A stretch of DNA of 64,000 bases from an uncultured Anaerolineales bacterium (lineage in GTDB: Bacteria > Chloroflexota > Anaerolineae > CG2-30-64-16). A model generated the notes under the pieces. That model did not search any database. It saw only the letters and a list, made by a program, of their open reading frames with translations, and was not told the origin of the DNA. Positions 1-64,000 of this stretch are shown in pieces; positions within the stretch are counted from its first letter, which is position 1; each line of letters opens with the position of its first letter. The stretch spans positions 5,031 to 69,030 of the forward strand of contig CAZELR010000006.1 of NCBI GenBank assembly GCA_964513075.1, written 5' to 3'. A program made the position numbers and the translations under genes.

Positions 1-47
1 CGCGCGGCCCTGTTCAGCGCCGGGCCTGTCCCCCTGGCTGCCCCAGC

Positions 48-914
48 CTAGCCTGCTGCGTTCTGAAAGAACAGGATCGCCTCCAGCACGCCGCCGGCAA
101 TGGCCAGCGACTTTTCCGAGATCAGGGTGCAGTGCTCGGGCGCAGCGCGCGGGTCGACGTCACCGATCTTGAGACCCGCAGTCACGATCGTGCCCGGCCG
201 GACCAGGCCGCGCAGCACGCCCGATGTGCCGGCAAGGACCGGACTGCCCGCAACGCTTGCCACCACCTGTCCCTTCGTGATCCGCTCGCCGATGGCTGCT
301 CGATTCTCCACGATGCCGTCTGCCGGCGCGCGCAGGACCCGCTGCCAGCTCTCGCCCCCCACCAGGCCCGGCACGCCGGTGTTCGGTTCCGCGCTGCCCT
401 GGTAGATAGTGCGGCCCAACCGGTGCCCGCGATTCGTCTCGACGACAGCATGGCAGTCCACGCCGGCGGTGAACCCGGGCCCGAGCGCGATGACCACCGG
501 CGCATCCGCCAGCGTTGTGCCCGTGTTGCGCTTTGCCATGATCGCGTCCACCAACACCGCGGGCGCCAGCTCGGCCAGGCTGCGTGCTTCGGGGTCCACC
601 AGGACGGGGATAATCCTGCGACTGGGCCCTGCTCCGCCCAAGACGCTGCCTTGGGCCAGGATGGCGCGCACCGCGGCAACGTCGTCCGCGCGCCGGGCGC
701 GAATCCCCTCGACCACAACCTCGTTCTCGTAGACCGCCTCGCCGAACGCCACCGTCCGGCGCACCATCAGCGGCTCGGGCAGCTCGATCATGACGACGGG
801 GAAGCCGCAGCGGTGCAGCCGCGCGGCCACTCCGCTCGCCAGGTCGCCGGCGCCCTTGATCACGACGAGCGTAGCGGAGATCGTGGGCATCCTGAGCGCA
901 GTCAAAGGACTCAT
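48..914 (-). CDS. yqeB: Selenium-dependent molybdenum hydroxylase system protein (YqeB/EF2563 family)
   Basis: Motifs VVIKGAGDLASGVAARL, VRRTVAF, VDAIMAKRN, ETNRGHRLGR, VLRAPADG, KIGDVDPR. Start taken at ATG 914, which overlaps the upstream stop (ATGA); the longer ORF-track start at 1070 lies inside the MBL gene. Confidence 0.9.
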   Translation of the reverse strand: MSPLTALRMPTISATLVVIKGAGDLASGVAARLHRCGFPVVMIELPEPLMVRRTVAFGEAVYENEVVVEGIRARRADDVAAVRAILAQGSVLGGAGPSRRIIPVLVDPEARSLAELAPAVLVDAIMAKRNTGTTLADAPVVIALGPGFTAGVDCHAVVETNRGHRLGRTIYQGSAEPNTGVPGLVGGESWQRVLRAPADGIVENRAAIGERITKGQVVASVAGSPVLAGTSGVLRGLVRPGTIVTAGLKIGDVDPRAAPEHCTLISEKSLAIAGGVLEAILFFQNAAG

Positions 915-2023
915 GCGGGCAAACTCAGCCGCAGGCCGCCGGCCGGACCGGCTGCCTGGCCCTGCGGAGCGCCGACCAGCCACCGGCCCTCGGCTTGCTG
1001 CGTCAGGCGATCCGCGATGGCGCCATAGTTGCAGAGCAGGGTCGGCCTGGCGCCGGCCCGGGGCCGGCAAGCCGCGATCAACTGCGCGGTCTCCACGTCC
1101 GGGTGCTGGAACACGGCGCCGTTGGTAGAGATCAGCCAGCGGTCGCAGTCGACCAACTGCAGCCAGGCCTTGCTGACATTGTTCATGCTGCCGTGGTGCG
1201 GCAGCTTTACCGCGTCGAACCGCAGCCTGGCTACCGACCGCTCCGCGGCCAGCCGTTTCAGCGAGGCCGCCAGGGTGCGCGCGTGGGCGTCGCTGGCCAG
1301 CAGCACCGCCACACCGGCATATTCGAAGACGCAGGCGATGCTGGAGCCGTTGGCTACCGTGCTATCGTCCCCGTACTTGCGCGGCTTCGGCATTCCCCTG
1401 GTGTCCGCAGGCAGGGTCGGGGGCCGGTACTCGCGGCGCTCGGCCAGCCGGGCGAGCGCCGCGCTCACGTCGCCGGGCGGGAAGTCGACGATTTCGGCGG
1501 CCCAACGCCTGCGCAGGCTGCGGAGGCGCGCCTCCGTCGGACCCAGGAGGGTGAGCGTGGCGCCGCCGGGGAGCGGCTTCACCGGCAGCGGCCCGGTGTC
1601 CGGAATGACCACCGCGCGGTGGTCGAACTGCCTGTTCCAGCCCGCCCTCAGCGCCGGGTCGACGGTGACCAGGCCGTCGAGGAATTCGCCCTGCAGCGGC
1701 GCACGGGAAACGGCCCTGTTGCTTGCGCGAAAGAATTGGGGCCAGCCGTTGAACCACACCGCATCGATCTCCAGCTTCAGCCGCGCCCGCTCCTGCAGCA
1801 GGATCAGGCTGCCGTCGATGTGGTCGGCGTCGATGTGGGTGACGATCAGCAAGTCCAGCTTGCGCTCGTCTGGCGCCAGCGCCGCGATGCGCCGGCGCAG
1901 GCCCTCTTCATACGTGGGGGCCGGGCCGCCATCGATCAGGATGCGATGCGGGCGGGAGGCGGGACCGTACTCGATCCAAAGCGCGTCGCCGTGTGCAGCC
2001 GGCAGCAGTTCGATCGTAAACAT
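911..2023 (-). CDS. MBL-fold metallo-hydrolase, ComEC/Avs1a-like, cytoplasmic
   Basis: Motifs LIDGG, THIDADHIDG, NGSSIA, LLASDA, KLPHHGS, ISTNG..F.HP. No signal peptide or Competence membrane domain. Confidence 0.85.
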   Translation of the reverse strand: MFTIELLPAAHGDALWIEYGPASRPHRILIDGGPAPTYEEGLRRRIAALAPDERKLDLLIVTHIDADHIDGSLILLQERARLKLEIDAVWFNGWPQFFRASNRAVSRAPLQGEFLDGLVTVDPALRAGWNRQFDHRAVVIPDTGPLPVKPLPGGATLTLLGPTEARLRSLRRRWAAEIVDFPPGDVSAALARLAERREYRPPTLPADTRGMPKPRKYGDDSTVANGSSIACVFEYAGVAVLLASDAHARTLAASLKRLAAERSVARLRFDAVKLPHHGSMNNVSKAWLQLVDCDRWLISTNGAVFQHPDVETAQLIAACRPRAGARPTLLCNYGAIADRLTQQAEGRWLVGAPQGQAAGPAGGLRLSLPA

Positions 2024-2164
2024 GGCTGACCCTCCACCGTGAAAGATTGTCTGCTTCCCAAAGTGCGCTAACAGCGCCTGTCAGCGCACTGATATTGTAG
2101 GCCGACTCCCCGGAGATGTCAATCGGGATTTTCCGGTGGCATCTCTCGCCCAGCCCTTCCGTCA

Positions 2165-2193
2165 TTGACCCGCGGCCTGTTTGGGGCTACAAT
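2165..2193 (+). promoter_or_regulatory. sigma70-type promoter of the GH4-iolB-kdgK-eda operon
   Basis: TTGACC (2165-2170), 17-bp spacer, TACAAT (2188-2193). Confidence 0.7.
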
Positions 2194-2241
2194 GGGCGGC
2201 AAGACGCCCGTTTGCAAGGGCTCTCGATAGGACTTCAGATA

Positions 2242-3645
2242 ATGACGTCATCTCTCCACGGCCAGCCTCGCGATCTGAAGATCGCCTATATCGGCGGCGG
2301 AAGCCGCCAATGGGCGCGCAAGCTCATGTTTGATCTGGCCCTCTGTCCCGACCTGTCAGGACAGGTGGCGCTCTACGACATCGATATCTCCTCGGCCCGG
2401 CTCAACGAGGCGCTGGGCAATTGGCTTCAGACGGCATCCGTGCTGCCGCAGACCGGCGTCCGTTCATCCTGGCGCTATGCTGCGGTCGAGCGGCTGGACG
2501 ACGCGCTGCACGGCGCCGACTTTGTCGTGCTCTCGATCCAGCCCGGCACGCTCGAATGTATGGCCGAGGAGATCGCCATTGCCGAGCGGCATGGGATCTT
2601 CTTCCCCGTGGGCGATACGACCGGCGCGCCGGGCCTGGTGCGCGGGCTGCGCGCCGCCACCACCTACGCAGGCTTTGCGCACGCCATCGAAGCCATCTGT
2701 CCGCAGGCCTGGGTCATCAACTACACCAACCCGATGAGCATCTGCACCCGGACGCTGACCCGCGTCGCGCCGCGGCTGAAGGTCTTCGGCTGCTGCCACG
2801 AGGTGTTTGGGACCCAGCAGATGCTGGCGGGACTGGTGGGCCGTTACTTGCCGGTCCCCGTCCCGCCGCGGGCCGAGATTCGGGTCAACGTGACGGGCAT
2901 CAACCACTTCACCTGGATCGACCGCGCCTTCTATCACGACGTTGATGTGCTGGCGCTCCTGCGGCAGCACATCGGCGAACCCGGCGTGCTCAGACCCTAC
3001 ACGCAGTCGGAGGTGGAGGGGTTCGGCTCCTGGTTCCACAGCGCCGACCAGGTGAAGTTCACACTCTTTCAGCGGTTTGGCCTGCTGGCCGCGGCGGGCG
3101 ACCGGCACCTGGTGGAGTTTCTGCCCGGCTTCACCCGCTCGCCCGAGGAGCTGTTCCGCTGGGGGGTCATCCGCACGCCGGTAAGCTGGCGCATCAGGAC
3201 CTGGCAGGAGGCGCCGGGCAAGACGCGCGACCTCATGGCCGGCCGGACACCGCTCCAATTGGAGCCGTCCGGCGAAGAAGGGGTGGGCCAGATCCGGGCC
3301 TTGCTTGGCCTCGGCGACCTGGTTACCAATGTCAACATGGCGAATTGCGGCCAGGTGGCGAACCTGCCGCCCGACGTGGTGGTGGAAACCAATGCCCACT
3401 TCAGTCGCGACGAAGTGCGGCCGCTGGCTGCCGGCCCGTTGCCTGCGGGCTTGCAGCCCCTGATCTCCCGGCACGTGGCCAGCCAGGAGCTCATCGTCGA
3501 GGCCGCGCTGGCCCGGGACAAGGACCTGGCTTTTCAGGCCGTCTTGGGCGATCCGACCACCCGGCTGCCCGTGGATGAGGCCTGGACCATGTTCCTTGCG
3601 ATGCTCCAAGCCAGCCGGGAATTTCTGCCCGGGTGGGTAGTTTAG
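2242..3645 (+). CDS. Glycoside hydrolase family 4, probable alpha-galacturonidase (LplD-like)
   Basis: NAD-binding IAYIGGGS, GDTTGAPG, NYTNP and GCCHEV (the CHEV motif is characteristic of GH4 alpha-galacturonidases). ATG 2242 follows ATAGGA and lies downstream of the promoter. Confidence 0.85.
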   Translation: MTSSLHGQPRDLKIAYIGGGSRQWARKLMFDLALCPDLSGQVALYDIDISSARLNEALGNWLQTASVLPQTGVRSSWRYAAVERLDDALHGADFVVLSIQPGTLECMAEEIAIAERHGIFFPVGDTTGAPGLVRGLRAATTYAGFAHAIEAICPQAWVINYTNPMSICTRTLTRVAPRLKVFGCCHEVFGTQQMLAGLVGRYLPVPVPPRAEIRVNVTGINHFTWIDRAFYHDVDVLALLRQHIGEPGVLRPYTQSEVEGFGSWFHSADQVKFTLFQRFGLLAAAGDRHLVEFLPGFTRSPEELFRWGVIRTPVSWRIRTWQEAPGKTRDLMAGRTPLQLEPSGEEGVGQIRALLGLGDLVTNVNMANCGQVANLPPDVVVETNAHFSRDEVRPLAAGPLPAGLQPLISRHVASQELIVEAALARDKDLAFQAVLGDPTTRLPVDEAWTMFLAMLQASREFLPGWVV

Positions 3646-3659
3646 AATAGGAGGAACCC

Positions 3660-4475
3660 ATGTCATACTTTGCCGCCGTCCCGAACGCTGCGGGACTCAA
3701 TCGTTTGCCGACCAATCCGTGCAAGCTGCTGGATTTTGCCACCCTGGTGCTGGGCGCCGGCGAAGCCTACGAGGCGACAAGCGGGGATCGCGAGATCCTG
3801 GCCGTCCTGTTGGGCGGCAAGGCCACCTTTGTGGTCAACGGGCAGCGGCTGGGCCCGATCGGCGGCCGGCCGAACGTGTTTGCGGGCAAGCCCCACTCGG
3901 TGTACATTCCCGCGGGCGCCGCCTACACGATCACTGCTCACGGGCCGCTGACCGTGGCGCTGCCCAGCGCACCTAGCGATCTGGTGGTGGAGCCCTACGC
4001 CATCCCCCCGGAGCGGGTGACGACCGGCACCTTCGGCGCGGCTAACTTCAGCCGCAGCTTCCACCAGATCCTGACCCTGGCCGGCCAGCCCGACCTGCCG
4101 GCGCGGCGGCTGATCGTCGGGGAGATCTATACGCCCCCGGGCAATTGGAGCACCTACCCGCCGCACAAGCACGAAGTGGACGACCTGCCGCGCGAGGCGT
4201 ATCACGAAGAGATGTACTTCTTCAAACTCAACCCCGCCGACGGCTTCGGCATGGTGCGCTACTACAACAATGAGATCGACACGGGCTACATCGTCAAGGA
4301 CAACACCATCCTGATGGCGCCTAACGGCTACCACACCACAAACAGCGCCCCCGGCTACACCAGCTATTTCCTGTTTGCTCTGGCCGGCACCCAGCGCATC
4401 CAGGCCACGGTGGAAGACCCGACTCTGGGCTGGGTGGGCCGCACGGTGCCGATGCTGAAGGCGTTGGGGCACTGA
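3660..4475 (+). CDS. iolB: IolB/KduI-family isomerase (5-deoxy-glucuronate isomerase-like)
   Basis: Motifs GGRPNVF, LIVGEIYTPPGNWSTYPPHKHE, HEEMYFF, GYH. SD AGGAGG upstream. Confidence 0.85.
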   Translation: MSYFAAVPNAAGLNRLPTNPCKLLDFATLVLGAGEAYEATSGDREILAVLLGGKATFVVNGQRLGPIGGRPNVFAGKPHSVYIPAGAAYTITAHGPLTVALPSAPSDLVVEPYAIPPERVTTGTFGAANFSRSFHQILTLAGQPDLPARRLIVGEIYTPPGNWSTYPPHKHEVDDLPREAYHEEMYFFKLNPADGFGMVRYYNNEIDTGYIVKDNTILMAPNGYHTTNSAPGYTSYFLFALAGTQRIQATVEDPTLGWVGRTVPMLKALGH

Positions 4476-4515
4476 GGTCGACGACGGCTGGCTGGCGAGA
4501 TAGGCGGGAGGCTCC

Positions 4516-5577
4516 ATGGACACCGGATCCAAAGTGGTGGCCTTTGGCGAGATCATGCTGCGGCTCTCTCCGCCGGGCTACCAGCGTCTTGTCCAGGCGC
4601 GCGCGTTTGACGTGACCTTCGGAGGCGGGGAAGCAAACGTGATGGCCTCTCTGGCCGGCTTCGGCGTTGAGGCCGAGCTCGTGACGCGTCTGCCGGCCAA
4701 CGAGCTGGGCGATGCTTGCCTGGCCTTCCTGCGCGGCCATAGCATTCGCACGAACCACATCCTCCGCGGGGGCAACCGGCTGGGGATCTATTTTCTGGAA
4801 ACGGGCGCGGCCCAGCGCGCCAGCAAGGTGGTCTACGACCGTGCTGATTCCGGCTTTGCGGCGATTCAACCCGGCATGGTGGATTGGGATGCCGTGCTGG
4901 CGGCTCCGGGCGCGGATTGGTTTCACTGGACGGGCATCACACCGGCTGTGTCGGGCAGCGCGGCGGCAGCCTGCCTGGAAGCGGTCCAGGCCGCGCACCG
5001 GCTGGGCGTGACCGTCTCGTGCGACCTTAACTATCGCAAGAATCTATGGCGGTGGGGCAAAGCCGCCGGCGAGGTGATGCCGGAACTGGTGTCTTACGCC
5101 GATGTGGTGATCGCCAACGAGGAGGATGCCGAAAGGGTTTTCGGCATCCGCGCGGCCGGCGCCGCTAGCACCGCCGCGACGCCGGCCGGCGAATTGGCGC
5201 CGGAGAGCTATCGATCCGTGGCCGAGGGTCTGGCGGCGCGGTTCCCGCGCCTCAGGACGATCGCCATCACCTTGCGCGGCTCGCACTCGGCAAGCCACAA
5301 CACCTGGTCGGCCGTGCTGTGGCATGCGGGGCAGTGGTGCGTGGCGCCGCAATACGAGATCCTGCCGGTGGTCGATCGCGTGGGCGGCGGGGACGCCTTT
5401 GCCGCCGGACTGATCTACGGGCTCCTGCTCCGGCCCGGGGACCCGTCCTACGCGCTGCGTTACGCGACCGCGGCATCGTGTCTGAAGCACAGCATCCCCG
5501 GAGATTTCAATGCTGTCACGCGGACGGAGGTAGAACGCCTGATGGCGGGCGACGCATCGGGACGGGTGAGCAGGTAA
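4516..5577 (+). CDS. kdgK: 2-dehydro-3-deoxygluconokinase (PfkB family)
   Basis: Motifs FGEIMLRLSP, GGGEANV, HWTGITPA, DLNYRKNLW, DRVGGGDAFAAGLIYG. Confidence 0.92.
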   Translation: MDTGSKVVAFGEIMLRLSPPGYQRLVQARAFDVTFGGGEANVMASLAGFGVEAELVTRLPANELGDACLAFLRGHSIRTNHILRGGNRLGIYFLETGAAQRASKVVYDRADSGFAAIQPGMVDWDAVLAAPGADWFHWTGITPAVSGSAAAACLEAVQAAHRLGVTVSCDLNYRKNLWRWGKAAGEVMPELVSYADVVIANEEDAERVFGIRAAGAASTAATPAGELAPESYRSVAEGLAARFPRLRTIAITLRGSHSASHNTWSAVLWHAGQWCVAPQYEILPVVDRVGGGDAFAAGLIYGLLLRPGDPSYALRYATAASCLKHSIPGDFNAVTRTEVERLMAGDASGRVSR

Positions 5578-5591
5578 GACAGGAGAACGTT

Positions 5592-6296
5592 ATGGCTCAA
5601 ATCACACGCCTTGAGGTCTATCAGGCCATTCTGGAGACTGGGCTGATCCCATTGTTCTACCAGGGGGAGATCGAGGCGGCCACTGAGCTCGCACTCGCGT
5701 GTGCGCGGGGCGGTGCACAGGTGGTTGAGTTCACCAATCGGGGCGAGGCGGCCTATCCCGTCTTCACGGAGTTGGCCCAGCGATTAACGCGCACCGCACC
5801 GTCCCTGACGGCCGCACCGGCCCCGCGGGTGATCCTGGGCGTGGGCTCCGTTGTGGATGCGCCCACGGCTGCGCTCTTCATCGCGGCCGGCGCGTCCTTC
5901 ATCGTGGGTCCGAACCTCAACCCCGAAATCGCGCGTCTGTGCAACCGCCGCAAGATCGCGTATGTGCCCGGGGCGTCTACCGAGAACGAGATCGGCCAGG
6001 CAGAGGAGTTGGGCGCCGAGATCGTCAAGGTTTTTCCCGGCGAGGTCCTCGGCCCGAAGTTTATTCGCGCGGTTATGGCGCCCTGTCCCTGGCATCGCCT
6101 GCTGCCCACCGGGGGCGTGGATGCGACGGAGGCGAGCGTCACGGAATGGATTCGCGCGGGTGCCGCCGCCGTCGGCATGGGTTCCAAGCTGATCGCGGCG
6201 GAGGCCGTCAAGGCACGGGCGTTCGCCGGTATCAGCGAGAAGGTCGACCAGGTGCTGCGCTGGATTCGTGCAGCGCGCGCGCTGGAATCGACATAA
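5592..6296 (+). CDS. eda: KDPG/KHG aldolase
   Basis: Motifs VEFTNRG, GVGSVVD, EIVKVFPG, LLPTGGV, VGMGSKL. Start at ATG 5592 after AGGAG. Confidence 0.92.
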   Translation: MAQITRLEVYQAILETGLIPLFYQGEIEAATELALACARGGAQVVEFTNRGEAAYPVFTELAQRLTRTAPSLTAAPAPRVILGVGSVVDAPTAALFIAAGASFIVGPNLNPEIARLCNRRKIAYVPGASTENEIGQAEELGAEIVKVFPGEVLGPKFIRAVMAPCPWHRLLPTGGVDATEASVTEWIRAGAAAVGMGSKLIAAEAVKARAFAGISEKVDQVLRWIRAARALEST

Positions 6297-6300
6297 TCTA

Positions 6301-7461
6301 CTACCCAGTACTCGGTTTTTCCTCCTGGAACTTTTCCCGCAACCAGGCAAAGGCGGCTGCCTGCATCGAGAGATCGAATCTGTGGGGGCCGGGGTAGAAT
6401 TGGCCGGTGTACTCATTCGCGTGGCCCACACCGGCGAAGTGGCTGCGCAGCCGGGCATCGGCAGCCCGCATGCCCGGCTCGGTGAAGAGATCGTCATCCA
6501 GGAGGTACTGCACGAGCAGGGGGACCGGCGCGCGGCAGGCCGCCAGGTCGGGCCAGTCCCCGTGCCGCGCCCACCCGAAGGGGAACAGCATCCAGGTGTG
6601 CGACATGTTGTGGTCGAGCAGCCCCTCGTAGGTGCTCATCAGACCGACGATGACTGTGGCCGCAATGTCGTTGTGGGTGGCAGTGAGCAGCGCCGCGCGG
6701 TTGCCGCCGCCCGAAAGGCCCAGGCAGCCTACCCGATCGCCGCACACATCGGCCCGCGACCGGAGGTAATTGGCCGCAATGCGGTCCTCGTGGCTGACGA
6801 CGCCGGCCAGGCTGGCGCCCAAGGCGTTGCAGTACTTCGCTACATAGTGCTCGTGCAGGCCCGCCGCCGCGTTGTACGCAGCGACCTCGGGCGGCGCGTC
6901 CCAGGCAGGGCTGTTGTCGGCCCGGAGCAGCGCGCTGGCCGCGCTGCGCACTTCCGCCGGCATGGTCTCCACGGGAAAGCGCCGGCTGCCCCACAAGAAG
7001 GCGTCGGGTATGAGAACGATGAACCCCGCGCGTGCCAGGGCATTGGCGTAGGCCCGGCCGCCGTAGTATTGTTCCCGGTAGCGTGCCAGCACCTCAGGCG
7101 GGGCGTCGGGACCATCGGCGATCTTCTCCTTGCCGTAGTACTTGAACCCGCCATGATCGTGTAAGGCGATCAGGGCGGGCAGCGGCCGCTGCGCCTGGGC
7201 CGGCTTTAGAAGGTACGCATGCGTGCGCGGCCCGTAGCCCACCGACCAGGAAAGCTCCTCGCCGGCCAGTCCCTCGTGCTCCCAGCGCCGCTCCACCCGG
7301 ACGTCCAACGGCTGCTCTGGCCCGCGGCAGAAGCCCAGGGCGTCGCGCACCAGCGCTTGCGTCTGTGGGCCGGGCGCGGCGATGGGGTAGAGCGGTCCCT
7401 GTCGTCGCGCTTCGTCGATAAGGTCGCTGAAGATGCCGAGATGTTGATAGTGCTGTCCCAT
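6301..7461 (-). CDS. Alpha/beta hydrolase (dienelactone hydrolase / Abhydrolase_7-like esterase)
   Basis: Motifs ALHDHGG, nucleophile elbow GLSGGG, C-terminal GPHRF histidine. Confidence 0.75.
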   Translation of the reverse strand: MGQHYQHLGIFSDLIDEARRQGPLYPIAAPGPQTQALVRDALGFCRGPEQPLDVRVERRWEHEGLAGEELSWSVGYGPRTHAYLLKPAQAQRPLPALIALHDHGGFKYYGKEKIADGPDAPPEVLARYREQYYGGRAYANALARAGFIVLIPDAFLWGSRRFPVETMPAEVRSAASALLRADNSPAWDAPPEVAAYNAAAGLHEHYVAKYCNALGASLAGVVSHEDRIAANYLRSRADVCGDRVGCLGLSGGGNRAALLTATHNDIAATVIVGLMSTYEGLLDHNMSHTWMLFPFGWARHGDWPDLAACRAPVPLLVQYLLDDDLFTEPGMRAADARLRSHFAGVGHANEYTGQFYPGPHRFDLSMQAAAFAWLREKFQEEKPSTG

Positions 7462-7525
7462 GCTTTGTTCTCCGAATGCACGCTGTGGGGACGAGAGGCT
7501 TCGTACGCAGCCGGGAGGCTGCTGC

Positions 7526-8263
7526 CTATAAGGGGGCGATTCCTCCCAGGCGCTCCACCAGCGCCGCCAGGTGTGCCGCCCAAACCCAGGGCTCTGCTAA
7601 CAGTGCGATCTGCGTGGCACGGACAGGAGTCCAGTCTTGGGCGGCCAGGAGGTAATCGGGCGGTGAGTTCTCACAAACCTCGTTGTCGCCGCGCGGTTCA
7701 TCCTCCACGATGAGAGCGATGCGACCGCCGCGACAGAAGAGGGCGAAGTCTGCTACGTACTGGGGTGAGTCCTCGCGTAACGGATATTGGCGTTCAGCTT
7801 CCAGATCCGCCTCTTTCAAGGCCGCCCACAAGGCTTCCTGGCCGCTGCTCCTGGCCCAGAGATCGTTGATTTCTTGCGCCTGGTATAGGCGCGCCATGGT
7901 GGTGGGAATGAAGGTGATGCGGCGCAGCCGGCGGCTGGGGATCGGGTCGGGCAGGGGCACGAGCGGACCCAGCTCGACCCGGTAGTAGCGCTCTTCGGCA
8001 CGCGGGTGCGCCGGTTCTTCGGGGATCAATTCGCGACGGGTCACGATGCGGTAGCCGCGCACTGGCGCGTGCCACTGGACGCGCCAGCGTTCTTCGCTTG
8101 AGAAGCTCCCGGTTTGATAGAACGCCAGGTGCTCTGCGGCTATACGGCGCGGCGCTCGGTTCAGCGGAATGCGATACCACCCCTGCTCGCGCGCGCGCGC
8201 CAGGTCAGCGGGATGATTCACGACGACAACCAGGACAGGGCTGTCGTTCATAGGGCTGTTCAT
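7526..8263 (-). CDS. EVE/PUA-like N-terminal domain fused to a degenerate DUF559-like endonuclease domain
   Basis: N-domain VLVVVVN...GWYRIP...LAFYQT...RYYRVELGPL...RRITFIPTT. C-domain EALWAALK...ERQYP...YVADFALFC. ATGA overlap with uvsE. Confidence 0.55.
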   Translation of the reverse strand: MNSPMNDSPVLVVVVNHPADLARAREQGWYRIPLNRAPRRIAAEHLAFYQTGSFSSEERWRVQWHAPVRGYRIVTRRELIPEEPAHPRAEERYYRVELGPLVPLPDPIPSRRLRRITFIPTTMARLYQAQEINDLWARSSGQEALWAALKEADLEAERQYPLREDSPQYVADFALFCRGGRIALIVEDEPRGDNEVCENSPPDYLLAAQDWTPVRATQIALLAEPWVWAAHLAALVERLGGIAPL

Positions 8264-9207
8264 CGAAGTTGTGCTGCCAAGGCAGGCGCGTAGCGGGCCA
8301 GATCAGCGCGGAGTTGGATCAGGGCCAGGTCCTTGGCTCGCGCTTCCAGCATCACGTCGAACTCGCGCAGCCCTTGCGCCAGTGTCAACAGGTCGATAAA
8401 TTCAAATGGATTGACATAATCTGAATGATAATTCCACCGGGTCCGCTTAAGTTGGGCAGCCTCCGTCGTGGAATCGTCTTCGACACGCCACTCGGTGCGC
8501 GGCGTGCTGAAATGGATTTTGGGCCGGACATCGGCGGGCCAGGTTGCCAGGCACGCGGCCAACGCATCGCGGGGCGTTCTGCCGTCGGGGTTGCAGAGCC
8601 GGTGATGCAGATTGTCGAACACCAGACGGATTCCTGTGCGTTCGTGCACCCAGAGCACATCGGCCACGCCGAAACGCGTGTCGTCATTCTCTAGCACCAG
8701 TCGTTGTGCGATCGCCTGGGGCAGGGTGCCGAAGGTGCGCGCGAAACGTTCGCGCGCCGAGGCTATGTCGCCGTACACGCCGCCCAGGTGGGTGACGATG
8801 ACAGCGTCTGGCCCCAGCCCCATGCCATCGAGGATGCCGGCCTGCACCCCAAGCTCAGCGCTGCTGCTGGCCACCAGGGCTTCATCCGGAGAGTTGAGCA
8901 GGATGTATTGGGCCGGGTGGAAGGAGAGGCGCAGGCCGGCCGCGCGGGCGAGTCCCCCGACTTCTGCTAACTCGGCCGCGCAGTCTGCGACCTGCTGATG
9001 GAACTGAGGCAAATCCGGATGCGTGGCATAGGGCGCCAGGTCATCAGCCATGCGATACATCGTGATGCCCGCGGACGAAAGGTAGGCGAAGATGTCGCGC
9101 AGATAAGCCAGGCTGACGCTCAGGTGCGGCCCGTTCTGCCAGCGACGGCTGTCGTGGCTTTTTAATTCAGGCCGGGCCAGCGGTTTGACAACGAATCCCA
9201 GGCGCAC
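8260..9207 (-). CDS. uvsE: UV DNA damage endonuclease
   Basis: Motifs RLSFHP..Y..LNSP, LVLENDD, LVFDNLHH, RPKIHFS, HSDY, DVMLEA..KDLAL. GTG start 6 nt after AAGGAG. Confidence 0.92.
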   Translation of the reverse strand: MRLGFVVKPLARPELKSHDSRRWQNGPHLSVSLAYLRDIFAYLSSAGITMYRMADDLAPYATHPDLPQFHQQVADCAAELAEVGGLARAAGLRLSFHPAQYILLNSPDEALVASSSAELGVQAGILDGMGLGPDAVIVTHLGGVYGDIASARERFARTFGTLPQAIAQRLVLENDDTRFGVADVLWVHERTGIRLVFDNLHHRLCNPDGRTPRDALAACLATWPADVRPKIHFSTPRTEWRVEDDSTTEAAQLKRTRWNYHSDYVNPFEFIDLLTLAQGLREFDVMLEARAKDLALIQLRADLARYAPALAAQLR

Positions 9208-9228
9208 GATGTTCTCCTTTCGACCAGT

Positions 9229-9312
9229 GCTGCCGCTGCTGCTGCCGCTGCTGCTGCCGCTGCTGCTGCCGCTGCTGCTGCCGCTGCAGTTGCAGTTGCC
9301 GCTGCAGCCGCA
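9229..9312. repeat. CNG-type tandem repeat (GCTGCCGCTGCT)n
   Basis: Four perfect 12-mers (9229-9276), one 11/12 copy (9277-9288), then degenerate hexamers to 9312. Intergenic between uvsE and the 9336 ORF. Confidence 0.95.
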
Positions 9313-9319
9313 TTATAAT
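9312..9319. promoter_or_regulatory. Palindromic ATTATAAT: candidate bidirectional -10 element
   Basis: TATAAT reads on + (9314-9319) and on - (9317-9312), between two divergent genes. A weak -35 TTGCAG lies at 9290-9295 on +. Confidence 0.55.
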
Positions 9320-9335
9320 AACAGGTGGAGATTTC

Positions 9336-10391
9336 ATGTCGATTATCCTGCAAGGTGCGTTGATGCCGCTGCGCCATGTGTGGCGGCGCCATACATGGCG
9401 GCGCATAAACGTACTCTGGTTGTTTTTAGTGCTCGTGGCTGCGCCGGCAGACGCTGAAACGCTCTCCCCAGGGTATTGGGAGCAGACGCCATTGCCGCAA
9501 ACCGGCCTGGCGACGTTTTATGCGCCGGGGCTGATGGAGCACGTGCAAAGTTACCGCGCAGCTCAAGCCGAGATTGCCGCGTGTCCGGAGTGCGTGGGCT
9601 CCGTGGCCCTCTTGCGCGCGGGCGACATCGGCCGCAAGGTTTGGTTGCAACCCCCTATGGGCGGGCCGGTCGGCCCCTTCCTGGTGGTAGATTGCGCGCG
9701 GCAGCAGGACGTGTCGCCATTGCTGGCCCGGAACTGGGCAGTGGACGTCAGCTACGAACTGGGTCAGATTTGGGGAATGGCACGTCCCCTGGACGGTGTC
9801 ACGGTGCTGGAGGATCCGGCGGATGCCCTGCCAGGCAACCCGTTCGGCGTGCCTACGCCGTTCGCCGTGCTTCCCGAGCAGGTCGTGATCAGCACGCCAA
9901 CCTCAACACCACCCGGCAGGCCGTCTGCGCCGACGCCGTGGCCAACGCGTCTGCCGGAATTGCTGCCCGGCGGCGCCTGGCCGTTGCCAGCCGCCTCAAC
10001 GCCGATCCCCCCGCCACCTCCGGGTCCCACACCGCTGACCCCGGTCGTGACAACTCCTACACCTGTGGCAACCCTTCAGAGCGCCGGCCGTGCCCTTTTG
10101 CCCACGGACACACCTGAGCCGCTGCCCGCTCAATCGGCCATCCCGGCTGAGGATAACGTATCTCTCGGGCACGCTGGTGTGGCCCTGTTGGACCCGATTG
10201 CCACGCCTGTAAGCCAGCTCCCTTCCTGGCCCACAGCCTCAGTAACGCCACGGTCACCGACCCGCACCCCTCGGCCCGATCTGACACCGCTTCTGCCTGG
10301 CGCCGATGCGGTGACCGAGACAATACCCAGCGCAAGCCCCGGCTTTTTCGCGCGCCTGTGGCAAGTTATTGTTGAGGCTTTCACCCGCTAG
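9336..10391 (+). CDS. Secreted protein with RlpA-like double-psi beta-barrel domain and Pro/Thr-rich tail
   Basis: Signal-like RRINVLWLFLVLVAAPADA, then GLATFYAPG...GRKVWL...GPFLVVDC...VDVS, then a long P/T-rich region. Start could also be 9363. Confidence 0.55.
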   Translation: MSIILQGALMPLRHVWRRHTWRRINVLWLFLVLVAAPADAETLSPGYWEQTPLPQTGLATFYAPGLMEHVQSYRAAQAEIAACPECVGSVALLRAGDIGRKVWLQPPMGGPVGPFLVVDCARQQDVSPLLARNWAVDVSYELGQIWGMARPLDGVTVLEDPADALPGNPFGVPTPFAVLPEQVVISTPTSTPPGRPSAPTPWPTRLPELLPGGAWPLPAASTPIPPPPPGPTPLTPVVTTPTPVATLQSAGRALLPTDTPEPLPAQSAIPAEDNVSLGHAGVALLDPIATPVSQLPSWPTASVTPRSPTRTPRPDLTPLLPGADAVTETIPSASPGFFARLWQVIVEAFTR

Positions 10392-10408
10392 GGGGCCCGC
10401 GCTACAGC

Positions 10409-10783
10409 CTAACCATCCTGTTTCTTGGCCCGCTCTGCCGCTACCACGTCGGGCGGGTAGCCGGAGAGGTCCTTATTGTCGCCCGGCGGCGCGTGGTAGA
10501 GCAGCCGCTCTAATGGCTGGTCGGCGACCAGCTCGGCAGCCACTAACTCCTCTGCGTCCTCGGGCTGCACACCCGCGTACCAACGGTTTACAGGGTAGAC
10601 GACCAGCATGGGCCCGTGACCGCATTGGTTGAGACAGCCGGCCTTATTGATCCGCACCTGGTCCTTCAACCCAGCGGCATAGGTTGCCTGCTTGAGGCGT
10701 TTTGCGATAGCCGCGGTGTCGCCATCGCGGCTGCACCAGGGACCATAGGTGCAGATGAAAACGTGCTTCGCATATTGCCCCAT
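10409..10783 (-). CDS. Thioredoxin-like [2Fe-2S] ferredoxin
   Basis: HVFICTYGPWC ... GCLNQCGHGPMLVVYP..RWY with four Cys ligands. Confidence 0.88.
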   Translation of the reverse strand: MGQYAKHVFICTYGPWCSRDGDTAAIAKRLKQATYAAGLKDQVRINKAGCLNQCGHGPMLVVYPVNRWYAGVQPEDAEELVAAELVADQPLERLLYHAPPGDNKDLSGYPPDVVAAERAKKQDG

Positions 10784-10864
10784 AGAGAATTCTCGCTCCT
10801 CTTGTTGTCCATAAGTCATTATAAACCAGCGTGGCGGGTGGCACAAGTCGTCTGGGCACTTTCT

Positions 10865-10893
10865 TTGACAGTACCACTGTTTTCGCGTAAAAT
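10865..10893 (+). promoter_or_regulatory. sigma70-type promoter upstream of the EF-G paralogue
   Basis: TTGACA (10865-10870), 17 bp, TAAAAT (10888-10893). Confidence 0.8.
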
Positions 10894-10994
10894 AGTATGG
10901 TTTGCTCTGTGAAGCCTATGTCGATCGGTCGCAAGCCGAGCCGTCTTTGAATTATATAAGCGCAATACACGTAGTGCACCCTTGAGGAGGGGTA

Positions 10995-13076
10995 ATGGCG
11001 AACTTTCGCACTGAACAGCTACGCAATGTAGCACTGGTTGGGCACAGCAGCTCTGGCAAGACGACCTTAGCCGAGACGATGCTATTCAACACTGGGGTCT
11101 TGAATCGCCGTGGACGCGTCGAGGACGGCACTACGGTGGCAGACTGGGATGAGGAGGCGATCCGGCGCCAGATCTCCGTCGCAGCCTCGGTGGTTCCTTG
11201 TGAGTTCAAGGGACACAAGATCAATCTCCTGGATGCGCCAGGGTTCATCGATTTCGTCGGCGAGATCAAGGGCGCCATTTCGGTAGCAGACTCCGGGCTC
11301 ATCTTGGTCGACCCCGTTGCCGGGGTTGAGGTCGGCACCGAGTTGGCGTGGGGCTATCTGGATGAACAAGAGCTGCCGCGCGGAATTATGATCAACAAGA
11401 TGGATCGCGAGAATGCCCAGTTCGGCCGCGTTTTAGACAGCCTGCGGGACTTCTTCAGTGGGAACATCGTGGCCGTGCAACTTCCCATCGGCGAGGGCTC
11501 TGACTTCAAGGGGGTGGTAGACCTTGTTGGCATGAAGGCTTACCTCGGCGAAGGCACGGCGCCCTCTGATATCCCCGCCGGCCTGGCTGAGGCTGTCGAG
11601 AAGGCACGCACGCAGCTCATTGAGGCTGCAGCCGAGGGGGACGACGAGCTCATCATGAAGTACCTGGACGGCGAGGAGCTCACGCCTGAGGAGATCAACC
11701 GCGGCCTGCGCGCCGGCATTGCTAACCGCACTGTTGTGCCGGTGTTCTGCGGCGCCGCGGTGGCCAACATCGGCATCCGTGCCTTGGCGGACGCGTTGAT
11801 CGCTTTCATGCCAAGCGCGGCTCAACGGGCGCCCGTGATCGCGCGGCGGTCTAATGGTGACGAGGTGTCCTTGTCCGCGGATGCGACCGGCCCTCTGGCC
11901 GTGTTCGTCTGGAAGACGGTAGCAGACCCATATGTCGGCAAGATCTCTTACTTCCGCGTCATGTCCGGCACGTTCCGCGGCGATTCACGGGTCTACAGCC
12001 TGCCGAGTGCCAATGAAGAGCGCATCAGCCAAATCTTCGTTCCGCGCGGCAAGGAGCAGTTGCCGGTGACCGACCTGGAGGCTGGCGACATCGGTGGTGT
12101 GGCAAAATTGAGTAGCACAGGGACCAACAGCACCTTGTGCGACAAGGCGCATTCGTTGGAATTGCCGCTGCCAGTCTACCCAGATCCGTTGTACTCGGTG
12201 GCTGTCAGCCCTAAGACCAAGGCTGACTCCGCCAAGATGGGGCCGGCGCTGGCTCGCACCGTCGAGGAGGACCCGACGTTGCAATGGCGGCTCGAGCCGG
12301 GCACCAGTGAAACGATCCTATCGGGCATGGGTGAAGTACACCTGGATCTTGCCATTAGGCGCATGGAGGCGAAATTCGGAGTCGGTTTGTCGACTGCGGT
12401 GCCAAAGGTGCCGTACCGAGAATCGATCACCAAGAGCGCATCCGACTTTCATCGGCACAAGAAACAGACGGGTGGCGCCGGCCAGTTCGGCGAGGTGCAT
12501 ATGGAGATCAAGCCGTTGCCCACTGGCAGTGGCTTCGAGTTTGACACCACGCGCGTCTTTGGCGGCTCCATCACGAATAACTTCTTCCCGTCGATCGAGA
12601 AGGGCATCAAGTCGCGCCTGGATGCCGGCCCCATCGCTGGTTATCCGGTAGTGGACGTGCGCTGCGAGGTCTATGACGGGAAGATGCATCCTGTAGACTC
12701 CAAGGATATTGCCTTCCAGATAGCGGGCCGCGAGGTGTTCAAGAAGACCTTCCTGGCCGCCGGCCCGGTGCTGTTGGAGCCGATCATGGATGTGCGGATC
12801 ACGGTGCCCGAAGAGTACATGGGCGATATCATGAGCGATCTGAACACCCGGCGCGGCCGCGTACAGGGCATGGAGCAGGTCAAGGGCAAAGGCATCATCA
12901 CGGCGCAGGCGCCGCTGGCGGAGATGCAGCGCTACGCCATCGACCTCCGCTCCATCACCCAGGGCCGCGGCTTCTACACCATGAAGGTGTCGCGTTACGA
13001 TCCGGTGCCTTCCCACATCGCCGAGGGCATCATCGCGCAGGCTAAGAAAGAGCGGGTTGAAGCAGAGGAAGAGTAG
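10995..13076 (+). CDS. fusA: Elongation factor G paralogue (EF-G2 type)
   Basis: Full five-domain EF-G layout (DAPG, NKMD, GMGEVHL, HKKQTGGAGQFG, GPVLLEPIM). G1 GHSSSGKT and switch I RRQISV deviate from canonical AHIDAGKT/RGITI. Confidence 0.9.
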   Translation: MANFRTEQLRNVALVGHSSSGKTTLAETMLFNTGVLNRRGRVEDGTTVADWDEEAIRRQISVAASVVPCEFKGHKINLLDAPGFIDFVGEIKGAISVADSGLILVDPVAGVEVGTELAWGYLDEQELPRGIMINKMDRENAQFGRVLDSLRDFFSGNIVAVQLPIGEGSDFKGVVDLVGMKAYLGEGTAPSDIPAGLAEAVEKARTQLIEAAAEGDDELIMKYLDGEELTPEEINRGLRAGIANRTVVPVFCGAAVANIGIRALADALIAFMPSAAQRAPVIARRSNGDEVSLSADATGPLAVFVWKTVADPYVGKISYFRVMSGTFRGDSRVYSLPSANEERISQIFVPRGKEQLPVTDLEAGDIGGVAKLSSTGTNSTLCDKAHSLELPLPVYPDPLYSVAVSPKTKADSAKMGPALARTVEEDPTLQWRLEPGTSETILSGMGEVHLDLAIRRMEAKFGVGLSTAVPKVPYRESITKSASDFHRHKKQTGGAGQFGEVHMEIKPLPTGSGFEFDTTRVFGGSITNNFFPSIEKGIKSRLDAGPIAGYPVVDVRCEVYDGKMHPVDSKDIAFQIAGREVFKKTFLAAGPVLLEPIMDVRITVPEEYMGDIMSDLNTRRGRVQGMEQVKGKGIITAQAPLAEMQRYAIDLRSITQGRGFYTMKVSRYDPVPSHIAEGIIAQAKKERVEAEEE

Positions 13077-13111
13077 TTCTGCCGCCTGCACCAACCGGTT
13101 GATGACCGTCT

Positions 13112-13144
13112 CGCCCGCCGCGGAGTCTGATCTCGCGGCGGGCG
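13112..13144 (+). terminator. GC-rich hairpin after fusA (possible terminator or processing stem)
   Basis: CGCCCGCCGCG / CGCGGCGGGCG form an 11-bp perfect stem; the U-tract is weak. Confidence 0.45.
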
Positions 13145-13175
13145 TGTGCTATACGACGCCCAAGAGGGAGGCTCC

Positions 13176-14396
13176 ATGATTCCACACGACTTTCCGGGCA
13201 AAGGCAAGGTCGCCGTATTGCGGACCAGCCCTGAGACAGTTATTGCAGATATTGCGCGCTTGATGGATCTGGCCGGATACCGCGCCGCAGTGCCGCAAGA
13301 TCGTGAAACAATCCTGAAAATCAATATCTCCTGGCAGACGTGGTATCCCGCTTGCTCCAGCACACCTTGGCAGATCGAAGGTGTGATTCGGAAGCTTCAG
13401 GCCGACGGCTATCGCGATCTTTCGGCGGCGCATAATCGCACCGTCGTGGTCGACGCCTATGTGGGCGAAGCTAACAATAAACATAAGGTTGTGGTGGATC
13501 AGCTGGGCGTGCGCAATGTCCACCTGTACGAGCCCGAGGTGCGTTGGGTGCGCTACACCCCTCAGGCGCCGATGCTGGTGCTGGACAAGATTTTTCCTGA
13601 CGGCATCCTGCTGCCGGAGTATTTCTTCGATAAGAATATCATCCAGTTGCCGACCGTCAAGACCCACGTCTTCACGACGATCACCGGCGCGATGAAGAAC
13701 GCGTTCGGCGGTTTACTCAATGAAAAGCGCCACTGGACGCACGGCGTCATCCACGAAACAGTCGTCGACCTCTTAGCCATTCAGCAAGAGATCCACTCCG
13801 GCCTGTTTGCCGTGATGGACGGCACTTTTGCCGGGGACGGTCCCGGCCCGCGCGCGATGCGCTGGCATGAGAAGGACATCCTCTTGGCTTCGGCCGACCA
13901 GGTGGCTATCGATGCGCTCTCAGCCAAGCTGCAAGGCTTCAACCCGCTAGACCTGAAGTTCATCCGGTTGGCGCATGAGTTGGGTTTGGGTGTGGGTGAT
14001 CCCCGTGAGATCGAGATCGTCGGCGATGATATCTCGGCCGAGAGCTGGAGTTTCGTGCAGGAGGACACGTTCGCCAGTCGCGGACAGAAGCTGATTTATC
14101 ACGGGGCCTTGAAACCGTTTGAGAATATGCTTCTGCGTTCGCCCCTGGTGCCGTGGAGCTATTTCGCATCCAATCTCTATCACAATGTCTACTGGTATCC
14201 TTGTGTGGGCCGCAAACGGGTGGAAGCTGCTCTGGCAACTAAGTGGGGCCGGCTGTTTCAGCGTTACGGTGACGGCCAGGTCGTGATGCCTGGTGTAGAG
14301 CCGCGGACGATGGCTATCGCGGCCAGCGCCGCAGCTCTGGCCGGCATCCTTGTCATTGGATTGTTATTAAGGGGGCGCCGTGGCACGCAGAGTTGA
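13176..14396 (+). CDS. DUF362 domain protein with C-terminal membrane anchor
   Basis: Motifs ILKINISW, LPTVKTH.FT..TGAMKNAFG, AVMDGT..GDGPGP, ILLASADQVAIDA; hydrophobic tail followed by RGRR. ATG 13176 follows GAGGGAGG. Confidence 0.75.
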   Translation: MIPHDFPGKGKVAVLRTSPETVIADIARLMDLAGYRAAVPQDRETILKINISWQTWYPACSSTPWQIEGVIRKLQADGYRDLSAAHNRTVVVDAYVGEANNKHKVVVDQLGVRNVHLYEPEVRWVRYTPQAPMLVLDKIFPDGILLPEYFFDKNIIQLPTVKTHVFTTITGAMKNAFGGLLNEKRHWTHGVIHETVVDLLAIQQEIHSGLFAVMDGTFAGDGPGPRAMRWHEKDILLASADQVAIDALSAKLQGFNPLDLKFIRLAHELGLGVGDPREIEIVGDDISAESWSFVQEDTFASRGQKLIYHGALKPFENMLLRSPLVPWSYFASNLYHNVYWYPCVGRKRVEAALATKWGRLFQRYGDGQVVMPGVEPRTMAIAASAAALAGILVIGLLLRGRRGTQS

Positions 14397-15060
14397 TCCG
14401 GTTCGCGGAAACTGGCGCGTCGATCTCCATACCCACACGTGGGCCTCGCCGGACAGCCTGACCGATCCGCGCATCTTGGTGGAGCGGGCGCGCGATCTTG
14501 GCTTGAACCGGGTGGCGGTGACCGATCACAACACCATCGAGGGTGCTTTGGCTGCCTACGCACTCGCGCCCGATTTGATCATCGTCGGGCAGGAGATCGA
14601 CACTGCCACCGGCGGCGAGCTGATCGCCTATTTTTTGCAAGAGTGCGTGCCGCCGGGTCTGCCTGTCGAAGAGGCACTGCAGCACCTCCGGCGCCAGGGC
14701 GCAGTCATCAGTGTGTCGCATCCGCTGGATGCCTGGCGCGGCTCGGCAATGGGCGAAGCGAAGACCCTGGCGATCATAGACCAGGTGGATGCGCTCGAAA
14801 CTTTCAATGCCCGCTGTTTGCGCGCTGAGTTCAACCGCCGCGCAGCTGAGATGGCAGCCCGGCATGGCAAGTTGGTAACGGCCGGCAGCGACGCGCACAC
14901 CCCGGCCGAGCTAGGGGCGGGTTACCTGACCCTGCCGGTATTCCGGAGCACGCCGGAGGCATTTCGGGCCAGCCTGGCAAAAGCGGTCCCCGGTGGCCAT
15001 TTGACCGGCATCTGGCCCCATGTCGCCAGCACGTCGGCAAAGGTCCGCAAACGGTTGTAG
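14380..15060 (+). CDS. PHP domain protein
   Basis: Motifs DLHTHT..S.D, VTDHN, GQE, SHP, TAGSDAH. Confidence 0.88.
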   Translation: MARRVDPVRGNWRVDLHTHTWASPDSLTDPRILVERARDLGLNRVAVTDHNTIEGALAAYALAPDLIIVGQEIDTATGGELIAYFLQECVPPGLPVEEALQHLRRQGAVISVSHPLDAWRGSAMGEAKTLAIIDQVDALETFNARCLRAEFNRRAAEMAARHGKLVTAGSDAHTPAELGAGYLTLPVFRSTPEAFRASLAKAVPGGHLTGIWPHVASTSAKVRKRL

Positions 15061-15068
15061 AGGCTCGG

Positions 15069-16109
15069 ATGGACGCGCTGACTGTTCTTCTTGGGTTCCC
15101 GCTCTCGGTGCTTGCGGCTGGCGTGCCCACCGCCGCCTGGAGCGCGCTTGTCTGGTGGTGCGACCGTTATGAACGCGAGCCCTTGGCTCTGGGCATTGGG
15201 GCGTTCCTCTGGGGCGCACTGCCGGCAGTAGTGATTGCTCTCCTGCTTGAAAGCGCGTTCGGCGTCCCTTCGGTGTTCTCCGGGTCGGCGTTGGCCCAAG
15301 ACGTTTTCGTGTCCAGCGGGATCGCGCCGGTGGTCGAGGAAGTGGCCAAAGGGATCGGATTACTGCTGATCCTCCTGTTGGGGCGAGCCGAGTTCGATGA
15401 TCTTCTGGATGGCATCCTCTACGGTGCGCTTGTCGGCTTCGGTTTTGGCGCAACCGAGAATGTGCTGTATTTCATGTCCGCGCTGCTGGACGCCGGCTGG
15501 GCGAGTTGGGGGGGTACGGTTTTTTTGCGAGCAGTCGTCTTTGGGTTGAACCACGCCTTCTTCACTGCGTTCACTGGTGCAGGCATCGGCATTGCGCGTG
15601 CGGCAGGCGTTGGCTGGGTGCGCCGCAGTGCGCCGTGGATCGGGCTCGGTTTCGCAATACTTTTTCACAGCCTGCATAACTTGGGCGCCGCGCTGACAGC
15701 GGTTTCGGCTGGCGGCCTTCTGTTGAGCCTCTTTGCGGGAGCCGCCGGGGTCCTGCTGGTTATCGTGATGATCGGGTTGGCCGCGCGCCAAGAGGCTGGT
15801 TGGGTGAAGGCCGAGTTGGGCGAAGAGGTCGGGACGGTGCTGAATGACGCGGAGTATCAGGCGCTGCTGTCAATGCGTGGCCGTTTGAACATGGTGGTCA
15901 CCGCACAGCGCGCAGGCGGCAGAACGGCAGCGCGTGCGGTGCGGCGTTTTCAGGAATTGGCCACAGAGCTGGCCTTTCGCAAATACCGCCTGCGGGTACA
16001 TTCGAATGATGCCGGTTTGGCGGTTCAGGTCACAGCACTCAGACAGCGTTTAGCCCAGGCACGGGCAGCAGTGGAAGGCGTCAGCCCGAGTGGGCCACAA
16101 GCGGCATGA
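15069..16109 (+). CDS. prsW: PrsW-family intramembrane metalloprotease
   Basis: Multiple TM helices with EEVAKG, FGATEN, HAFFT, HSLHN. Confidence 0.88.
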   Translation: MDALTVLLGFPLSVLAAGVPTAAWSALVWWCDRYEREPLALGIGAFLWGALPAVVIALLLESAFGVPSVFSGSALAQDVFVSSGIAPVVEEVAKGIGLLLILLLGRAEFDDLLDGILYGALVGFGFGATENVLYFMSALLDAGWASWGGTVFLRAVVFGLNHAFFTAFTGAGIGIARAAGVGWVRRSAPWIGLGFAILFHSLHNLGAALTAVSAGGLLLSLFAGAAGVLLVIVMIGLAARQEAGWVKAELGEEVGTVLNDAEYQALLSMRGRLNMVVTAQRAGGRTAARAVRRFQELATELAFRKYRLRVHSNDAGLAVQVTALRQRLAQARAAVEGVSPSGPQAA

Positions 16110-17172
16110 AGGTCGTGTTGCGGAGCAACGGCTTCCGGTGGATATGAAACAGGCGACGCCGATCCGATTCCTCGTGGGCGCTCCAGATAACGTGCAATTC
16201 GCCTGACGCTGCTGAGGCGCAGACTGCCAGGCTGCTGACCCCTATACAGGTGGCGCAAGCCACCTCTTCGGCCCACCATCCGGCATCCTCTGTTTGCGGC
16301 CGCGCGCGGTGCATCAGCGTTGTCCCCTGAAGCCATAGTGCCTGAGGAAATCCCTTTGGGCCCGCAGTGATGCAGGGGAGACGTCCGTCCCCAGCATGCG
16401 GGCCGGAGAGGTCTACTGGCGATGACCAACCGTCGGGCAGACGCTCTGCGTGGCGGATTGCGTACGTGCCTCCGCGTTCCGTCTGCCAAACCAGATGGCA
16501 GACACCTTGCGGGGTGACTGCAAGTGCCGGGCTAACAGAATGGTGCGGCGAGCCGTCCGAAACGATTTGAGGCACGCCCCACGCGCCATCGCGGTAAATT
16601 GCAGCCAGGATCTCGAAGGACTCCGCTTCGACGAGGCGGTCCTGCCAGGCGATATAGACCTCGCCGCTAGGGCCGGCCGCAATCGTGGGGCGGCTGCCTT
16701 GCGCGTTGGGAATCGGTGCGTTGGCCCAGGCAACCCCTTGCTGCCGTGCGAAGTAGATGGTCGTCGGGCCGGGTGTGGTGTCCGCCCAGGTCACATACAC
16801 CTGGCCATCCGGTGTAACACTGAGCGCGGGCTGTGAAGAGACACCAGTGGTGTGAGAGACCAACTGTGGCAGCGACCATTCGCCGGCGGCGCCTCGGTGT
16901 GTATAGTAGATTTCGCAGTTTCCAAGGAACCAATGCGAGAAAGCGCAGTGGAGGCTGCCATCAGGGCCGGCGGCAAGCGCCGGCTGCTCGCCACTGGCAA
17001 AGCTGGAGGGCGCCTGCCACTGGCCATTGAGCAGGCACGCATGATAGAGTATCTTACCACTCACCCAAACTGCATGCACCGCATCTGGGGTGGAAGTCAA
17101 GACAGGTTCCTGGCTGTCGGGCGGTGTCCCAGGAATGGGGCGGCTGTCAGACCACGGGCTATTGGCGACCAT
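16081..17172 (-). CDS. Beta-propeller-like (BNR/sialidase-like repeat) protein with C-terminal FMPLV motif
   Basis: Repeated units of the type P.LA.GPDG..H..W.......I.Y......W..P..VS. Ends RNTTFMPLVAHSG. No N-terminal signal peptide visible. Confidence 0.55.
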   Translation of the reverse strand: MVANSPWSDSRPIPGTPPDSQEPVLTSTPDAVHAVWVSGKILYHACLLNGQWQAPSSFASGEQPALAAGPDGSLHCAFSHWFLGNCEIYYTHRGAAGEWSLPQLVSHTTGVSSQPALSVTPDGQVYVTWADTTPGPTTIYFARQQGVAWANAPIPNAQGSRPTIAAGPSGEVYIAWQDRLVEAESFEILAAIYRDGAWGVPQIVSDGSPHHSVSPALAVTPQGVCHLVWQTERGGTYAIRHAERLPDGWSSPVDLSGPHAGDGRLPCITAGPKGFPQALWLQGTTLMHRARPQTEDAGWWAEEVACATCIGVSSLAVCASAASGELHVIWSAHEESDRRRLFHIHRKPLLRNTTFMPLVAHSG

Positions 17173-17236
17173 GAGGCCTCGCGTTGTCGGTTAGAGTACC
17201 ATGCTAGTATATCATTTATTAGGCGCCTGGCAAACT

Positions 17237-17875
17237 TCAAGGAAATACTACTTCTTCTTTACCGCTCAGCTTCTCTTCGATTTTACGAATAATGAGTTCC
17301 AGGTGGGCGCCATTGTGGACAAAATCCAGTTCATCTGCCGGCACGGTCAGGACGGGGCACAGGGTAAAGTCAAGCATCCAGGTTGTATAAAGGGCATTGA
17401 GTTGCTGCAGGTAAGCGGGGTCAATGCTTTGCTCATAGGTCCGGCCGCGCGTGGCGATGCGCCCTAATAAAGTCGGCACCGATGCGCGTAGATAGACCAC
17501 CAGGTCGGGGGGCGGAAGAAACTGGATCAAGACTTCGTAGAGCTCGCGGTATGTCGTGTAGTCTCGCGGCTCAATGTGGCCCTGGGTGTATAGGTTTCGC
17601 GCGAAGATTTCGGCATCCTCATAGACGGAGCGGTCTTGCACGACTGAGCCGGGGAAATCCAGCAGCCGGCGGTGGTGCCGGAGCCGACGCGACAAGAAGA
17701 ATATCTGCGAGTGAAATGCGAAGCGAGTCATATCCTGGTAAAAGTCAGCCAAATAGGGATTGTCTTCGACGGCCTCATAAAAGGGTTCCCAGCCCATAGT
17801 TTGGCTCAGCAGACCGGTCAGTGTGGATTTGCCGACACCGATGTTGCCGGCGATGGCGACAAAGCGTTTCGTCAT
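17237..17875 (-). CDS. Deoxynucleoside kinase (Dck/Dgk family)
   Basis: Motifs IAGNIGVGKS, E.VEDNPYL..FY, QIFFL, DRSVYED, RIATRGR.YE. Confidence 0.92.
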   Translation of the reverse strand: MTKRFVAIAGNIGVGKSTLTGLLSQTMGWEPFYEAVEDNPYLADFYQDMTRFAFHSQIFFLSRRLRHHRRLLDFPGSVVQDRSVYEDAEIFARNLYTQGHIEPRDYTTYRELYEVLIQFLPPPDLVVYLRASVPTLLGRIATRGRTYEQSIDPAYLQQLNALYTTWMLDFTLCPVLTVPADELDFVHNGAHLELIIRKIEEKLSGKEEVVFP

Positions 17876-18921
17876 GGTTTTATCCTTTGGCTCACAACGG
17901 GGCCTTCCGTGGTGGAGAGTTGTTTGCCCTGGCGCACCTGGGCCAGGTAAGCAGATTCCAAATCAATGCCTGCATTGTTGGCGATGCGGAGCAGGTGTGC
18001 AAGCGTATCTGCTAATGCTTCCTCCAGGTTGGCCTGCACGATATTAAGTGCCTGATCATGGGCTTCTTGACGATTGCCGAGTTGTGCGATCAGTTGGTCT
18101 TGCTGACGCCAGGCTTGCCTCAAGGCATGGCCTAGCGAGCCCACTTCCTCGGTGAGACCGATGTAGTTGAAGAACAGATCTGCGATTAAGCCCTCCTTGG
18201 GACTCAGGGCGCGCTGGGAGCGTTGGAAGTCCTGCAACCGTAGCCCGCTGTCGGACGAGGCTGCCTCGACGGAGACTCGGTCAACATCCAGCAGCGGCAG
18301 CTGGTAACTGCCTGATTTGAGCGCGTTTTTGATTCGCATAACCACCGTCGCACGTGCCTCGGGATCCTGTACGATATCGAGGCCGTCCGTGTCCAGCACC
18401 AGCAGGGGTGTGGCGGTGTAATCTGCAAAGAAATGGTCATACGCTTGCCGCAGCGCATCGATGTAATCGCGCTCCATCTGGCGTTCATAGCTGCGATCGC
18501 GAAACGCTATGCGCCTCATCAGCGTATCGGTGGAGGCCCTGAGATAGACTACCAGACCGGGTGCCGGAATTTGTTCGCCCAGGATCGCGTGCACCCGTTC
18601 GTACATCTTGAGTTCATCTCCTGCCAGGTTCAGGTGTGCGAAGAGCCAGTCCTTGGCGAAGAGGTAGTCGCTGACCAGGGGGTTATGTGTCAGGGTATTA
18701 GCGATGACGCGATGTTGTTGGCGATAGCGGCTCAGGAGGAAGAAGATCTGTGTTTGAAAGGCATAACGCGCGCGATCGGCATAGAAGTCGCCGAGGAAGG
18801 GATTTTCCTCGAAGACTTCCAGCAGAAGCTCGCCCGGCAATGCCTCGCTGAAAAAACGGGCCAGCGTCGTTTTGCCCACGCCGATGGCTCCCTCAATGGC
18901 AACGTATGGATGGAGCGACAC
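17872..18921 (-). CDS. Deoxynucleoside kinase fused to a C-terminal MazG-like domain
   Basis: N-terminal IEGAIGVGKT, EENPFL, QIFFLLSR, RDRSYE; C-terminal LTEEVGSL...EEALADTLAHLLRIAN..GIDLE. GTG start after AAGGAGG. Confidence 0.8.
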   Translation of the reverse strand: MSLHPYVAIEGAIGVGKTTLARFFSEALPGELLLEVFEENPFLGDFYADRARYAFQTQIFFLLSRYRQQHRVIANTLTHNPLVSDYLFAKDWLFAHLNLAGDELKMYERVHAILGEQIPAPGLVVYLRASTDTLMRRIAFRDRSYERQMERDYIDALRQAYDHFFADYTATPLLVLDTDGLDIVQDPEARATVVMRIKNALKSGSYQLPLLDVDRVSVEAASSDSGLRLQDFQRSQRALSPKEGLIADLFFNYIGLTEEVGSLGHALRQAWRQQDQLIAQLGNRQEAHDQALNIVQANLEEALADTLAHLLRIANNAGIDLESAYLAQVRQGKQLSTTEGPVVSQRIKP

Positions 18922-19000
18922 TTTGCCTCCTTACGGAGTATCTTATAGTTCCGAAGAATGGTATTATATGCTGGAGTGTGGACTTCAACCAAGAATGGCA

Positions 19001-19026
19001 TGAAACATTTGCGGAAATTCTGCGTA
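19001..19026 (+). promoter_or_regulatory. ECF (SigW-type) promoter, probably autoregulatory
   Basis: TGAAAC (19001-19006), 16 bp, CGTA (19023-19026) matches the B. subtilis SigW consensus and lies directly upstream of the ECF sigma gene. Confidence 0.72.
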
Positions 19027-19064
19027 ATTGAAATAAGCGGGTCAAGTCACCAAGGCAGACGGAC

Positions 19065-19643
19065 GTGGAGAATCAGGAACTTGTTTGGCTGGAGCAGGCA
19101 AGATGCGGCGACCGCCAGGCCTTTGCCCAGTTAGTGGCGGCTTATCAAGGGCCGGTCTTCAATTTGGCTTATCGCATGTTGGGCAACGCGGTCGAGGCCG
19201 AGGATGCTGTGCAAGAGACCTTTGTGCGAATGTACACGAAGCTCCACACCTACCAGCCGGAGCGTAAGCTATCGTCGTGGGTGCTCTCGATCGCTTCGCA
19301 TTATTGCATTGATCGCTTACGGCGGCGGCACGGCGACTGGGTGTCACTGGATGACGAGTCAGTGGCGACAGTGTTGCCCAGCCATACTCCCGGCCCTGAA
19401 GAACTCGCCCAGCGCGCCGAAGTTCGCGAGGAGGTTCAGCGTTTGCTGGACCAGCTACCGCCGGCCTACCGAGTCCCGTTGGTACTTCGGTATTGGTACG
19501 ACCTTTCGTACGCTGAGATCGCCGATGTGATGGGACTGACAGTGCAGGCCGTAAAGTCACGCTTGCATCGCGCTCGTCTGCAGATGCTTGGAGCAACTAC
19601 TGCCGAGTCTGCCTTGGCGCTTGCACCGGCAGGGGTGAGGTGA
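19065..19643 (+). CDS. ECF RNA polymerase sigma factor (SigW/RpoE-like)
   Basis: Region 2 AEDAVQETF...SWVLSIASHYCID.LRRR; region 4 LRYWYDLSYAEIA..MG...AVKSRLHRAR. Confidence 0.93.
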   Translation: MENQELVWLEQARCGDRQAFAQLVAAYQGPVFNLAYRMLGNAVEAEDAVQETFVRMYTKLHTYQPERKLSSWVLSIASHYCIDRLRRRHGDWVSLDDESVATVLPSHTPGPEELAQRAEVREEVQRLLDQLPPAYRVPLVLRYWYDLSYAEIADVMGLTVQAVKSRLHRARLQMLGATTAESALALAPAGVR

Positions 19644-20197
19644 AGATTATGCATGATGACTATACCCTATTGATGTCGCTGGTGCTGGATCGAGAGGCCA
19701 TGCCGGTGGACGTGCAGCGATTAGAGGCGCATCTGCGCATCTGTCGCTCGTGCTCTGAGACGTGGCAGCAGTGGCAGATACTGGACCACCGTTTGGCTGC
19801 CTCTCCGATGGAAGCTCCACCGATTGGCTTGGCCGAGAGAGTAGTTGCCCGCTTGGATCATGTTGAGTTGCGGCGACGCCGCACGCGTTGGTTAGGCAGG
19901 GGCTTACTCGCCGGGCTGTTCGGGCTGGTAGGGGCCGTCGGTTTATGGGGAGGATTGGCATTCACCTGGTTTCATGCCAGCACAGGTATGCTCGCAGAGT
20001 GGGTTTTCGTCGTCTCACAGTGGATCAATGCCTTGCTCTTGCTCGGGCGCGGTGCCTGGGTGGCCGTCTCCAGCCTGGGCGCACCGACTCTAGCCGGCGC
20101 AGTGGGCTTATTAGCCTGTGCAACTTGTGTCCTAGGTGTGGTCTGGCTCTGGTTGGTCCCGCGCCATGCGCGCGTCTACGAATTGGCAGGAGGATAA
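19640..20197 (+). CDS. Zinc-finger (zf-HC2/ZAS) anti-sigma factor, membrane anchored
   Basis: HLRICRSC (HxxxCxxC) followed by TM segments; GTGA overlap with the sigma gene. Confidence 0.8.
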   Translation: MKIMHDDYTLLMSLVLDREAMPVDVQRLEAHLRICRSCSETWQQWQILDHRLAASPMEAPPIGLAERVVARLDHVELRRRRTRWLGRGLLAGLFGLVGAVGLWGGLAFTWFHASTGMLAEWVFVVSQWINALLLLGRGAWVAVSSLGAPTLAGAVGLLACATCVLGVVWLWLVPRHARVYELAGG

Positions 20198-20200
20198 CCC

Positions 20201-21274
20201 ATGCAGCGCAGAGTAAGGCTTGTGATTTTAGTTCTTGTCGTTAGCTTACTGGTGATTGCGGTTCCGACCGCGTTTGCGCAAAGCGGTGGCGGCGACAAGG
20301 TCGTCTTTGATCAAGCATACACTTTGGAGGCAGGCACAATCTTGAACGGCAACCTGGCTGTCGTTGGCGGCAGCGTGACGTTGGAGCCAGGCAGCACGGT
20401 CGGCGGCGACGTCGTGCTTTTTGGTGGGCAACTAGTGGTCGATGGCGCCATCACGGGCAATGTTGCTGCGTTTGGTGGGCATGTTACCTTGGGCGAATCC
20501 GCTGTTCTGGCGGGCGATTTCACCGCATTGGGCGGATCAATCGATCGGGCGCCTGGCGCAACAATTCAGGGTGAGACACTGCTGGGCCTCCGCTCCCTTG
20601 ATTTTGGCCGGCTGGGCATTCGGATCCCCGGGATGGATGTGCGTCCTCCGCTCGAAGGATCCATGCAGCTTGTGAAGCGCTTTTTTCTTTGGCAGTTGCG
20701 GACCTTTGGCACGGCGTTGCTCTTGGCGCTCCTGGGCGTAGCCGCGCTGCTCCTCGTGCCGAGAAACATTGGCCGCATCGCCAACGCGGCGGCCGCGCAA
20801 TCTGCCGTGAGCCTCGGGATGGGCTTGCTGACCCTGCTATTGGCGCTGTTTGCAGGCGCGCTGCTATTGATCGCTTGCGGGCTGGGCCTCCTGGTTTGGC
20901 TGGGACTGGCATCAGCGTTGCTTTTGGGGTGGATCGGTGTCGGATTGTGGGTAGGGCAGCGTTTGTTGGCCGCGCTGAAAGTTCGCACCGCTTCTGCGAG
21001 CCCCGAAGTGATCATCGGCATCTTCGTGATCACCGTGCTGGCTGAGCTGCCTTCTTGCATCGGTTTCTTTATCTGGCTGCTCATCGGATCCATCGGTCTG
21101 GGTGCAGTGGTGCTGACGCGTTTCGGCAGTCAGTCAATGGAAACCGGCGCACCCGTTCTGGGCACTGCCGGCCGGCCCGCAGAAGTGAATGCCAGTGGGA
21201 GGCGGGAGGCCGCATCCGAACTGACGGATGGCACGCTGCCAGACGCTTCACCTGGAGGCCCTGATCCTTCTTGA
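20201..21274 (+). CDS. Bactofilin-like beta-helix repeat + multi-TM membrane protein
   Basis: Signal/TM, then repeated V.GD...FGG...L repeats, then 5-6 TM helices ending GLGAVVLTRFG. Confidence 0.7.
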   Translation: MQRRVRLVILVLVVSLLVIAVPTAFAQSGGGDKVVFDQAYTLEAGTILNGNLAVVGGSVTLEPGSTVGGDVVLFGGQLVVDGAITGNVAAFGGHVTLGESAVLAGDFTALGGSIDRAPGATIQGETLLGLRSLDFGRLGIRIPGMDVRPPLEGSMQLVKRFFLWQLRTFGTALLLALLGVAALLLVPRNIGRIANAAAAQSAVSLGMGLLTLLLALFAGALLLIACGLGLLVWLGLASALLLGWIGVGLWVGQRLLAALKVRTASASPEVIIGIFVITVLAELPSCIGFFIWLLIGSIGLGAVVLTRFGSQSMETGAPVLGTAGRPAEVNASGRREAASELTDGTLPDASPGGPDPS

Positions 21275-21301
21275 TCAAGTCGTGCCTCGTCTGCACTGCA
21301 C

Positions 21302-21330
21302 TTGACCTTCAATCAGTGGGCGGTTACAAT
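21302..21330 (+). promoter_or_regulatory. sigma70-type promoter of the argF-cdaA-cdaR-der run
   Basis: TTGACC (21302-21307), 17 bp, TACAAT (21325-21330). Confidence 0.7.
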
Positions 21331-21377
21331 AGCGTTGTTGCCCGGCTTTCGCCGGGCAAGCTATCCCGCCCACTTTT
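21315..21377 (+). terminator. Extended hairpin overlapping the promoter; candidate terminator of the ECF operon
   Basis: AGTGGGCGG/CCGCCCACT outer stem, TAGC/GCTA, perfect TTGCCCGGC-TTTC-GCCGGGCAA inner stem, followed by TTT. Confidence 0.45.
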
Positions 21378-21411
21378 GCGCGGGAAATCCAGGTGAGGTG
21401 CAGGGTCGGGT

Positions 21412-22293
21412 ATGCCCTATGATCGGAACCGCCTCGCAGGCGTGTGGGAAGATAGCGGCCCGCTGGTGCGGGTGCGTCTTACACTCAGCCGTACGCTTTG
21501 GCGCATTGGCCCTGCTTGGTCCGTACTGGCAGGGGCCTTGGTTTTCGGCTGGGCGCCCACCAGTGCTGTAGCGTTCTTTCGGCTTGTGGCGGCGGTTGTG
21601 CTGGGCGACCTCGCATGGGGAAGCTTGCGCCAGATCGTGCCTCTGGGGCCAATCGGGTTCGGCTCGCCGGATGCCTCGCCCCTCATCTTGCCTTATGCCA
21701 GATCAGAAGCGCCTCTGACCAGGGTTCTGAATCGCTTAGCGCGGAGTTCAGGACAGCCCGCAGCTTCTGTCTGGCAACCGCTGATAGTCAGTTTGGCGTC
21801 GATCTCGGTTCTCAGTCTGTTGTTGGGACCTGCCGCCCTGGCTTTGTCTGGCGGCGTGGTATTGCTGGTTGCGCTGGCCTGGCTGCTACTGGTGAATCGG
21901 CACCGCTATCCGGCCTTGTGTCTGGCCCTGTTGGACGTTGCGGCCCCTTGGCTGTTGGGGATGTCCTGGGCCGGCTTGGGAACGTTGGCATCACGGGCCG
22001 CGCTGGGGCCGTTCACGCTGATGGCCGGTTTTACACTACTGCAGTGGGGCGTATATCGGGCGAGGCCCTCTGACGAGGCATCGCGCTTTGGGCTTTGGGC
22101 TGGGCAGGCTGCGGTCTTGGCGGCGCTTATTGCGACACGGCAGGCAGCGGCATGCGCTATCGTGGCTGTTCTATTTGTTCCACCTTCATGGTGGTTGCTC
22201 GGGCGAGACCGGTCAGGGTTGCCCAGGGCGTTCCCGTGGTGGTGGGCCGCTTTTGAAGTTGCCGCTTTGGCACAGATGATTTATGCGCTGTAG
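21412..22293 (+). CDS. Hypothetical multi-pass membrane protein (possible degenerate UbiA-like fold)
   Basis: About 8 hydrophobic segments; no catalytic motif recognised. Confidence 0.6.
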   Translation: MPYDRNRLAGVWEDSGPLVRVRLTLSRTLWRIGPAWSVLAGALVFGWAPTSAVAFFRLVAAVVLGDLAWGSLRQIVPLGPIGFGSPDASPLILPYARSEAPLTRVLNRLARSSGQPAASVWQPLIVSLASISVLSLLLGPAALALSGGVVLLVALAWLLLVNRHRYPALCLALLDVAAPWLLGMSWAGLGTLASRAALGPFTLMAGFTLLQWGVYRARPSDEASRFGLWAGQAAVLAALIATRQAAACAIVAVLFVPPSWWLLGRDRSGLPRAFPWWWAAFEVAALAQMIYAL

Positions 22294-22311
22294 CGCAGGG
22301 GGAGAACAGAT

Positions 22312-23244
22312 ATGGCACAGAAACGCGACTTTGTGAGCTTGGCGGATTATACCGCCGAAGAGTTGTGGCGCTGGTTGCGCCTGGCGCGCGATTTGAAAGC
22401 TGAATGGCAGGCCGGTGGTAACAGGCCGCTTCTCAAGGGCAAGACGCTCGGCATGATTTTCCAGAAGCCGTCGTTGCGTACTCGCGTCAGCTTCGAAATG
22501 GGCATGCGCCATCTTGGCGGCGATGCCTTGTATTTGTCTCCCACGGAGATCGGGCTGGGCGGCCGAGAGAGCGTGGCGGATATCGCTCGTGTGCTTTCGC
22601 GTTACGTAGATGGCATTATGGCGCGTGTCTTTGCGCATGCACACGTGATCGAGTTGGCGCGCTATTCGAAGGTGCCCGTCATCAACGGTTTATCTGACTA
22701 TAACCATCCATGCCAGGGGTTTGCCGACCTGTTTACTATCTGGGAGAAGCTGGGCAGGCTTGAGGGCATTAAGCTGGCTTATGTGGGCGACGGTAATAAT
22801 GTTGCGACCTCTTTGATGTTTGGGGGCGGCAAACTTGGCTTGCACGTCAGCGTGGGCACACCGGCGGGCTACGAGCCTAGCGCCGCGGTCGTCGATCAGG
22901 CGCGCGCTTTTGCAGCAGAAAGTGGCGGCTCTATCGCTGTCACCAATGATCCGTTCGCCGCGGTAGCGGATGCCCACGTGGTTTATACTGATGTCTGGAC
23001 GAGCATGGGCCAGGAGGCCGAGAAGGCCGCTCGCGCCACGGCCTTTCCGCCTTTCCAGATCAATGCGCAACTGATTGCTGCGGCTCGGCCGGGTGCAATC
23101 GTGATGCATTGTCTGCCGGCCCATCGCGGCGAGGAGATCACTGACGAAGTGGCAGATGGTCCGCAATCAGCCCTTTTTGACCAAGCTGAGAATCGCATGC
23201 ATGGACAGAAAGCAATCCTGGCCGCGTTGCTGGGGCCGGCCTGA
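22312..23244 (+). CDS. argF: Ornithine carbamoyltransferase
   Basis: Motifs [43 protein letters not shown]. Confidence 0.95.
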
Positions 23245-23269
23245 CAACGGCAGTTGAGGAACTACCGCG

Positions 23270-24103
23270 ATGGCGCGTCTTGCCGCTCTGCTTGAGCAGC
23301 TCGTATCGGATGTCATCGGTGTTCTGCCCCAGTTTGGATGGGAGAGCGCCGTCGATATTCTACTGGTTGCCCTGGTCTTCTATGGCTTGTTCCGGCTCTT
23401 TCAGGGGACTCAGGCGGTAGCACTTTTGCGCGGCATCCTGTTTGTCTCGCTGCTTTTTGTTGTAGCAGCTAGCCGATTCACCGCGTTCGGCTGGCTGCTG
23501 CGCAATAGTCTGTCGGTAATTCTTGTGGCGATCCCTGTAGTGTTTCAGCCCGAACTGCGGCGCGCGCTTGAACGGTTGGGACGCACTGCACCCGGGCTGA
23601 TGGGGCGGGGCGGTCGGGAGACGGTGGCGCAACAGGTAATCCATGAGGTCATCCAGGCTGTTGAGACTCTGGCGCGGGAACGGACTGGCGCGCTGATTGT
23701 TTTGGAGGGAGATACTGGTCTGGAGGAATATATAGAATCGGGCGAACGGATTGACGCAGGGGTTTCGGCGCGTCTGCTTTTGACGATTTTCTTTCCGGGC
23801 ACTCCCTTGCACGACGGCGCAATCATCATGCGCGGAGATCGCGTAATTGCTGCCGGATGTCTTCTTCCGCTCACGCAGCGCGATCTGGCCGACAGTTCGT
23901 TGGGTACACGGCACAGAGCTGCGGTCGGGATGACGGAACAGAACGACGCGCTGGTCATTGTGGTATCGGAGGAGACGGGCATTATTTCCCTGGCGCGGGC
24001 GGGCCGGATTGCACGGCGACTGGATCCGCAGCGGCTCCGGACCATTCTACACGCCTTTTATAAACCGCGCCGCTTGTTGATGCGGGAACGTATGGATAGA
24101 TGA
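23270..24103 (+). CDS. cdaA: Diadenylate cyclase CdaA (3 TM + DAC domain)
   Basis: Motifs FQPELRRALE, PLHDGA, LGTRHRAA, VVSEETG. Confidence 0.95.
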   Translation: MARLAALLEQLVSDVIGVLPQFGWESAVDILLVALVFYGLFRLFQGTQAVALLRGILFVSLLFVVAASRFTAFGWLLRNSLSVILVAIPVVFQPELRRALERLGRTAPGLMGRGGRETVAQQVIHEVIQAVETLARERTGALIVLEGDTGLEEYIESGERIDAGVSARLLLTIFFPGTPLHDGAIIMRGDRVIAAGCLLPLTQRDLADSSLGTRHRAAVGMTEQNDALVIVVSEETGIISLARAGRIARRLDPQRLRTILHAFYKPRRLLMRERMDR

Positions 24104-25380
24104 GAATCTGGCTGTCACGACTGGGTTCGGCGGCCCTCGCGCTGCTGTTGGCTGGTATTGTCTGGGTCGTCGCGGTCCAGCAGGATTACCCGCGGCGCGA
24201 GTTCTCCCAGCCGATCATAGTAAGCCGCTCGGGTCTTCCAGAGGATCTTACGGTCTTTGGCGATATTTTGAACGAGGTGCGCATCGAGGTGCGCGCGCCC
24301 AAGGCGCGTTGGGGTAATTTGCAAGCCAAAGACTTCACGGCCTGGGTCGATTTGTCTGCACTTAGCGCCGGCGAGTATGATGTGCCGGTGCAGGTCCTGC
24401 CTCCAGATCCGCAAGTGCAGGTGACCGCCATTGACCCGCCGGTTATCCGGGTCCGCCTGGAGGCGCGTGTCGGGAAATCGCTGCCCGTGCAGGTCAACAT
24501 CATGGATGCACCGGCCTACGGCTATAGTTGGACAACACCCGTCATTACGCCCACCCACGTGCTTGTTTCGGGCTCAGCGTCGTGGATGGAGCAGATATCG
24601 TCGGCAGTTGTAGAGGTCTACTTGGGGGGAGCGCGTACAGCAGTGGCGCGCACGCCGCGTGTTGAGGCCCGAGATGTCCAAGGAAACACGGTGAGTGCGG
24701 CCGATATTGCGCCACGAACCGTCAATGTCACTGTGCCGGTGACTCAGTTGCCGGGCTATCGCGAATTGACGATTCTGGTGGAGCCTTCGGGCACGCCGGC
24801 TGACGGCTACACAGTAAGTTCCGTGCTGGCTTATCCTAAACTGGTAAGCGTGCAGGGCGATCCCTTGGTCATTTCGAGCCTTAGCGGCTACATCACGGTG
24901 CCTGTCGACATCAGCGGCACAAGCCAGGATGTGGTCGAACAGGTGCCGTTGCATCTGCCGGAAAGTGTCTCCACATTGGGTACGCAGAGCGCGGAGGTCG
25001 TAGTTCGAATTGTGCCTATCACCGGCGCGTTGACCGTGCAACGACGCCCTGTCATTCAGGGCCTTGGCGCCGGCTTAGCGTACACGCTTACCCTGGATCT
25101 GGTGAATGTGTTCCTTACTGGGCCGTCGCCGAAGCTGTTGGCCTTGAGGCCGGATGCAGTGCCGGTGGTGTTGGACGTGACTGGCCTTGGCCCTGGCGTC
25201 CATGTTGTGGAGCCAAAGGTGCTTGCTCCGAGCGATATCAAGGTGGAAAGCATTTCTCCACAAACCGTGGAAATTACTATCGGTTTGTCGCTGACCCCAG
25301 CGGCATCTGCGCCCGGACGTGCGCCGCTGGGTGCACCTACAGCGTCAATTACATCTCCGGCGAAAACAGTTCGCCCCTGA
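24100..25380 (+). CDS. cdaR: CdaR / YbbR-repeat regulator
   Basis: N-terminal TM plus repeated YbbR-like units; ATGA overlap with cdaA. Confidence 0.88.
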   Translation: MRIWLSRLGSAALALLLAGIVWVVAVQQDYPRREFSQPIIVSRSGLPEDLTVFGDILNEVRIEVRAPKARWGNLQAKDFTAWVDLSALSAGEYDVPVQVLPPDPQVQVTAIDPPVIRVRLEARVGKSLPVQVNIMDAPAYGYSWTTPVITPTHVLVSGSASWMEQISSAVVEVYLGGARTAVARTPRVEARDVQGNTVSAADIAPRTVNVTVPVTQLPGYRELTILVEPSGTPADGYTVSSVLAYPKLVSVQGDPLVISSLSGYITVPVDISGTSQDVVEQVPLHLPESVSTLGTQSAEVVVRIVPITGALTVQRRPVIQGLGAGLAYTLTLDLVNVFLTGPSPKLLALRPDAVPVVLDVTGLGPGVHVVEPKVLAPSDIKVESISPQTVEITIGLSLTPAASAPGRAPLGAPTASITSPAKTVRP

Positions 25381-25394
25381 ATCGAGGATATCCG

Positions 25395-26771
25395 ATGCGA
25401 ATGCCTGTTGTGGCTTTGGTGGGCCGCCCTAATGTCGGGAAGTCCACATTCTTTAACCGTATCACCGGTGAGCGGCGCTCTATTGTAGAGGATGAGCCCG
25501 GCACTACGCGTGATCGGCTTTATGGGACCGGTGAGTGGAATGGCAGCCCATTCATCATCATCGACACGGGTGGTCTTGACATCGCTCTCACTGATAAAAC
25601 ACCGGGCAAGGGCGATCAACCGGGGTCGTTAGGCCTCTCATCGCGTGATTTTGCGCGCGAGATTCGACAGCAAGCCGAAGTAGCGATTGCCGAGGCTGAT
25701 GTGGTGCTGTTGTTGGTTGATGGGCGTGATGGGTTGACGGCGGCCGATAGGGACGTAGCCGATGTGCTGCGGCGGTCCGGCCGCCCGGTCGTGTTGGCGG
25801 TCAACAAGGCGGATAACGAGGAGCGACGGCAGGCCGCCCTGGAGTTTTATGAGCTCAACCTCGGCGTGCCGTATCCGATCTCGGCTTTGCACGGCACCGG
25901 AACGGGTGATCTGCTCGATGCAGTTGTGGCCGATTTGCCTCCCGCACAGGAAGAGGAGGCGGTTGACTCGGTGCGAATCGCGATCGTCGGCCGTCCCAAC
26001 GTGGGTAAGTCCTCGCTGTTGAACGCCCTGCTGCAGGAAGAGCGTGCGATTGTCAGTCCCATACCCGGCACAACGCGGGATGCGATCGATACCGAGATCG
26101 CCTGGGAGGGTCAAAAGTTGACGCTGGTGGATACGGCAGGGATCCGGCGGCGCGGCAAAGTGGAAGTCGGCGTCGAGAAATATAGCGTGTTGCGCTCATT
26201 GGGCGCAATCCAGCGAGCGGATGTCGTCCTGCTACTGATCGATGCCACAGCGGGCATCACCGCGCAGGATACGCATGTTGCGAGCTTTATCCTCGAGGCC
26301 TATAAGAGCGTGGCGGTAATCATCAATAAGTGGGATGCGGTCGAGGACAAGGATACGCACACCATGAGCCAGTTCAGCGAGGAGATACGTCAGAAGCTAC
26401 GCTTTATGGATTATGTGCCTTTGCTGTTTATCTCGGCCTTGACACGGCAGCGGGTTAGCAAGGTGCTTCCGTTGGCGGTATCGCTCGCCGCGCAGCGCCA
26501 GATACGTGTGCCGACCTCTGAGCTTAATCGGCTATTCCGAGAAGCGATGGTCGCGCATCCTGCGCCGAGTCGGCGGGGAAAACCCCTGAAGCTGCTATAC
26601 GCCACACAGGCCGAGGTCGCGCCGCCTACGTTTGTGCTGTTTGTGAACGACCCGGAGCTGGTGCACTTTAGCTACAGTCGCTTCCTGGAGAATCGCATTC
26701 GCGCCGTCTATCCTTTCGAGGGGACTCCGATACGCTTTCGTTTCAGGCGGCGCGAGTCGACGGATTCATAA
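25395..26771 (+). CDS. der: Ribosome biogenesis GTPase Der
   Basis: Two G domains (GRPNVGKS twice, DTGG/DTAG, NKAD/NKWD) plus a KH-like C-terminus. Confidence 0.97.
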   Translation: MRMPVVALVGRPNVGKSTFFNRITGERRSIVEDEPGTTRDRLYGTGEWNGSPFIIIDTGGLDIALTDKTPGKGDQPGSLGLSSRDFAREIRQQAEVAIAEADVVLLLVDGRDGLTAADRDVADVLRRSGRPVVLAVNKADNEERRQAALEFYELNLGVPYPISALHGTGTGDLLDAVVADLPPAQEEEAVDSVRIAIVGRPNVGKSSLLNALLQEERAIVSPIPGTTRDAIDTEIAWEGQKLTLVDTAGIRRRGKVEVGVEKYSVLRSLGAIQRADVVLLLIDATAGITAQDTHVASFILEAYKSVAVIINKWDAVEDKDTHTMSQFSEEIRQKLRFMDYVPLLFISALTRQRVSKVLPLAVSLAAQRQIRVPTSELNRLFREAMVAHPAPSRRGKPLKLLYATQAEVAPPTFVLFVNDPELVHFSYSRFLENRIRAVYPFEGTPIRFRFRRRESTDS

Positions 26772-26833
26772 GCTTCGTGTAGCAATAGAATACAACACAA
26801 AGCTTATCTTGATTCAAAAGAGCAAATTAGGCT

Positions 26834-27778
26834 ATGCGAAGTGTTAGGGCTTTTCGCAACTGGAGCCGCGAACGTTGGCTAGAATTGGTATTGCTGGCTG
26901 GCTTCTTCGCATTACTTGTCTGGCTCGGCAAAGTTGTTGCTCCGTATGTTGCCCCTTATGTGCGCGTTTTATTACCTGCCCGCAGTGAGAGATTTGTCGG
27001 TGGGGAAGCGTTCGCACACCTTGAGGCGCAGGTAGCTTTCGGCGCACGGCCTACCGGGTCTGAGGCAAGTCGTCAAACGGCTGACTACATCGTGACGCAT
27101 CTGACGAAGCTGGGCTGGCAGGTTGAGACGCAGGAATTTACTTATCGCGGCGTTGCGGCGCGCAACATCATCGCCAGGGCGGGTGATGGGCCGGTGGCCA
27201 TCATCGGCGCGCATTACGATACGCGACGGTTGGCCGACAATGATCCCAACCCCGGTCTGCGCCAGGAGCCAGTTTTGGGAGCTAATGATGGAGCCAGTGG
27301 TGTTGCTGTGCTGTTGGAACTCGCACGCGTCCTGGATCAGAAACGATTGCAGCACGAAGTGTGGCTAGCCTTCTTCGACGCAGAAGATAATGGCCGTCTC
27401 GATGGTTGGGAATTCACGGCCGGATCCACTCAGATGGCCAGCACGTTAGCCGAGCGCCCAGAGTTGGTCGTTGTTGTTGATATGATCGGTGACGCCTACC
27501 AGCAAATCTATCGGGAGCAGACTTCAACCACGGAACTTACTGATCGCATCTGGAAGATCGCAGCCGACCTTGGGTATGAAGAGTACTTCATACCCAAGGA
27601 AAAATACAGTATGCTGGATGATCACACGCCCTTCTTGCGATTAGGCATTCCAGCGGTTGATTTGATCGATTTCGATTATCCGTACTGGCACACTACCCAA
27701 GATACGCCGGACAAAACGTCGCCCAGCTCATTGGAACGCGTAGGGCGAGTCTTGGAGATCTTGCTGGAAGGCCAATAG
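26834..27778 (+). CDS. M28 family peptidase / glutaminyl cyclase-like
   Basis: Motifs GAHYDTR, GANDGASGVAVLLELAR, FDAED, DMIGD, DDH.PF, YWHT..DT. Confidence 0.88.
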   Translation: MRSVRAFRNWSRERWLELVLLAGFFALLVWLGKVVAPYVAPYVRVLLPARSERFVGGEAFAHLEAQVAFGARPTGSEASRQTADYIVTHLTKLGWQVETQEFTYRGVAARNIIARAGDGPVAIIGAHYDTRRLADNDPNPGLRQEPVLGANDGASGVAVLLELARVLDQKRLQHEVWLAFFDAEDNGRLDGWEFTAGSTQMASTLAERPELVVVVDMIGDAYQQIYREQTSTTELTDRIWKIAADLGYEEYFIPKEKYSMLDDHTPFLRLGIPAVDLIDFDYPYWHTTQDTPDKTSPSSLERVGRVLEILLEGQ

Positions 27779-27808
27779 CTTTGGCGGAAGAAGCGAAGGA
27801 GCGCAACT

Positions 27809-29161
27809 ATCGCATCACAGATTTTGGACGCACAGCCGCCCCAGGAGACCGCTCTCCTGGTCGGCGTTGAACTCAAGGGGCGGCCTTCGCCCTGGTCCCT
27901 GGCGGACTCGTTGACCGAGCTTGAACAGCTCGCGGAAACAGCCGGCCTCCGCGTAGTGGGGAGCATGGAGCAGCGCATCGAGCGCCCCAACCCCGCGACA
28001 CTGATTGGATCCGGCAAGGTCGAGGAACTGGTCGCCTTGCGCGCCGACACTGCAGCAGGCGTGATCATCTTCGACGACGAGTTGTCGCCTGCACAGCAGC
28101 GCGAACTGGAACGGGCGGTCGGAAATCCTAACGTCAAAGTCCTGGATCGCACAGCGCTCATCCTCGACATTTTTGCCCAACACGCGCATACGCGGGAAGG
28201 GGCGCTGCAGGTCGAGTTGGCACAGTACCAGTACCGCCTGCCGCGCCTGACCCGCGCATGGACACACCTGGCTCGGCAGACAGGCGGCGCCTCTGCCCGC
28301 GGCGGAGCAGGGGGCGGTGTAGGCGTACGCGGCCCGGGTGAGACTCAGCTTGAGGTTGACCGGCGAGAGATCGGCCGCCGTATTGCACATTTGAAAGAGG
28401 AGTTGGAAGAGGTTCGCAAGCATCGTGCTCAGTACCGGCGACACCGCAACGAAGAGGCGATTCCGGTTGTCGCGCTGGTGGGATATACCAATGCCGGCAA
28501 ATCCACACTTCTCAACGCGCTGAGCGGTTCCGATATTTACGCAGCCGATCAGCTCTTTGCGACCCTCGATCCAACGACCCGACGGATCAAATTACTTGGG
28601 GGCAGGGAAGTGCTGATTACCGATACGGTCGGTTTCATTCAAAAGCTGCCCACGACCTTAGTCGCGGCGTTCCGCGCGACGTTGGAGGAAATCGGTGAGG
28701 CGGACCTGTTGATACATGTAGTCGACATAACCCACGGGCAGGTAGAACAACAGGCCAGCACAGTCCTTAAGGTGTTACACGATCTTCAGGTTGCGCATCA
28801 GCCGATCATCACTGCGCTTAACAAGATCGATCAAATTCCCGGATTCGATGCTGCCGAGCTAAGCTTGGGGGATCTGGAGCACAATGTGGCTATCTCGGCG
28901 TTAACCGGGGAGGGGTTGCCAGCGCTGTTGCAACGCATCGAACAGGTATTGGATGAGGAATTGATCCAGATCACGGTGCGATTGCCTTATCAGCGTGGCG
29001 ATCTATTGAGTCTGCTGCACCAGCGAGGCGTCGTGCTCCGAGAGACACACGAGCAGGGGGGCACCTATGTCGTTGGCAAAGTGCCGGCAAATCTGCTCCA
29101 ACGCTTCGATTCTTATCTGTTGGTTGCCCCGCAACAGGGCGGCCTCCAACTTTCAAGCTGA
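27809..29161 (+). CDS. hflX: GTPase HflX (start probably ATC 27809; canonical alternative TTG 27824)
   Basis: Motifs IFAQHA.TREG.LQVELA, GPGETQLE.DRR, GYTNAGKS, LFATLDPT, DTVGF, NKID. Confidence 0.93.
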   Translation: MASQILDAQPPQETALLVGVELKGRPSPWSLADSLTELEQLAETAGLRVVGSMEQRIERPNPATLIGSGKVEELVALRADTAAGVIIFDDELSPAQQRELERAVGNPNVKVLDRTALILDIFAQHAHTREGALQVELAQYQYRLPRLTRAWTHLARQTGGASARGGAGGGVGVRGPGETQLEVDRREIGRRIAHLKEELEEVRKHRAQYRRHRNEEAIPVVALVGYTNAGKSTLLNALSGSDIYAADQLFATLDPTTRRIKLLGGREVLITDTVGFIQKLPTTLVAAFRATLEEIGEADLLIHVVDITHGQVEQQASTVLKVLHDLQVAHQPIITALNKIDQIPGFDAAELSLGDLEHNVAISALTGEGLPALLQRIEQVLDEELIQITVRLPYQRGDLLSLLHQRGVVLRETHEQGGTYVVGKVPANLLQRFDSYLLVAPQQGGLQLSS

Positions 29162-29865
29162 TGCCGCCGAAACCCGCTGACATCATGCAGGCAACATCCG
29201 TGCCTTCGCCGCCCGGTGAGATTGCCGCGTTCTTCGACATGGATCACACCCTGCTGCGAGGAAGTTCGGGTTACCTGTATCTGAAATACCTGTGGCAGAC
29301 AAGGTATCTGAGCCTTCATCACTGGCTTGTCATAATATTTCGAGTTGCACACTATGCGATCGGTCTCATTGATTTCCCGCGCCTGATGAGTCTGCTTATG
29401 AAGCGCGTCGCGGCCACTGGCGAGGCCGAGGCCTGGCGCATCAGTGCTGCCTGGTTTGAAACGATGCTGCGCCACTATGTGGCGGATCAAGCCCGTGAGC
29501 GCATTGCCTGGCATCGAAGGCAGGGCCATCATGTCGCCATCATATCCGCCGCCACACCCTATGCAGTCGAGCCGGTGGCGCGTAGTTTGGAGGTGGATTA
29601 CCTGGCAACTCGCCTGGAGGTCACAGGTGGTCAGTTTACGGGACAACTGATAGAACCAGCGTGCTATGGGGCAGGGAAGGTTGCCCTGGCGACGGCATAT
29701 GCCGCGGAGCACGGGGTGGAGCTGCGGAGCTGCTACTTCTATTCCGACAGTCACACCGATTTGCCGCTCCTGGAGGCTGTCGGCCATCCGGTAGCCGTGA
29801 ATCCCAGCCGCAAGCTTGCGCAAATCGCAGCTCAACGCGCCTGGCCCGTGATGCGATTCTATTGA
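29161..29865 (+). CDS. HAD-IB family phosphatase (SerB-like)
   Basis: Motifs FFDMDHTL, IISA, GKV, YSDS.TDLPLL, VNP. Confidence 0.9.
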   Translation: MPPKPADIMQATSVPSPPGEIAAFFDMDHTLLRGSSGYLYLKYLWQTRYLSLHHWLVIIFRVAHYAIGLIDFPRLMSLLMKRVAATGEAEAWRISAAWFETMLRHYVADQARERIAWHRRQGHHVAIISAATPYAVEPVARSLEVDYLATRLEVTGGQFTGQLIEPACYGAGKVALATAYAAEHGVELRSCYFYSDSHTDLPLLEAVGHPVAVNPSRKLAQIAAQRAWPVMRFY

Positions 29866-29959
29866 TTGCGTTATGTCATGTTTATTTCTGTGATTTATAT
29901 TCACACTATACATGTTATGTCGATAATTAGGAATTAGAGAACTAAAACTCGACATAATA

Positions 29960-30100
29960 GGCACAGTTCGCATCACATGCCGCTAGGTAAGTGAGCATTG
30001 CGGCAACATAATGCGCGCGCGAACCCATCGAACAGAACTGAACACCTGCAGGTTTGATGTTTCGTGCGCTCACTTACGGTAAGCGCATGACAACTGTGTC
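29960..30100 (+). ncRNA. Candidate structured RNA (branched long hairpin), family unknown
   Basis: Seven helices totalling about 47 bp with a three-way junction, three G-U pairs and no A-C mismatches within helices on +. A possible promoter TTCACA-16-GATAAT lies at 29900-29927. Confidence 0.5.
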
Positions 30101-30179
30101 AAAATAACCGTGTTGGCTGAGTGGCATGTCCAGGACGCGACCACTCCCCCACCGAGCGAGACAGAAGAGGGGTTATACC

Positions 30180-31358
30180 ATGCGCTGGTGGCGTGGCTTT
30201 GTTTTTGGGGCTATAGTTGGAATTTTGGCGGGTGGCGTTTTTTTGCTTGGCTTTGAACTGGGAGGCCGGCGAAGTTCCAACGCGGGCGCCGACAGCGAAT
30301 TCAGCACGCTCTGGACGGTGCGTAACCTGCTAAAACGCGGCTTTATTGGCGAAACGCCATCGGTGCAAGCGCAGGTGTACGGCGCGACACGCGGCCTGGT
30401 CGCAACCTATGGGGACCCATACACGGTCTTCGTGGAACCCGTGGCGCGTGAAATCGAACGCGATGAGCTGCGCGGCCACTTTGGCGGCATCGGCGCCTAC
30501 GTCGGACGAGACGAGGCTGGCAACGTAGTGCTCACAACGATGCGTGACCGGCCGGCCGCCCGCGCGGGCGTCCAAGATGGCGATGTCCTGCTCGCAATCG
30601 ACGGCAAGTTGATTCCATCGGAGATGAAAGTTGAAGAAATCATCACGCTGGTGCGCGGCGAGGTCGGGACGCAGGTAACCCTCTCACTCCAGCGCCGGGG
30701 GGAAAATGCCCCTTTGCAGGTCGCTGTAATGCGCGAGCGAATCGAAACGCCCAGCGTCGAATGGCGCGTGCTGGATGCTGAGCGCCGGGTAGGATACGTT
30801 CGCATCAGCATTTTCGGTGAGCAGACGGCACAGGAACTGCGCGCCGGGTTAGCCGAGTTAGCTGACCAGAAGGTCGACCGCCTGGTGCTTGACCTTCGCG
30901 GGAACGGAGGAGGTCTGGTAGACGCGGCCGTGGAAATCACGAGCCAGTTCCTGCGCAAGGGCCAAGTCTTGCGCGAAGTCAAGCGTGAAAACCAGGAGCG
31001 CTTCTACCCGGTTAAGACCGTCAGCAGCCCGGCCTTCGATTGGGAGATCGCGCTCCTGATCGACGGCGGGACTGCCAGTGCATCTGAAATCGTGGCGGGG
31101 GCGCTGCGCGATCAAAGACAAGCGATTCTGATCGGCGAAAAGACCTTCGGCAAGGGTTCAGTTCAGGAAGTCCACGAGCTGCCCGATGGCTCCTCCCTGC
31201 ACGTGACCGTTGCCCGTTGGCTGACGCCCAACGGGCGCCAAATCGATGGCAGTGGCCTGGCGCCCGATATCGAGGTAAACATATCCGCCGAAGATCGTGA
31301 TGCTGGTTACGATCCTCAATTGGCCCGCGCCCGGGCCTGGCTGCTTGGCGACCGTTGA
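30180..31358 (+). CDS. ctpA: S41A carboxyl-terminal protease (CtpA), copy 1
   Basis: N-terminal TM, PDZ GGIGA, LDLRGNGGG, TASASEIVAG, TFGKG. ATG 30180 follows GAGGGG. Confidence 0.9.
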   Translation: MRWWRGFVFGAIVGILAGGVFLLGFELGGRRSSNAGADSEFSTLWTVRNLLKRGFIGETPSVQAQVYGATRGLVATYGDPYTVFVEPVAREIERDELRGHFGGIGAYVGRDEAGNVVLTTMRDRPAARAGVQDGDVLLAIDGKLIPSEMKVEEIITLVRGEVGTQVTLSLQRRGENAPLQVAVMRERIETPSVEWRVLDAERRVGYVRISIFGEQTAQELRAGLAELADQKVDRLVLDLRGNGGGLVDAAVEITSQFLRKGQVLREVKRENQERFYPVKTVSSPAFDWEIALLIDGGTASASEIVAGALRDQRQAILIGEKTFGKGSVQEVHELPDGSSLHVTVARWLTPNGRQIDGSGLAPDIEVNISAEDRDAGYDPQLARARAWLLGDR

Positions 31359-31390
31359 CGTGTTTAGGAATTATGTAAACAGGTGAAGCT

Positions 31391-32725
31391 ATGAAATCAA
31401 GTCTGTCCACAACCATTCTAAAATTGCTCGTTGTTGCTATCGCGGGAACCATCCTGGCGTTGGCAGCTTTCGGCATCGGTGTCAGTGTTGGCGCCGCAGC
31501 CCGCCCCGCCCCCCTGCCCTCACAGGAGGCAGCGGCCCCAGCAGTCTGCGCACCCACGCCACTCTCAGCTAACGAACTGGCGCCTGATACCAAGCCGCCC
31601 GCTGCTACGCCGACTCCTGCCGCGCGAACCACAGCGCCCGCGGCCGGTAAAGATACGTCAGAGGGTCCTTTAGACATGGCTCTCTTCAACGAAGCCTGGA
31701 ATCTACTCGAGGAGCAGTTTTACGGCGATTTACCCACTGGCGAAGATATCACTTATGCAGCTATTCGCGGCGTGCTGGAAAGCCTGGGCGATCAACATAC
31801 CGCCTTCCTGACCCCTAAACAGGCCGAACAAGAGAATTCCGTCATGCAGGGCGAATTTGAGGGAATCGGCGCGGGCGTTGCGCGGGCTGAGGGGGGCGGC
31901 GTCGAGATCAAATACCTCTATGACGAACAGCCTGCTCAGAAAGCCGGCGTCAGAGTGGGTGATGTAATCATTGCAGTCAACGGAGCAGATGTCACGAAGC
32001 TTGACCTCACCGATGCAATCGCCTTGATTCGGGGGCCGCGCGACACGAAGGTCATCCTGTCGATCCAGCGCAAAGACCAGGAACCGTTTGATCTGACCGT
32101 AACGCGGGCACGCATCGAGATTCCGGTGGTTGAGACCAAGACGTTGGCGGATGGCAAGGTCGAATATATCGCATTGGCCGAGTTCAGTAGTGTTGCGCCG
32201 AAACGGCTCGCTGAAGCGCTGAATCAGGCGCTGGACCGCAAGCCGACGGGGATCATTCTCGATCTGCGCGGTAATCCAGGTGGCTGGCTCGACGCTGCCG
32301 TCAGTATCGGTAGTTACTTTGTTCCCGATGGAAACATTGTCATTGAGCGATTCAAGGACCAGCCTGAGCAGACTTACTCCCGAAAAGGCCGTTACCTCTT
32401 GGGCGATATTCCTCTGGTCGTGCTGGTCGATGGTGGCAGCGCCAGCGCGTCTGAGATTGTCGCCGGAGCCATCCAGGACGCCGGCACCGGCGTCCTGATC
32501 GGAGAGACGACCTACGGCAAAGGTTCAGTGCAACTTCCCAATAGCTTGAGCGATGGCTCGCAGCTCAGAGTCACCATCGCGCGTTGGTTCACGCCCAAGG
32601 ATCGCGAGATTCACGAAAAGGGGTTGGTCCCCGACATTGAGGTGCCGATTACCCAGGAGGATATCGAAGCGGAGCGGGACCCTCAACTGGACCGCGCCGT
32701 TGAGTATCTTCTGACTGGCAAATAA
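31391..32725 (+). CDS. ctpA: S41A carboxyl-terminal protease (CtpA), copy 2
   Basis: TM plus P/A-rich linker, FEGIGA, LDLRGNPGG, SASASEIVAG, TYGKG. Confidence 0.9.
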   Translation: MKSSLSTTILKLLVVAIAGTILALAAFGIGVSVGAAARPAPLPSQEAAAPAVCAPTPLSANELAPDTKPPAATPTPAARTTAPAAGKDTSEGPLDMALFNEAWNLLEEQFYGDLPTGEDITYAAIRGVLESLGDQHTAFLTPKQAEQENSVMQGEFEGIGAGVARAEGGGVEIKYLYDEQPAQKAGVRVGDVIIAVNGADVTKLDLTDAIALIRGPRDTKVILSIQRKDQEPFDLTVTRARIEIPVVETKTLADGKVEYIALAEFSSVAPKRLAEALNQALDRKPTGIILDLRGNPGGWLDAAVSIGSYFVPDGNIVIERFKDQPEQTYSRKGRYLLGDIPLVVLVDGGSASASEIVAGAIQDAGTGVLIGETTYGKGSVQLPNSLSDGSQLRVTIARWFTPKDREIHEKGLVPDIEVPITQEDIEAERDPQLDRAVEYLLTGK

Positions 32726-32744
32726 CTCATCCGAAGAGGTTCCG

Positions 32745-33221
32745 GTGACAAAGCAAAACGAGCAAGGCACCAAGCGCGTTGCCACCAATCGCAAGGCGCT
32801 GCACGACTACTTCATCGAAGACACCTTTGAAGCCGGGATCGCTTTGACCGGCACGGAGATCAAGTCAGTGCGGGCATCGGCGGTGAATCTGCGCGATGGC
32901 TTTGTAGTCATCAAGAATCATGAAGCCTGGCTGTTGAATGTGCACATCTCACCCTACAGCTTCGGCAATCGCGAGAATCACGAGCCGCGCCGCGAGCGCA
33001 AGCTACTGCTGCATCGCCAGGAAATCCGAAAACTGCTCAGCAAAGTCTCGGAGCGCGGCTGGACGATTGTGCCGTTGACTATGTACCTGAAGGAGGGACG
33101 CGCCAAGGTTGAAATTGCGTTAGTGCGCGGCAAGCGGCTCTATGATAAACGCGATGCCGTAGCTGAACATGATGCGGATCGGGAGTTACAGCGCGCGATT
33201 AAAGAGTGGGACCGCGAGTAG
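32745..33221 (+). CDS. smpB: SsrA-binding protein
   Basis: Motifs NRKALHDY, EAGIAL.GTEIKS, RKLLLHR.EI, GKRLYDKR. Confidence 0.97.
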   Translation: MTKQNEQGTKRVATNRKALHDYFIEDTFEAGIALTGTEIKSVRASAVNLRDGFVVIKNHEAWLLNVHISPYSFGNRENHEPRRERKLLLHRQEIRKLLSKVSERGWTIVPLTMYLKEGRAKVEIALVRGKRLYDKRDAVAEHDADRELQRAIKEWDRE

Positions 33222-33227
33222 CGCTGC

Positions 33228-33256
33228 TTGCCTTGAAACCGGGCTTATGGTATACT
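33228..33256 (+). promoter_or_regulatory. ssrA promoter
   Basis: TTGCCT, 17 bp, TATACT with extended TGn. Confidence 0.7.
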
Positions 33257-33267
33257 TCTCAGCATAT

Positions 33268-33681
33268 GGGGATGAATGGTTTCGACGGGGCAAATAGGTC
33301 GTAAGCTGCAAGCCGAGGCGCTCTCACCTCGCAAATCCAGAGCAAAAACACAACTGCCAACACAGGCAAAATGTTCACCTTCCCCTTCGCTCGCACCAAC
33401 GCCATGGCGCTGGCTGCGTAACGAGGAGAGGCTCTGAACAAACTGGTCGCCTAGCGACCACGGTGCCCTCGCCGGGGCCAGGCGGCGACGAGGTGCATCG
33501 TCATAGACCGTAAGGTGCAGTCCGCAGATGCCGATATGCGGGACTAAGATCTTCGGCTAGCTGAGCTAGTGGACAGTGGTCACTGCTGGACCGCTCGGTG
33601 AAATCCAAATCAGAGACTAAGCTTGTAGGCGCTTGCGGTCGTTTGTTTCGGACCCGGGTTCGACTCCCGGCATCTCCACCA
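33268..33681 (+). ncRNA. ssrA: tmRNA
   Basis: 5' GGGGATGAATGGTTTCGAC; 3' CCGGGTTCGACTCCCGG CATCTCC ACCA; acceptor stem with G3-U. Tag ORF 33356-33421 = ANTGKMFTFPFARTNAMALAA*. Follows smpB. Confidence 0.96.
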
Positions 33682-33724
33682 AAAAGTAAGGCCCGATCTG
33701 CGGAGATCGGGCCTTACTTTTTGG
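33679..33724. terminator. Bidirectional intrinsic terminator after ssrA
   Basis: CCAAAAAGTAAGGCCCGATCT-GCGG-AGATCGGGCCTTACTTTTTGG, a 21-bp perfect inverted repeat. Confidence 0.92.
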
Positions 33725-33738
33725 GCGTAACCGGCTCC

Positions 33739-33767
33739 TTGCATCTCTCCAGGGCCTATGCTATGAT
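33739..33767 (+). promoter_or_regulatory. sigma70-type promoter upstream of the IMPase/CysQ gene
   Basis: TTGCAT, 17 bp, TATGAT with extended TGn. Confidence 0.65.
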
Positions 33768-33828
33768 CCCGTTCATCGAGTATAAATAACACTCGCTACA
33801 ACACTCGGCCCGAGAAGAAGACAATACT

Positions 33829-34710
33829 GTGAACTCCGATATTGAGACGGCCGCATCGCCGCTGGTTGCGCCTAACTTCAGTCAGGAATTGAAGTCAGCA
33901 ATTCGCCTGGCGCGTGAGGCAGGCGCTATCGTCAAGACATTCTATGATGTGCCGCTGACAGTCCGCTGGAAAGATCCCACGGATCCCGTCACAGAGGCGG
34001 ATCGTGCGGTGAATGCGTACCTGGTCAAGCAGTTCAGCCAGCTCTTTCCGGCCGATGGGGTCATGGCCGAGGAATCGAAGGAGGACCTCTCTCGCCTGCA
34101 GCGCGAGCGTGTCTGGATCATCGATCCGCTGGACGGCACAGCAGAGTTTATCGCGCATAACGGCGAGTTCTGCATCATGATTGGACTGGCGCTGGCGGGC
34201 CGGCCCGTCGTAGGCGTGGTGTACCAGCCCATCGATGATATTCTCTATGCCGCAGCACTGGGCACTGGCGCCTTTGTCGAAGAGTTTGGCGCCCGCTATC
34301 GTTTGAGTGTCTCGAAACAGCAGGAGATCAAAAAGCTGCGCTTAGTTGTGAGTCGCTCGCATCGCCCACCGCTCGTTGACAGTGTCATTGCGCGCATGGG
34401 CCTCCAGCGCGAGCGCGCCATCGGCAGCGTTGGCCTCAAAATCGGCTTGATTGCGCGCGGTCGGGCCGAATTTTATGTGCATCCCAATGCTGGCACCAAA
34501 GAATGGGACACGTGTGCCCCTGATATTATCGTTCGTGAAGCTGGCGGCACGATGACTGACTGTTGGGGCCGCCCTCTGCGTTACAATCAAACGGACGTCG
34601 TGCGCCGCTTTGGTGTTTTGGCCAGTCATCGCATACTGCACAACCAGATTGCTGATGCCGTGGGAGAAGTCCTGGACGAAGCCGGCGTCGATCCGGACTT
34701 TGGATTCTAA
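33829..34710 (+). CDS. cysQ: Inositol monophosphatase family, CysQ-like 3'(2'),5'-bisphosphate nucleotidase
   Basis: Motifs PVTEAD, WIIDPLDGTAEF, VVSRSH, GSVGLK, KEWDTCA. Confidence 0.82.
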   Translation: MNSDIETAASPLVAPNFSQELKSAIRLAREAGAIVKTFYDVPLTVRWKDPTDPVTEADRAVNAYLVKQFSQLFPADGVMAEESKEDLSRLQRERVWIIDPLDGTAEFIAHNGEFCIMIGLALAGRPVVGVVYQPIDDILYAAALGTGAFVEEFGARYRLSVSKQQEIKKLRLVVSRSHRPPLVDSVIARMGLQRERAIGSVGLKIGLIARGRAEFYVHPNAGTKEWDTCAPDIIVREAGGTMTDCWGRPLRYNQTDVVRRFGVLASHRILHNQIADAVGEVLDEAGVDPDFGF

Positions 34711-34712
34711 GC

Positions 34713-35591
34713 ATGGTTGTTCCCGGTTGGTTGAAGCCCCCCGCTTGGGTCGACCAGAGCGACGCCGACACGGCTGAACGGGTCGGACTTGCCGCCTCTC
34801 GCGAAACACCGATCTTCTTGCGCGAAGTTACGAGCTGGGACCTGCGTTGGCAGCGCATGCTGTTTCAAGTCTTGCTGCCGCCCCAGTTATTGATCGCGTA
34901 TCGAATCGATCCAATCAAGCTAACTGATGTCGAAGGCCGCCCGGTGGTTTTCACCCGGGCTGGAAGCAACCGCAGCAGTTTCCGGCTGGAGCTCTTTCAT
35001 GCCGGAGATAGCACCGAACCGATGGCCGAGATTGAGATGTGTGACACCACCTTCAATCAGATCGAGGTCGTCTGGGTGTCGCTGCAGGACCCGTTTGCGC
35101 CGCGTTTCGACATTGATGTCCTGCCTAGTGGCGAGTCTACAGCGCGCGGCACGACCGGCCGAAATCTGACCGCAGAAGCAGCCGCCAAAGCCGCTGGCCT
35201 GAGTCCAGGCCAGATTCGCCGCGGGCTCCGCTCCCTCAACTGGCTGGCCGAACGCCTGGAGACCTTGATGCTTTGTCTGAACCAGCGCGAGTACATCGTC
35301 CAGCCTCTCTATTATCATACAGCGGCCTTATTCGAACAGTACGGCTTCGGATATACTCTGGGCCAGAGTCGCATGGAAAAAATCCACCAAGCATTTGCGC
35401 CGGGAGGCGAACTGTGGTCGCGCCTGGATGGGTCGACACCATTTCGTTGCCCTGAGCAGGCCGATAGCCTTCGCGGCCGCTCTTGGGCAATCCACGATGG
35501 CATTCTCAACCAGCCATGGGATCGCGTGCGCATGGTAAAGCGCCTGGGCATGACTGCCGGCGCGAATACTTGTCCGGGAGTGCCTTGGTAG
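34713..35591 (+). CDS. Conserved hypothetical protein, possible GNAT-like fold
   Basis: QPLYYHTAALFEQYGF resembles GNAT motif B. Other conserved-looking blocks are GRNL.AE..A..AGL.PGQIRRGL and RGRSWAIHDGIL. Confidence 0.5.
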   Translation: MVVPGWLKPPAWVDQSDADTAERVGLAASRETPIFLREVTSWDLRWQRMLFQVLLPPQLLIAYRIDPIKLTDVEGRPVVFTRAGSNRSSFRLELFHAGDSTEPMAEIEMCDTTFNQIEVVWVSLQDPFAPRFDIDVLPSGESTARGTTGRNLTAEAAAKAAGLSPGQIRRGLRSLNWLAERLETLMLCLNQREYIVQPLYYHTAALFEQYGFGYTLGQSRMEKIHQAFAPGGELWSRLDGSTPFRCPEQADSLRGRSWAIHDGILNQPWDRVRMVKRLGMTAGANTCPGVPW

Positions 35592-35616
35592 AGCCAGTCA
35601 AAAAGGAGAAGTCGGC

Positions 35617-36516
35617 ATGGAACAAGTACGTTTCGGTGTGATCGGCGGCAGCGGCGTCTATGACATGGCGCAGCTAAGCAATGTGCGTGACGTTCGGCTC
35701 GATACGCCGTTTGGTGCGCCTTCAGATGCCTACATCATTGGTGACATCGATGGTCAGTCCGTCGCTTTTCTGCCACGCCATGGCCGCGGCCATCGCATCA
35801 GCCCAACGCATCTGAACAACCGCGCCAATATTTATGGCTTCAAGATGTTGGGAGTGGAGTACCTGATCTCTATCAGCGCCTGCGGCAGCCTGCAGCCGCA
35901 GTACCACCCCGGGGATATCGTGGTGCCGGATCAGTTGTTCGATCGCACGCGGCTGCGGACACTCAGTTTTTTTGATGATCCCAGCGCTGGCACCGGCGGG
36001 TTGGTCGTTCATGTTTCAGTGGCCGAGCCATTTTGCAGTTATCTCAGTCGCGTGTGTGTTGAGGCAGTAGCGGCCACCGGACACAAGGTTCACAGCGGCG
36101 GGACACTGGTAACAATTGAGGGGCCACGCTTCAGCACAAAAGCTGAGAGCCTAGCCTTTCAGCAATTAGGATTTGCCCTCATCGGCATGACAGCCGTGCC
36201 GGAGACATTCCTGGCGCGTGAAGCCGGCATCAGCTATGCAACCATGGCGCATGTCACGGACTACGATGTCTGGCATTCTACGGAAGCTGCGGTAACGGTA
36301 GAGATGATCGTCCAGCAGCTGCTGGCTAACGCCGAGGTCGCAAAGGAATCAGTCATGAATGCGATCCGCTTGCTGCGCCATGCCCCCCCCTCCCCTCACG
36401 CCGACGCGCTGAAAGATGCCATTATCACCAGTCGCACTGCTATCCCTTCCGAGGCACTGACACGCCTCGACCTTGTGATTGGCAATTATATGAAGGCGCA
36501 AGGCTCCGCGTCGTAA
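35617..36516 (+). CDS. mtnP: S-methyl-5'-thioadenosine phosphorylase
   Basis: Motifs GVIGGSG, TPFG.PSD, PRHGRGH, IEGPRFSTKAES, GMT..PE..LARE, VTDYD.W. Confidence 0.93.
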   Translation: MEQVRFGVIGGSGVYDMAQLSNVRDVRLDTPFGAPSDAYIIGDIDGQSVAFLPRHGRGHRISPTHLNNRANIYGFKMLGVEYLISISACGSLQPQYHPGDIVVPDQLFDRTRLRTLSFFDDPSAGTGGLVVHVSVAEPFCSYLSRVCVEAVAATGHKVHSGGTLVTIEGPRFSTKAESLAFQQLGFALIGMTAVPETFLAREAGISYATMAHVTDYDVWHSTEAAVTVEMIVQQLLANAEVAKESVMNAIRLLRHAPPSPHADALKDAIITSRTAIPSEALTRLDLVIGNYMKAQGSAS

Positions 36517-36561
36517 ATACAAAGGGGGCGAAGAGCTTATTGCTTCGCCCCCTTTGTATTT
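36515..36561. terminator. Bidirectional terminator between mtnP and dsbA
   Basis: AAATACAAAGGGGGCGAAG / CTTCGCCCCCTTTGTATTT, a 19-bp perfect inverted repeat with a 9-nt loop, between convergent genes. Confidence 0.9.
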
Positions 36562-36662
36562 AGATGCGAGATATTTCGCATAGCCTAGTTGGTCTTGAAA
36601 GTTCGTTTAGGTTGCTTTATTCCAATATTCTATTGCTACGCGAAAATTATAACAATACGCTA

Positions 36663-37382
36663 TCAAGGCTTCACCAAGGCCGCATCAATAGCCGCCCTGA
36701 AGGCGCTCACGGGTTGCGCACCCTGAAGCTTCTGCCCATTAATGAAGAAGGTCGGCGTCGCGTTCACGCCCAACGCAGTGCCCTCTGCTGTATCGCTCGT
36801 TACCTTCCCCAGGTGTTGGCCGTCGTCAAGGCATTTATTAAACTGCGCCGTATTCAAGCCAAGCTCGGCCGCGTACTGCTTAAGCGCCGCCCGGTTAAAT
36901 GGGTCACTGCTAACGCCCTGCCGGGCAAATAGTACATCGTGGTAATCCCAGAACTTGCCCTGATCGGCAGCGCACTCAGCGGCAAGGGCCGCCCCGCGCG
37001 TGGTTGTGCCACCAATGATGAAATGCTTGAACTCAAAACGTACTTTCCCTGTTGACTCATACTCTTCGCGCAGCTGTACACCCTGATTCGCGGCAAAGGC
37101 GGCACAATGGCTGCACCCGAAATCGGAGTAACCCACAATCTTCACGGGAGCATCGACTGGGCCCCAAGCAGCGCCCTCGCCGACGCGATCGGTCGCCACA
37201 ATCGGCGCCTGCGTAGCCCGAATTGCTATCCAGATCAAACCGGCCGCCACCAGCACGACTGCCGCCATCACGCCCAACAATAGTCTGCGCGAGCTTGCAG
37301 AGGTCCTGGCTGGAACCTTGGCCGGCGCTCTCGCTGCGCCCTGCGGCTTACTGTTCTTGGGCAACTGTGTTCGCTTCGCCAT
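36663..37382 (-). CDS. DsbA-family thiol-disulfide oxidoreductase, membrane anchored
   Basis: N-terminal TM, SDFGCSHC, QGKFWDYHD, GVNATPTFFING. Start 37382 lies 8 nt after GGAGAG. Confidence 0.88.
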   Translation of the reverse strand: MAKRTQLPKNSKPQGAARAPAKVPARTSASSRRLLLGVMAAVVLVAAGLIWIAIRATQAPIVATDRVGEGAAWGPVDAPVKIVGYSDFGCSHCAAFAANQGVQLREEYESTGKVRFEFKHFIIGGTTTRGAALAAECAADQGKFWDYHDVLFARQGVSSDPFNRAALKQYAAELGLNTAQFNKCLDDGQHLGKVTSDTAEGTALGVNATPTFFINGQKLQGAQPVSAFRAAIDAALVKP

Positions 37383-37444
37383 CTTCATTACTCTCCAGCA
37401 AACAGGAATGGGTTCCGTGGCAACCACTGGCGCCACAAAGAGTT

Positions 37445-37501
37445 AGTATACCATAAGCAATTCAGGCGTCAATTGACAAACCGGTGCCTTTGCCTTATCA
37501 T
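37445..37501. promoter_or_regulatory. Back-to-back divergent sigma70-type promoters (dsbA and the O-antigen-ligase operon)
   Basis: On +: TTGACA 37473-37478, 17 bp, TATCAT 37496-37501. On -: TTGACG 37472-37467, 16 bp, extended TGG-TATACT ending at 37445. Confidence 0.72.
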
Positions 37502-37535
37502 GTCTGAGCTTCAGGCCGAGAATAGACGCTGACAC

Positions 37536-38972
37536 ATGAACGCTTATCTGCCCTTTCCTGGCAACGCCTCTCGCAGCAAACGGTTCGTTGCGGGTGGTAT
37601 TCTGCTGGGATGTCTGGTCTATCTGCTGGCCAGGGCGCCGCTTGGACTGGCCGCAATAGGTTTAGCCGCGGCATTAGCTGTCACCAGCATACTTCTTTCG
37701 CCGACGATAGGGATTGTGCTGGTAGCTACAGCGATACCGTTTGGCAGATTGATGCCGGTCCTACCCGGCATCAATCTGGTGGATGTGCTGGTCGGATTCA
37801 CGCTGCTCGCCTGGCTGCTCCAGGGCATGGCCAGGCGGCGAATCGTCTTCCATCCCCCTCCCCTTACGTGGCCCTTGCTGGCGTTCGTGTGGGTGTGCGG
37901 TCTCAGCCTGACCCAGGCAAGCTCGTGGCGAGAAGGCGTGACCGAATGGATGAAGTGGGTGGAGTTTGCCGTACTCTATCTCTTGGGCGCACAAGTACTG
38001 AACCGGCGCAGCAATCGGATCGTGATCGCCTCGCTCGTGCTCGCAGGTATCGCTCAAGCAGGCATCGGTGCTTATCAGTTTTTGGGCCAGGTGGGGCCTG
38101 AGGCCTTCACCCTGTCGAGCCGCTTCCTGCGCGCTTACGGCACTTTCCAACAGCCCAATCCTTACGCCGGCTATCTCGGTTATCTGGCGCCGCCGGCTGT
38201 CAGCTTGGCGGTTGCTCTGGGAGGGCGTTGGTGGGCCAGCCGGCGGCCGCGTGACCTGGCCGCTGCTGCGGGGTGGGCGGTTAGTGGCGGTGCGTTAGGT
38301 GCTGGCATTTTGATGAGCTGGTCGCGCGGCGCATGGATTGCGCTGACAGCGAGCATGGTGGTAGTAGCGGGTCTGCGGAGCCGGCGGAGTACAGCAGCAA
38401 TACTTGCCGCGGGGCTACTTCTGGTCCTGCTCACGACATTAGCGGGAACGGGCTGGCTGCCCAATAGCGTAGTCTCTCGAATCAGCAATCTGGGAAGCAC
38501 ACTTGTCGGTTCCGATCTGGCGCAGACGGAAATCACCGATGCTAATTTCTCGGTGCTGGAACGTTTGGCTCATTGGCAAGCCGGCATAAGGATGTTTGAG
38601 GATCATCCATGGCTTGGGGTCGGCATCGGAAATTTCGGTGTGACCTATACCGCATATGCCCCGCCCCACTGGTACGAGCCGCTGGGTCATGCGCATAACA
38701 TATTCATCAACTTCCTGGCCGAAACCGGCGCGCTGGGCCTGGGCGCCTTTGGGGTCTTTTGGCTCGCGATCGGTTGGCTGACGGGGCGCCAAGCCATCCG
38801 CGGGAACAGCTATCAACGCGCGCTGGCGTTGGGCATCCTGGGCACTTGGGTCTATCTCAGCATACACAGCATTTTTGATAATCTGTTCGTACAACATATC
38901 CAGCTTCAATTAGCTCTGCTGTTGGCCGCGCTGACAGCCGAAAATACGCAGACCATCTTGAGGACACATTGA
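37536..38972 (+). CDS. O-antigen ligase / Wzy-like family membrane protein
   Basis: Multi-TM with RAYGTF.QPNP.AGYL, SWSRGAW, ER..HW, GVGIGNF, HAHN. Confidence 0.85.
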   Translation: MNAYLPFPGNASRSKRFVAGGILLGCLVYLLARAPLGLAAIGLAAALAVTSILLSPTIGIVLVATAIPFGRLMPVLPGINLVDVLVGFTLLAWLLQGMARRRIVFHPPPLTWPLLAFVWVCGLSLTQASSWREGVTEWMKWVEFAVLYLLGAQVLNRRSNRIVIASLVLAGIAQAGIGAYQFLGQVGPEAFTLSSRFLRAYGTFQQPNPYAGYLGYLAPPAVSLAVALGGRWWASRRPRDLAAAAGWAVSGGALGAGILMSWSRGAWIALTASMVVVAGLRSRRSTAAILAAGLLLVLLTTLAGTGWLPNSVVSRISNLGSTLVGSDLAQTEITDANFSVLERLAHWQAGIRMFEDHPWLGVGIGNFGVTYTAYAPPHWYEPLGHAHNIFINFLAETGALGLGAFGVFWLAIGWLTGRQAIRGNSYQRALALGILGTWVYLSIHSIFDNLFVQHIQLQLALLLAALTAENTQTILRTH

Positions 38973-39469
38973 CGAGCAACGTGATACCCAATCGATTACC
39001 ACCGTTCATTGCCTGGCTCTTACGCCTACCCATCATCAATCGTATGGGGTTCGCCAGCCGGCCCAATGAGTTCATCCGCTTCTTGAAATTCGCTACCGTC
39101 GGGGTGATCGGCATGGGAGTCGATCTCTCCGTGTTAACTATCTCACGTGAGGTGCTACACTTGCAGCTGCCGGTTGCGGTGGGCTGTGGCTTCAGTGTGG
39201 CCGTGCTAAGCAACTTCACCTGGAACCGATTGTGGACCTTCCCGGAAAGCCGGCTGCGCCCGCTGACCGGCCAGCTCATGCAGTTTGTCGCAATCAACAT
39301 CATCGGCCTGGGCATCAACGAGTTGGTAGTGCTGGGGCTTCACCCGGTCTTTTCCAAGTTACTGCACGATCCGGCGGCCTATCTGGGCGCCAAAGTGATC
39401 GCTATCGGCATCGTCCTGTTCTGGAATTACTTCGTCAACCGTGCCTGGACATATCGGGGCATCGAATAA
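38969..39469 (+). CDS. GtrA family protein
   Basis: Motifs RFLKFATVG..G..VD, SNFTWNRLWTF, WNYFVNR.WTY. Confidence 0.88.
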   Translation: MTSNVIPNRLPPFIAWLLRLPIINRMGFASRPNEFIRFLKFATVGVIGMGVDLSVLTISREVLHLQLPVAVGCGFSVAVLSNFTWNRLWTFPESRLRPLTGQLMQFVAINIIGLGINELVVLGLHPVFSKLLHDPAAYLGAKVIAIGIVLFWNYFVNRAWTYRGIE

Positions 39470-39558
39470 GAACACCTCGACGAACAAAACGCAGCTTTAT
39501 GCGCCGCGGCCGCACTCATTGCTTCTTCACACACTAAGCGTTTTGCAGAGGTGAAAAC

Positions 39559-40686
39559 GTGCACATCACGATAGACTACACTCCGGCTTTGCGCCAATCC
39601 GCCGGGATTGGGCGTTACACGCGCGGACTTGTCGCGGCCCTGGTCGAGTCGGACGGAGACAATCAATACACGCTGTTCTGCGCAGGCGAGGCCCCCGCAC
39701 TTCTCTCTTGGCCCGCCAATGTCGAAGTGCGAACCAGTGCGGTGCCGGCACGCTGGCTTACAGCTGGATGGCATCGGCTTGGGATACCTCTCGCAGCTGA
39801 ACGATTCGTCGGCGAGTGCGACATCTTCCATTCGCCCGACTTCACCCTACCGCCCCTCCGGGAGGCGAAAGGTGTTGTCACCGTCCATGATCTTTCTTTC
39901 CTCCGTCTGCCGCAATACGCCGACCCAGGACTATGCGCATATCTGACTAAGACTGTCCCACGCTCGGTTGAGCGTGCAGTGCGCGTGCTCGCGGATTCCC
40001 AAAACACAAAAAACGACTTGATCGACCTCCTGGAGGTTCCACCGGACAAAATCTCCGTGGTGCCCGGAGGGGTAGAGCCGCGCTTTCGGCCGGTGCGGGA
40101 TACGGTAAGGCTTGCTGAGGTGCGCAGTCGCTACAACCTGCCCCAGTGGTTCATATTATCGGTGGGGACCATCGAGCCACGCAAAAACTTCGCTCGCTTG
40201 ATCGCTGCCTACGGGCAGTTACGCCGCCAGACAGGGCTTCCCCACGCGCTGGTGGTCGCGGGCAGGAATGGCTGGCTATACCAAGATATTTACGATCAGG
40301 TAGCAAAAGAGGGCTTGAACGAGCATGTGCGCTTCATTGGTTTCGTGGCGGACGACGATCTGCCCGCGCTCTACACCCTGGCCGACCTGTTTGCCTTTCC
40401 CTCCCTGTACGAAGGGTTCGGCTTGCCTCCACTAGAAGCAATGGCGTGCGGCACACCGGTGGTGACCAGCAATCGCTCCAGCCTGCCTGAGGCAGTGGGG
40501 TCTGCGGCATTGCAGGTAGAGCCCGAAGACAACGATGCCCTCGCGGATGCGATGGCGCGGGTACTGGGCAATGCCAATCTGCGTATGCGTCTGGCGGACC
40601 TGGGTCGGGCGCAGGCGGCTCGCTTCACGTGGAAGAGCGCAGCCGCGAAGCTTTTGGAAGCTTACCAATTGACAGCAACAAGCTGA
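39559..40686 (+). CDS. Glycosyltransferase family 4
   Basis: Motifs GIGRY, TVHDL, VGTIEPRKN, FPSLYEGFGLPPLEAMACG.PVV.SN.SSLPE. Confidence 0.92.
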   Translation: MHITIDYTPALRQSAGIGRYTRGLVAALVESDGDNQYTLFCAGEAPALLSWPANVEVRTSAVPARWLTAGWHRLGIPLAAERFVGECDIFHSPDFTLPPLREAKGVVTVHDLSFLRLPQYADPGLCAYLTKTVPRSVERAVRVLADSQNTKNDLIDLLEVPPDKISVVPGGVEPRFRPVRDTVRLAEVRSRYNLPQWFILSVGTIEPRKNFARLIAAYGQLRRQTGLPHALVVAGRNGWLYQDIYDQVAKEGLNEHVRFIGFVADDDLPALYTLADLFAFPSLYEGFGLPPLEAMACGTPVVTSNRSSLPEAVGSAALQVEPEDNDALADAMARVLGNANLRMRLADLGRAQAARFTWKSAAAKLLEAYQLTATS

Positions 40687-40699
40687 GAGGAGCCGCATA

Positions 40700-41347
40700 T
40701 TGCTCGCTCGCATCACCAACCGCCCGTCCTCAAGCCGCCGCTGGATCGTGCTAACGGCTATCGGGATTCTTGGCGTGGTTGGCTACTTCAGCCCTTGGAT
40801 CCCGCACAAGGCCGCCGGTTTAGTCATTACAGGACTCGATTTGGCAGAATACGTTAAATTTCTGCCCGAGGTCATGTCTGGGCAAACCCCGTTGCGACGC
40901 GAGGCGTTTTACGTACCGTTAGCAGCAGGCAGCCTCATCGCCACGCTTCTCGCCAGTCGTCCCAAGCTAGGCATCCTGCGAGGACTACTGTTCCTGGCAG
41001 CGATTACTTTGGCGCTGGCACAGTTGCCGCCCGCCTGGAGCCCAAGCGCACTGCGGGCGCCTGAGTTTCGCACCCAAACCATGGCCATCCTTCTTTGCCT
41101 GGCTACGATACCACTGGTCATGCTTATCAGATACCTGCCAGACCGACTGATTCTGGTCAGCGTCAGCTTGCTGGCGCTGGTCGCTGCTTTATGGCCGGCA
41201 TGGAGCTTCTTGCAGGTGCGCCCCGCGATTGCTGCCGCCTACAACACGCCGTTGCCACTAGGATGGGGCTTCTGGACTTGCCTGGTCGGATACGCCGGGC
41301 TAGCATTTCTCAGCCTGGCCTTTGCGCTCGAAAGGCGCTCAAGGTAA
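40700..41347 (+). CDS. Hypothetical membrane protein
   Basis: About 6 TM helices; TTG start after AGGAG; operonic position. Confidence 0.65.
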   Translation: MLARITNRPSSSRRWIVLTAIGILGVVGYFSPWIPHKAAGLVITGLDLAEYVKFLPEVMSGQTPLRREAFYVPLAAGSLIATLLASRPKLGILRGLLFLAAITLALAQLPPAWSPSALRAPEFRTQTMAILLCLATIPLVMLIRYLPDRLILVSVSLLALVAALWPAWSFLQVRPAIAAAYNTPLPLGWGFWTCLVGYAGLAFLSLAFALERRSR

Positions 41348-41348
41348 A

Positions 41349-41795
41349 TTGAACAACGAACCCTGGCCGGCCCAACCCGGGACTTATATGCTAGTGCTGA
41401 AGGCCAACGAGCCGCTGACCATTCAGGTAGGCCAACTGGGGAAATTCCAGGTGTCGCCTGGGTGCTACGCCTACGTCGGCAGCGCGCAGGGGCCGGGCGG
41501 TCTGCGAGCACGCGTGGCGCGCCATCTACGGCCGGTTAAGCGTCACCACTGGCACATCGACACCCTGACCGCTGCGCTGCCGGTGGCAGCGGTGATCACC
41601 TCTACAAACCCGCGTGACCTGGAGTGCTTGTGGGTGCGTCGCTTACTGGCCCTGCCGGGCACTACCGCCCCCATCCCTGGGTTCGGCAGCAGCGATTGTC
41701 GCGCCGGCTGCCCTGCACACCTGATAAAGATGCCAGCAGGATTCGATTGGGAGACATGGGACACTGATGACAACTGCCGATCAAGGGCAACCTGA
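41349..41795 (+). CDS. DUF123 / GIY-YIG (Uri superfamily) nuclease
   Basis: Motifs GTYMLVL, YAYVGSAQGPGGLRARVARH, HWHIDTL, FGSSDC...CPAHL. TTG start at 41349 inferred. Confidence 0.8.
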   Translation: MNNEPWPAQPGTYMLVLKANEPLTIQVGQLGKFQVSPGCYAYVGSAQGPGGLRARVARHLRPVKRHHWHIDTLTAALPVAAVITSTNPRDLECLWVRRLLALPGTTAPIPGFGSSDCRAGCPAHLIKMPAGFDWETWDTDDNCRSRAT

Positions 41796-42411
41796 CATCG
41801 CACAACTGCTGATCAACGCGATCCGCACGGAGGATGACACTGCCGCCGAGCGCGCCGTGAAAGCCTTTGCGGGCCGAAGCGATCTGTTGCCGGCACTGCG
41901 CCCCCTCCTGGCTGATACCGACATGGATCGACGCTGGTGGGCCGTACGCACGCTGGCTGTTATAGGTGGCGCCGAGGCTGCGGCCGCAGCGGTCGAACAC
42001 CTGGAAGATCCTGATGAGGCAACACGCTGCGCGGCTGCGCTGGCGTTAGGCCAACTGGGCGCGGCTGCAGCAGTGCCGGCGCTGATTGCTCGGCTGGCAG
42101 ATTCCAGCGGATGGGTGCGCGACTCAGCCGCCGACGCGCTGGCGCTGGTCGGTGAACCTGCGTTGCCAGCGTTAGTGGCCGCGTTGGCTTCGCAGCATGA
42201 CGGCGTTAGAGTGCGCGCCGCGGCCGCCCTGCGCAAAATAGCCATCCCCAAGCTGAGCGGGGTGCTCGTCACTGAATATCCCCCGCCTTATTGGCTTGCG
42301 GTCAATGCCCTATTTGTAGCACTCAATGACCCCAACCACTTGGTGCGCCATAACGCTTATGAGGCGCTGGATCATCTGGGGTTGCTGGAGAGCATGCTGG
42401 TTGCGCCGTGA
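41767..42411 (+). CDS. HEAT/PBS-lyase repeat protein
   Basis: Repeats of VR..AA.AL..LG...AVP.L...L.D. Confidence 0.85.
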   Translation: MTTADQGQPDIAQLLINAIRTEDDTAAERAVKAFAGRSDLLPALRPLLADTDMDRRWWAVRTLAVIGGAEAAAAAVEHLEDPDEATRCAAALALGQLGAAAAVPALIARLADSSGWVRDSAADALALVGEPALPALVAALASQHDGVRVRAAAALRKIAIPKLSGVLVTEYPPPYWLAVNALFVALNDPNHLVRHNAYEALDHLGLLESMLVAP

Positions 42412-42414
42412 TAC

Positions 42415-42999
42415 TTACCGCGTGACGACGAGCCATACATTAAAATGGTCACGCTCCAACAAGAGCTGATGGGCACCTTGAGCTTCAAATAGCGCCGCCA
42501 GATCGGCCGGCGCCAGAAAACGACTTCCCATCAGCAACACCTTTTCCATCAGCGCTAGCAGCTTAACTCCCTGCCGCGTGATGTCAGGCTCCTCTACTAC
42601 CAAACGACCGCCAGGCCGCAACACGCGCAGCAATTCGGCCGCGGCTGCCGGTTGGGCCAGGGCCGGGGATGGCGCTACGAAATGGTGAAAGGCATCCACC
42701 ACAAGCAGCCGGTCAATGCTGGCATCGGGGAACGGCAGCCGCAGCACGCTGCCCAAAACAGCCATCAGCGCTTTCTCTCGCGCGCGCCGGACCATCTGGG
42801 GTGACAGGTCGTATACCACCACACGCGCGTCCTCGGCGACCAGACCTATGGCGCGGCGCCCAGTGCCGCCTCCCACATCCAAGACGAGCTGGCCGGGCGC
42901 AACAGCCAGTAACTTCTGCAGACGGTCGTCCTCCGGCCTGCTGAAGATCCGATCGTACCATCGTGCAATGACATCAAAATGATCGAAGGGAAGCTTCAT
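42415..42999 (-). CDS. Class I SAM-dependent methyltransferase
   Basis: Motifs VLDVGGGTG, YDLS..M, LPFPDASID, LRVLRPGGRL. Confidence 0.88.
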   Translation of the reverse strand: MKLPFDHFDVIARWYDRIFSRPEDDRLQKLLAVAPGQLVLDVGGGTGRRAIGLVAEDARVVVYDLSPQMVRRAREKALMAVLGSVLRLPFPDASIDRLLVVDAFHHFVAPSPALAQPAAAAELLRVLRPGGRLVVEEPDITRQGVKLLALMEKVLLMGSRFLAPADLAALFEAQGAHQLLLERDHFNVWLVVTR

Positions 43000-43763
43000 C
43001 GCATCAGTGTCAGCATACGCTTGCCTATAATTTGGCGGAAGTTGGCTCCCTGACCCACCGCTGCCAGCACCGCAGGGATATCGGTCACCACCGTGCCTGA
43101 GATCGCGTCGACACCGTAGTCAAACAGAAGCGGTGTCAGGGGAGTTGTGGCGCCCAAGACCAACACATAGGCTTCAGGGCGGCATAAGGCTGCCAAACTC
43201 TCAAAGGTGCCGTTTACTAACGTCATCCCAGTGATCGCCACTACGTCGGCCTGAGGGAGCACGGCAGGCGCCTCAGAAGCAGGCAGATCGCCTGGACCAG
43301 GATTAAGCTCCAGCACCCAACACCTGTCGGCTGCCTGATACACCTCGGGTACAAAGGGGAAGTGGCCCACGATGGCCACCCTGCGCCCGCTGCCCCGCTC
43401 CAGGATCAACTTCTCGGCATTGCGATCAACGCACGCAGCTAAATCCACCTCCAGCAACGCATTGAAAGCCGCAAAGCCGATACTCCGCTCTGTCAAGCTC
43501 TCGGAGCGCATCCAGCCCGCCAAATCAAATGCAGGCAAACCGACGAGTTTGCCTGCGTCGCGCACCGCCGGTTGGCCATGTTCCAAGTCATGCACGATCT
43601 GCGTCGAGGCCAATCCCGCACGCGTGCCGCGCACAGTCTCGACCACCACAACGGTCCAATGCGTGCCGACGCGGATATCGACCACAGGGCCATTCAAAGA
43701 TCGCGCAGCCAATAACCGATCGATCAACGCCGCGCGGTCACTCCCATTCGCTGATTCGTTCAT
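42996..43763 (-). CDS. DUF364 family (Rossmann-like) protein
   Basis: Motifs G.HWT.V, SIG.AA.NA, VAIVGHFPF, VLEL, ADVVAITG.TLVNGT...L, LG.TTPL. Confidence 0.8.
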   Translation of the reverse strand: MNESANGSDRAALIDRLLAARSLNGPVVDIRVGTHWTVVVVETVRGTRAGLASTQIVHDLEHGQPAVRDAGKLVGLPAFDLAGWMRSESLTERSIGFAAFNALLEVDLAACVDRNAEKLILERGSGRRVAIVGHFPFVPEVYQAADRCWVLELNPGPGDLPASEAPAVLPQADVVAITGMTLVNGTFESLAALCRPEAYVLVLGATTPLTPLLFDYGVDAISGTVVTDIPAVLAAVGQGANFRQIIGKRMLTLMR

Positions 43764-43774
43764 TCGTTGATTTC

Positions 43775-46048
43775 CTACCCAACCATGCTGAGTCCAATCC
43801 GCCCGCGCTCACGGTCAATGCTGATCACGGTGACATCGACCACGTCGCCTACACTCACTACCGCGTGTGGGTTCCGCACGAACTGCTTGGCCATCTTGCT
43901 GACGTGCACCAGCCCATCCTGTTTGACGCCGATATCGACAAAAGCGCCAAAATCAACAACGTTACGCACCGTGCCCTTCAGAACCAGCCCCTCGGCCAAG
44001 TCGTCAATGCTCAGCACGTCGCGGCGCAGGATCACTGGCGGTAGATCTGAACGCGGGTCGCGGCCCGGCCGCAACAACGCCTCCACGATGTCATGCAAAG
44101 TCGGCTCACCGATGCCGAGAAGCGAGGCGGTGGCCGACCAAACATCGGTCCCATTTTCCTCGCACCACTTTCGAAGCCGCTCCGGGAGGTCATGCATGCG
44201 CAGGTTCAGGCCTGCAAGCTCTAGCAGCGCCCTGGTGGCGTCATAGCTCTCCGGATGGATCGTCGTATTGTCCAGTGGGTTGCGACTATCCGATACACGC
44301 AGGAAGCCGGCGGCCTGCTCGAACGCCTTCGGTCCCAGTCCTTTCACCTTCTTGAGTTCGGAGCGCGAAGCAAAGGGGCCATTTTCATCCCGGTGTGCGA
44401 CGATGGCGCCTGCCACCTTCTTGCTGATGCCCGCCACGTAGCTTAGTAGCGCCGCTGATGCAGTATTGACGTCAACACCAACATAATTGACGACTGACTC
44501 CACTACCGCATCTACCGCCCCGGCCAGCGTCTTCTGGTCCACGTCGTGTTGATAGAGGCCCACACCAATGCTTTGTGGATCAATCTTGACCAGCTCGGCC
44601 AATGGATCCTGCAACCGCCGGGCGATCGAAACCGCGCCGCGCATAGAGACGTCCAGATCGGGGAACTCAGCGCGAGCCACATCGGACGCGGAGTAAACCG
44701 ACGCGCCCGCTTCACTGACCATCACATAAGCAAGATGAGACGCAGTCTGCACACGGCTGGACGCGGACGAACGCGGATTATCTTTTTGATCTGCTCTGTG
44801 TGAATCCGTGTGAATCTGTGTCCCCTGAATCAACTCCGCGACTAACGCCTCGGTCTCACGACTGGCAGTGCCGTTTCCGATGGCGATCACGCTGATCCGG
44901 TCCTGGTCGATCAACCCAGCAAGAATGTGCAGCGATTTGTCGCGGTCGTTGCGCGGCTCGTGGGGGTAGATCGTGGCTGTGTGTAGCAGCTTGCCGGTGG
45001 CATCTACTGTCGCCACCTTGCAGCCGGTACGGAAACCAGGGTCGATACCCATCACAGCGCGCTCCTTCAGCGGCGGCTGGAGCAGCAAGTTGCGCAGATT
45101 GGCTGCAAAAACCTGGATGGCATGATCATCAGCGTAATCGCCCAACTGCCCACTCACCTCGCGCTCAACCGAGGGGCGTAGGAGGCGCTCGTAGCCATCT
45201 TCAACGGCCAGGCGCACCTGCTGTCCCGCAGCCGTTGCCGGCATTGCAATCCAGGCCGCGGCCACATCGTTGACGATGGAAGCATCAGGGGTTTCGATAG
45301 TCACCTTAAGGCTGCCGTCCGCCGCTCCTCGCTTGAGCGCCAACCATTGGTGCGGCTGGACTGCTCGGAGCGCAGTGCGGAACTCATAATAGACGCGATA
45401 ACGCCCCTCCTTATCAGCATCATCGTCCGCGCGCCGGCTGATGACGAATCCCTCCGCGGCGAAACGCCGGCGCACCAGGCCCCGCGTCGACGCATCGTCG
45501 CTCGCCTGCTCCCCAAGGATATCGCGCGCACCGGCCAGGGCAGCCGCCGCATCCGGCACCTGGTCGGTAATATACTCCGCAGCCCATTGTAGGGGCGATC
45601 CCTCCATGGTCGCCGTGGCAGAGGCAGACACGAGGGCGCCGCCTCGACATGCGGCCAGTAACACCTGCGCCAGCGGCTCCAACCCGCGCTCACGCGCGAT
45701 TTGGGCGCGAGTCTGGCGCTTGGGCTTATAGGGGCGGTAGAGGTCCTCCACGGCCTGAAGCGTAGCTGCAGCGTCCAGTTGCGCGGCCAGTTCGTCAGTC
45801 AGCTTGCCCTGCTCGGTAATCTCAGCCTTCACCGCTACCTTGCGTTCAGCCAGCTTGCGCAGGTAGTCCAGTCGGGTTTGGATGTCCCGAATCTGCACTT
45901 CATCCAGCCCGCCGGTAACCTCCTTGCGGTAACGCGCAATGAAGGGGATGGTGTTGCCGTCGTCCAGGAGCCTAACGGTGGCAGTGACCTGGGAAACGGA
46001 AATCTTAAGCTCGTGAGCGATGAGTTCGTTGATGGGAGGTAGAATCAA
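43775..46048 (-). CDS. tex: Tex-family transcription accessory protein (YqgF-like, HhH and S1 domains)
   Basis: Motifs IPFIARYRKE.TG.LDE, GIDPGFRTGCK, IGNGTASRETE, EAGASVYSAS, LQDPLAELVKIDP, FGAFVDIG. Confidence 0.95.
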   Translation of the reverse strand: MILPPINELIAHELKISVSQVTATVRLLDDGNTIPFIARYRKEVTGGLDEVQIRDIQTRLDYLRKLAERKVAVKAEITEQGKLTDELAAQLDAAATLQAVEDLYRPYKPKRQTRAQIARERGLEPLAQVLLAACRGGALVSASATATMEGSPLQWAAEYITDQVPDAAAALAGARDILGEQASDDASTRGLVRRRFAAEGFVISRRADDDADKEGRYRVYYEFRTALRAVQPHQWLALKRGAADGSLKVTIETPDASIVNDVAAAWIAMPATAAGQQVRLAVEDGYERLLRPSVEREVSGQLGDYADDHAIQVFAANLRNLLLQPPLKERAVMGIDPGFRTGCKVATVDATGKLLHTATIYPHEPRNDRDKSLHILAGLIDQDRISVIAIGNGTASRETEALVAELIQGTQIHTDSHRADQKDNPRSSASSRVQTASHLAYVMVSEAGASVYSASDVARAEFPDLDVSMRGAVSIARRLQDPLAELVKIDPQSIGVGLYQHDVDQKTLAGAVDAVVESVVNYVGVDVNTASAALLSYVAGISKKVAGAIVAHRDENGPFASRSELKKVKGLGPKAFEQAAGFLRVSDSRNPLDNTTIHPESYDATRALLELAGLNLRMHDLPERLRKWCEENGTDVWSATASLLGIGEPTLHDIVEALLRPGRDPRSDLPPVILRRDVLSIDDLAEGLVLKGTVRNVVDFGAFVDIGVKQDGLVHVSKMAKQFVRNPHAVVSVGDVVDVTVISIDRERGRIGLSMVG
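44751..44823. repeat. In-frame inverted micro-repeat element (period 10) in tex
   Basis: Left arm ACACGGCTGG/ACGCGGACGA/ACGCGGATTA; right arm CTGCTCTGTG/TGAATCCGTG/TGAATCTGTG; 17 of 20 positions pair on +. Confidence 0.8.
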
Positions 46049-46108
46049 AATGGAAGCTCCGTTCGCGTCAATATGCCCGGCACTCTCGAAAAGCGCCGGC
46101 CAAGCAAA

Positions 46109-48832
46109 TCACCCCTTCACGCGCTTCTGTAATTCATACAGCTTGTTGAGCGCGGCCAGCGGACTGAGGCTATTCACGTCGAGGGCGCGCAGCTCAGCAA
46201 TCACCGGATCTTCAGCGGAGAAAAGCGGGAGCTGGTGTAGGGTGGCAGGCAGAACCGAACGCCGCGGGCCAGCCGCGCCGGAGGCTTCCAGATCGGCCAA
46301 AATTTCCTGGGCGCGGGCGATCACCGGCTTAGGCAGACCGGCAAGCTGCGCCACATGAACACCATAAGAGCGGTCGGCTGCGCCGGGTGCAATCTTGTGC
46401 AGAAAGACAACGGTTTCGCCTTGCTCGGCCACGGCTACATTGAAGTTGACCACATGCGGCAGCCGCTCGGCCAGGTCGGTCAGTTCGTGGTAATGCGTGG
46501 CGAACAGCGTCTTCGCACGCAGGCCGGGGTGATTGTGAATGTACTCAACAACGGCCCAGGCAATCGCCAGACCATCATAAGTGCTGGTGCCGCGACCGAT
46601 CTCATCGAGGATCAGCAGCGACCGGCTGGTGGCATGGTGCAGAATGTTGGCAGCCTCCACCATCTCAACCATAAAGGTCGATTGGCCGCGTGCAATCTCA
46701 TCTGAGGCACCGATGCGGGTGAAGATGCGATCCACGAGCCCGATGTGCGCCGACTCGGCCGGCACGAAAGCCCCGATCTGTGCCAGCAGCACGATTAACG
46801 CCACCTGCCGTAGAGCCGTCGATTTGCCGGCCATATTGGGGCCGGTGAGGATAATGATGGCCTGTTCGGGTGAGAGGTACGCGTCGTTAGGCGTGAAAGG
46901 CTCCCCGGTCAGAAACTTCTCCACCACGGGATGCCGACCGGCCTTGATATCGATAATGCCGTCATCAGCCAGCCTGGGACGAATGTAGCGATTTACCTCA
47001 GCAACCTCAGCCAGCGCCGCAGCAACATCCAGGTCGGCGACAGCCGCCGCGATCGCAAGCAGTCGAGGCGCAGCCGCCGCGATCTGGGCTAGCACCCCGC
47101 GAAAGATCTGCCCTTCCAATTCCAGGATGCGTTCCTCAGCGTTGAGCACCAGTGATTCGTATTCCTTCAAGTCCGGCGTGATGTAGCGCTCCGCATTGAC
47201 CAGTGTCTGCTTGCGAATGTAATCCGCCGGCACCAGGCCGGCGTTGGCGGTGGTGACCTCGATGTAATAACCAAAGACCTTGTTGTAGCCAACCTTCAAC
47301 GACTTGATGCCAGTGCGCGTCCGCTCGACCGATTCCAGGTTAGCGATCCACATCTTGGCGTCGCGCGTAGCAAGATGAATACCGTCCAACTCGGCTGAAA
47401 AACCGGGGCGAATGATCCCGGTCGTGGCCAACGTCGCGGGCGGGTCGTCGGTAATGGCCTGCGCGAGAAGCGTGGCAATATCGGGGCAGGATTGAAGGTT
47501 CAAAGTTGAAGGCGGAGGGTCAGCGTTGATTGATCTTTCAACTTTTAGCTTTGAGCCTGTAGCCTGTAACTGATCTACGCGAGCCAACGCTTCGCGGATG
47601 CCCAACAGGTCACGCGGAAGTGCAATGCCCTGAGCGCAGCGGTTGGTCCAGCGCTCCAGGTCGCCGAGACCGCGCAGGACTTGGCGAAGCCCGGCGCGCA
47701 AGATGCCGTCTTGCTGCCAGGCAGCCACGGCGTCGAGCCGAGCATCGATAGCCGCGACATCCAGCAGCGGCTGACTAAGCCGCTTGCGCAGCAGGCGGCC
47801 GCCCATCGGGGTCAGGGTAGCGTCCAATACCCCCAAGAGTGAGCCTTGGGTGGAGCCGCCGCGGAGACTCTCGGTCAACTCCAGGTTGCGCCGCGTGGCC
47901 TCGTCAAGGGTCATGAACTCGGATGTGCTGTAAGTGCGCAAGCCGGCAAGCTGGGGCAGGCTGTCTTTTTGCGTTTCCTGTAGATACTGAAGCAGCGCGC
48001 CCGCGGCCCGAACCGCCAATGAACTATCGTCACAGCCGAAACCGGCCAGGGATGCGGCCCTGAAATGATCGAGCAGCGCCTGGCGCGCAGTGGTCTCTTC
48101 GAAGCGCCAGGCCACGTAAGGGGTAATATGGTAGGCTTGGGCAATCTGCACCGGCAGGGCATCGGAGGGATGGCGCTGGAGGCGCGACGCGGTTTGCGCG
48201 CTGCGGCCTTCGGGGCCACCCGACGACATGCCGGGCTCCTCTGTGCCTCCGCTCCTCTGTGCCCAGCGCGGGTCTTTGGCAGGATAAAGAAGCTCCGCCG
48301 GCGCCAGCCGGCTAAGCTCCTCAGAGACGCGGCGCAGGACATCCGCGCCATTGGCAATCTCAGTGACCGCAAACTCGCCGGTGGTGATGTCGGCATAGGC
48401 CAGGCCAGCCCTGAGCAGACGGCCTGTCGGCTCTGAGTCGAGCACCACCGCTACAACGTAATTGTTGCGCTTCTCAGACAGCAGCCCCGGCTCCACGAGG
48501 GTGCCGGGCGTCACGACCCGCCGCACGATGCGCGGCACTAGCTTTTCGCCTTTGGGAGGCTCATTGCCAAGCTGCTCAGCGATAGCTACCTTGTAACCGG
48601 CGTTGATTAGCTTGGCAATGTAGGTGTCGACCGCGTGGTAGGGCACACCGGCCAAGGGAACGCGCTGGTCCGCGCCCACGGGTCGCGAGGTGAGCACAAC
48701 ATCACAGACCGACGCGACAAGCTTGGCATCGTCATCGAAGGTCTCGTAAAAGTCACCCAGGCGGAAGAAAAGCACGATATCCGGGTACTGTTTCTTCAAC
48801 GCCAGGTACTGGGAACGCATAGGTGTCGTCAT
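46109..48832 (-). CDS. mutS: DNA mismatch repair protein MutS
   Basis: Motifs FFRLGDFYETF, GPNMAGKST, DRIFTRIGA.D....GQSTFMVEM, DEIGRGTST, FATHYHEL, SYGVHVA.LAG. Confidence 0.97.
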   Translation of the reverse strand: MTTPMRSQYLALKKQYPDIVLFFRLGDFYETFDDDAKLVASVCDVVLTSRPVGADQRVPLAGVPYHAVDTYIAKLINAGYKVAIAEQLGNEPPKGEKLVPRIVRRVVTPGTLVEPGLLSEKRNNYVVAVVLDSEPTGRLLRAGLAYADITTGEFAVTEIANGADVLRRVSEELSRLAPAELLYPAKDPRWAQRSGGTEEPGMSSGGPEGRSAQTASRLQRHPSDALPVQIAQAYHITPYVAWRFEETTARQALLDHFRAASLAGFGCDDSSLAVRAAGALLQYLQETQKDSLPQLAGLRTYSTSEFMTLDEATRRNLELTESLRGGSTQGSLLGVLDATLTPMGGRLLRKRLSQPLLDVAAIDARLDAVAAWQQDGILRAGLRQVLRGLGDLERWTNRCAQGIALPRDLLGIREALARVDQLQATGSKLKVERSINADPPPSTLNLQSCPDIATLLAQAITDDPPATLATTGIIRPGFSAELDGIHLATRDAKMWIANLESVERTRTGIKSLKVGYNKVFGYYIEVTTANAGLVPADYIRKQTLVNAERYITPDLKEYESLVLNAEERILELEGQIFRGVLAQIAAAAPRLLAIAAAVADLDVAAALAEVAEVNRYIRPRLADDGIIDIKAGRHPVVEKFLTGEPFTPNDAYLSPEQAIIILTGPNMAGKSTALRQVALIVLLAQIGAFVPAESAHIGLVDRIFTRIGASDEIARGQSTFMVEMVEAANILHHATSRSLLILDEIGRGTSTYDGLAIAWAVVEYIHNHPGLRAKTLFATHYHELTDLAERLPHVVNFNVAVAEQGETVVFLHKIAPGAADRSYGVHVAQLAGLPKPVIARAQEILADLEASGAAGPRRSVLPATLHQLPLFSAEDPVIAELRALDVNSLSPLAALNKLYELQKRVKG
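47492..47569. repeat. In-frame inverted heptamer-repeat element in mutS
   Basis: TTGAAGG TTCAAAG TTGAAGG, 22-nt spacer, CTTTCAA CTTTTAG CTTTGAG CCTGTAG CCTGTAA. Confidence 0.8.
48158..48263. repeat. In-frame hairpin with 16-bp tandem repeat in mutS
   Basis: GCTCCTCTGTGCCTCC/GCTCCTCTGTGCC tandem at 48235-48263; 48245-48263 pairs with 48158-48183 via bulged helices. Confidence 0.55.
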
Positions 48833-48833
48833 A

Positions 48834-51137
48834 TTACGCGCCCAACACTACTTGTCCATAGGGATCGCCGTAGAGCACATAGGCTAACCAGGTGGGATTG
48901 GCGGCATCAGCCTGCTTGATAGCCAGACGCGCCGCGTGAAACGCCTGGCCAAGCGGTTGCTGTTTCCCCTCAAACGCGCCGAGGCCCCACAGGCGATCAT
49001 AGAACTCCCGGGCGAACTGTGCGGCCAGCACGTCATTCACCTCCCAGAGTGCGCCGAGGAAGGCGCTAGCCTCACAATCAAGAAACGTCTCGGCCCAGCC
49101 GCCCAGCTGCGTCAGGCCGATGCCCACCCGCCCGGAATGGCAAGCATTAAGAAATACAATGGGCTTGCTCTTGCGAATATACGGCTTTAAGGCGCCAACT
49201 GCAACAGGGGTCAGGAACTCGCTTCCCAGTTTGAGCTTCGACTCGTTGGCGCTGTCAGCGTTGAAGTTGCCATGACAGGCAAAGTGATAGAGATGGGTGC
49301 GGCCGGCCTGCAGAGCATCGTTAACCTCATCCAGCGATTTGAGCGGACCGCTGAGGCTGACCTCCCACTGACGACGATGCAGCTCGGTAAAGTAATCGGA
49401 CTCGGCCTGGGCAGCCTGCAGGTTGTCGGGCGGCGCCACCCACACGCCCTGAGTAAGCTTCACGCGGTCGGGCGCGCCGCGGCCGGCCACCCAGCGCGAG
49501 AGCCGGAACGTCTCGCACAAAGGTGGGTCGGTCGGCACCTCCCAAGGTTCATCCTCGCCCGGATCTTGCGGCGTAACCAACTCCCAGGGAATCCATGGAT
49601 CGTCTGTAGTAACCAGCATACTTTGCCCACGATATTTCTGGCGCAAGACCTTGCTGTATTCACGTTTCAGCTCATCCGAGAAAAGCTGATCGTAAAGCTG
49701 CACGCCGATAGCGGACAACTCCTGGTTCGCACGCCGCGTCTCGTCGGCAGGGCGCGTCGCGACCGATTTTTTGGCCAGGTCACTGAGGCGATTAAAGATC
49801 GGCTGCAGGAAGGTCAACGGATCGTCTCGCAGCAACTTCGTGCCGACCCGCTTGAAGTTGTAGTCGCCGCCCCCGGGCGAATGCAGCATGTAATCCAACG
49901 TCTTACGGTCAGCCGAAAGCATGATGCGCAGCTCCAGGTCAGGCGCTCTCGCCTCTGTGCCCAGCACCGGCGAGGCAATCGGCGCCAGCGGCACCACAGC
50001 GTTGGTCAATTGCTTCATCGCGGCTGCGTCTTCTACCACCTCGGCCTCGAACGAGACCGTCAGTATCCGACGACTGAACTGCTCAAAGTCTACGCTAACG
50101 CGCTTCGTTCCGGCCGACTCCGGCTTGAGAAAGAAGATCAGAGGCTCGCAGTCGCGCTCTTTTTCGATCTTGACCTGTCGAGCATAGGAGCCAACGCCGC
50201 TCACCGCTTCACCGCCGATGGTCTCATCGGTCACCTCAAAGCCCTCCGGCCGGATGACAACTGTCAGCGGGCTAAGTTTAAGGCTCATGCGAGCCTCATC
50301 GGCAATGCCTCTGGCGCCGGATTGAAAATGACCGGCCACATGGACAATCAACGGCACAGCGCCCTGATCAATCAGCACTTTGTTGGGGAAGTGGACGTTA
50401 GCGTAGCGGATCACATCGTCGGCCACCGGTTCAAGCGAACGGGTTTCAGTGATCCCGTACGATGGGGAGATCGGCGCCTTGGCAACAGGCCCGGCGCCTC
50501 CTAACGATGGCGGGAATATCCCACCGCGCGTCTGCTGGCCGGGAGCCCACATCTGTGCATCCCGATCATCCAGGAGCCGCACGACGCTGGGATAGCCACG
50601 CAGCAGGACCTTGATAGCCCGCAGGTAGGCCTCAGCAACCGCGCGGTCAACAGCGCGCTCCGAATGGGCTGCACGTAGTGCGCTAAGCTGCGCCAGTTCG
50701 TCGCCGGCAAGACGCGCCTGATGCGTCTCGACCAGTGCGTCGATCTGGGCGGTCAGGCCGATCGGATCACGATACCGGCGAAATTCTACAATGAATACCA
50801 TGCGCTGCAAGACAAGCTCGCGCTGTTCTGCGGATAGCGAACCGACTCCGCCAACACCCCGAGAGCCAAGCCTGGGCTGAAGGCTCACCTGGCCGCCCTC
50901 CAATAATCCCGTCACCTCGGCAGGCAGGGCTTGCCGCACCGGCCAGAGGGTGTTGAGGAACGCGCTGGCCGAACCGGCCGCGTTGATATCGTCTTTTGTG
51001 GCGATATCCGGCCCATACTCGCGCACGGCCTCCTCAATTACGCTACGAACCTCTACCGGCAGCGTCGGCCACGCGGCCAGAATGCCGTCAAGGATTGGGA
51101 TGATTGCGTTTGATACGGCTGCTGCTGCAAAATTCAT
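48834..51137 (-). CDS. CHAT (caspase HetF-associated) domain protease with N-terminal helical region and central beta-rich domain
   Basis: Motifs PWIPWEL, HFACHG (His622), VFLNACHS (Cys666), FLGALWEVND, WLAYVLYGDP. No signal peptide or TPRs. Confidence 0.88.
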   Translation of the reverse strand: MNFAAAAVSNAIIPILDGILAAWPTLPVEVRSVIEEAVREYGPDIATKDDINAAGSASAFLNTLWPVRQALPAEVTGLLEGGQVSLQPRLGSRGVGGVGSLSAEQRELVLQRMVFIVEFRRYRDPIGLTAQIDALVETHQARLAGDELAQLSALRAAHSERAVDRAVAEAYLRAIKVLLRGYPSVVRLLDDRDAQMWAPGQQTRGGIFPPSLGGAGPVAKAPISPSYGITETRSLEPVADDVIRYANVHFPNKVLIDQGAVPLIVHVAGHFQSGARGIADEARMSLKLSPLTVVIRPEGFEVTDETIGGEAVSGVGSYARQVKIEKERDCEPLIFFLKPESAGTKRVSVDFEQFSRRILTVSFEAEVVEDAAAMKQLTNAVVPLAPIASPVLGTEARAPDLELRIMLSADRKTLDYMLHSPGGGDYNFKRVGTKLLRDDPLTFLQPIFNRLSDLAKKSVATRPADETRRANQELSAIGVQLYDQLFSDELKREYSKVLRQKYRGQSMLVTTDDPWIPWELVTPQDPGEDEPWEVPTDPPLCETFRLSRWVAGRGAPDRVKLTQGVWVAPPDNLQAAQAESDYFTELHRRQWEVSLSGPLKSLDEVNDALQAGRTHLYHFACHGNFNADSANESKLKLGSEFLTPVAVGALKPYIRKSKPIVFLNACHSGRVGIGLTQLGGWAETFLDCEASAFLGALWEVNDVLAAQFAREFYDRLWGLGAFEGKQQPLGQAFHAARLAIKQADAANPTWLAYVLYGDPYGQVVLGA

Positions 51138-51162
51138 AATCGCGCTCCTCGACGTGACACTA

Positions 51163-52452
51163 TCAAAAATCGCCGTTCAACCACTGCACCAAACGGTTCC
51201 AACCCGTAACTTGCGGAAACATGAGCTCGCGGTAGATCACCAACTCCTTCTGACGCTGGCTGAGCGGCTTGGTCTCTGGAGGCAAGTAGACCGCCAGTCC
51301 AGTAGCTCGCTCGTACTGCGGCCGATAGGCAACCCGGAGCACCGGCGCCGCAGACGTGCGCGCCTGCAAATGCGCGTAGAGAGCCCGGGCTGCCGTATTC
51401 ACTTCGGGGTAGTTCTCCCACTCGGTCTTGCTCGCCAGGAGGCGCGCAAAATCTCCCAGGTCGCAGTAGTTGCGATCCTGGAAGACGAGCGCCTCGCGAC
51501 GGGCGGCCCTGGCGAGTTCATGAAGGACTGCTTCCTGCCCGCGCGCCAACACTACATCCACCAGCATCCTGGCCAGCGCTTCGGTCTCCTGTATCGCTGA
51601 CAGGCGAATGGCAGACTGGGTGACGGTTTCATCCTGCCGGGTTTGTGCGTTGTAGCTTTTGGCGTAATCCCGCACAATGCGATCGGCCAGTGCTTCGGGC
51701 GTCATCCCTGGCTCAGCATTGATGCCTTGCAGGATCAGCGTATATGGCCAACCGTCCATTGGCTCCACTTCCTGCGACCCGACAAAATAGTCGGCATGCT
51801 CAGCCAACTCGCGAGCGCCCTCAACCATAGCCATAAGACACGCATCCATGCCGATGATGTCCAGCTTGCGGCTCGTAATGGCCTCTGCCTCTCTAAAGGC
51901 CCGATGCAGGTCTTTGGTGTCCAGAAAATCCTTGCTGGTGTCATCGTATGCGATGGGCCGGGTGGTCTCGCCCTCGGTTATCTTGCGCAACGTGCTGCGA
52001 AAGAGCGCGCCGTGGGTCTTGTGCGTGGTATCCCCAATATCGCGCACAGACTCATAATGATCCACGTCCAGCCAACCTGTACCGTGATTCCAAATCACCA
52101 GAGCAAAGTGATCGGCCGGATAGTGCTGCATGCCATGCACCACGAAGTCCCTCAAGGTGTCAGGACTGCCGGTGTTAATCTCCTTCAGCTTCTGCACAAC
52201 GCTGCCCGCCATGCCGATACCCTGGCGCACCTCCACCAAGTAGCTTTCGTCCACAGTATCGAATAAGCATACCACCGCGCATGCGTCGGTGGTGCCCACC
52301 TTCGCCATCTCCCAAATATCCTTATAGCCGGCCGACGTCATCTCGGCCATCAGCTTTTTGACGCCAGTCGCAGTTTGAAAGGCCTTACCGTTGTCACCGG
52401 CCATGTAAACCATCAACGTCCAAGGGCGCTTTTTTTGTGGGACGGGCTGCAT
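51163..52452 (-). CDS. Clostripain-family (C11) cysteine peptidase, no signal peptide
   Basis: Motifs WTLMVYMAGDN, INTG.P.TL..F, LVIWNHGTGW (His123), IAYDD, IIGMDACLM (Cys205), SQEVEP..GWPY. ATG 52452 follows AAGGAG. Confidence 0.9.
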   Translation of the reverse strand: MQPVPQKKRPWTLMVYMAGDNGKAFQTATGVKKLMAEMTSAGYKDIWEMAKVGTTDACAVVCLFDTVDESYLVEVRQGIGMAGSVVQKLKEINTGSPDTLRDFVVHGMQHYPADHFALVIWNHGTGWLDVDHYESVRDIGDTTHKTHGALFRSTLRKITEGETTRPIAYDDTSKDFLDTKDLHRAFREAEAITSRKLDIIGMDACLMAMVEGARELAEHADYFVGSQEVEPMDGWPYTLILQGINAEPGMTPEALADRIVRDYAKSYNAQTRQDETVTQSAIRLSAIQETEALARMLVDVVLARGQEAVLHELARAARREALVFQDRNYCDLGDFARLLASKTEWENYPEVNTAARALYAHLQARTSAAPVLRVAYRPQYERATGLAVYLPPETKPLSQRQKELVIYRELMFPQVTGWNRLVQWLNGDF

Positions 52453-52552
52453 CGGATGCTCCTTTTGGGTTACAAGCAGGGCCAATATGCGTTGACGCAA
52501 GACGTGCCACCAAGCCATCGGTCACCTCCGCCGGTGATGTCGTGCTGGTGCG

Positions 52553-52582
52553 ATTATAGCACAAGTTCGCTGGCACGGTCAA
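52553..52582 (-). promoter_or_regulatory. sigma70-type promoter for clostripain-CHAT-mutS
   Basis: On -: TTGACC (52582-52577), 18 bp, extended TGC-TATAAT (ends 52553). Confidence 0.72.
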
Positions 52583-52606
52583 TGACAAACAAAACCAACT
52601 TCCAGC

Positions 52607-52635
52607 TTGGCGCGCACGCCCCAGGCTGGTATACT
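52607..52635 (+). promoter_or_regulatory. sigma70-type promoter for yigZ
   Basis: TTGGCG, 17 bp, extended TGG-TATACT. Confidence 0.6.
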
Positions 52636-52698
52636 TGGGGAAATGATCGTGCACCGGTGATCCGCCGATGCGCTCAGCCGTCCATTCGCTGATTCACA

Positions 52699-53304
52699 AT
52701 GTCTCATTACCCCATTCCCGCGGGCCGCGCCCGCGTCGAAGAGCTGATCCTGCGCTCACGCTTCATCACGACCGCTGCACCTGCAGCGACGGTTGACGAA
52801 GCGCGCGCGTTCATCGCGGCGGTGCGCGCCGAATATTCTGATGCTACGCATAACTGCTATGCCTTCGTTGCCGGCCCGCCCGGCTCGACCGCTCAGATCG
52901 GTATGAGCGACGATGGAGAGCCTGGCGGCACGGCCGGCCGCCCCATGCTGGCAGTATTACTGGGCTGCGGGGTGGGCGAGATCGCCACTGTGGTGACGCG
53001 CTATTTCGGAGGCACGAAGCTTGGGACGGGTGGGCTGGTGCGCGCATACAGCGGCGGGGTCAAAGCTGTCCTGGCGGTGCTGCCGGTGCAGGAAAAGGTC
53101 ATCTTGCGCACCGTGCTGGCGTCGGGGCCATACAGTTGGGTGACGCCGGTAGCACGCTTGCTGCCCGCCTTTGCGGCCCACGTGGCCGATCAGCAGTTCG
53201 CTGCGGACGTCACCTGGCAGATTAACGTGCCCGAGGAACAAGCGCGCCCCTTGGCCGCAGCACTGGTAGAGCTGAGTCACGGCGAAATCGAGGTTGTGCT
53301 ATAA
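52699..53304 (+). CDS. yigZ: YigZ/IMPACT family protein
   Basis: Motifs SRFI, DATHNCYA, SDDGEPGGTAG.PML, VVTRYFGG.KLG.GGLVRAY. Confidence 0.92.
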   Translation: MSHYPIPAGRARVEELILRSRFITTAAPAATVDEARAFIAAVRAEYSDATHNCYAFVAGPPGSTAQIGMSDDGEPGGTAGRPMLAVLLGCGVGEIATVVTRYFGGTKLGTGGLVRAYSGGVKAVLAVLPVQEKVILRTVLASGPYSWVTPVARLLPAFAAHVADQQFAADVTWQINVPEEQARPLAAALVELSHGEIEVVL

Positions 53305-53305
53305 T
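53297..53305 (+). promoter_or_regulatory. Extended -10 (TGCTATAAT) overlapping the yigZ stop codon
   Basis: Perfect TGnTATAAT just upstream of the CapA-family gene; no -35 recognised. Confidence 0.45.
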
Positions 53306-53318
53306 ACGGGCCATCCTA

Positions 53319-55187
53319 ATGTACACTGAGGAATCGACCACCGTGCGGAATCCATCTCTGCAAGCCCTATTGGCGGCGCTTATTCTAACCCTACTGACCG
53401 GCTGTGCCGCAAACCGGCCGCCCAGCTCGGACGAAACCGAGAGACGAATTATGACCGCGCTCGCGCAGTCGAGCGCCTTGACACCTGTGGCGGCCACGCC
53501 GCAGACAGCCATAAGCCCTCTACCGCCCACCGCGACCCTTGCGCCGAGTCCTACCATCGCGCCGACAGCTACGGCCACTCCTGAACCACTGCAGCAAACG
53601 GTCAGTGTCAGGGCGCTCCTGGGCGTGCCGGCGGCTGCAACCGAGATCTTAGGGCAACGTCTGGCCAAGGCCGGGGTGCAGGTGGTGCAGGGAGGCGGCG
53701 CAGCCGATCTTGAGCTCGACCCCGCCGACGTCGCGGACGCGCCCCTGGCCTGGGAGCGCATCCTGGTGCCTGTCGATCGGATGTCCTCGGTGCTGGAAGG
53801 CATCACCCTGCAAGAGTTGCGCGACGTATGGTCGGGTGCCGGAGAATCCGAAAACTTTGCCACCATTTACCCCAGCGAGGCAATCCTGTCGGATCTCACC
53901 GCGCTGTTGGGCGAGCCGGGTCCGATGGTGAAACCACAGCCGGCCGAGATGGTCGCGGGCGCGGTCTGGGGCGATCCTATGGGACTAGGCATCGTGCCTT
54001 TCGACGCCTTGACCGTGCGCCTGCGTGCGATCAAGCTGGACGGGCTGTCGGCTATCGACAACCGCTTCAAGCCGGCCGACTGGCCGCTGGCCTCCCGAGC
54101 CTGGCTCGTGGCGGCTACGGATCAGGGCCGCGCAGCGGCAGACCGATTAACCGATACACTGCCGATCACCAACCGCGATGCTGGCAAGCTGACAGTGCTG
54201 GTGATGACGGGTGTCACAGCCATTGCGCGCAACTCCGCGGCGGCTATCGAGCAATCCGGCGACTATGGGTTCCTGGCGCGGCTGGTGGGCCCGGAGCTCG
54301 CCGCGGCTGATCTGACAATCATCAGCAACGAGATCCCGTTCGTGCCCGGCTGCGTGCCGGATAATACGCTGAACAACTTGCTTCTATGCTCTAAACCGGA
54401 GTACTGGCTGAATCTGGAGCTGTCAGGCGTTGATGCGGTGGGGCTGAGCGGCAACCACCAGAACGATTTCGGCTACGCTGCAATGCGCGCTTCGCTGGCC
54501 TTCTACGCCGAAAAGAAGATTCCCGTGTATGGCGGCGGCGCGGATGACAAGGCGGCGCGGCAGCCATTGATCCTGGAGCACAATGGCAACCGGCTCGGCT
54601 TCCTGGCTGCGAACCAATGGGGACCGTTAACTTACTGGAACGGGGCCGGCGAAGAGGTGAGCGCGTGGGCGGGTCCTGACCATCCCGGGTCGGCGCGCTT
54701 TGACCTGGCGCAGATGGTCGCCGACATCCAGGCGTTGAGGCCGCAGGTCGACCTGGTTTTTGCAGAGGTGCAACATACCGAGTTCAACGACGCGGGTGAT
54801 TACCAGAACGAGCCAATCCCCCTGCAAGAAGGCGATTTCCGAACGCTGAGTGACGCTGGCGCGGCCGTCGTGACAGGTGTCATGGCACATGCGCCACAGG
54901 CCATCGAGATTCGGGATGAGGCGGCGATCCTGCAGAATCGTGATCGCTTGCTCCTGTACGGACTGGGCAACCTCTACTTCGATCAAACCTGGAGCTGGCC
55001 CACCCGCACCGGCCTGGTGGCCCGCCACACCATTTACGAAGGCAAGCTGATCAACACCGAACTGCTGGTAACCGTGATCGAGACGAACTTCCAACTGCGT
55101 TGGGCTACACCCGCGGAACGCCAGTCGGTGCTGCGCGCGATTTTCGACGTGAGCCGATGGGGCGCTCAAATAAACGGCGTTCAATGA
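53319..55187 (+). CDS. CapA/PGA_cap metallophosphoesterase-family lipoprotein with N-terminal binding-protein-like region
   Basis: Lipobox LLTGC, P/T linker, ADLTIISNE, LSGNH.ND.G, GV.AHAPQ, LYGLGNLYFDQ. Start may be GTG 53343. Confidence 0.78.
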   Translation: MYTEESTTVRNPSLQALLAALILTLLTGCAANRPPSSDETERRIMTALAQSSALTPVAATPQTAISPLPPTATLAPSPTIAPTATATPEPLQQTVSVRALLGVPAAATEILGQRLAKAGVQVVQGGGAADLELDPADVADAPLAWERILVPVDRMSSVLEGITLQELRDVWSGAGESENFATIYPSEAILSDLTALLGEPGPMVKPQPAEMVAGAVWGDPMGLGIVPFDALTVRLRAIKLDGLSAIDNRFKPADWPLASRAWLVAATDQGRAAADRLTDTLPITNRDAGKLTVLVMTGVTAIARNSAAAIEQSGDYGFLARLVGPELAAADLTIISNEIPFVPGCVPDNTLNNLLLCSKPEYWLNLELSGVDAVGLSGNHQNDFGYAAMRASLAFYAEKKIPVYGGGADDKAARQPLILEHNGNRLGFLAANQWGPLTYWNGAGEEVSAWAGPDHPGSARFDLAQMVADIQALRPQVDLVFAEVQHTEFNDAGDYQNEPIPLQEGDFRTLSDAGAAVVTGVMAHAPQAIEIRDEAAILQNRDRLLLYGLGNLYFDQTWSWPTRTGLVARHTIYEGKLINTELLVTVIETNFQLRWATPAERQSVLRAIFDVSRWGAQINGVQ

Positions 55188-55222
55188 ACTCCGTTTATGG
55201 GAACGCGTAAAGGAGCCGTATA

Positions 55223-56968
55223 TTGCGACGCTTCCTGACTGACAACCAAGAACAACTTCTGAAGGCTGAGCGCGAGCAGCTCGTTGCGCTGCGTACGCCC
55301 CTAGCCAGCCTGGATGCGCCGGACAGTGATATCGCGCTCTTGGAGCGCGCTGTGCTCCAGTTGGATGAGCTTTTTCTGTTGGTGATTGTGGGTGAGTTTA
55401 ACTCCGGCAAGTCTGCATTTATCAATGCGCTGCTGGGCCAACGTTTCCTCACAGAAGGTGTCACCCCCACCACCTCGGCGATCCACATCATCAAGCACGG
55501 TAAAGAAGCCAGCCAAACCACCACTGAACGCGACATGCTTCTGGTCACTTATCCGGTCGAGTGGCTCCGGGACATCAACATCGTGGATACGCCCGGCACC
55601 AACGCGGTCATCCGCCGCCACCAGGAGATTACCGAGGAATTCATACCGCGTGCAGACCTGATCCTATTCGTGACCTCGGCCGACCGACCCTTCAGTGAGA
55701 GTGAGCGGGAGTTCATCACGCGCATCCGTGAATGGGGCAAAAAGGTTGTCTTCATCGTAAACAAAATCGATATCCTGGAGGGGCCAGCCGACGTCCAACA
55801 CGTGACCGAGTTCGTCGCCAAGAACGCGCGGGACCTGATCGGTCGCGCGCCCACGGTGTTCGCCGTGTCAAGCCGGCAGGCCCGCCAGGCTAAGGAAACT
55901 TTCGACGCGGATGAACGCACGCGACTTTGGAATGCGAGCCGTTTTGAGCCGCTGGAAAGCTACATCTTGAAGACGCTGGATGAACGCGAGCGCCTGCGGC
56001 TGAAACTAGCCAGCCCGATCGGCGTCGCCCAACGCTTGGTCGAGCGTTATCTAGAACTGGCCGAGTCGCGCAAGACGCTACTTAAAGAGGATGTGGCCAC
56101 CGTACGCACCATCGACGCGCAGTTGGTGGCGTATGAGGCAGACATGCGCCGCGAATTCAAGTATCACCTGAGCCATGTGGACAACGTGCTCTATAAAATG
56201 TCAGAGCGTGGAAGCGATTTTTTTGACGAGACAATCCGCCTCCAACGCATCTTTGACCTGATGAACGCTGACCGGGTGCGCGGCATGTTCGAACGGGCAG
56301 TGGTTGCTGACACCTCGCAACAAGTCGAGCTGCATACGCGCGATCTGATCGACTGGCTGGTCGACCAGGACTTCCGTCAGTGGCAGGCGGTTACCGATTA
56401 TCTAAATAAACGCATCAGCCGGCACCAGGACAGTGTCGTTGGCCAGGTTGGCGGCACGTTCGAGTCCAACCGCCAGGCGCTGCTGGAGTCGGTAAGCCAG
56501 GCCGCACGTCAGGTAGTGGCCACCTATGATCACACAAGCGAGGCACGGGAGCTAGGGGATTCAGTTCAGCGAGCCGTTGCGCAGACTGCCATTGTGGAAG
56601 TGGGCGCAATCGGCCTTGGCGCGCTGCTCGTGAAGCTGCTGGCTACTACGCTTGCGGATGTGACAGGCGTGCTGGCGGCGGGTGCAGTGGCGGCCCTCGG
56701 CTTTTATGTGATCCCCAATAAACGTCGCCGTGCCAAACAAGATCTGCAGCACAAAATCAACGACCTGCGCAGCCGGCTGACCGCTGCGCTCACCGGGCAG
56801 TTTGAAAGCGAGCTGGAACGTTCACTTTCGCGGATCCGCGCGGCCATGCGGCCCTACACGCGCTTTGTAGAGACCCAACAAGCCACCCTGGGCCAGACCA
56901 CAACCACGTTGCGCGCAGCCGATGAGCATCTGCAAAAACTGACCGCGCAGATCGAGACCGAGGTTTAA
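55223..56968 (+). CDS. Bacterial dynamin-like GTPase
   Basis: Motifs GEFNSGKS, TPTT, VDTPGTN, NKID, VSS; helical stalk with a hydrophobic paddle near the C-terminus. Confidence 0.88.
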   Translation: MRRFLTDNQEQLLKAEREQLVALRTPLASLDAPDSDIALLERAVLQLDELFLLVIVGEFNSGKSAFINALLGQRFLTEGVTPTTSAIHIIKHGKEASQTTTERDMLLVTYPVEWLRDINIVDTPGTNAVIRRHQEITEEFIPRADLILFVTSADRPFSESEREFITRIREWGKKVVFIVNKIDILEGPADVQHVTEFVAKNARDLIGRAPTVFAVSSRQARQAKETFDADERTRLWNASRFEPLESYILKTLDERERLRLKLASPIGVAQRLVERYLELAESRKTLLKEDVATVRTIDAQLVAYEADMRREFKYHLSHVDNVLYKMSERGSDFFDETIRLQRIFDLMNADRVRGMFERAVVADTSQQVELHTRDLIDWLVDQDFRQWQAVTDYLNKRISRHQDSVVGQVGGTFESNRQALLESVSQAARQVVATYDHTSEARELGDSVQRAVAQTAIVEVGAIGLGALLVKLLATTLADVTGVLAAGAVAALGFYVIPNKRRRAKQDLQHKINDLRSRLTAALTGQFESELERSLSRIRAAMRPYTRFVETQQATLGQTTTTLRAADEHLQKLTAQIETEV

Positions 56969-57033
56969 GGTCTGTAACCGAAGAGCTTCGTTCGCATCGG
57001 ATTGCCCAAGATTAGACCCCCCATCGCCTCGGT

Positions 57034-57042
57034 GGTAGAATA
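57034..57042 (+). promoter_or_regulatory. Extended -10 (TGG-TAGAAT) upstream of uvrA
   Basis: GGTGGTAGAAT lies about 37 nt before the uvrA ATG. Confidence 0.5.
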
Positions 57043-57079
57043 ATAAGTCCGGTATTGAATAATTCGTAGGTGCTAACCA

Positions 57080-60000
57080 ATGGGTCAAGACAAGCTGATC
57101 GTGCGCGGGGCGCGCGAGCATAATTTGAAAAACATCGACCTGGAACTGCCGCGGGACCGGATGGTAGTCATCACCGGACTCTCGGGGTCAGGCAAGTCGA
57201 GCCTCGCATTTGACACCATCTACGCCGAAGGACAGCGCCGCTACGTAGAATCGTTGTCTGCGTACGCACGCCAATTTCTGGGCCTGATGGAGAAGCCGGA
57301 CGTCGACCAGATCGAAGGGCTGAGCCCAGCGATCTCCATCGATCAGCGCGGTGCAAGCAGAAACCCGCGCTCTACCGTGGGCACCATCACTGAAATCTAC
57401 GACTATTTGCGCCTGCTATTTGCGCGCATTGGCATCCCCCATTGCCCCCAATGCGGCCGGGTCATCAGCGCACAAACTGTACAACAGATGGTCGATACGC
57501 TCCTGGAGTACCCTGAAGGCAGCCGGCTCATGCTGCTGGCCCCCTTGGTGATGGCCCGCAAGGGAGAACACAAAGGCATTTTTGAGGAGATTCGTAAGGC
57601 CGGCTTCGTGCGTGCGCGTGTCAACGGCGAAATGATCGAGGTAGAGACTGCGCCCGAATTGGACCGCTACAAAAACCACACCATCGAGGCAGTTGTCGAT
57701 CGCCTCGTCATCCGCCACCCCGAACCCGGTCGCGAGGATGCCGAGAAGGCTCGCCTGGCTGACTCAGTAGAGACCGCCCTGCGCCTGGGCAACAGCATCA
57801 TGCTGGTTTCCGACATCAGCGACGCTAACGCGCCGCAAGACCGGCTCTTCTCCGAAAAGTTTGCCTGTCCGACGTGCGGCATCAGCCTGCCGGAAATCGA
57901 GCCGCGCACCTTCTCCTTCAACACCCCACACGGCGCCTGCCCCACCTGCACCGGTCTGGGCAGCATGATGGAATTTGATCCCGATCTGACGCTGGATCCG
58001 GCGCGATCGCTCGCTGATGGAGCCGTCAAGCCCTGGAGCCGCGACACGGCCACCATCTATCATGCGATGCTGGAAGCTATTTCGCAACGCCACCACATCC
58101 CGTTCGATGTGCCGGTGAGCGAGCTCAGCAAGCATCAGCGAGACATCATCCTGTATGGAAGCTCGGAGCGCGAGAGCACGATCTCCATACGTTACGTCAA
58201 CAACGACGGCCACGATCGCTCCTTTCAGACCAACTACGAAGGTGTGATTCCCAACCTCCAGCGACGCTATCGCGAAACGACGTCTGACTACATCCGCAAC
58301 GAACTGGAACGCTACATGACCAGCCGCCCCTGCCCTGCCTGCGAGGGAAAGCGTCTGCGGCCAGAAGCGTTGGCCATCACGATTACCGACCTGAACATCG
58401 ATCAGGTCAGCCACTTCTCTGTGACACGCTCGTTGGCGTGGATCGAGCAACTCGCAGGGATTGAGTCGAACGTAGACGCTCGACCGGCTAACCACATTGA
58501 GCCCGCGACCCGGAGACTCCATATCGGCGCGACCGAGCAGGCGCCATCTGGTTCGCCGCTCTCCCAGCGTGAATACACCATCGCCCGCCAAATCCTAAAG
58601 GAGTTGCACGCCCGCACCCGCTTCCTCACCGACGTCGGCCTGGACTACCTGACCCTGGACCGCATGGCGGCTACCCTTTCTGGCGGCGAGACGCAGCGCA
58701 TCCGCCTGGCGACCCAGATCGGCTCACAACTCGTTGGGGTATTGTATATCCTAGATGAACCCAGCATTGGCTTGCACCAACGTGACAATGCCCGCTTGAT
58801 CCGTACCCTGCTGGACTTACGCGACCTGGGCAACACGGTTCTGGTGATCGAACATGACGAAGAGACCATGCGCGCCGCCGATTGGATTGTGGATTTGGGC
58901 CCGGGAGCAGGAGAGAACGGTGGCTACCTCATCTGTTCCGACTGGACGGACGAGTTTCTCAAGTGTACTGATAGCCTGACGGCCCAATACCTGCGCGGGG
59001 AGAAGCGCATCCAGGTGCCTGCGCTGCGGCGGCCGGGCAACGGGCAGTATCTGATCATCCGCGATGCCACCGAGAATAACCTGAAGCACGTAGATGTACG
59101 GCTGCCCCTGGGCAAGTTTATCTGTGTCACAGGGGTGAGCGGCAGCGGCAAATCGAGCCTGGTCAACGAAGTGCTCTACAAAGCACTGAACACGGCCATG
59201 TACCGCGCCAAGGATCGACCCGGTAAGCATGGCGCCATCGAAGGAATTGAGAACCTGGATAAGGTGGTGGATATCGATCAATCGCCCATCGGCCGCACCC
59301 CGCGCTCGAACCCGGCGACTTATACCAATCTGTTCACTGATATACGGGACCTCTTTGCGGCGCTTCCCGATGCTAAGGTGCGCGGCTACAAGCCGGGACG
59401 TTTCAGCTTCAACGTAAAAGGCGGACGCTGCGAGGCATGCCAGGGCGATGGCATTATCCGGATCGAGATGCAGTTCCTGGCGGATGTTTACGTGCCCTGC
59501 GAGGTGTGCCACGGCAAGCGTTACAATCGCGAAGCGTTGGAGATCAAATACAAGGGCAAGTCCATCGCCGAGGTGCTGGACTTAACGGTGGCCGAGGCAC
59601 TGATCTTCTTCCAGAATATTCCAGGCATCCGCAACAAGCTGACCACTTTGCAAGAAGTCGGCCTTGGCTACATCCGGCTGGGCCAATCGGCTACCACGTT
59701 ATCCGGCGGCGAGGCCCAACGCGTCAAACTCAGCAAAGAACTCAGCCGCCGAGCCACCGGTAGGACCCTGTATATCCTGGATGAGCCGACCACCGGTCTG
59801 CATTTCGATGACATCCAAAACCTGCTCATCGTACTCCAGCGATTGGTTGACCAGGGCAATACGGTGGTCGTCATCGAACACAACCTCGACGTCATCAAAT
59901 GCGCCGATTGGATCGTCGACATGGGGCCGGAAGGAGGTGATGGAGGCGGCTACGTCATTGCAGAGGGCACGCCCGAACATATCCTGCACGTCGAGCGCTC

Positions 60001-60127
60001 AGACACGGGTCAGTTTCTGGGCCACGTGCTGGTCGGCCACGAGGCGATGCAGCCAGGCGATGTGATCGCAGCAAAGGCTAAGCCAGGGGTTGCACCGACG
60101 CCAGATCCGCAGGAGAACGACGCATGA
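57080..60127 (+). CDS. uvrA: Excinuclease ABC subunit A
   Basis: Two ABC ATPase modules ([31 protein letters not shown]) and CxxC zinc modules. Confidence 0.97.
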
Positions 60128-60158
60128 ACGCCGCCAACTCCTTGCTGCGACAGCCTGC

Positions 60159-61643
60159 ATGACTTCCATGTTGCAGCGGTGTCAAACATTTCGGAGCCCG
60201 GCCTGGGCAATCACAACCATCTGCCTTGCAGCACTGCTGGCAACTTCGGCCAGCGCGCTCTTCGTATTTGAGCGCCTGCCTCACCTGGAAGATGAGGTTG
60301 CCTACCTGTTCCAGGCCAAAACTTTGGCCCTCGGCCGGCTAACCGTACCTAGTCCGGAGCATGCCGAGGCATTTTGGTATCCATTCGTGCTAGACTACCG
60401 GGGACAACGCTTCGGCAAGTACCCGCCTGGGTGGCCGGCCGTGCTGGCAGTAGGAGAGTTGGCGCAGCTTCCCTGGCTGGTGAACCCCGTACTGGCTGCA
60501 CTGGCTCTATACCTCGTTTATCGGCTAGGACGCACGCTCTACGATACACGCACAGGGTTGCTGGCCGCGGCGCTCGGGCTGACCTCGCCGCTGCTGCTCG
60601 TGCTCGGGGGCTCCTATCTGTCGCACCTGGCCAGCATGGTGCTGCTGCTGCTCTTCAGCTTAGGATTTGTGCGGGTCGCACGCGGGGGGAATCGCTGGCT
60701 CGCCTTGGCCAGCGGCGCCAGTTTGGGACTGGCCTTCCTTTGCCGCTCGCTGACCGCCATCGGCTATGCCGCGCCGTTTATCCTTTATGTCCTGATGCAA
60801 ATCGCCCTGCACCGTCAAAGGCACTGGCCCAACTACCTTCTGGTGGCGCTAGGCGGCATTGCGATCGCTGCCTTGCTTCCCCTGTACCAGTGGGCCGTCA
60901 CCGGCGATCCCTGGCTGAACCCGTACCTGCTCTGGTGGCCGTATGACAAGATTGGTTTTGGCCCCGGCATCGGGTGGATGCCAGGCGGACACTCACTCTA
61001 CTACGCATGGCTCAACCTTCGGCAGGACCTGGCCAACACGGCAACCGATGTGTTGGGATGGCCGGGGCTGAGCTGGTTGCCCTTGGGCTTGGCTCTGGCT
61101 CTGCCGCCCCGGCAGCGGCGCGACTGGCTGCTGCTGACACCCTTTGCGGGGTTAGTCATCGCCTACATGTTCTACTGGATCGGATCGCCGATGCGTTTCT
61201 GGGGACCGCGTTACTACTTCGAAAGTTTCAGTGGGCTGTGGATCCTCGCTGCGGCGGGCCTGTCACGCCTCTGGAATCAGCTCCGCACACGGCCGCGATG
61301 GTCTCGTAGTCTGGCTTTAGCAGTTTTCGCGCTGCTGCTAGTGGTGAACTTGGGCGTCAATCTGCCGCCCAGGCTCGCCCAAGCCAAAGGGTTCTACGGC
61401 ATCAGCCGCGACCAATTACGCCCAATCGAAGCGGCGGGAATCCATAATGCGCTGGTGTTTGTCCAGGCTAAGCGCTGGCTGGAGTACGGTGCACTCCTGA
61501 ACCAGATGGGCCCGCTGCTGGCGGACGACGTGCTATACCCACGGAGCGAGAACCTTCAAGCAGACGCGGCCGTAATGCGTTCTTATCCGGAGCGCACGGT
61601 CTTCTATCTGGTGAACGGCGCGCTGGAACCTCTGACAAAATAG
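60159..61643 (+). CDS. GT-C fold glycosyltransferase (family 39 / ArnT-PMT-like)
   Basis: HLEDEVAYLFQA acidic motif in the first loop, KYPPGWP, many TM helices, GPRYYFE. Confidence 0.75.
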   Translation: MTSMLQRCQTFRSPAWAITTICLAALLATSASALFVFERLPHLEDEVAYLFQAKTLALGRLTVPSPEHAEAFWYPFVLDYRGQRFGKYPPGWPAVLAVGELAQLPWLVNPVLAALALYLVYRLGRTLYDTRTGLLAAALGLTSPLLLVLGGSYLSHLASMVLLLLFSLGFVRVARGGNRWLALASGASLGLAFLCRSLTAIGYAAPFILYVLMQIALHRQRHWPNYLLVALGGIAIAALLPLYQWAVTGDPWLNPYLLWWPYDKIGFGPGIGWMPGGHSLYYAWLNLRQDLANTATDVLGWPGLSWLPLGLALALPPRQRRDWLLLTPFAGLVIAYMFYWIGSPMRFWGPRYYFESFSGLWILAAAGLSRLWNQLRTRPRWSRSLALAVFALLLVVNLGVNLPPRLAQAKGFYGISRDQLRPIEAAGIHNALVFVQAKRWLEYGALLNQMGPLLADDVLYPRSENLQADAAVMRSYPERTVFYLVNGALEPLTK

Positions 61644-61720
61644 GCAGATCTTACTTCATCATTTTGCATCACACTCGCACTTGGCTTATACTGACAAAAC
61701 GCTAGAAAGTGAGGCTGGCC

Positions 61721-63415
61721 TTGGAACAGCGTTCGTCCGATCTCAAGGAGTACCTGATCCCGCTCCGGAAGTGGTGGTGGCTGGTCGCAGCCGCTACACT
61801 GGTGGCTACTTTGTCCAGCTTTTTGGCCACGCGTCAACAGCCACCTATCTATCGCACGCACGCCACGGTCATGGTGGGCAGCGCGATCGAGAATCCTAAC
61901 CCCAACGGCAACGAGTTTTGGCTGACCCAACAACTGGCTACCACCTACGCCGACATTGTCCAGCGCGAGCCCGTGCGCAACGGGACGATGACCAAGCTGG
62001 GCTTGACCCGGCTGCCGGAATACACGGCGCGCGTTGTCCCCAGCACCCAACTCGTAGAACTCACGGTGTCCGATTCGGACCCACGGCGTGCCCAAGCAGT
62101 TGCCAACGAGCTGGCAAATCAGCTCATTCTGATCAGCCCTGCCGCGCCTGACAGCGAGGATCAGCAGCGTCAGGCATTCATCAACGCGCAACTCAGCGAA
62201 ATGGAAGCCAACATCCAAGCGACGCAGGACGAAATCAGCCGCAAGCAGATCGACCTAGCCAACATGTTCAGCGCCCGCCAGATAGCGGACACGCAGGCTC
62301 AGATTTCGAGCTTGCAAGCCAAACTGGCTGCCCTGCAGTCCAATTATGCCGCGCTGCTGGCCAACACGCAGAGAGGTGCGCTCAACAGCATCAATATCAT
62401 CGAGCCAGCCGCGCTGCCGACGCTCCCCGTCAACCCAAACAAAGTCGTCATGATCCTGCTTGCTGCTGCCGTCAGTTTCTTGTTGGCCGCGGGCGCGGCC
62501 TATCTGCTGGAATACCTGGATGACACCCTAAAGAATCCGGACGACGTCAAGAAGGTTACCGGCCTCATCACCCTGGGCGCGGTGCCGCAGATCAGCGGTG
62601 TCACGCCAGGCAATGAGGTGGCACTGCTGGCCAGCGGGCAGTCGATTGCGAGCGAGGCGTATCGTATCCTACGCACCAACCTGCAGTTCGCCGGGATCGA
62701 CCGTCCCCTGCGCACCCTGATGATCTCCAGCCCTGCGCCCGGCGAAGGTAAATCATTGACCGCCAGCAATCTGGGCGCTGCGTTTGCACAAACCGGCCAA
62801 CGTGTTCTTCTGGTGGACGCCGACCTCCACCGCCCAAGGTTGCACCGAATCTTTGGCCTGCGCAACAATGTAGGGCTCACCACCGCACTGCTGGAAGTGC
62901 GCCCTGCTGTCGACGGCCTGCTGCAAGAGACTAAGGTGCCCGGGCTTCAGGTGCTGACTTCCGGGCCACTCCCGCCCAATCCGGCTGAGCTGCTCGGTTC
63001 AGCGCGCATGCGCGAGCTTATTCAGACACTTCTGGCGGCCGCCGATATCGTCATCTTCGACACTCCGCCGGTGACAGCACTCTCAGATGCGGCGATCATG
63101 AGCAGCCAAGTGGATGGCGTGTTGATGGTGATGGGCGCAGGCGAGACACGGCGCGAGGTGGCGCGACGGGCTTTGGGTGCGCTGGAGCGCGTCAACGCCC
63201 GCGTAATCGGCGCGCTGCTCAATCGTATGCCGATCCAAAACGGTGGTTACTACTACTACTACTATCAATACGACCATTACAACACCGAAAACCACAGCAA
63301 CGGGCACGATGACGGATCGACAGGCAAGAATCGGCTGAGCAGCAGAAACCGCACCCGCCGGTCCGCAACACAACCGAAACCAACACCTGTCGACCGCAAT
63401 ATGCCACCCAACTAG
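61721..63415 (+). CDS. wzc: Polysaccharide co-polymerase / BY-kinase (Wzc-like)
   Basis: Wzz-type N-terminus, SEAYRILRTNL, P-loop GEGKS, VDADLHRP, DTPP, C-terminal Tyr cluster GGYYYYYYQY. TTG 61721 follows GTGAGG (alternative start GTG 61709). Confidence 0.9.
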   Translation: MEQRSSDLKEYLIPLRKWWWLVAAATLVATLSSFLATRQQPPIYRTHATVMVGSAIENPNPNGNEFWLTQQLATTYADIVQREPVRNGTMTKLGLTRLPEYTARVVPSTQLVELTVSDSDPRRAQAVANELANQLILISPAAPDSEDQQRQAFINAQLSEMEANIQATQDEISRKQIDLANMFSARQIADTQAQISSLQAKLAALQSNYAALLANTQRGALNSINIIEPAALPTLPVNPNKVVMILLAAAVSFLLAAGAAYLLEYLDDTLKNPDDVKKVTGLITLGAVPQISGVTPGNEVALLASGQSIASEAYRILRTNLQFAGIDRPLRTLMISSPAPGEGKSLTASNLGAAFAQTGQRVLLVDADLHRPRLHRIFGLRNNVGLTTALLEVRPAVDGLLQETKVPGLQVLTSGPLPPNPAELLGSARMRELIQTLLAAADIVIFDTPPVTALSDAAIMSSQVDGVLMVMGAGETRREVARRALGALERVNARVIGALLNRMPIQNGGYYYYYYQYDHYNTENHSNGHDDGSTGKNRLSSRNRTRRSATQPKPTPVDRNMPPN

Positions 63416-63421
63416 ACCTGC

Positions 63422-64000
63422 ATGCCAGATCTCCTCTACCCTTTCAAGTGCCGCGCGGCGGCAGCAGTGTCAGCCGATGCGCTGCGGTGGCTGGGCCGCG
63501 CCCTCTCTGAAGACGGACTGCCCTGGGACGCGGATTCACTGCCGGCCGATGCCTGGGATCAAGTTCTTACCGCCGCAGAGGCACACCAGCTTGCCCCGCT
63601 GCTGTACACCGTGCTCCGCGGCCGGTCCGACTGCAGTCCCGGCCCGCAATTGGTCGCGTTGAAGGATGCATTTCAACGCAGCGCCACTCGCACCCTACAG
63701 ATGGAGCTCGAGTTGCGGGGCATCCTCGCCGCGCTGGCCGCAGTAGACCCTGCCTGCCCTTGCCTGCTGCTGAAGGGCGCTGCACTGGGCCGCACCGTCT
63801 ACGCCAGCCCTGCTGAGCGCCCGATCGGCGACTTGGACCTGCTAGTGCCGCGGTCAACCCTGGCAACCGCGGGCGAGGCCCTGATCGGCCAGGGGTATCG
63901 ACTGCTGAGCCCGCCAGCTACAGGACGACTAGGCCGCGCCCTATACCGCTACCGGGCAGAACTGGCCGCAGTAGGCACGACAGACCAGAACCGGAGCTTG
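63422..64000 (+). CDS. Nucleotidyltransferase family protein (NTP_transf_5-like), partial: runs off the window end
   Basis: Not in the ORF track because it has no stop in the window. My translation from ATG 63422 gives MPDLLYP...LLLKGAALGRTVYASPAERPIGDLDLLVP. Confidence 0.8.
   Translation, partial: MPDLLYPFKCRAAAAVSADALRWLGRALSEDGLPWDADSLPADAWDQVLTAAEAHQLAPLLYTVLRGRSDCSPGPQLVALKDAFQRSATRTLQMELELRGILAALAAVDPACPCLLLKGAALGRTVYASPAERPIGDLDLLVPRSTLATAGEALIGQGYRLLSPPATGRLGRALYRYRAELAAVGTTDQNRSL

What the first reader, a model, noticed from the sequence alone, without database searches (positions are those of the whole stretch)
47492..47569. Heptamer inverted-repeat element encoded inside MutS, apparently replacing native sequence
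Seen: three 7-mers (TTGAAGG TTCAAAG TTGAAGG) face five 7-mers across a 22-nt spacer. The inner three pairs form a 21-position stem with 2 mismatches and 4 G-T pairs on +. The 78-bp element is in frame and reads LQATGSKLKVERSINADPPPSTLNLQ. Compared with E. coli MutS from memory, this segment is only about 5 aa longer, so the element seems to have replaced a helix rather than simply inserted. Known analogy: Rickettsia palindromic elements, which insert in frame in genes. From memory and unverified, similar 7-nt inverted tracts flank four-helix-bundle (TIGR02436) genes. Inferred: an empty non-autonomous mobile unit that donates peptide sequence to a core repair protein.
Basis: partly seen in the sequence, partly recalled or inferred. 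Interest (0 to 1): 0.66.

Follow-up and report, generated by a model that had tools for sequence, protein, structure and literature searches.

The report
Decayed heptamer-repeat hairpin inside mutS
A 78-base stretch of the DNA-repair gene mutS is a worn-out, gene-less copy of a hairpin element built from 7-base repeats; intact copies are scattered through related bacteria, sit in frame in other essential genes, and form the two arms around a small four-helix-bundle gene.

Summary
Window 47492-47569 holds 3 + 5 heptamers in inverted orientation around a 22-nt spacer. It lies in frame in mutS (46109-48832, minus strand) and reads LQATGSKLKVERSINADPPPSTLNLQ. It is the only period-7 signal in the 64 kb.

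It is a decayed, ORF-less member of a dispersed class of heptamer-array hairpins. The same MutS loop carries better-preserved arrays in many Anaerolineae-type orthologues, from at least five unit families. More basal orthologues have ordinary sequence there.

CCTTCAA-type arrays, often with an inverted GGTTGAA-type partner, occur in many Chloroflexota and other phyla. Some sit in frame in GlyQS, AroA, UvrD, MetG, MutS2 and Tex.

In 70 metagenome loci chosen only by a TIGR02436-like protein, 26 have heptamer arrays on both sides and 21 of those are inverted. The arm units are of the same RRGTTNA type as here.

The window copy no longer folds significantly (z about -1). It evolves faster than the rest of MutS and is most likely a translated, functionless passenger that displaced about 15 native residues. 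How such elements move was not established. A mutator-switch role is not supported for this copy.

The parts
47492..47512 (-). Arm of three heptamers. On the mutS coding strand it reads CCTTCAA CTTTGAA CCTTCAA and encodes PPSTLNLQ. This is the better-preserved, stop-free arm.
   Evidence: The same CCTTCAA units occur in 3 to 8 or more copies in L002, L127 and many Chloroflexota loci.
47513..47534 (-). 22-nt spacer (loop). It encodes part of RSINADP, and the model puts it in a low-confidence coil.
   Evidence: pLDDT below 50 at residues 436-442.
47535..47569 (-). Arm of five degenerate heptamers. On the coding strand it reads TTACAGG CTACAGG CTCAAAG CTAAAAG TTGAAAG and encodes LQATGSKLKVER. The model shows it as a continuation of helix 406-434.
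   Evidence: It corresponds to GTGCAGG TGACAGG TTCAAAG TTGAAGG in L002.
47486..47491 (-). Probable outermost stem residue. GCAGGA on the + strand pairs with the CCTG of the outer units.
   Evidence: DNA fold. An outer CAGG...CCTG pair is also kept in L002 and in the L003 footprint.
46109..48832 (-). Host gene mutS, 907 aa. The element lies at residues 421-446, in core domain III, opposite E. coli MutS residues of about 378-395.

Best explanation
The segment is a decayed, gene-less copy of a heptamer-array hairpin element: two inverted runs of 7-nt units of the RRGTTNA / TNAACYY type (here TTGAAGG / CCTTCAA) around a short loop.

Intact relatives occur in two forms:
- 'Empty' hairpins, found between genes and in frame inside housekeeping genes of Chloroflexota and other phyla.
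- The two arms that bracket small TIGR02436/PF05635 four-helix-bundle genes. This is the S23p/Avd-like gene type also carried by ORF-bearing 23S rRNA intervening sequences.

Shown:
- The element entered a permissive loop of MutS core domain III in an ancestor shared with P0002, P0006, P0091 and P0110.
- It lies in frame.
- About 15 native residues are missing.
- The copy has lost most of its pairing, and the peptide it encodes changes faster than the rest of MutS.

Inferred:
- It is translated as a helix extension plus a disordered loop and does nothing for MutS. Selection only keeps it free of stops and frameshifts.
- Turnover at the site comes from repeated insertion, slipped-strand change of unit number (only net multiples of 3 nt survive) and imprecise deletion that takes neighbouring codons with it.
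- The empty hairpins are the non-autonomous form of the gene-bearing cassette.

The insertion chemistry is unknown.
For: Same site, many orthologues:
- In 45 aligned MutS proteins the stretch varies from 45 to 117 aa and is filled with 7-aa-periodic peptides.
- DNA of 10 orthologues shows arrays of TTGAAGG/CCTTCAA (window, L001, L002, L127), GGGATTG/CCCAATC (L128), CTGGAAA/TTTCCAG (L006) and GGGGTCA plus ACGCATC (L005). L126 has native sequence.
- Unit families are patchy on the MutS tree.

Decay of the window copy:
- L002 folds at -39.8 kcal/mol (z -4.3) and other Chloroflexota copies at z -4.4 to -10. The window and L001 copies fold at z -1.0.
- The element peptide is 14/26 identical to P0002, against 89% for the whole protein.

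Dispersal:
- Period-7 arrays number 287, against at most 35 for periods 5, 6 and 8-11.
- Of 64 adjacent array pairs, 13 have units complementary at 6/7 or better, against about 1% by chance.
- L081 carries GGTGACAGGTTGAAAGTTGAAGGTTCC, nearly identical to the L002 mutS arm.

In-frame copies in real genes: GlyQS, an ABC transporter, AroA, UvrD, a GT2 glycosyltransferase, a radical SAM protein, MutS2 and MetG.

Presence/absence: the Tex site is empty in the window but filled in L001, L002 and L004.

Link to TIGR02436:
- All 6 genes met by chance are flanked by arrays.
- In 70 protein-selected loci, 26 have arrays on both sides and 21 are inverted. Array density is 2.15/kb near the gene and 0.14/kb further away, and the arm units are of the same type.

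Literature: the Coxiella 23S intervening sequence with an S23p ORF carries 2-3 tandem heptamers whose number varies between strains (PMC4990558). PF05635 resembles the Avd protein of diversity-generating retroelements (PMC10053308).

Structure: helix 406-434, then a coil with pLDDT below 50 at residues 436-442.
Against: - There is no second copy in the 64-kb window, and no TIGR02436 gene in it. Activity in this genome is therefore unshown.
- I found no target-site duplication and no conserved terminus. The left boundary differs between unit families.
- Many adjacent array pairs are not complementary, for example GGGGTCA with ACGCATC, and GACGAAG with ACGCAAY. The hairpin is therefore not universal.
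- L004 has an 8-nt unit at the same site.
- Mismatches between arms show no bias toward the gene strand (28 versus 50). It is open whether the pairing matters in RNA or in DNA.
- Translation and retention in mRNA are inferred from the open frame. No RNA runs were available.
Confidence: 0.72

Rival explanations
1. Locally grown simple-sequence repeats. Heptamer arrays arise and change in place by polymerase slippage in a loop that tolerates anything. Nothing moved, and the inverted arrangement comes from strand-switch copying or from chance.
For: - Heptamers are reported as the commonest long repeat class in bacteria, with slippage proposed as the cause (cited in PMC4679880 and PMC4692102).
- Arrays have very many different units.
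- Different families occupy the same loop with different left boundaries.
- No target-site duplication or fixed terminus was found.
- An 8-nt unit occurs at the same site in L004.
Against: - The same compound architecture and a nearly identical arm sequence occur at unrelated loci and genomes.
- Inverted pairs make up 20% of adjacent pairs, against about 1% by chance.
- The same arm type brackets TIGR02436 genes with a 16-fold local enrichment.
- The Tex site is cleanly empty or filled among close relatives.

This rival is partly compatible with the main explanation, since slippage surely acts after arrival.
Confidence: 0.2
2. Mutator contingency switch. A 7-nt unit is not a multiple of 3, so gain or loss of one unit would switch mutS off and on and give a reversible mutator state.
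For: - L005 carries about 20 near-perfect GGGGTCA units in frame in mutS.
- Arrays also sit just upstream of the mutS start and at a second site in the gene.
- From established knowledge, loops longer than about 4 nt are poorly corrected by MutS-dependent repair.
Against: - The window copy has no run of identical adjacent units; Tandem Repeats Finder sees only 2.1 copies.
- The contig at word depth 116 shows no length variant, and identical fragments occur in other samples. Contigs do hide rare variants.
- The same arrays sit in many unrelated housekeeping genes.
- The split mutS genes in L129 and L130 are broken away from any heptamer array, and L130 also has a split Tex. They look like long-read indels.
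Confidence: 0.04
3. A functional RNA structure inside the mutS message: a hairpin that sets mRNA stability or translation rate, or an RNase III site as in rRNA intervening sequences.
For: - Intact copies fold very strongly, including the one inside the L002 mutS.
- In Coxiella the RNase III cut lies at the first heptamer of the intervening sequence (PMC4990558).
Against: - The window copy folds no better than shuffled sequence on the mRNA strand (z -0.8 to -1.0). Its four G-T pairs become C-A mismatches in the mRNA.
- There is no Rfam match.
- The site is empty in many orthologues and holds unrelated units in others.
Confidence: 0.03
4. Chance pattern in ordinary coding sequence.
For: A single weak array is expected about once per 640 kb (0.1 per 64 kb), so the period-7 signal alone is not overwhelming.
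Against: The period-7 signal, the inverted match and the motif pairs coincide. Orthologues show clear arrays at the same codons.
Confidence: 0.01

Closest known systems
ORF-bearing 23S rRNA intervening sequences (Coxiella, Leptospira) carrying the S23p / PF05635 / TIGR02436 gene
   Same: - Inverted ends form a stem around a small four-helix-bundle gene.
- Coxiella has tandem heptamers at the 5' end whose number varies between strains (PMC4990558).
- They are inserted in a tolerant spot of an essential gene and are regarded as selfish.
   Different: - Here the host is a protein-coding gene, there is no ORF inside, and the sequence is translated.
- Intervening sequences are cut out of the rRNA by RNase III.
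- The arms here are multi-unit arrays on both sides.
Heptanucleotide tandem repeats of bacteria: cyanobacterial STRR, GGGNATC repeats of Xanthomonas and Nostoc (PMC4692102), TAACTGA repeats of Beggiatoaceae (PMC4679880)
   Same: - Dispersed arrays of 7-nt units with variable copy number.
- Found in large genomes of cyanobacteria, Bacteroidota and others.
- STRR is also reported inside the RNase P RNA gene (from memory).
   Different: - Those are described as mostly intergenic direct repeats and as under-represented in coding regions.
- Paired inverted arrays in frame in housekeeping genes, and a link to TIGR02436 genes, are not described in the papers I could search.
Rickettsia palindromic elements (RPE)
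   Same: Short palindromic repeats inserted in frame in protein genes, translated, and placed in surface regions (from established knowledge).
   Different: - RPEs are 100-150 bp of unique sequence, not arrays of 7-nt units.
- They are confined to Rickettsia.
- No associated gene-bearing form is known. There is no sequence relation.
REPINs mobilised by RAYT transposases (PMC3116915)
   Same: Two inverted short repeats form a hairpin. They are non-autonomous, dispersed and tied to one small gene type.
   Different: - REPINs are extragenic with fixed sequences of about 20 nt.
- Their partner is a Y1 transposase, not a four-helix-bundle protein.
- A Y1_Tnp gene lies next to mutS in L006, but nothing links it to the arrays.
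Small dispersed repeats (SDR) of Nostoc (Elhai et al. 2008, from memory)
   Same: Very small elements that insert into heptamer repeat tracts and occasionally into conserved genes.
   Different: SDRs are 21-27 nt unique sequences. This was not checked here.

Membership tests
Heptamer-array hairpin (arms of TIGR02436 cassettes) | Each arm is a tandem run of 7-nt units. | tested here: met
   3 + 5 units. It is the only period-7 signal in the window. The units are degenerate.
Heptamer-array hairpin (arms of TIGR02436 cassettes) | The two arms are reverse complements of each other across a short spacer. | tested here: met
   15 Watson-Crick pairs, 4 G-T pairs and 2 mismatches out of 21, with a 22-nt spacer. 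Fold significance is lost (z -1.0), whereas intact copies reach z -4 to -10.
Heptamer-array hairpin (arms of TIGR02436 cassettes) | Unit sequence is of the same type as arms that flank TIGR02436 genes. | tested here: met
   - Window units, rotated: AGGTTGA, AAGTTCA, AGGTTAC, AAGCTCA.
- Cassette arms: GGTTCAA, AGTTGAA, GGTTTGA, AGTTGCA, GGTTACG.
- L038 and L094 have GGTTGAA/CCTTCAA arms.
Heptamer-array hairpin (arms of TIGR02436 cassettes) | Dispersed copies exist in the same and in related genomes. | tested here: inconclusive
   Related genomes: yes. Same genome: only 64 kb was available and it holds no other copy.
Heptamer-array hairpin (arms of TIGR02436 cassettes) | Carries a four-helix-bundle ORF (the full form). 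| tested here: not met
   The spacer is 22 nt, and there is no TIGR02436-like ORF anywhere in the window. This is the empty form.
23S rRNA intervening sequence | Lies in helix 25 or helix 45 of 23S rRNA and is excised by RNase III. | tested here: not met
   It lies in mutS. Excision could not be tested because no RNA runs were available.
Rickettsia palindromic element | Sequence homology to an RPE family consensus, in a Rickettsia host. | not tested
   The host is a Chloroflexota/Anaerolineae-type organism from sludge. No RPE consensus was compared. Only the in-frame palindromic insertion is shared.
REPIN / RAYT system | Extragenic inverted REP pair with a cognate Y1 (RAYT) transposase in the genome. 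| tested here: not met
   The element is intragenic and made of heptamer arrays. Whether a RAYT gene exists in this genome was not tested. L006 has a Y1_Tnp gene beside mutS.
Phase-variable contingency repeat | An uninterrupted tract of identical units whose length varies within a population. | tested here: not met
   There is no run of identical adjacent units beyond 2.1 copies. No length variant appears in contigs of four runs, but contigs hide rare variants.

The most novel reading that the evidence does not exclude
The heptamer-array hairpins are the non-autonomous form of a widespread, uncharacterised mobile element whose full form carries only an Avd-like four-helix-bundle gene (TIGR02436/PF05635).

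In this reading the element makes or extends 7-nt arrays at its ends as it moves, possibly through an RNA or single-strand hairpin intermediate with a reverse transcriptase supplied in trans.

It would then account at once for ORF-bearing 23S rRNA intervening sequences, for cyanobacterial STRR-type repeats, for part of the unexplained excess of heptamer repeats in bacteria, and for in-frame peptide inserts in essential proteins such as MutS, Tex, GlyQS, AroA and UvrD.
Probability: 0.25. Interest if true: 0.85.

Novelty: new variant of a known kind. Interest (0 to 1): 0.6.

Why it matters
Heptamer repeats are the commonest long simple repeat in bacteria, and the S23p/TIGR02436 genes form one of the larger families without a known function. 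Neither has an accepted explanation.

This locus ties them together. The same arms occur with the gene and without it. They occur between genes, in rRNA according to the literature, and in frame in core housekeeping proteins.

Two practical consequences follow:
- These inserts inflate and diversify protein loops, so they confuse alignments and orthologue length comparisons.
- In relatives with long perfect arrays, they put frameshift-prone tracts inside mutS itself. That could matter for mutation-rate evolution even though it is not supported for this copy.

The locus also gives a concrete test system: filled and empty sites in MutS and Tex among sludge Anaerolineae.

Tried and rejected
- A second copy in the window: none, allowing up to 3 mismatches or by period-7 scan.
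- Heptamer relics at the second MutS insert (window 48161-48259) and around the mutS start and stop: none.
- Rfam over 46000-49000: only a sub-threshold chance hit.
- Plasmid collection, blastn: no match.
- RNA runs: none listed.
- Length variants in contigs of four sludge and sediment runs: none, though contigs cannot show rare variants.
- Split mutS genes (P0091, P0114) as possible phase-off alleles: the breaks are not at heptamer arrays, and L130 has several broken genes, so I treated them as assembly indels.
- A strand test on arm mismatches, to decide between RNA and DNA pairing: no clear bias (28 versus 50).
- A test of whether coding copies have fewer perfect TTGAAGG units than non-coding ones: the sample was too small (6 versus 22). 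What can be read directly is this. At the codon where a perfect array would give GGT TGA, the window, L001, L002 and L127 have TCA and L081 has TCC. GGTTCAA is also a common unit outside genes, so this is weak evidence.
- Literature: no paper holds both 'heptanucleotide repeats' and 'Chloroflexi', and none holds 'TIGR02436'.
- A profile of six TIGR02436 proteins was too divergent for the locus search, so I used three instead.
Full report
OBSERVATION

Window 47492-47569 reads, on the + strand, TTGAAGG TTCAAAG TTGAAGG, then a 22-nt spacer, then CTTTCAA CTTTTAG CTTTGAG CCTGTAG CCTGTAA. The three left units pair with the three inner right units through 15 Watson-Crick pairs, 4 G-T pairs and 2 mismatches.

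The stretch is 44% G+C in a 61% G+C window. It lies in frame in the minus-strand ORF 46109-48832 and reads LQATGSKLKVERSINADPPPSTLNLQ. That ORF is a full-length MutS. Its best relatives are Anaerolineae/Chloroflexota proteins from metagenomes. Sludge metagenomes hold the exact sequence.

At 16 of 21 period-7 matches this is the only array in the 64 kb, where simulations give 0.1. The motif pair is seen twice against 0.04 expected, and an inverted match this good occurs at 0.24% of positions.

The window holds no second copy. The hairpin is weak: z is about -1 as RNA on the coding strand and -1.6 as DNA on the + strand.

THE SAME SITE IN ORTHOLOGUES

I aligned 45 MutS orthologues. This stretch varies from 45 to 117 residues and is filled with peptides of 7-residue period, which is what three heptamers encode.

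DNA of ten orthologues shows the units directly:
- L002: GTGCAGG TGACAGG TTCAAAG TTGAAGG TTCCGGG, a 13-nt loop, then seven AACCTTC/GACCTTC units.
- L127: a compact 57-nt hairpin, with two TTGAAGG units facing four CCTTCAA-type units.
- L128: GGGATTG facing CCCAATC.
- L006: six CTGGAAA units facing TTTCCAG-type units.
- L005: about 20 GGGGTCA units followed by ACGCATC/ACGCAAT units.
- L004: three copies of an 8-nt unit.
- L126 and other more basal orthologues: ordinary sequence.
- L003: only TTGCAGG...CCTGGAT, which looks like a deletion footprint.

On a neighbour-joining tree the unit families are patchy. That argues for repeated gain and turnover rather than one event.

The window copy is orthologous to those of P0002, P0006, P0091 and P0110. 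The element peptide is 14/26 identical to P0002, against 89% for the whole protein.

INSERTION OR REPLACEMENT

Between fixed anchors the segment is 48 aa in the window, 48 aa in the Amarolinea-type outgroup and about 48 in E. coli. It is 35-38 aa in the nearest heptamer-free relatives.

The element encodes 26-28 aa but the net gain is about 11. About 15 native residues are therefore missing.

A plausible route is insertion followed by imprecise deletion. L003 in MutS and the window's own Tex gene both lack a few residues that basal relatives keep.

PLACE IN THE PROTEIN

The site aligns with E. coli MutS residues of about 378-395, in core domain III. An AlphaFold model (mean pLDDT 69.5) has the left-arm peptide continuing helix 406-434. 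A coil follows, with pLDDT below 50 at residues 436-442, and then helix 450-459.

DISPERSAL

About 35 are Chloroflexota. The rest are Bacteroidota, cyanobacteria (Moorena, Symploca), Verrucomicrobiota, Planctomycetota, Acidobacteriota and others.

In these loci, period-7 arrays number 287, against at most 35 for any of periods 5, 6 and 8-11. Of 64 adjacent array pairs, 13 have units complementary at 6/7 or better, where chance gives about 1%.

Chloroflexota copies often have the GGTTGAA-type arm just upstream of the CCTTCAA arm. They fold strongly, with z from -4.4 to -10. The left arm in L081 is nearly identical to the arm inside the L002 mutS.

Of 285 arrays, 72 lie inside long open frames. 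Eight host ORFs were checked against Pfam and are real genes: GlyQS, an ABC transporter, AroA, UvrD, a GT2 glycosyltransferase, a radical SAM protein, MutS2 and MetG. A recurring peptide is SKVEG...(F/L)(D/N)L(Q/R)PSTF.

In Tex, next to mutS, the window has an empty site (44105-44191) where L001, L002 and L004 carry inserts of 20-29 aa made of heptamers.

LINK TO FOUR-HELIX-BUNDLE GENES

Looking for inverted arrays further apart, I found small ORFs between them. Two were checked against NCBIfam and match TIGR02436, with E-values of 1e-22 and 3e-25.

An iterative search over all fetched loci found six such genes, none of them in the window. All six are directly flanked by heptamer arrays.

As an unbiased test I fetched 80 metagenome loci by the protein alone. 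Of the 70 with both flanks present:
- 26 have arrays on both sides, and 21 of those are inverted.
- 12 have an array on one side only.
- Array density is 2.15/kb within 250 nt of the gene and 0.14/kb further away.
- The arm units (GGTTCAA, AGTTGAA, GGTTTGA, AGTTGCA, GGTTACG and others) are of the same type as the window's.

The literature agrees in part:
- The Coxiella 23S rRNA intervening sequence, which carries an S23p ORF of this family, has 2-3 tandem heptamers at its 5' end. Their number varies between strains, and the RNase III cut lies at the first repeat (PMC4990558).
- PF05635 resembles Avd, the accessory protein of diversity-generating retroelements (PMC10053308).
- Heptamers are reported as the commonest long repeat class in bacteria (cited in PMC4692102 and PMC4679880).

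I found no paper on such elements in Chloroflexota, and none naming TIGR02436.

INTERPRETATION

The window feature is a decayed, empty member of this class. It sits in a permissive MutS loop and is most likely translated and without function for MutS. This is inferred from three things: the open frame, the fast change of the peptide, and the presence of unrelated units or no insert in orthologues.

How the elements arrive is not known. I found no target-site duplication and no fixed terminus. Many adjacent arrays are not complementary. Arm mismatches do not show on which strand pairing matters. In-situ slippage surely contributes and remains a partial rival.

A mutator-switch role is attractive for relatives with about 20 perfect units in mutS (L005), but it is not supported here:
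- The window copy has no identical adjacent units.
- No variants appear in contigs.
- The same arrays sit in many unrelated genes.
- The broken mutS genes I inspected are broken away from the arrays.

VERDICT

The instance itself is a relic. The class it belongs to, and its link to TIGR02436 genes and to in-frame inserts in housekeeping proteins, is a new variant of known kinds (heptamer repeats and S23p-type intervening sequences) and deserves follow-up.

Noticed in passing
window 48161-48259 (minus strand; MutS residues 192-224): A second extra segment in MutS, in the connector region, absent from E. coli and modelled with pLDDT below 50. In L002 and L006 the same site holds heptamer arrays, but the window copy has no period-7 signal left.
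   Followed up: partly
window 44105-44191 (minus strand; Tex gene 43775-46048): An empty site where the Tex genes of L001, L002 and L004 carry in-frame heptamer inserts of 20-29 aa. L001 has GACGAAG x4 followed by ACGCAAY-type units x6. This is a clean presence/absence polymorphism among close relatives.
   Followed up: yes
L005:11267-11488: About 20 near-perfect GGGGTCA units plus ACGCATC/ACGCAAT units lie in frame inside mutS, adding about 54 aa compared with the window. The tract is G-rich and could form a quadruplex, and it would be very prone to slippage.
   Followed up: partly
L004:10001-12712 (mutS, same loop): The unit here is 8 nt (AACGTTCC x3), not 7, so the period is not strictly fixed.
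   Followed up: no
L006:12878-13468: A Y1_Tnp (PF01797, IS200/RAYT-type) gene lies directly after mutS in one relative. Nothing links it to the arrays.
   Followed up: no
P0010 (MutS orthologue, 1393 aa): This orthologue carries intein-type domains (PF14528, PF14890), so mutS in this lineage also hosts an intein.
   Followed up: no
L129:2409-5103 and L130:2530-5238: mutS is split into two ORFs. The breaks are not at heptamer arrays, and Tex is also split in L130. These are probably long-read assembly indels.
   Followed up: yes
window 26770-38912: Several islands of 25-33% G+C in a 61% G+C window, for example 29870-29929 and 36598-36657. This may be foreign or mobile DNA.
   Followed up: no
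window 9228-9305: A tandem repeat of GCTGCC, 12.8 copies (period 6 or 12).
   Followed up: no
L211-L236 (IMG/VR contigs): The CCTTCRA x3 pattern occurs in 26 stretches of viral or proviral contigs; three of the stretches lie on one contig (L215, L219, L222).
   Followed up: no

Follow-up and report, generated by a model that had tools for sequence, protein, structure and literature searches.

The closest described relatives of the two proteins treated here belong to different branches of the clan-CD cysteine proteases. Clostripain, PmC11 (PDB 3UWS/4YEC) and fragipain are of family C11, which is marked by a His/Cys dyad and an S1 aspartate two residues before the cysteine. Clostripain is secreted, and PmC11 is known from a construct without its predicted signal peptide; K147 of PmC11, 14 positions after the histidine, is its self-processing site and D177 its S1 residue, and characterised C11 enzymes self-process intramolecularly at this site (PMC4850288). 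Fragipain is reported to activate pro-toxins by site-specific cleavage (PMC8406203). Among CHAT proteases, TPR-CHAT/Csx29 of the type III-E Craspase is a cytoplasmic multidomain enzyme with a helical N-terminal region, while HetF, the founding CHAT protease of filamentous cyanobacteria, is cytoplasmic, encoded on the chromosome and active outside defence; its specific degradation of PatU3 in a developmental pathway couples division and differentiation (PMC9457339, PMC8406250), so development, too, can be regulated by a CHAT enzyme. The only described bacterial case of one clan-CD protease activating another is the type III-B SAVED-CHAT acting on PCaspase, triggered by cyclic oligoadenylate via SAVED in a CRISPR context (10.1101/2023.06.23.546230). 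Borvo and the NTP-dependent conflict systems, which are enriched in filamentous or multicellular bacteria, likewise use proteases of the caspase-like or CHAT kind, and peptidase cascades have been proposed for them; clostripain/C11 goes unmentioned in the description of the conflict systems (Kaur et al. 2020, PMC7159879). Further protease-effector modules involve gasdermin, MBL, alpha/beta-hydrolase, Pepco or EACC1 (PMC12642450). No C11-CHAT system was found in the literature searched, as the initial annotation of the present locus had stated.

The window, meaning the whole stretch of 64,000 nucleotides analysed from an uncultured Anaerolineales bacterium, contains such a pair. By ORF analysis the minus strand carries a C11 and a CHAT gene with 25 bp between them, both encoding intact cysteine proteases of clan CD (Table 1). 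The initial annotation was borne out, including the strong shared promoter that it had proposed. This promoter agrees with the sigma-70 consensus at 11 of 12 positions and has an extended -10 element; the region holds four promoter-like sites against 3.0 expected, so that the count itself is not significant. The extended -10 box is retained 5' of the orthologues in at least eight other genomes (carriers L001, L002, L003, L004, L005, L011, L013, L014 and L021). The 22-codon leader is conserved in L021, L002, L003 and L006, interrupted by stop codons in L001 and missing from L004, L005, L008, L011, L013 and L014, and hydropathy gave it no signal-peptide character.

Table 1. Positions of the features of the protease locus and its operon, counted from the first nucleotide of the window.
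Feature	Position	Strand	Detail or basis
Extended -10 promoter (TTGACC, 18-nt spacer, TGcTATAAT)	52553..52582	-	sigma-70 match
-35 element, TTGACC	52582-52577	-	
TATAAT, with TG ahead	52558-52553	-	
Extended -10 box	52561-52553	-	
Optional 22-codon in-frame N-terminal extension or leader	52453..52518	-	MAWWHVLRQRILALLVTQKEHP; own GGAGG Shine-Dalgarno
C11 ORF from first ATG, 451 aa	51163-52518	-	
C11 (clostripain-family) cysteine protease, 429 aa	51163..52452	-	Pfam PF03415, PDB matches; ATG common to all homologues
C11 H123, codon CAC	52086-52084	-	catalytic His
C11 R137	52044-52042	-	predicted self-processing site
C11 D203	51846-51844	-	S1 Asp, two residues before Cys
C11 C205, codon TGT	51840-51838	-	catalytic Cys
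C11-CHAT intergenic spacer, 25 bp	51138..51162	-	
CHAT ORF, 767 aa	48834..51137	-	stop codon TAA, 48836-48834
CHAT N-terminal region, aa 1-195 (helical bundles 1-86 and 100-195, disordered loop between)	50553..51137	-	AF2
CHAT disordered linker, aa 199-239	50421..50543	-	AF2 pLDDT ~26; mean identity 0.16
CHAT R204 (candidate cleavage site)	50528-50526	-	
CHAT beta-sandwich middle domain, aa 241-370, Ig/CARDB-like, DUF7363-related	50028..50417	-	AF2, Foldseek
CHAT protease domain, aa 400-767	48834..49940	-	Pfam PF12770, Foldseek
CHAT H622, codon CAT	49274-49272	-	catalytic His
CHAT C666, codon TGC	49142-49140	-	catalytic Cys
mutS, 907 aa, full MutS domains I-V	46109..48832	-	domain annotation
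tex, domains Tex_N, YqgF-like, HHH, S1	43775..46048	-	Pfam
Intrinsic-terminator-like hairpin downstream of tex, 11-bp stem, 6 GC pairs	43531..43556	-	

The first protein scored far above the Peptidase_C11 cutoff (E 3.9e-42, 145.5 bits, cutoff 25.8), and its family profile matched the PDB sequences 6mzo, 6n9j, 9cip and 3uws/4yec. Residues H123, R137, D203 and C205 were invariant in all 78 C11 homologues examined and aligned with H133, K147, D177 and C179 of PmC11; R137 lies at the same distance from the histidine as K147 does, and self-cleavage there is predicted only. By profile, His/Cys order and S1 aspartate, the predicted protein is a member of Peptidase C11, although its 24.7 bits are well short of the 550 that the clostripain equivalog cutoff demands. 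It differs from the known enzymes in a His-to-Cys segment about twice as long (76-121 aa, median ~95; PmC11 has 46 and clostripain 55), which carries several conserved basic residues (R137, R152, R165), and in its linkage, sometimes by fusion, to a CHAT protease. The export typical of characterised C11 enzymes also appears to be lacking, as a hydropathy heuristic detected no signal-peptide h-region in either start form.

The second protein matched the Pfam CHAT family with E 2e-15 (57.4 bits, cutoff 24) over aa 566-758 only, and H622 and C666 were invariant in all 58 family members examined. The profile, the dyad and the caspase-like fold of the model identify it as a predicted CHAT protease. 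These results upheld the earlier description of the two proteins as proteases with intact dyads and no signal peptide, the second lacking TPRs (none by Pfam) and built of two helical N-terminal blocks and a beta-rich middle domain, a layout that the AF2 model reproduced; membrane segments were likewise absent from both proteins by hydropathy. The CHAT N-terminus reached a KD19 of 1.77 in the source genome, but as a signal peptide it lacks a basic n-region, orthologues have charged residues there, and in the model it forms the first helix of a compact bundle (pLDDT >80). The N-terminal region as a whole (pLDDT 88 over aa 1-200) matched no PDB fold (best E 3.8) and no Pfam family. Across 1.84 billion proteins it occurs in no more than 41 representative clusters; most of these have the ~750-aa architecture or are fragments thereof, and the others are a single C11 fusion and a small number of repeat proteins. 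No other folded part of the protein evolves as fast (mean identity 0.33), and the region forms a family-specific, prodomain-like module. The linker that follows contains a recurrent hydrophobic-Arg-Gly/Ser motif: most of the 58 sequences have an arginine 4-9 residues past W197, itself conserved. The motif is lacking in L009, L010, L058 and L099, and in the window protein its R204 is a candidate cleavage site. Foldseek matched the middle domain to CARDB, MG and transglutaminase beta-sandwich domains. DUF7363 was matched with E 0.054 in the window protein and E 8.7e-5 in the family member L108, and the precomputed Pfam annotation of P0020 also includes it.

The initial annotation had overlooked mutS and tex, which lie in the same probable operon. 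The mutS start codon follows the CHAT stop codon after 1 nt (TAAtATG), and a promoter/terminator scan found neither a terminator nor a usable promoter at this junction; mutS is probably co-transcribed and translationally coupled with the CHAT gene. The tex gene begins 60 nt past mutS, in a synteny kept at many loci. Among minus-strand terminator candidates from the promoter to this point, the hairpin behind it alone has a long stem and, because the only strong terminator sits past tex, the operon is probably C11-CHAT-mutS-tex, with tex last. The pair is flanked by genes for YigZ, CapA-like, dynamin-like and UvrA proteins in one direction and for MutS, Tex and DUF364 in the other, the dynamin-like GTPase upstream being divergently placed within conserved housekeeping synteny. 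As noted before, no sensor or terminal effector adjoins the pair within the window neighbourhood, an absence that is compatible with a defence role.

A gene-neighbourhood survey, which the initial annotation had proposed, revealed a CHAT-family gene directly 3' of a C11 gene in ~40 Chloroflexota genomes, together with three independent in-frame or multidomain C11-CHAT fusion proteins: L017 (1186 aa), P0151 (1211 aa, with a different junction) and L073 (1523 aa; C11, M17_N-like, CHAT). The equivalent of the intergenic spacer is read through in L017 and P0151. Since adjacency recurs in so many genomes and fusion occurred three times, the pairing is not due to chance. Pairwise identities of C11 and CHAT are correlated (r = 0.85), both proteases diverge in step with mutS (r = 0.85 and 0.69), and the two remain adjacent at 32-40% protein identity while the upstream genes differ. 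At ~40 loci mutS lies 3' of the CHAT or C11 gene, and all protease-linked mutS genes fall into two neighbouring clades of the mutS tree, with few losses. Only 4 adequately flanked members of these clades lack both protease genes, although within-clade prevalence is approximate because positive loci were mostly recovered via the proteases themselves; among 80 outgroup Chloroflexota mutS loci, none has either protease gene within 5 kb upstream. Four loci keep C11 and mutS without CHAT (L008, L015, L019, L036), and two Caldilineaceae groups keep CHAT and mutS without C11; because each protease persists alone in some lineages, neither strictly requires the other, unless the partner is encoded elsewhere. 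The linkage to mutS is broken in L012, L029, L031, L032 and L108-L111.

Beyond this phylum, distant C11 relatives cluster with CHAT proteins of a different architecture in filamentous cyanobacteria, and C11 relatives lie near CHAT proteins in a gammaproteobacterium as well. Distant C11 homologues also adjoin nSTAND1 NTPases in Geobacter and Hsp70, beta-propeller, NACHT and MoxR-vWA genes in filamentous cyanobacteria. All relatives found on plasmids were less than 33% identical, a single relative on a viral contig was 30% identical, and no close copies were found on either. The pair is best read as a lineage-specific, mostly vertically inherited module of an Anaerolineales-like and Caldilineales-like branch of the Chloroflexota.

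Csx29 was the best Foldseek match of the CHAT catalytic region (E 4e-7, ~390 columns), at 11-12% identity, but the window protein has an inserted Ig-like domain and no TPRs, and the CHAT family profile had no match among PDB sequences. Cas7-11/gRAMP and Csx30 were not found among the annotated flanking ORFs, and on these grounds the locus does not classify as a Craspase. The SAVED-CHAT cascade is the nearest conceptual model; Pfam detected neither a SAVED nor a C14 domain in either window protein, the cyclic-oligoadenylate and CRISPR context is lacking, and the partner is a C11 enzyme, whereas PCaspase is reportedly of the C14 type. HetF has a different architecture, and to our knowledge no C11 partner. 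STAND, MoxR-vWA or Hsp70 genes beside the distant C11 relatives recall the conflict systems, yet the window operon encodes no NTPase, vWA, EAD/Death-like adaptor or variable effector as expected of a ternary or GTPase-centred system. [quoted passage not shown]

Recurrent adjacency, the three fusions and the cyanobacterial C11-CHAT clusters support a functional link between the two proteases, and limited proteolysis is plausible as the means of activation because C11 keeps the self-processing arginine and the S1 aspartate and CHAT has a disordered, arginine-bearing linker. The best explanation, which we hold with about even confidence, is a non-mobile, cytoplasmic C11-CHAT module whose members act together via limited proteolysis at arginine sites. 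One strong promoter would transcribe both genes with mutS and tex; C11 would be made as a zymogen of predicted Arg/Lys specificity and open its own active site by a cut after R137. The two enzymes would act jointly, probably as a physical complex, in which active C11 may cut CHAT in the exposed linker, with R204 as the candidate site, and release the catalytic part from its helical prodomain. In this C11 would resemble fragipain, probably making one or a few arginine-directed cuts to mature a second protein. The trigger and the downstream substrate would be encoded away from the pair, and the output would most likely be regulated intracellular proteolysis, either in a stress or cell-fate response or in targeted protein turnover.

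The conflict/defence label given at first was not sustained. An anti-phage or abortive-infection system, in which an infection cue would activate the initiator protease and this the second protease, which would degrade cellular proteins so that the cell is killed or arrested, is unlikely. The structural proximity to Csx29, the protease-to-protease precedent of SAVED-CHAT (10.1101/2023.06.23.546230) and a marginal PADLOC match to BovA, the Borvo CHAT protein (E 2.6e-4, 18 bits, 89 of 711 profile positions, active-site region only), favour it. Sensor NTPase, nucleotide-signal domain and effector are, however, absent from the window, PADLOC returned no meaningful match, and the similarity to BovA does not make the locus a Borvo system. 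The neighbours of distant C11 homologues resemble those of the conflict systems (PMC7159879), against which stand the housekeeping flanks of the window pair, outside any defence island. Fast evolution of the CHAT N-terminal helical domains and gene loss in some lineages would also fit defence; that N-terminal module is, however, not a promiscuous adaptor common to other effectors. A mobile defence island is further contradicted by the fixed chromosomal site upstream of mutS, the two-clade spread, the co-divergence with mutS and the lack of close plasmid or viral copies. The module is a real, uncharacterised two-protease pair, for which phage defence is possible but unsupported.

A cascade running in the opposite direction is equally improbable. 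In animal caspases the initiator is the long-prodomain enzyme; by analogy, CHAT, with its long sensor-like prodomain, would initiate by cutting the His-to-Cys activation loop of the prodomain-less C11, which would then be the executioner. The expansion of this segment with its conserved basic residues is consistent with such a cut, but characterised C11 enzymes process themselves at the R137-equivalent site (PMC4850288), and genomes with C11 only, which fit C11 as the enzyme that delivers the output, are matched by others with CHAT only.

That the two are independent housekeeping proteases, sharing nothing but a promoter and each degrading its own substrates, for instance in the quality control of proteins or the turnover of nutrient peptides, is unlikely. 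Persistence of each gene alone and the presence in the operon of mutS and tex, housekeeping genes without relation to the proteases, are in line with it; against it stand three fusions, the adjacency kept at low identity while upstream genes change, and the co-occurrence of C11 with CHAT proteins of another architecture in a second phylum. A genome-integrity module in which the proteases are tied to MutS, for instance by turning excessive mismatch or damage signalling into proteolysis or death in filaments or by control of MutS levels, is very unlikely. The 1-nt junction, with neither terminator nor usable promoter, the nearby uvrA and the mutS adjacency that outlasts loss of one protease favour it. 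The adjacency, however, is accounted for equally well if an ancestral gene order was inherited vertically, the linkage is broken in several loci, and this is an ordinary MutS1 that in all 80 Chloroflexota loci sampled outside the two clades lacks both protease genes within 5 kb upstream.

Beyond the favoured reading of a jointly acting C11-CHAT module, a self-contained initiator/executioner cascade of the two proteases, including a prodomain without known fold and co-transcribed and translationally coupled with MutS, might link genome-integrity surveillance or another cell-intrinsic signal to caspase-like proteolysis and cell fate, a conjecture to which we give little credence. If true, the pair, residing in the stable chromosome of a filamentous lineage, would correspond in prokaryotes to mismatch-repair-dependent apoptosis and would not be an anti-phage device.

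Annotation of the locus revealed four co-directional minus-strand genes, which encode a clostripain-family (C11) peptidase, a CHAT-domain protease, MutS and Tex. The initial annotation was right on the positions of both protease genes, the 25 bp between them, the promoter and the catalytic residues, and its shared C11-CHAT unit was confirmed; mutS, a member of the same probable operon, had been missed. Promoter-like sites in the region were not above chance (4 compared to 3.0 expected). An extended -10 box also precedes the C11 orthologues of eight or more other genomes, and this conservation is better promoter evidence than the consensus match itself. A site inside the CHAT end (9/12 match, 48858-48831) was rejected as a mutS promoter: with a -10 box overlapping the mutS ATG, it is unable to drive expression from the conserved MTTPMR start. 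The simplest reading of the sequence is that C11, CHAT, mutS and tex share a single transcript, on which translation of mutS would be coupled to termination at the end of CHAT. In addition, a weak terminator-like hairpin (51173-51196, minus strand; 9 pairs, 3 GC, then a T-run) at the extreme C11 coding end could attenuate read-through into CHAT; comparable matches were not above chance in the region.

Features of the probable operon, domains of the CHAT model and C11-CHAT fusions in other genomes (L, loci from the profile scan; P, database protein)
Feature	Position	Strand	Remarks
Promoter	52582-52553	-	TTGACC, 18 nt, TATAAT with upstream TG; 11/12 matches; sole strong one in consensus scan
N-terminal C11 extension	52453-52518	-	22 codons, MAWWHVLRQRILALLVTQKEHP; in frame; own GGAGG Shine-Dalgarno
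C11 peptidase	51163-52452	-	429 aa; optional in-frame start 52518 gives 451 aa
CHAT-domain protein	48834-51137	-	767 aa; 25 bp after C11
mutS	46109-48832	-	starts 1 nt past CHAT TAA; all five MutS domains
tex	43775-46048	-	60 nt past mutS
Terminator candidate after tex	43556-43531	-	sole long-stemmed candidate
CHAT helical bundle	aa 1-86		AF2 model
CHAT disordered loop	aa 87-97		AF2 model
CHAT second helical bundle	aa 100-195		AF2 model
CHAT disordered linker	aa 199-239		AF2 model, pLDDT ~26
CHAT beta-sandwich	aa 241-370		AF2 model
CHAT catalytic domain	aa 400-767		AF2 model
L017 fusion			1186 aa; spacer read through
P0151 fusion			1211 aa; different junction from L017
L073 fusion (Ardenticatenales MAG)	L073:6561-11132		1523 aa; C11, M17_N-like, CHAT

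The window C11 scored 145 bits with Peptidase_C11 (Pfam), and the family profile matched the solved structures 6mzo, 6n9j and 9cip (clostripain) and 3uws/4yec (PmC11). PmC11 has the dyad H133/C179 and the S1 residue D177, and requires for its activation an intramolecular cleavage after K147, a residue that aligns with R190 of clostripain (PMC4850288). The window protein has H123, R137 (His+14, as K147 in PmC11), D203 (Cys-2) and C205, and each of these residues recurs without exception in 78 homologues (Chloroflexota, cyanobacteria, Nitrospirae, Geobacter and others); because of this match and invariance, it is predicted to be a self-processing, Arg/Lys-specific zymogen. Between His and Cys, these homologues have a segment (median 95 aa) roughly double the length of that in PmC11. 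Hydropathy showed no export signal in either start form, in agreement with the lack of a signal peptide noted initially. The universally shared start, MQPVPQKKRPW, leads directly into strand 1 of the fold, and in L117, the closest relative, the called gene encodes 429 aa. The 22-residue extension, a short peptide with a charged end, is not a family-wide feature; it is kept at four loci (L021, L002, L003, L006), interrupted by stops in L001 and absent elsewhere. The first ATG (52518) was rejected as the C11 start, since it is not universal and the extension is broken in L001, the second-closest relative examined. The extension could act as a leader peptide, form an amphipathic N-terminal helix or give rise to an alternative long isoform.

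In the CHAT protein of the window, Pfam recognition of the CHAT domain was confined to its C-terminal half, and the family profile had no match among PDB sequences. In the AlphaFold2 (AF2) model (18 homologues, pLDDT 70), the Foldseek neighbour of the catalytic region was TPR-CHAT/Csx29 of Craspase (E 4e-7, ~390 columns), while the beta-sandwich had CARDB and other Ig-like domains as neighbours and was matched by DUF7363 (Pfam) in relatives. All 58 family members compared keep H622 and C666. The N-terminal 200 residues, modelled alone, reached a pLDDT of 88, and this module matched no PDB fold by Foldseek (best E 3.8) and no Pfam family even at E 10. A profile search of 1.84 billion proteins retrieved it in 41 representative clusters only, most of them the same ~750-aa architecture or its fragments, and the rest one C11 fusion and a few repeat-rich giants. 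A Death-like, CARD or EAD adaptor was rejected on the lack of PDB or Pfam matches and the near confinement of the module to its own architecture. Because the module occurs mainly in one CHAT architecture, it is best described, from these profile searches, as a family-specific, prodomain-like module and not as a promiscuous EAD/Death-type adaptor. Five database proteins of 1155-3882 aa (P0162, P0166, P0173, P0176, P0179) carry 5-14 tandem repeats matching ~40-60 aa of the helical module, which may reflect true homology or the compositional similarity of Ala/Leu-rich helices.

Mean identity was 0.33 in the helical bundles, the least conserved folded part, 0.58 in the catalytic lobe and 0.16 in the linker. 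A hydrophobic-Arg-Gly/Ser motif lies a few residues past the last helix in most members (R204 in the window), and a second, TR|SLEP-like motif is kept in close relatives. Exposed, disordered, Arg-bearing and placed between prodomain and protease, the linker is a candidate cleavage site, and would be the expected one because a predicted Arg-specific, maturase-type enzyme is encoded alongside. Another loop, aa 518-559 (window 49461-49586, minus strand), is rich in invariant Trp, Pro and Cys (mean identity 0.56, pLDDT <50) and may be a partner-binding or regulatory segment.

In the proposed mechanism, the operon would supply both proteases in latent form, C11 as a cytoplasmic zymogen and CHAT as a pro-protease; C11 would open itself at R137, interact with CHAT and cut its linker, and the catalytic part, freed from the helical prodomain, would then act on substrates encoded elsewhere. 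There are precedents for C11 self-processing (PMC4850288), for maturation of pro-proteins by the C11 enzyme fragipain, as outlined in PMC8406203, for a CHAT-to-caspase cascade in type III-B CRISPR (10.1101/2023.06.23.546230) and for a CHAT protease, HetF, with a specific developmental substrate, PatU3 (PMC9457339). We hold the complete account at about even probability, and rate the coupling of the two enzymes alone higher. A serious rival reverses the order, with CHAT as the prodomain-bearing initiator that would cut the expanded activation loop of C11.

Genomic context analyses bear on anti-phage defence, the role suggested in the initial annotation. The protease pair is flanked by housekeeping genes: YigZ/IMPACT, a PGA_cap protein, a dynamin-like GTPase and UvrA are encoded upstream and divergently, and MutS, Tex and DUF364 downstream of CHAT, in an order shared with L117 and many other loci. 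PADLOC, run on both proteases and eight neighbours, returned a marginal BovA match on the active-site region and otherwise generic ATPase/GTPase similarities. A defence-island reading of the neighbours (dynamin-like GTPase as LeoA, UvrA ABC ATPase as mad3) was rejected in favour of conserved housekeeping synteny. No close relative was found among plasmid sequences (all <33% identity), and only one relative, at 30% identity, on viral contigs. Nothing at this locus supports the defence label; its context is more in keeping with a cell-intrinsic role in stress, turnover or cell fate, and defence is considered unlikely. The dynamin-like gene (window 55223-56968, plus strand) matched the PADLOC LeoA/LeoBC (Eleos) models at ~1e-24; it is probably a housekeeping bacterial dynamin, because it is a single gene in a UvrA, dynamin, CapA, YigZ synteny conserved across the clade. 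The G+C content was 0.64-0.71 in window 1-10000, as compared to 0.57-0.62 in the remainder of the window.

A C11 profile scan of one genome per species gave 79 loci (the best 80 stretches of 543 relatives), in which both families were detected by HMMs built from them. Among these best 80 of 543 and further loci, a CHAT-family gene directly follows C11 in about 40 Chloroflexota genomes, and the adjacency holds at 32-40% protein identity to the window, with different upstream genes. Three independent C11-CHAT fusions were also found; that of L073 begins with ~500 aa without assignment, followed by C11, a Peptidase_M17_N-like region and a full CHAT domain. Apparent fusions at L058 and L025 were rejected as longest-ORF artefacts, an alternative frame spanning the C11 gene. 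The pairing is real, and its conservation, together with the fusions, supports the functional coupling first suggested by the initial annotation. At four loci (L008, L015, L019, L036) C11 adjoins mutS without CHAT, and in two Caldilineaceae groups CHAT does so without C11; this solo occurrence of each gene speaks against strict interdependence. Two independent proteases that are merely co-transcribed would fit the solo loci, and, given the conservation and the fusions, we regard this as improbable, somewhat more so than defence. At L117, the closest relative (95% C11 identity; L117:7315-12351), and in other long-read MAGs (L010, L026, L027, L115), CHAT and mutS are fragmented, probably by assembly frameshifts and not as pseudogenes.

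Cyanobacterial C11 relatives (36-40% identity) in filamentous Nostoc, Calothrix, Tolypothrix, Fischerella, Scytonema and others lie in a conserved cluster in the order CHAT (~727 aa), CHAT (~395 aa), coiled-coil, Reg_prop beta-propeller, Hsp70, C11, HipA-like and HIRAN, adjoined on the other strand by NACHT, MoxR-AAA and vWA genes (L045:84-17012, Nostoc sp.; likewise L048, L049, L037, L078, L059). No description of this CHAT-CHAT-Hsp70-C11 cluster was found in the literature searched. In a gammaproteobacterial relative, C11 directly follows a small CHAT gene. C11 and CHAT are thus partners in two or more phyla, with CHAT architectures that differ. In Geobacter (L076:6007-9269, Geobacter hydrogenophilus; L079), the same C11 subfamily has a different, sensor-like partner, lying directly downstream of an nSTAND1 NTPase with a prokaryotic YEATS domain.

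Pairwise identities of C11, CHAT and MutS were correlated across 20 genomes (r = 0.85, 0.85 and 0.69), and the proteases (mean identity 0.50 and 0.42) evolve faster than MutS (0.73). Sampling anchored on mutS was added against the bias of protease-anchored loci. Neither C11 nor CHAT was found upstream of mutS at any of 80 other Chloroflexota loci (Anaerolineaceae, Leptolinea, Dehalococcoidia, Ktedonobacteria, others), while CHAT, with or without C11, was upstream in 13 of the 76 loci retrieved by a clade-typical MutS peptide. Neighbour-joining MutS trees placed every protease-linked mutS within two neighbouring clades, inside which only four adequately flanked members miss both genes; prevalence in these clades is approximate, as it comes from simple trees of the loci listed. 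A class-wide core gene was rejected, on the 80 negative loci and the many relatives with a similar MutS N-terminus that lack both genes. The distribution reflects one or very few origins and mainly vertical descent, with occasional loss of one or both genes, which are evidently non-essential; unlike that of mobile defence islands, this inheritance is what a lineage-specific chromosomal function typically shows. A function coupled to MutS itself, which the conserved operon link might suggest, is very improbable.

To our knowledge, almost all characterized C11 proteases are exported and come from gut anaerobes; the whole C11 subfamily here is predicted to be cytoplasmic and is linked to another clan-CD protease. 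Neither the two enzyme families nor the concept of bacterial protease cascades is new, and the distinguishing features are the cytoplasmic C11 subfamily, a CHAT protein whose prodomain lacks a fold match, the recurrent fusion and the conserved mutS operon link. No paper joining clostripain or C11 with CHAT, defence or conflict systems was found in the literature searched, as the initial annotation had anticipated for a C11-CHAT system, and clostripain is not mentioned in a key conflict-system survey (PMC7159879). Should C11 and CHAT process each other, bacteria would have a second protease-to-protease cascade, mechanistically independent of the first, SAVED-CHAT to PCaspase. The module belongs to the stable chromosome, not to a mobile defence island, of filamentous Chloroflexota and has relatives in filamentous cyanobacteria; if true, the cascade would bear on caspase-like cascades in the cell-intrinsic regulation or cell death of multicellular prokaryotes.

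Follow-up and report, generated by a model that had tools for sequence, protein, structure and literature searches.

Clostripain-family and CHAT proteases are encoded side by side

The window, a 64,000-nucleotide stretch from an uncultured Anaerolineales bacterium, contains adjacent genes for two cysteine proteases. Coordinates for both genes, and for the features discussed below, are in Table 1. The first gene encodes a C11 (clostripain-family) peptidase that matches Pfam PF03415 (E = 3.9e-42, 145.5 bits, cut-off 25.8). Note that the real start is at M23 of the longest open reading frame. This ATG, at position 52452, has the Shine-Dalgarno sequence AAGGAG 7 nt upstream, and most homologues are 425-431 aa long, consistent with initiation at M23. 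Hence, a preliminary description of the locus, which counted C11 residues from M23, numbered them correctly. The protein has no signal peptide and so is cytoplasmic. In Foldseek searches, its AF2 model resembles the C11 structures 6mzo, 6n9j, and 9cip, with TM scores of 0.6-0.7 (E = 1.7e-17 for 6mzo, TMq 0.64 for 9cip), as expected for a family member. The segments WNH123G and MD203AC205 align with those of PmC11, thetapain, and clostripain, and so provide the catalytic dyad. The contexts of both dyad residues are invariant, or nearly so, in 68 homologues; D203 is invariant and C205 nearly invariant. The equivalents of D203, PmC11 D177 and clostripain D229, determine preference for Arg or Lys at P1 (PMC4850288). 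A search with NCBIfam gave just a clostripain match, far below threshold.

The second gene encodes a CHAT-domain protease (Pfam PF12770, E = 2e-15, 57.4 bits, cut-off 24). In the AF2 model, an N-terminal helical module is followed by a disordered linker, a beta-sandwich, a helical region, and the CHAT fold. This model was built on 18 sequences only and has a pLDDT of 70, so 'disordered' is a soft call. The helices of the N-module span residues 5-190 (pLDDT 82-94), and Pfam, run on this module alone, gave no match at E <= 1. The linker is hypervariable among homologues, in both length and sequence. For the beta-sandwich, Pfam returned one sub-threshold DUF7363 match. A PDB sequence search with the CHAT protein found nothing; only the fold search gave matches, the best being TPR-CHAT/Csx29 (probability 1.0). 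The catalytic Cys lies in the context L-N664-A-C666, where Asn is invariant across 48 homologues. The acidic S1 residue of a D-x-C motif is thus missing, and basic-P1 specificity is unsupported for this enzyme. The preliminary description had assumed that CHAT-type proteases cleave after basic residues. This is not general, since Craspase CHATs cleave A/S, L/D, and M/K bonds (PMC11106740).

CHAT genes that are naturally split (L003/L026, L032, L033, and L073) were considered as a sign that the modules are separable; in L003, the overlap between the two frames falls within the linker. All of the splits are on long-read MAG contigs and are probably frameshift errors, so they were set aside.

Table 1. 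Positions, within the window, of the protease genes and their features
Feature	Position	Strand	Remarks
C11 (clostripain-family) cysteine peptidase gene	51163..52452	-	429 aa from M23; Pfam PF03415
C11 catalytic His123 codon	52084-52086	-	
C11 inter-chain linker, Arg137 (VR) to Arg165	51958..52044	-	Candidate excised or autoinhibitory peptide
ETTR/PIAYDD, predicted zymogen-activation site (cut between R and P)	51940..51969	-	Alignment with clostripain R190
C11 Arg165 codon	51958-51960	-	Arg187 of longest ORF
C11 D203-A-C205 motif, catalytic Cys and S1 Asp	51838..51846	-	68-homologue alignment
CHAT-domain cysteine protease gene	48834..51137	-	767 aa; Pfam PF12770
CHAT N-terminal helical module, residues 1-198	50544..51137	-	No known family
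CHAT disordered loop 87-97, within N-module	50847..50879	-	Holds R93; pLDDT <50
CHAT R93 codon (GSR93G)	50859-50861	-	
CHAT disordered linker, residues 199-239	50421..50543	-	Holds R204 and R233; pLDDT 25-31
CHAT Arg204 codon (QTR204G), candidate processing site	50526-50528	-	N-module/linker boundary
CHAT R233 codon (ETR233S)	50439-50441	-	In linker 199-239
CHAT Arg462 codon (ATR462P)	49752-49754	-	Loop ahead of CHAT fold
CHAT H622 codon	49272-49274	-	Invariant among homologues
CHAT C666 codon	49140-49142	-	Invariant among homologues

Arg165 of the C11 peptidase aligns with the clostripain activation site

Activation sites of C11 enzymes include clostripain R190/AICWDD, PmC11 K147/AFGQD, globupain K144/GVCWD, and thetapain R147 (PMC4850288, 10.1101/522870, PMC10104074). 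In a profile alignment, clostripain nprlnR190/AICWDDS and egektR/PIAFDDS correspond column for column. Clostripain R190, a known activation cleavage, has been equated with PmC11 K147 (PMC4850288). Placing the C11 arginine at the family's processing position, as originally proposed, was therefore sound. Among close homologues, 120 of 121 retain Arg165, as do 85 of 86 loci across several phyla. The sole close homologue without it, P0086, has also lost the catalytic Cys and the P1' Pro. In the AF2 model, Arg165 is within a low-confidence segment (residues 138-174, pLDDT <50) between the catalytic His and Cys. By homology, we infer that Arg165 occupies an ordinary clostripain-type self-activation position and is a predicted zymogen site.

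The residues either side of Arg165 are also conserved. At P2, Thr or Ser is found in 115/121 close homologues and at 74/86 loci (86-95%). Several C11 enzymes, including thetapain and iotapain, are reported to prefer small polar residues at P2 (10.1101/522870), which agrees with this pattern. P1' is Pro in 115/121 close homologues, and Ala, Gly, or Trp outside the clade; judged from these alignments, the Pro is a feature of the Anaerolineae clade. Most proteases disfavour Pro at P1', and it had been suggested that this residue may block C11 self-activation. That suggestion is weakened by clostripain, for which about 95% hydrolysis of an Arg-Pro(NHEt) bond is recorded (PMC13709457). Hence, Pro at P1' need not prevent cleavage.

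Upstream of Arg165, Arg137 is invariant, and Arg152 nearly invariant, in the 68 homologues. HMMER aligns the first of these, in YESVR, to YSYLR/SFGQ of 6mzo. The linker between Arg137 and Arg165 is a 27-residue insert relative to Bacteroidetes C11 enzymes; shorter linkers are excised by clostripain (9 aa) and globupain (7 aa) (PMC4850288, PMC10104074).

At 5 of the 86 loci there is no CHAT gene, and C11 is followed directly by mutS. The Thr-Arg-Pro sequence is equally conserved there, so it is not a feature of dialogue between C11 and CHAT. We also considered whether the acidic P4 residue ([ED]-x-T-R, 82/121) makes this a separase-like ExxR site, cut by CHAT. This was rejected, since C11 genes without a CHAT neighbour have the same pattern.

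Arg204 is the only CHAT arginine that behaves like a functional site

The preliminary description highlighted four CHAT arginines, in addition to Arg165 of C11. All five motifs are present as described and were correctly placed: in the AF2 models, R93, R204, R233, and the C11 arginine are in low-confidence segments, and R462 is in a loop between helices (residues 440-456 and 464-485). Homologue alignment, the check originally proposed, sets R204 apart. Arg is found here in 27 of 28 cluster representatives, down to 29% identity, making this the best-conserved column from L172 to V248, where local Arg frequency is only 5.9%. The spacing from L172 is 30.4 +/- 4.2 residues, compared with 44 +/- 29 (range 22-178) to the next domain; Arg204 thus keeps a fixed position behind the N-module and opens the variable linker. 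P1' is Gly, Ser, or Asp, and P2 is mostly hydrophobic (M, L, Y, V, or F), with Thr or Ser in only 5/28. Local pLDDT is about 27, and AF2 packs the segment against nothing.

The other arginines are different. R93 is Arg in 9/18 close homologues, and in more distant ones the loop is deleted or Arg-free. R233 occurs only in about 8/18 close relatives. Both are absent from most relatives and, on the alignments, are lineage-specific arginines in disordered loops. R462 is Arg in 17/18 close homologues and variable below about 45% identity, and its P2 Thr/Ser is not conserved. This says little, as the surrounding region is generally conserved; Arg462 is a conserved helix-loop-helix residue with no sign of being a cut site. 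We conclude that, among the CHAT arginines, only Arg204 is a candidate functional site. It would be new, while the Arg165 site in C11 would be of the known clostripain type.

The two proteases do not share a (T/S)-R code

An excess of the motif over chance is not shown. The two proteins contain five further [TS]R dipeptides that were not listed (SR217K and TR294Q in C11; SR356R, TR468R, and SR548W in CHAT). In total, 10 are observed compared with 8.6 in shuffled sequences (P = 0.35), which is the chance level. The longer pattern, [TS]R[GSP], occurs 5 times where 1.5 are expected (P about 0.02), but was defined after seeing the data. In the CHAT linker, across 28 homologues, there are 16 [TS]R dipeptides with 12.5 expected, and only 10/28 linkers have any. 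We conclude that there is no shared (T/S)-R code, and that the motif lumps unrelated features together. What the locus holds is a canonical C11 zymogen site and one new candidate site, Arg204 of CHAT, both predicted.

The C11-CHAT pair is old and widespread

The C11 to CHAT adjacency is kept across Anaerolineae and Caldilineae, with CHAT identity falling from 91% to about 31%. At one locus (L023) the genes are fused in frame. Long open reading frames at L064 and L031 were also considered as fusions, but result from read-through in a frame that differs from that of the C11 gene; only L023 is truly in frame. The representative P0148 is 1211 aa long, with its CHAT match at residues 470-1206. The age and wide distribution of the pair, and its occasional fusion, make real functional coupling likely. 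Both here and in relatives, the neighbouring genes are Impact_N, PGA_cap, dynamin, uvrA, mutS, and tex. PADLOC found no match for C11 and only a weak BovA match for CHAT (E = 2.6e-4). Known anti-phage protease cascades (type III-B SAVED-CHAT/PCaspase, type IV Thoeris, and Craspase) have SAVED, TIR, Cas7-11, or CRISPR genes beside the protease, but none lie beside this pair. A literature search for a C11 and CHAT pair in Chloroflexi returned nothing relevant.

A model for processing, and its alternatives

The explanation that we consider probable is that C11 has a homology-based zymogen site, that Arg204 of CHAT is a cut site, and that the other three arginines are not sites. C11 would be a cytoplasmic zymogen cut at Arg165 and perhaps at a second site, the conserved Arg137, which lies 27 residues upstream. 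Cleavage would separate a light chain, with His123, from a heavy chain, with Asp203 and Cys205, and so free the active site. An Arg-specific protease would cut CHAT at Arg204, so that the N-module comes away from the beta-sandwich and CHAT body. The co-transcribed C11 enzyme, with its D-x-C S1 pocket, is the strongest candidate for this step. Some points weigh against the model. Tolerance of Pro at P1' is documented only for clostripain itself, and enzymes of this C11 clade may instead be cut at Arg137, Arg152, or Arg156, or remain single chain. Furthermore, P2 at Arg204 is mostly hydrophobic, whereas thetapain and iotapain favour small polar residues there and PmC11 rejects Val (PMC10104074). 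We are more doubtful of the full extension of this model, a two-step intracellular cascade, its genes co-transcribed with mutS and passed on vertically within Chloroflexota, where C11, self-activated at Arg165, cuts CHAT at Arg204 to remove an inhibitory N-module. This is possible but unlikely.

Alternatively, CHAT may be unprocessed. Arg204 would then have a structural or docking role, for instance as a pseudo-substrate, or as a salt-bridge anchor that ties the tail of the N-module to a partner or to the CHAT body; the Arg-Pro bond of C11 would stay uncut, or cleavage would be confined to other loop arginines. The fixed spacing of Arg204 from the aromatic anchor W197, and its hydrophobic P2, would fit such a role, as would the N-A-C at the CHAT S1 position and the Pro at P1' in C11. 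Moreover, the same loop of iotapain has several sites that are used as alternatives (10.1101/522870). Even so, we think this unlikely: AF2 leaves the Arg204 segment unpacked, the Gly, Ser, or Asp that follows is typical at P1' of Arg-specific clan CD substrates, and the C11 arginine, near-invariant across phyla and missing, like the catalytic Cys, from P0086, fits a role linked to catalysis. Self-processing of CHAT at Arg204, in cis or trans and with C11 uninvolved, would resemble metacaspases and separase. Self-processing is common in clan CD; metacaspase, paracaspase, and separase are Arg-specific (PMC4357240), and, judged from sequence, the invariant E699, 33 residues past Cys666, is spaced much as the S1 Glu is in MALT1. 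However, Arg-specific members typically have Asp two positions ahead of the catalytic Cys, where this protein has the invariant Asn, and the characterised CHAT proteases do not cleave after basic residues (PMC11106740). This makes self-processing very unlikely. The preliminary description favoured a shared (T/S)-R-(G/S/P) code, with cuts at R93, R204, and R233 releasing N-modules and activating CHAT, and Pro keeping C11 off until a trigger. In the window, all five sites, four in CHAT and one in C11, do fit [TS]R[GSP], three of the four CHAT sites are in low-confidence loops, C11 enzymes are reported to favour small polar P2 residues (10.1101/522870), and the C11 Pro is well conserved. Against this, the pattern is post hoc, R204 rarely has Thr or Ser at P2, R93 and R233 are missing from most relatives, Thr-Arg-Pro persists in C11 without CHAT, and clostripain cleaves Arg-Pro (PMC13709457). 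The preliminary description had itself named lack of conservation among homologues as refuting its proposal, and this is what the alignments show for the motif as a whole. We therefore regard this explanation as highly improbable.

Because the shared code fails, nothing rests on it. Intracellular C11 enzymes of Chloroflexota keep the clostripain-type activation arginine, within a nearly invariant Thr-Arg-Pro. Arg165 is a precise first mutant and, since Arg-Pro bonds resist trypsin, its proteomic read-out is clean. In CHAT there is one sharply conserved arginine, R204, exactly at the end of the N-module, and four proposed mutants reduce to one. If the two-step cascade were real, an initiator/executioner pair would be made from C11 and CHAT enzymes instead of caspases, in a core-genome DNA-repair neighbourhood rather than a defence island.

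Comparison with known systems

The CHAT fold best matches TPR-CHAT/Csx29 of Craspase, where a helical regulatory module also precedes the protease. Here, however, the N-module is not TPR and belongs to no known family, and there is no Cas7-11 partner. Craspase, furthermore, cuts Csx30 at its A/S, L/D, or M/K sites and is not itself activated by cleavage. Anti-phage protease cascades are similar in that two clan CD proteases lie side by side, one may activate the other, and an Arg-specific member acts in the cytoplasm. They differ in that the pair has neither a SAVED/TIR sensor nor CRISPR or Thoeris genes, and PADLOC matches it to no system. In addition, its Arg-specific enzyme is C11 rather than a C14 caspase-like protein, and its surroundings (uvrA, mutS, and tex) are vertically inherited housekeeping synteny instead of a defence island.

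Clostripain (Hathewaya histolytica, MEROPS C11) shares the His/Cys dyad and D-x-C S1 Asp of the window enzyme, and a basic residue right before the I-x-x-D-D strand (R190/AICWDD compared with R165/PIAYDD). It is activated at two sites, Arg181 and Arg190; the window C11 has a second conserved upstream arginine, R137, so linker excision is possible. Conversely, the two are only about 16% identical, the window protein is cytoplasmic with no signal peptide or propeptide, its candidate linker is 27 residues rather than 9, and P1' is Pro rather than Ala. The Bacteroidetes enzymes PmC11, thetapain, iotapain, fragipain, and PdC11, and archaeal globupain, have the same fold (TM 0.6-0.7) and one or several Lys/Arg activation sites in the post-His loop (K147, R147, K152/R154/R172, and K137/K144). 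Several prefer a small polar P2, matching the Thr-Arg of the window C11. Those enzymes are secreted or lipid-anchored and act extracellularly, whereas the window C11 is intracellular and shares a conserved operon with mutS and the gene for a CHAT protease.

Gene starts and structural models

Judging by the names its homologues carry, the locus belongs to Anaerolineae, Chloroflexota. The genes encoding the clostripain-family cysteine peptidase (C11) and the CHAT-domain protease (CHAT) are co-directional, with the CHAT start 25 nt downstream of C11. The mutS start is one base past the CHAT stop, and tex is next. The real C11 start is M23 of the longest open reading frame; homologues are mostly 425-431 aa long and AAGGAG lies 7 nt ahead of the ATG at 52452. 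Hence, the numbering of R165 and P166 in the preliminary description was correct. The longest frame opens 22 codons upstream (window 52453-52518). Few homologues have this extension (MAWWHVLRQRILALLVTQKEHP), which overlaps the Shine-Dalgarno sequence serving the ATG at 52452.

All residues named in the preliminary description are present, and AlphaFold2 models agree with its placement of the sites in linkers. The CHAT model (pLDDT 70) used an alignment of 18 sequences; the best structural matches to the CHAT fold are TPR-CHAT/Csx29. The C11 model (pLDDT 82) has TM scores of 0.6-0.7 to solved C11 structures. Note that C11 residues 138-174, including R165, have low model confidence.

Features of the C11-CHAT locus and of the CHAT protein (related loci are denoted by L numbers)
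Feature	Position	Strand	Evidence or remark
C11 peptidase gene	51163-52452	minus	Pfam PF03415, 3.9e-42
CHAT-domain protease gene, 767 aa	48834-51137	minus	Pfam PF12770, 2e-15
C11, CHAT, mutS gene order	43775-52452		Also L001, L002, L007-L033, L040-L041, L048-L049, L061, L064, L067, L071-L073
CHAT N-terminal helical module	residues 1-198		AlphaFold2; disordered loop 87-97 with R93
CHAT disordered linker	residues 199-239		AlphaFold2; contains R204 and R233
CHAT beta-sandwich	residues 241-368		AlphaFold2
CHAT helices	residues 440-501		AlphaFold2; R462 in loop 457-463
CHAT fold	residues 506-767		AlphaFold2

C11 R165 aligns with the family activation site

In a profile of 68 C11 homologues, clostripain nprlnR190↓AICWDDS (arrows mark known or predicted cuts) aligns column-for-column with egektR↓PIAFDDS. 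Activation of clostripain involves cuts at R181 and R190, which release a nonapeptide; in PmC11, R190 corresponds to K147, where the enzyme cleaves itself (PMC4850288). In globupain the cuts fall at K144↓GVCWD and K137 (PMC10104074), in thetapain at R147, and in iotapain at several sites within the same loop (10.1101/522870). Since R165 aligns with clostripain R190, and related C11s are cut there, R165 is the predicted activation site, as the preliminary description had proposed.

We counted residues at this site in 121 close homologues and in 86 sequences from several phyla (the window and 85 related loci, taking in Anaerolineae, Caldilineae, cyanobacteria, Nitrospirae and Geobacter). Arg occupies P1, before the putative cut, in 120/121 and 85/86 respectively. 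The preceding P2 residue is T in 110 and S in 5 of the close set, and T in 49 and S in 25 of the multi-phylum set. This fits the small polar P2 preference of thetapain, iotapain and other C11s (10.1101/522870). The residue after the cut, P1', is mostly P in the close set (P 115, A 5) and varied across phyla (P 35, A 32, G 14, W 5). P1' Pro is characteristic of the Anaerolineae clade rather than of the activation site. It had been suggested that this Pro may block self-activation. Pro is no block in itself for a C11; clostripain takes ProNHEt off Arg-ProNHEt with about 95% efficiency (PMC13709457).

The sole close homologue without the site Arg, P0086 (469 aa), has S-L-L in place of T-R-P. Its catalytic Cys is also replaced (MDLALMA) and WNHG is WGHG; it looks like a pseudo-peptidase.

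The S1 Asp of C11 (D203-A-C205) is invariant, and the enzyme is therefore expected to be Arg-specific. A second invariant Arg, R137 (YESVR), lies 27 residues upstream of R165, at the start of the low-confidence segment; HMMER aligns it opposite YSYLR↓SFGQ of a Bacteroidetes zymogen. C11s of this clade may excise the 27-residue linker between R137 and R165, much as clostripain loses nine residues.

No (T/S)-R code, but a conserved CHAT arginine

The preliminary description read the sites in both proteases as a shared (T/S)-R processing code. Recurrence beyond chance was not established: shuffling predicts 8.6 [TS]R dipeptides and the two proteins contain 10 (P = 0.35), five of which had not been listed. 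The narrower [TS]R[GSP] occurs 5 times against 1.5 expected (P about 0.02), a pattern picked after seeing the data.

R93 and R233 are lineage-specific. Arg is found at R93 in 9/18 close homologues, where P2 is not biased towards T/S, and the loop is shorter or Arg-free in distant homologues. At R233, Arg occurs in about 8/18, all close relatives. R462 is Arg in 17/18 close homologues and variable below about 45% identity; this says little, because it sits inside a generally conserved helix-loop-helix.

R204 is another matter. We searched 1.84 billion cluster representatives with a profile and then aligned 28 sequences: 19 new representatives together with the window protein and 8 homologues found earlier. 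Every one of them has the N-terminal module, and identity goes down to 29%. Arg is kept at R204 in 27/28, making this the top-conserved column between L172 and V248. Given a local Arg frequency of 5.9%, chance cannot account for this, even if the aligner slides by three residues. R204 lies 30.4 +/- 4.2 residues from L172, and 22 to 178 residues from the next domain. In most sequences G, S or D comes next, and the residue before R204 is usually hydrophobic, with T/S in only 5/28. Over all family members there are 16 [TS]R in the linker where 12.5 are expected, and just 10/28 sequences have any. A shared code is thus unsupported. Instead, the end of the N-terminal module has a conserved Arg-small-residue candidate site.

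A distant CHAT group (L034-L038, L040-L041, L048) has a different N-terminal module, with a recurrent [TA]-[KR]-G-x-x-x-R-G-G after the N-terminal helices. This may be an R204-G-G counterpart that the aligner could not place.

Which enzyme would cut at R204?

C11 has a D-x-C pocket, as in Arg/Lys-specific clan CD enzymes, and is a better candidate than CHAT itself, although the hydrophobic P2 at R204 departs from PmC11-type preference. Self-processing by CHAT is possible, given that bacterial caspase-like enzymes with Arg specificity exist (10.1101/2024.10.24.620036). However, CHAT carries an invariant N-A-C rather than D-x-C. The cut sites of characterised CHAT proteases are A↓S, L↓D and M↓K (PMC11106740); the earlier premise that CHAT-type enzymes cleave after basic residues does not hold in general.

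C11 and CHAT appear functionally linked beyond adjacency, because L023:5971-9531 is an apparent in-frame fusion (1186-aa frame; C11 C-terminus ...WLLGEF, through TRRLE, to CHAT start MTYRHET) and the 1211-aa representative P0148 has a CHAT match at residues 470-1206. At L003:9276-11623 (same contig as L026), CHAT is split into a 295-aa N-terminal module frame and a 516-aa beta-sandwich plus CHAT frame, with the two overlapping within the low-complexity linker. The break is probably due to a frameshift in this long-read MAG; L032, L033 and L073 have similar ones.

Conservation of the locus

Dozens of loci in Anaerolineae and Caldilineae have the order C11, CHAT, mutS (then tex), down to about 31% CHAT identity. 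The upstream flank (Impact_N, PGA_cap, dynamin-like, uvrA) is shared as well by closer relatives (80% and 41% CHAT identity). Such a pattern suggests core-genome synteny passed on by vertical descent rather than a mobile defence island. In five Chloroflexota loci (L004/L014, L021, L025, L042), C11 is followed directly by mutS, without CHAT. Hence, the C11-mutS link is wider than the C11-CHAT link. These C11s carry the same K/V/Q/T-T-R-P-I-A-F-D-D, so the motif is intrinsic to C11 rather than part of a dialogue with CHAT.

Cyanobacterial C11s (L039, L043, L051, L054, L055, L057, L059, L065; 36-40% identity) have the site E/D-S-R↓A-I-A-F-D-D. They often have a distant CHAT-like gene (22-30% identity) no more than about 5 kb away, without mutS. 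C11 and CHAT may therefore be associated outside Chloroflexota too.

Comparison with known systems

Our reading is of a known C11 family feature, together with one new and testable candidate processing site, CHAT R204. In every testable feature of family membership, the window enzyme is a C11 peptidase; unlike studied members, it is cytoplasmic and has Pro at P1'. PADLOC found no defence system at the C11-CHAT pair. The pair only loosely resembles protease cascades such as SAVED-CHAT to PCaspase; it has neither sensor nor defence genes, and its synteny is of a housekeeping, vertically inherited kind.
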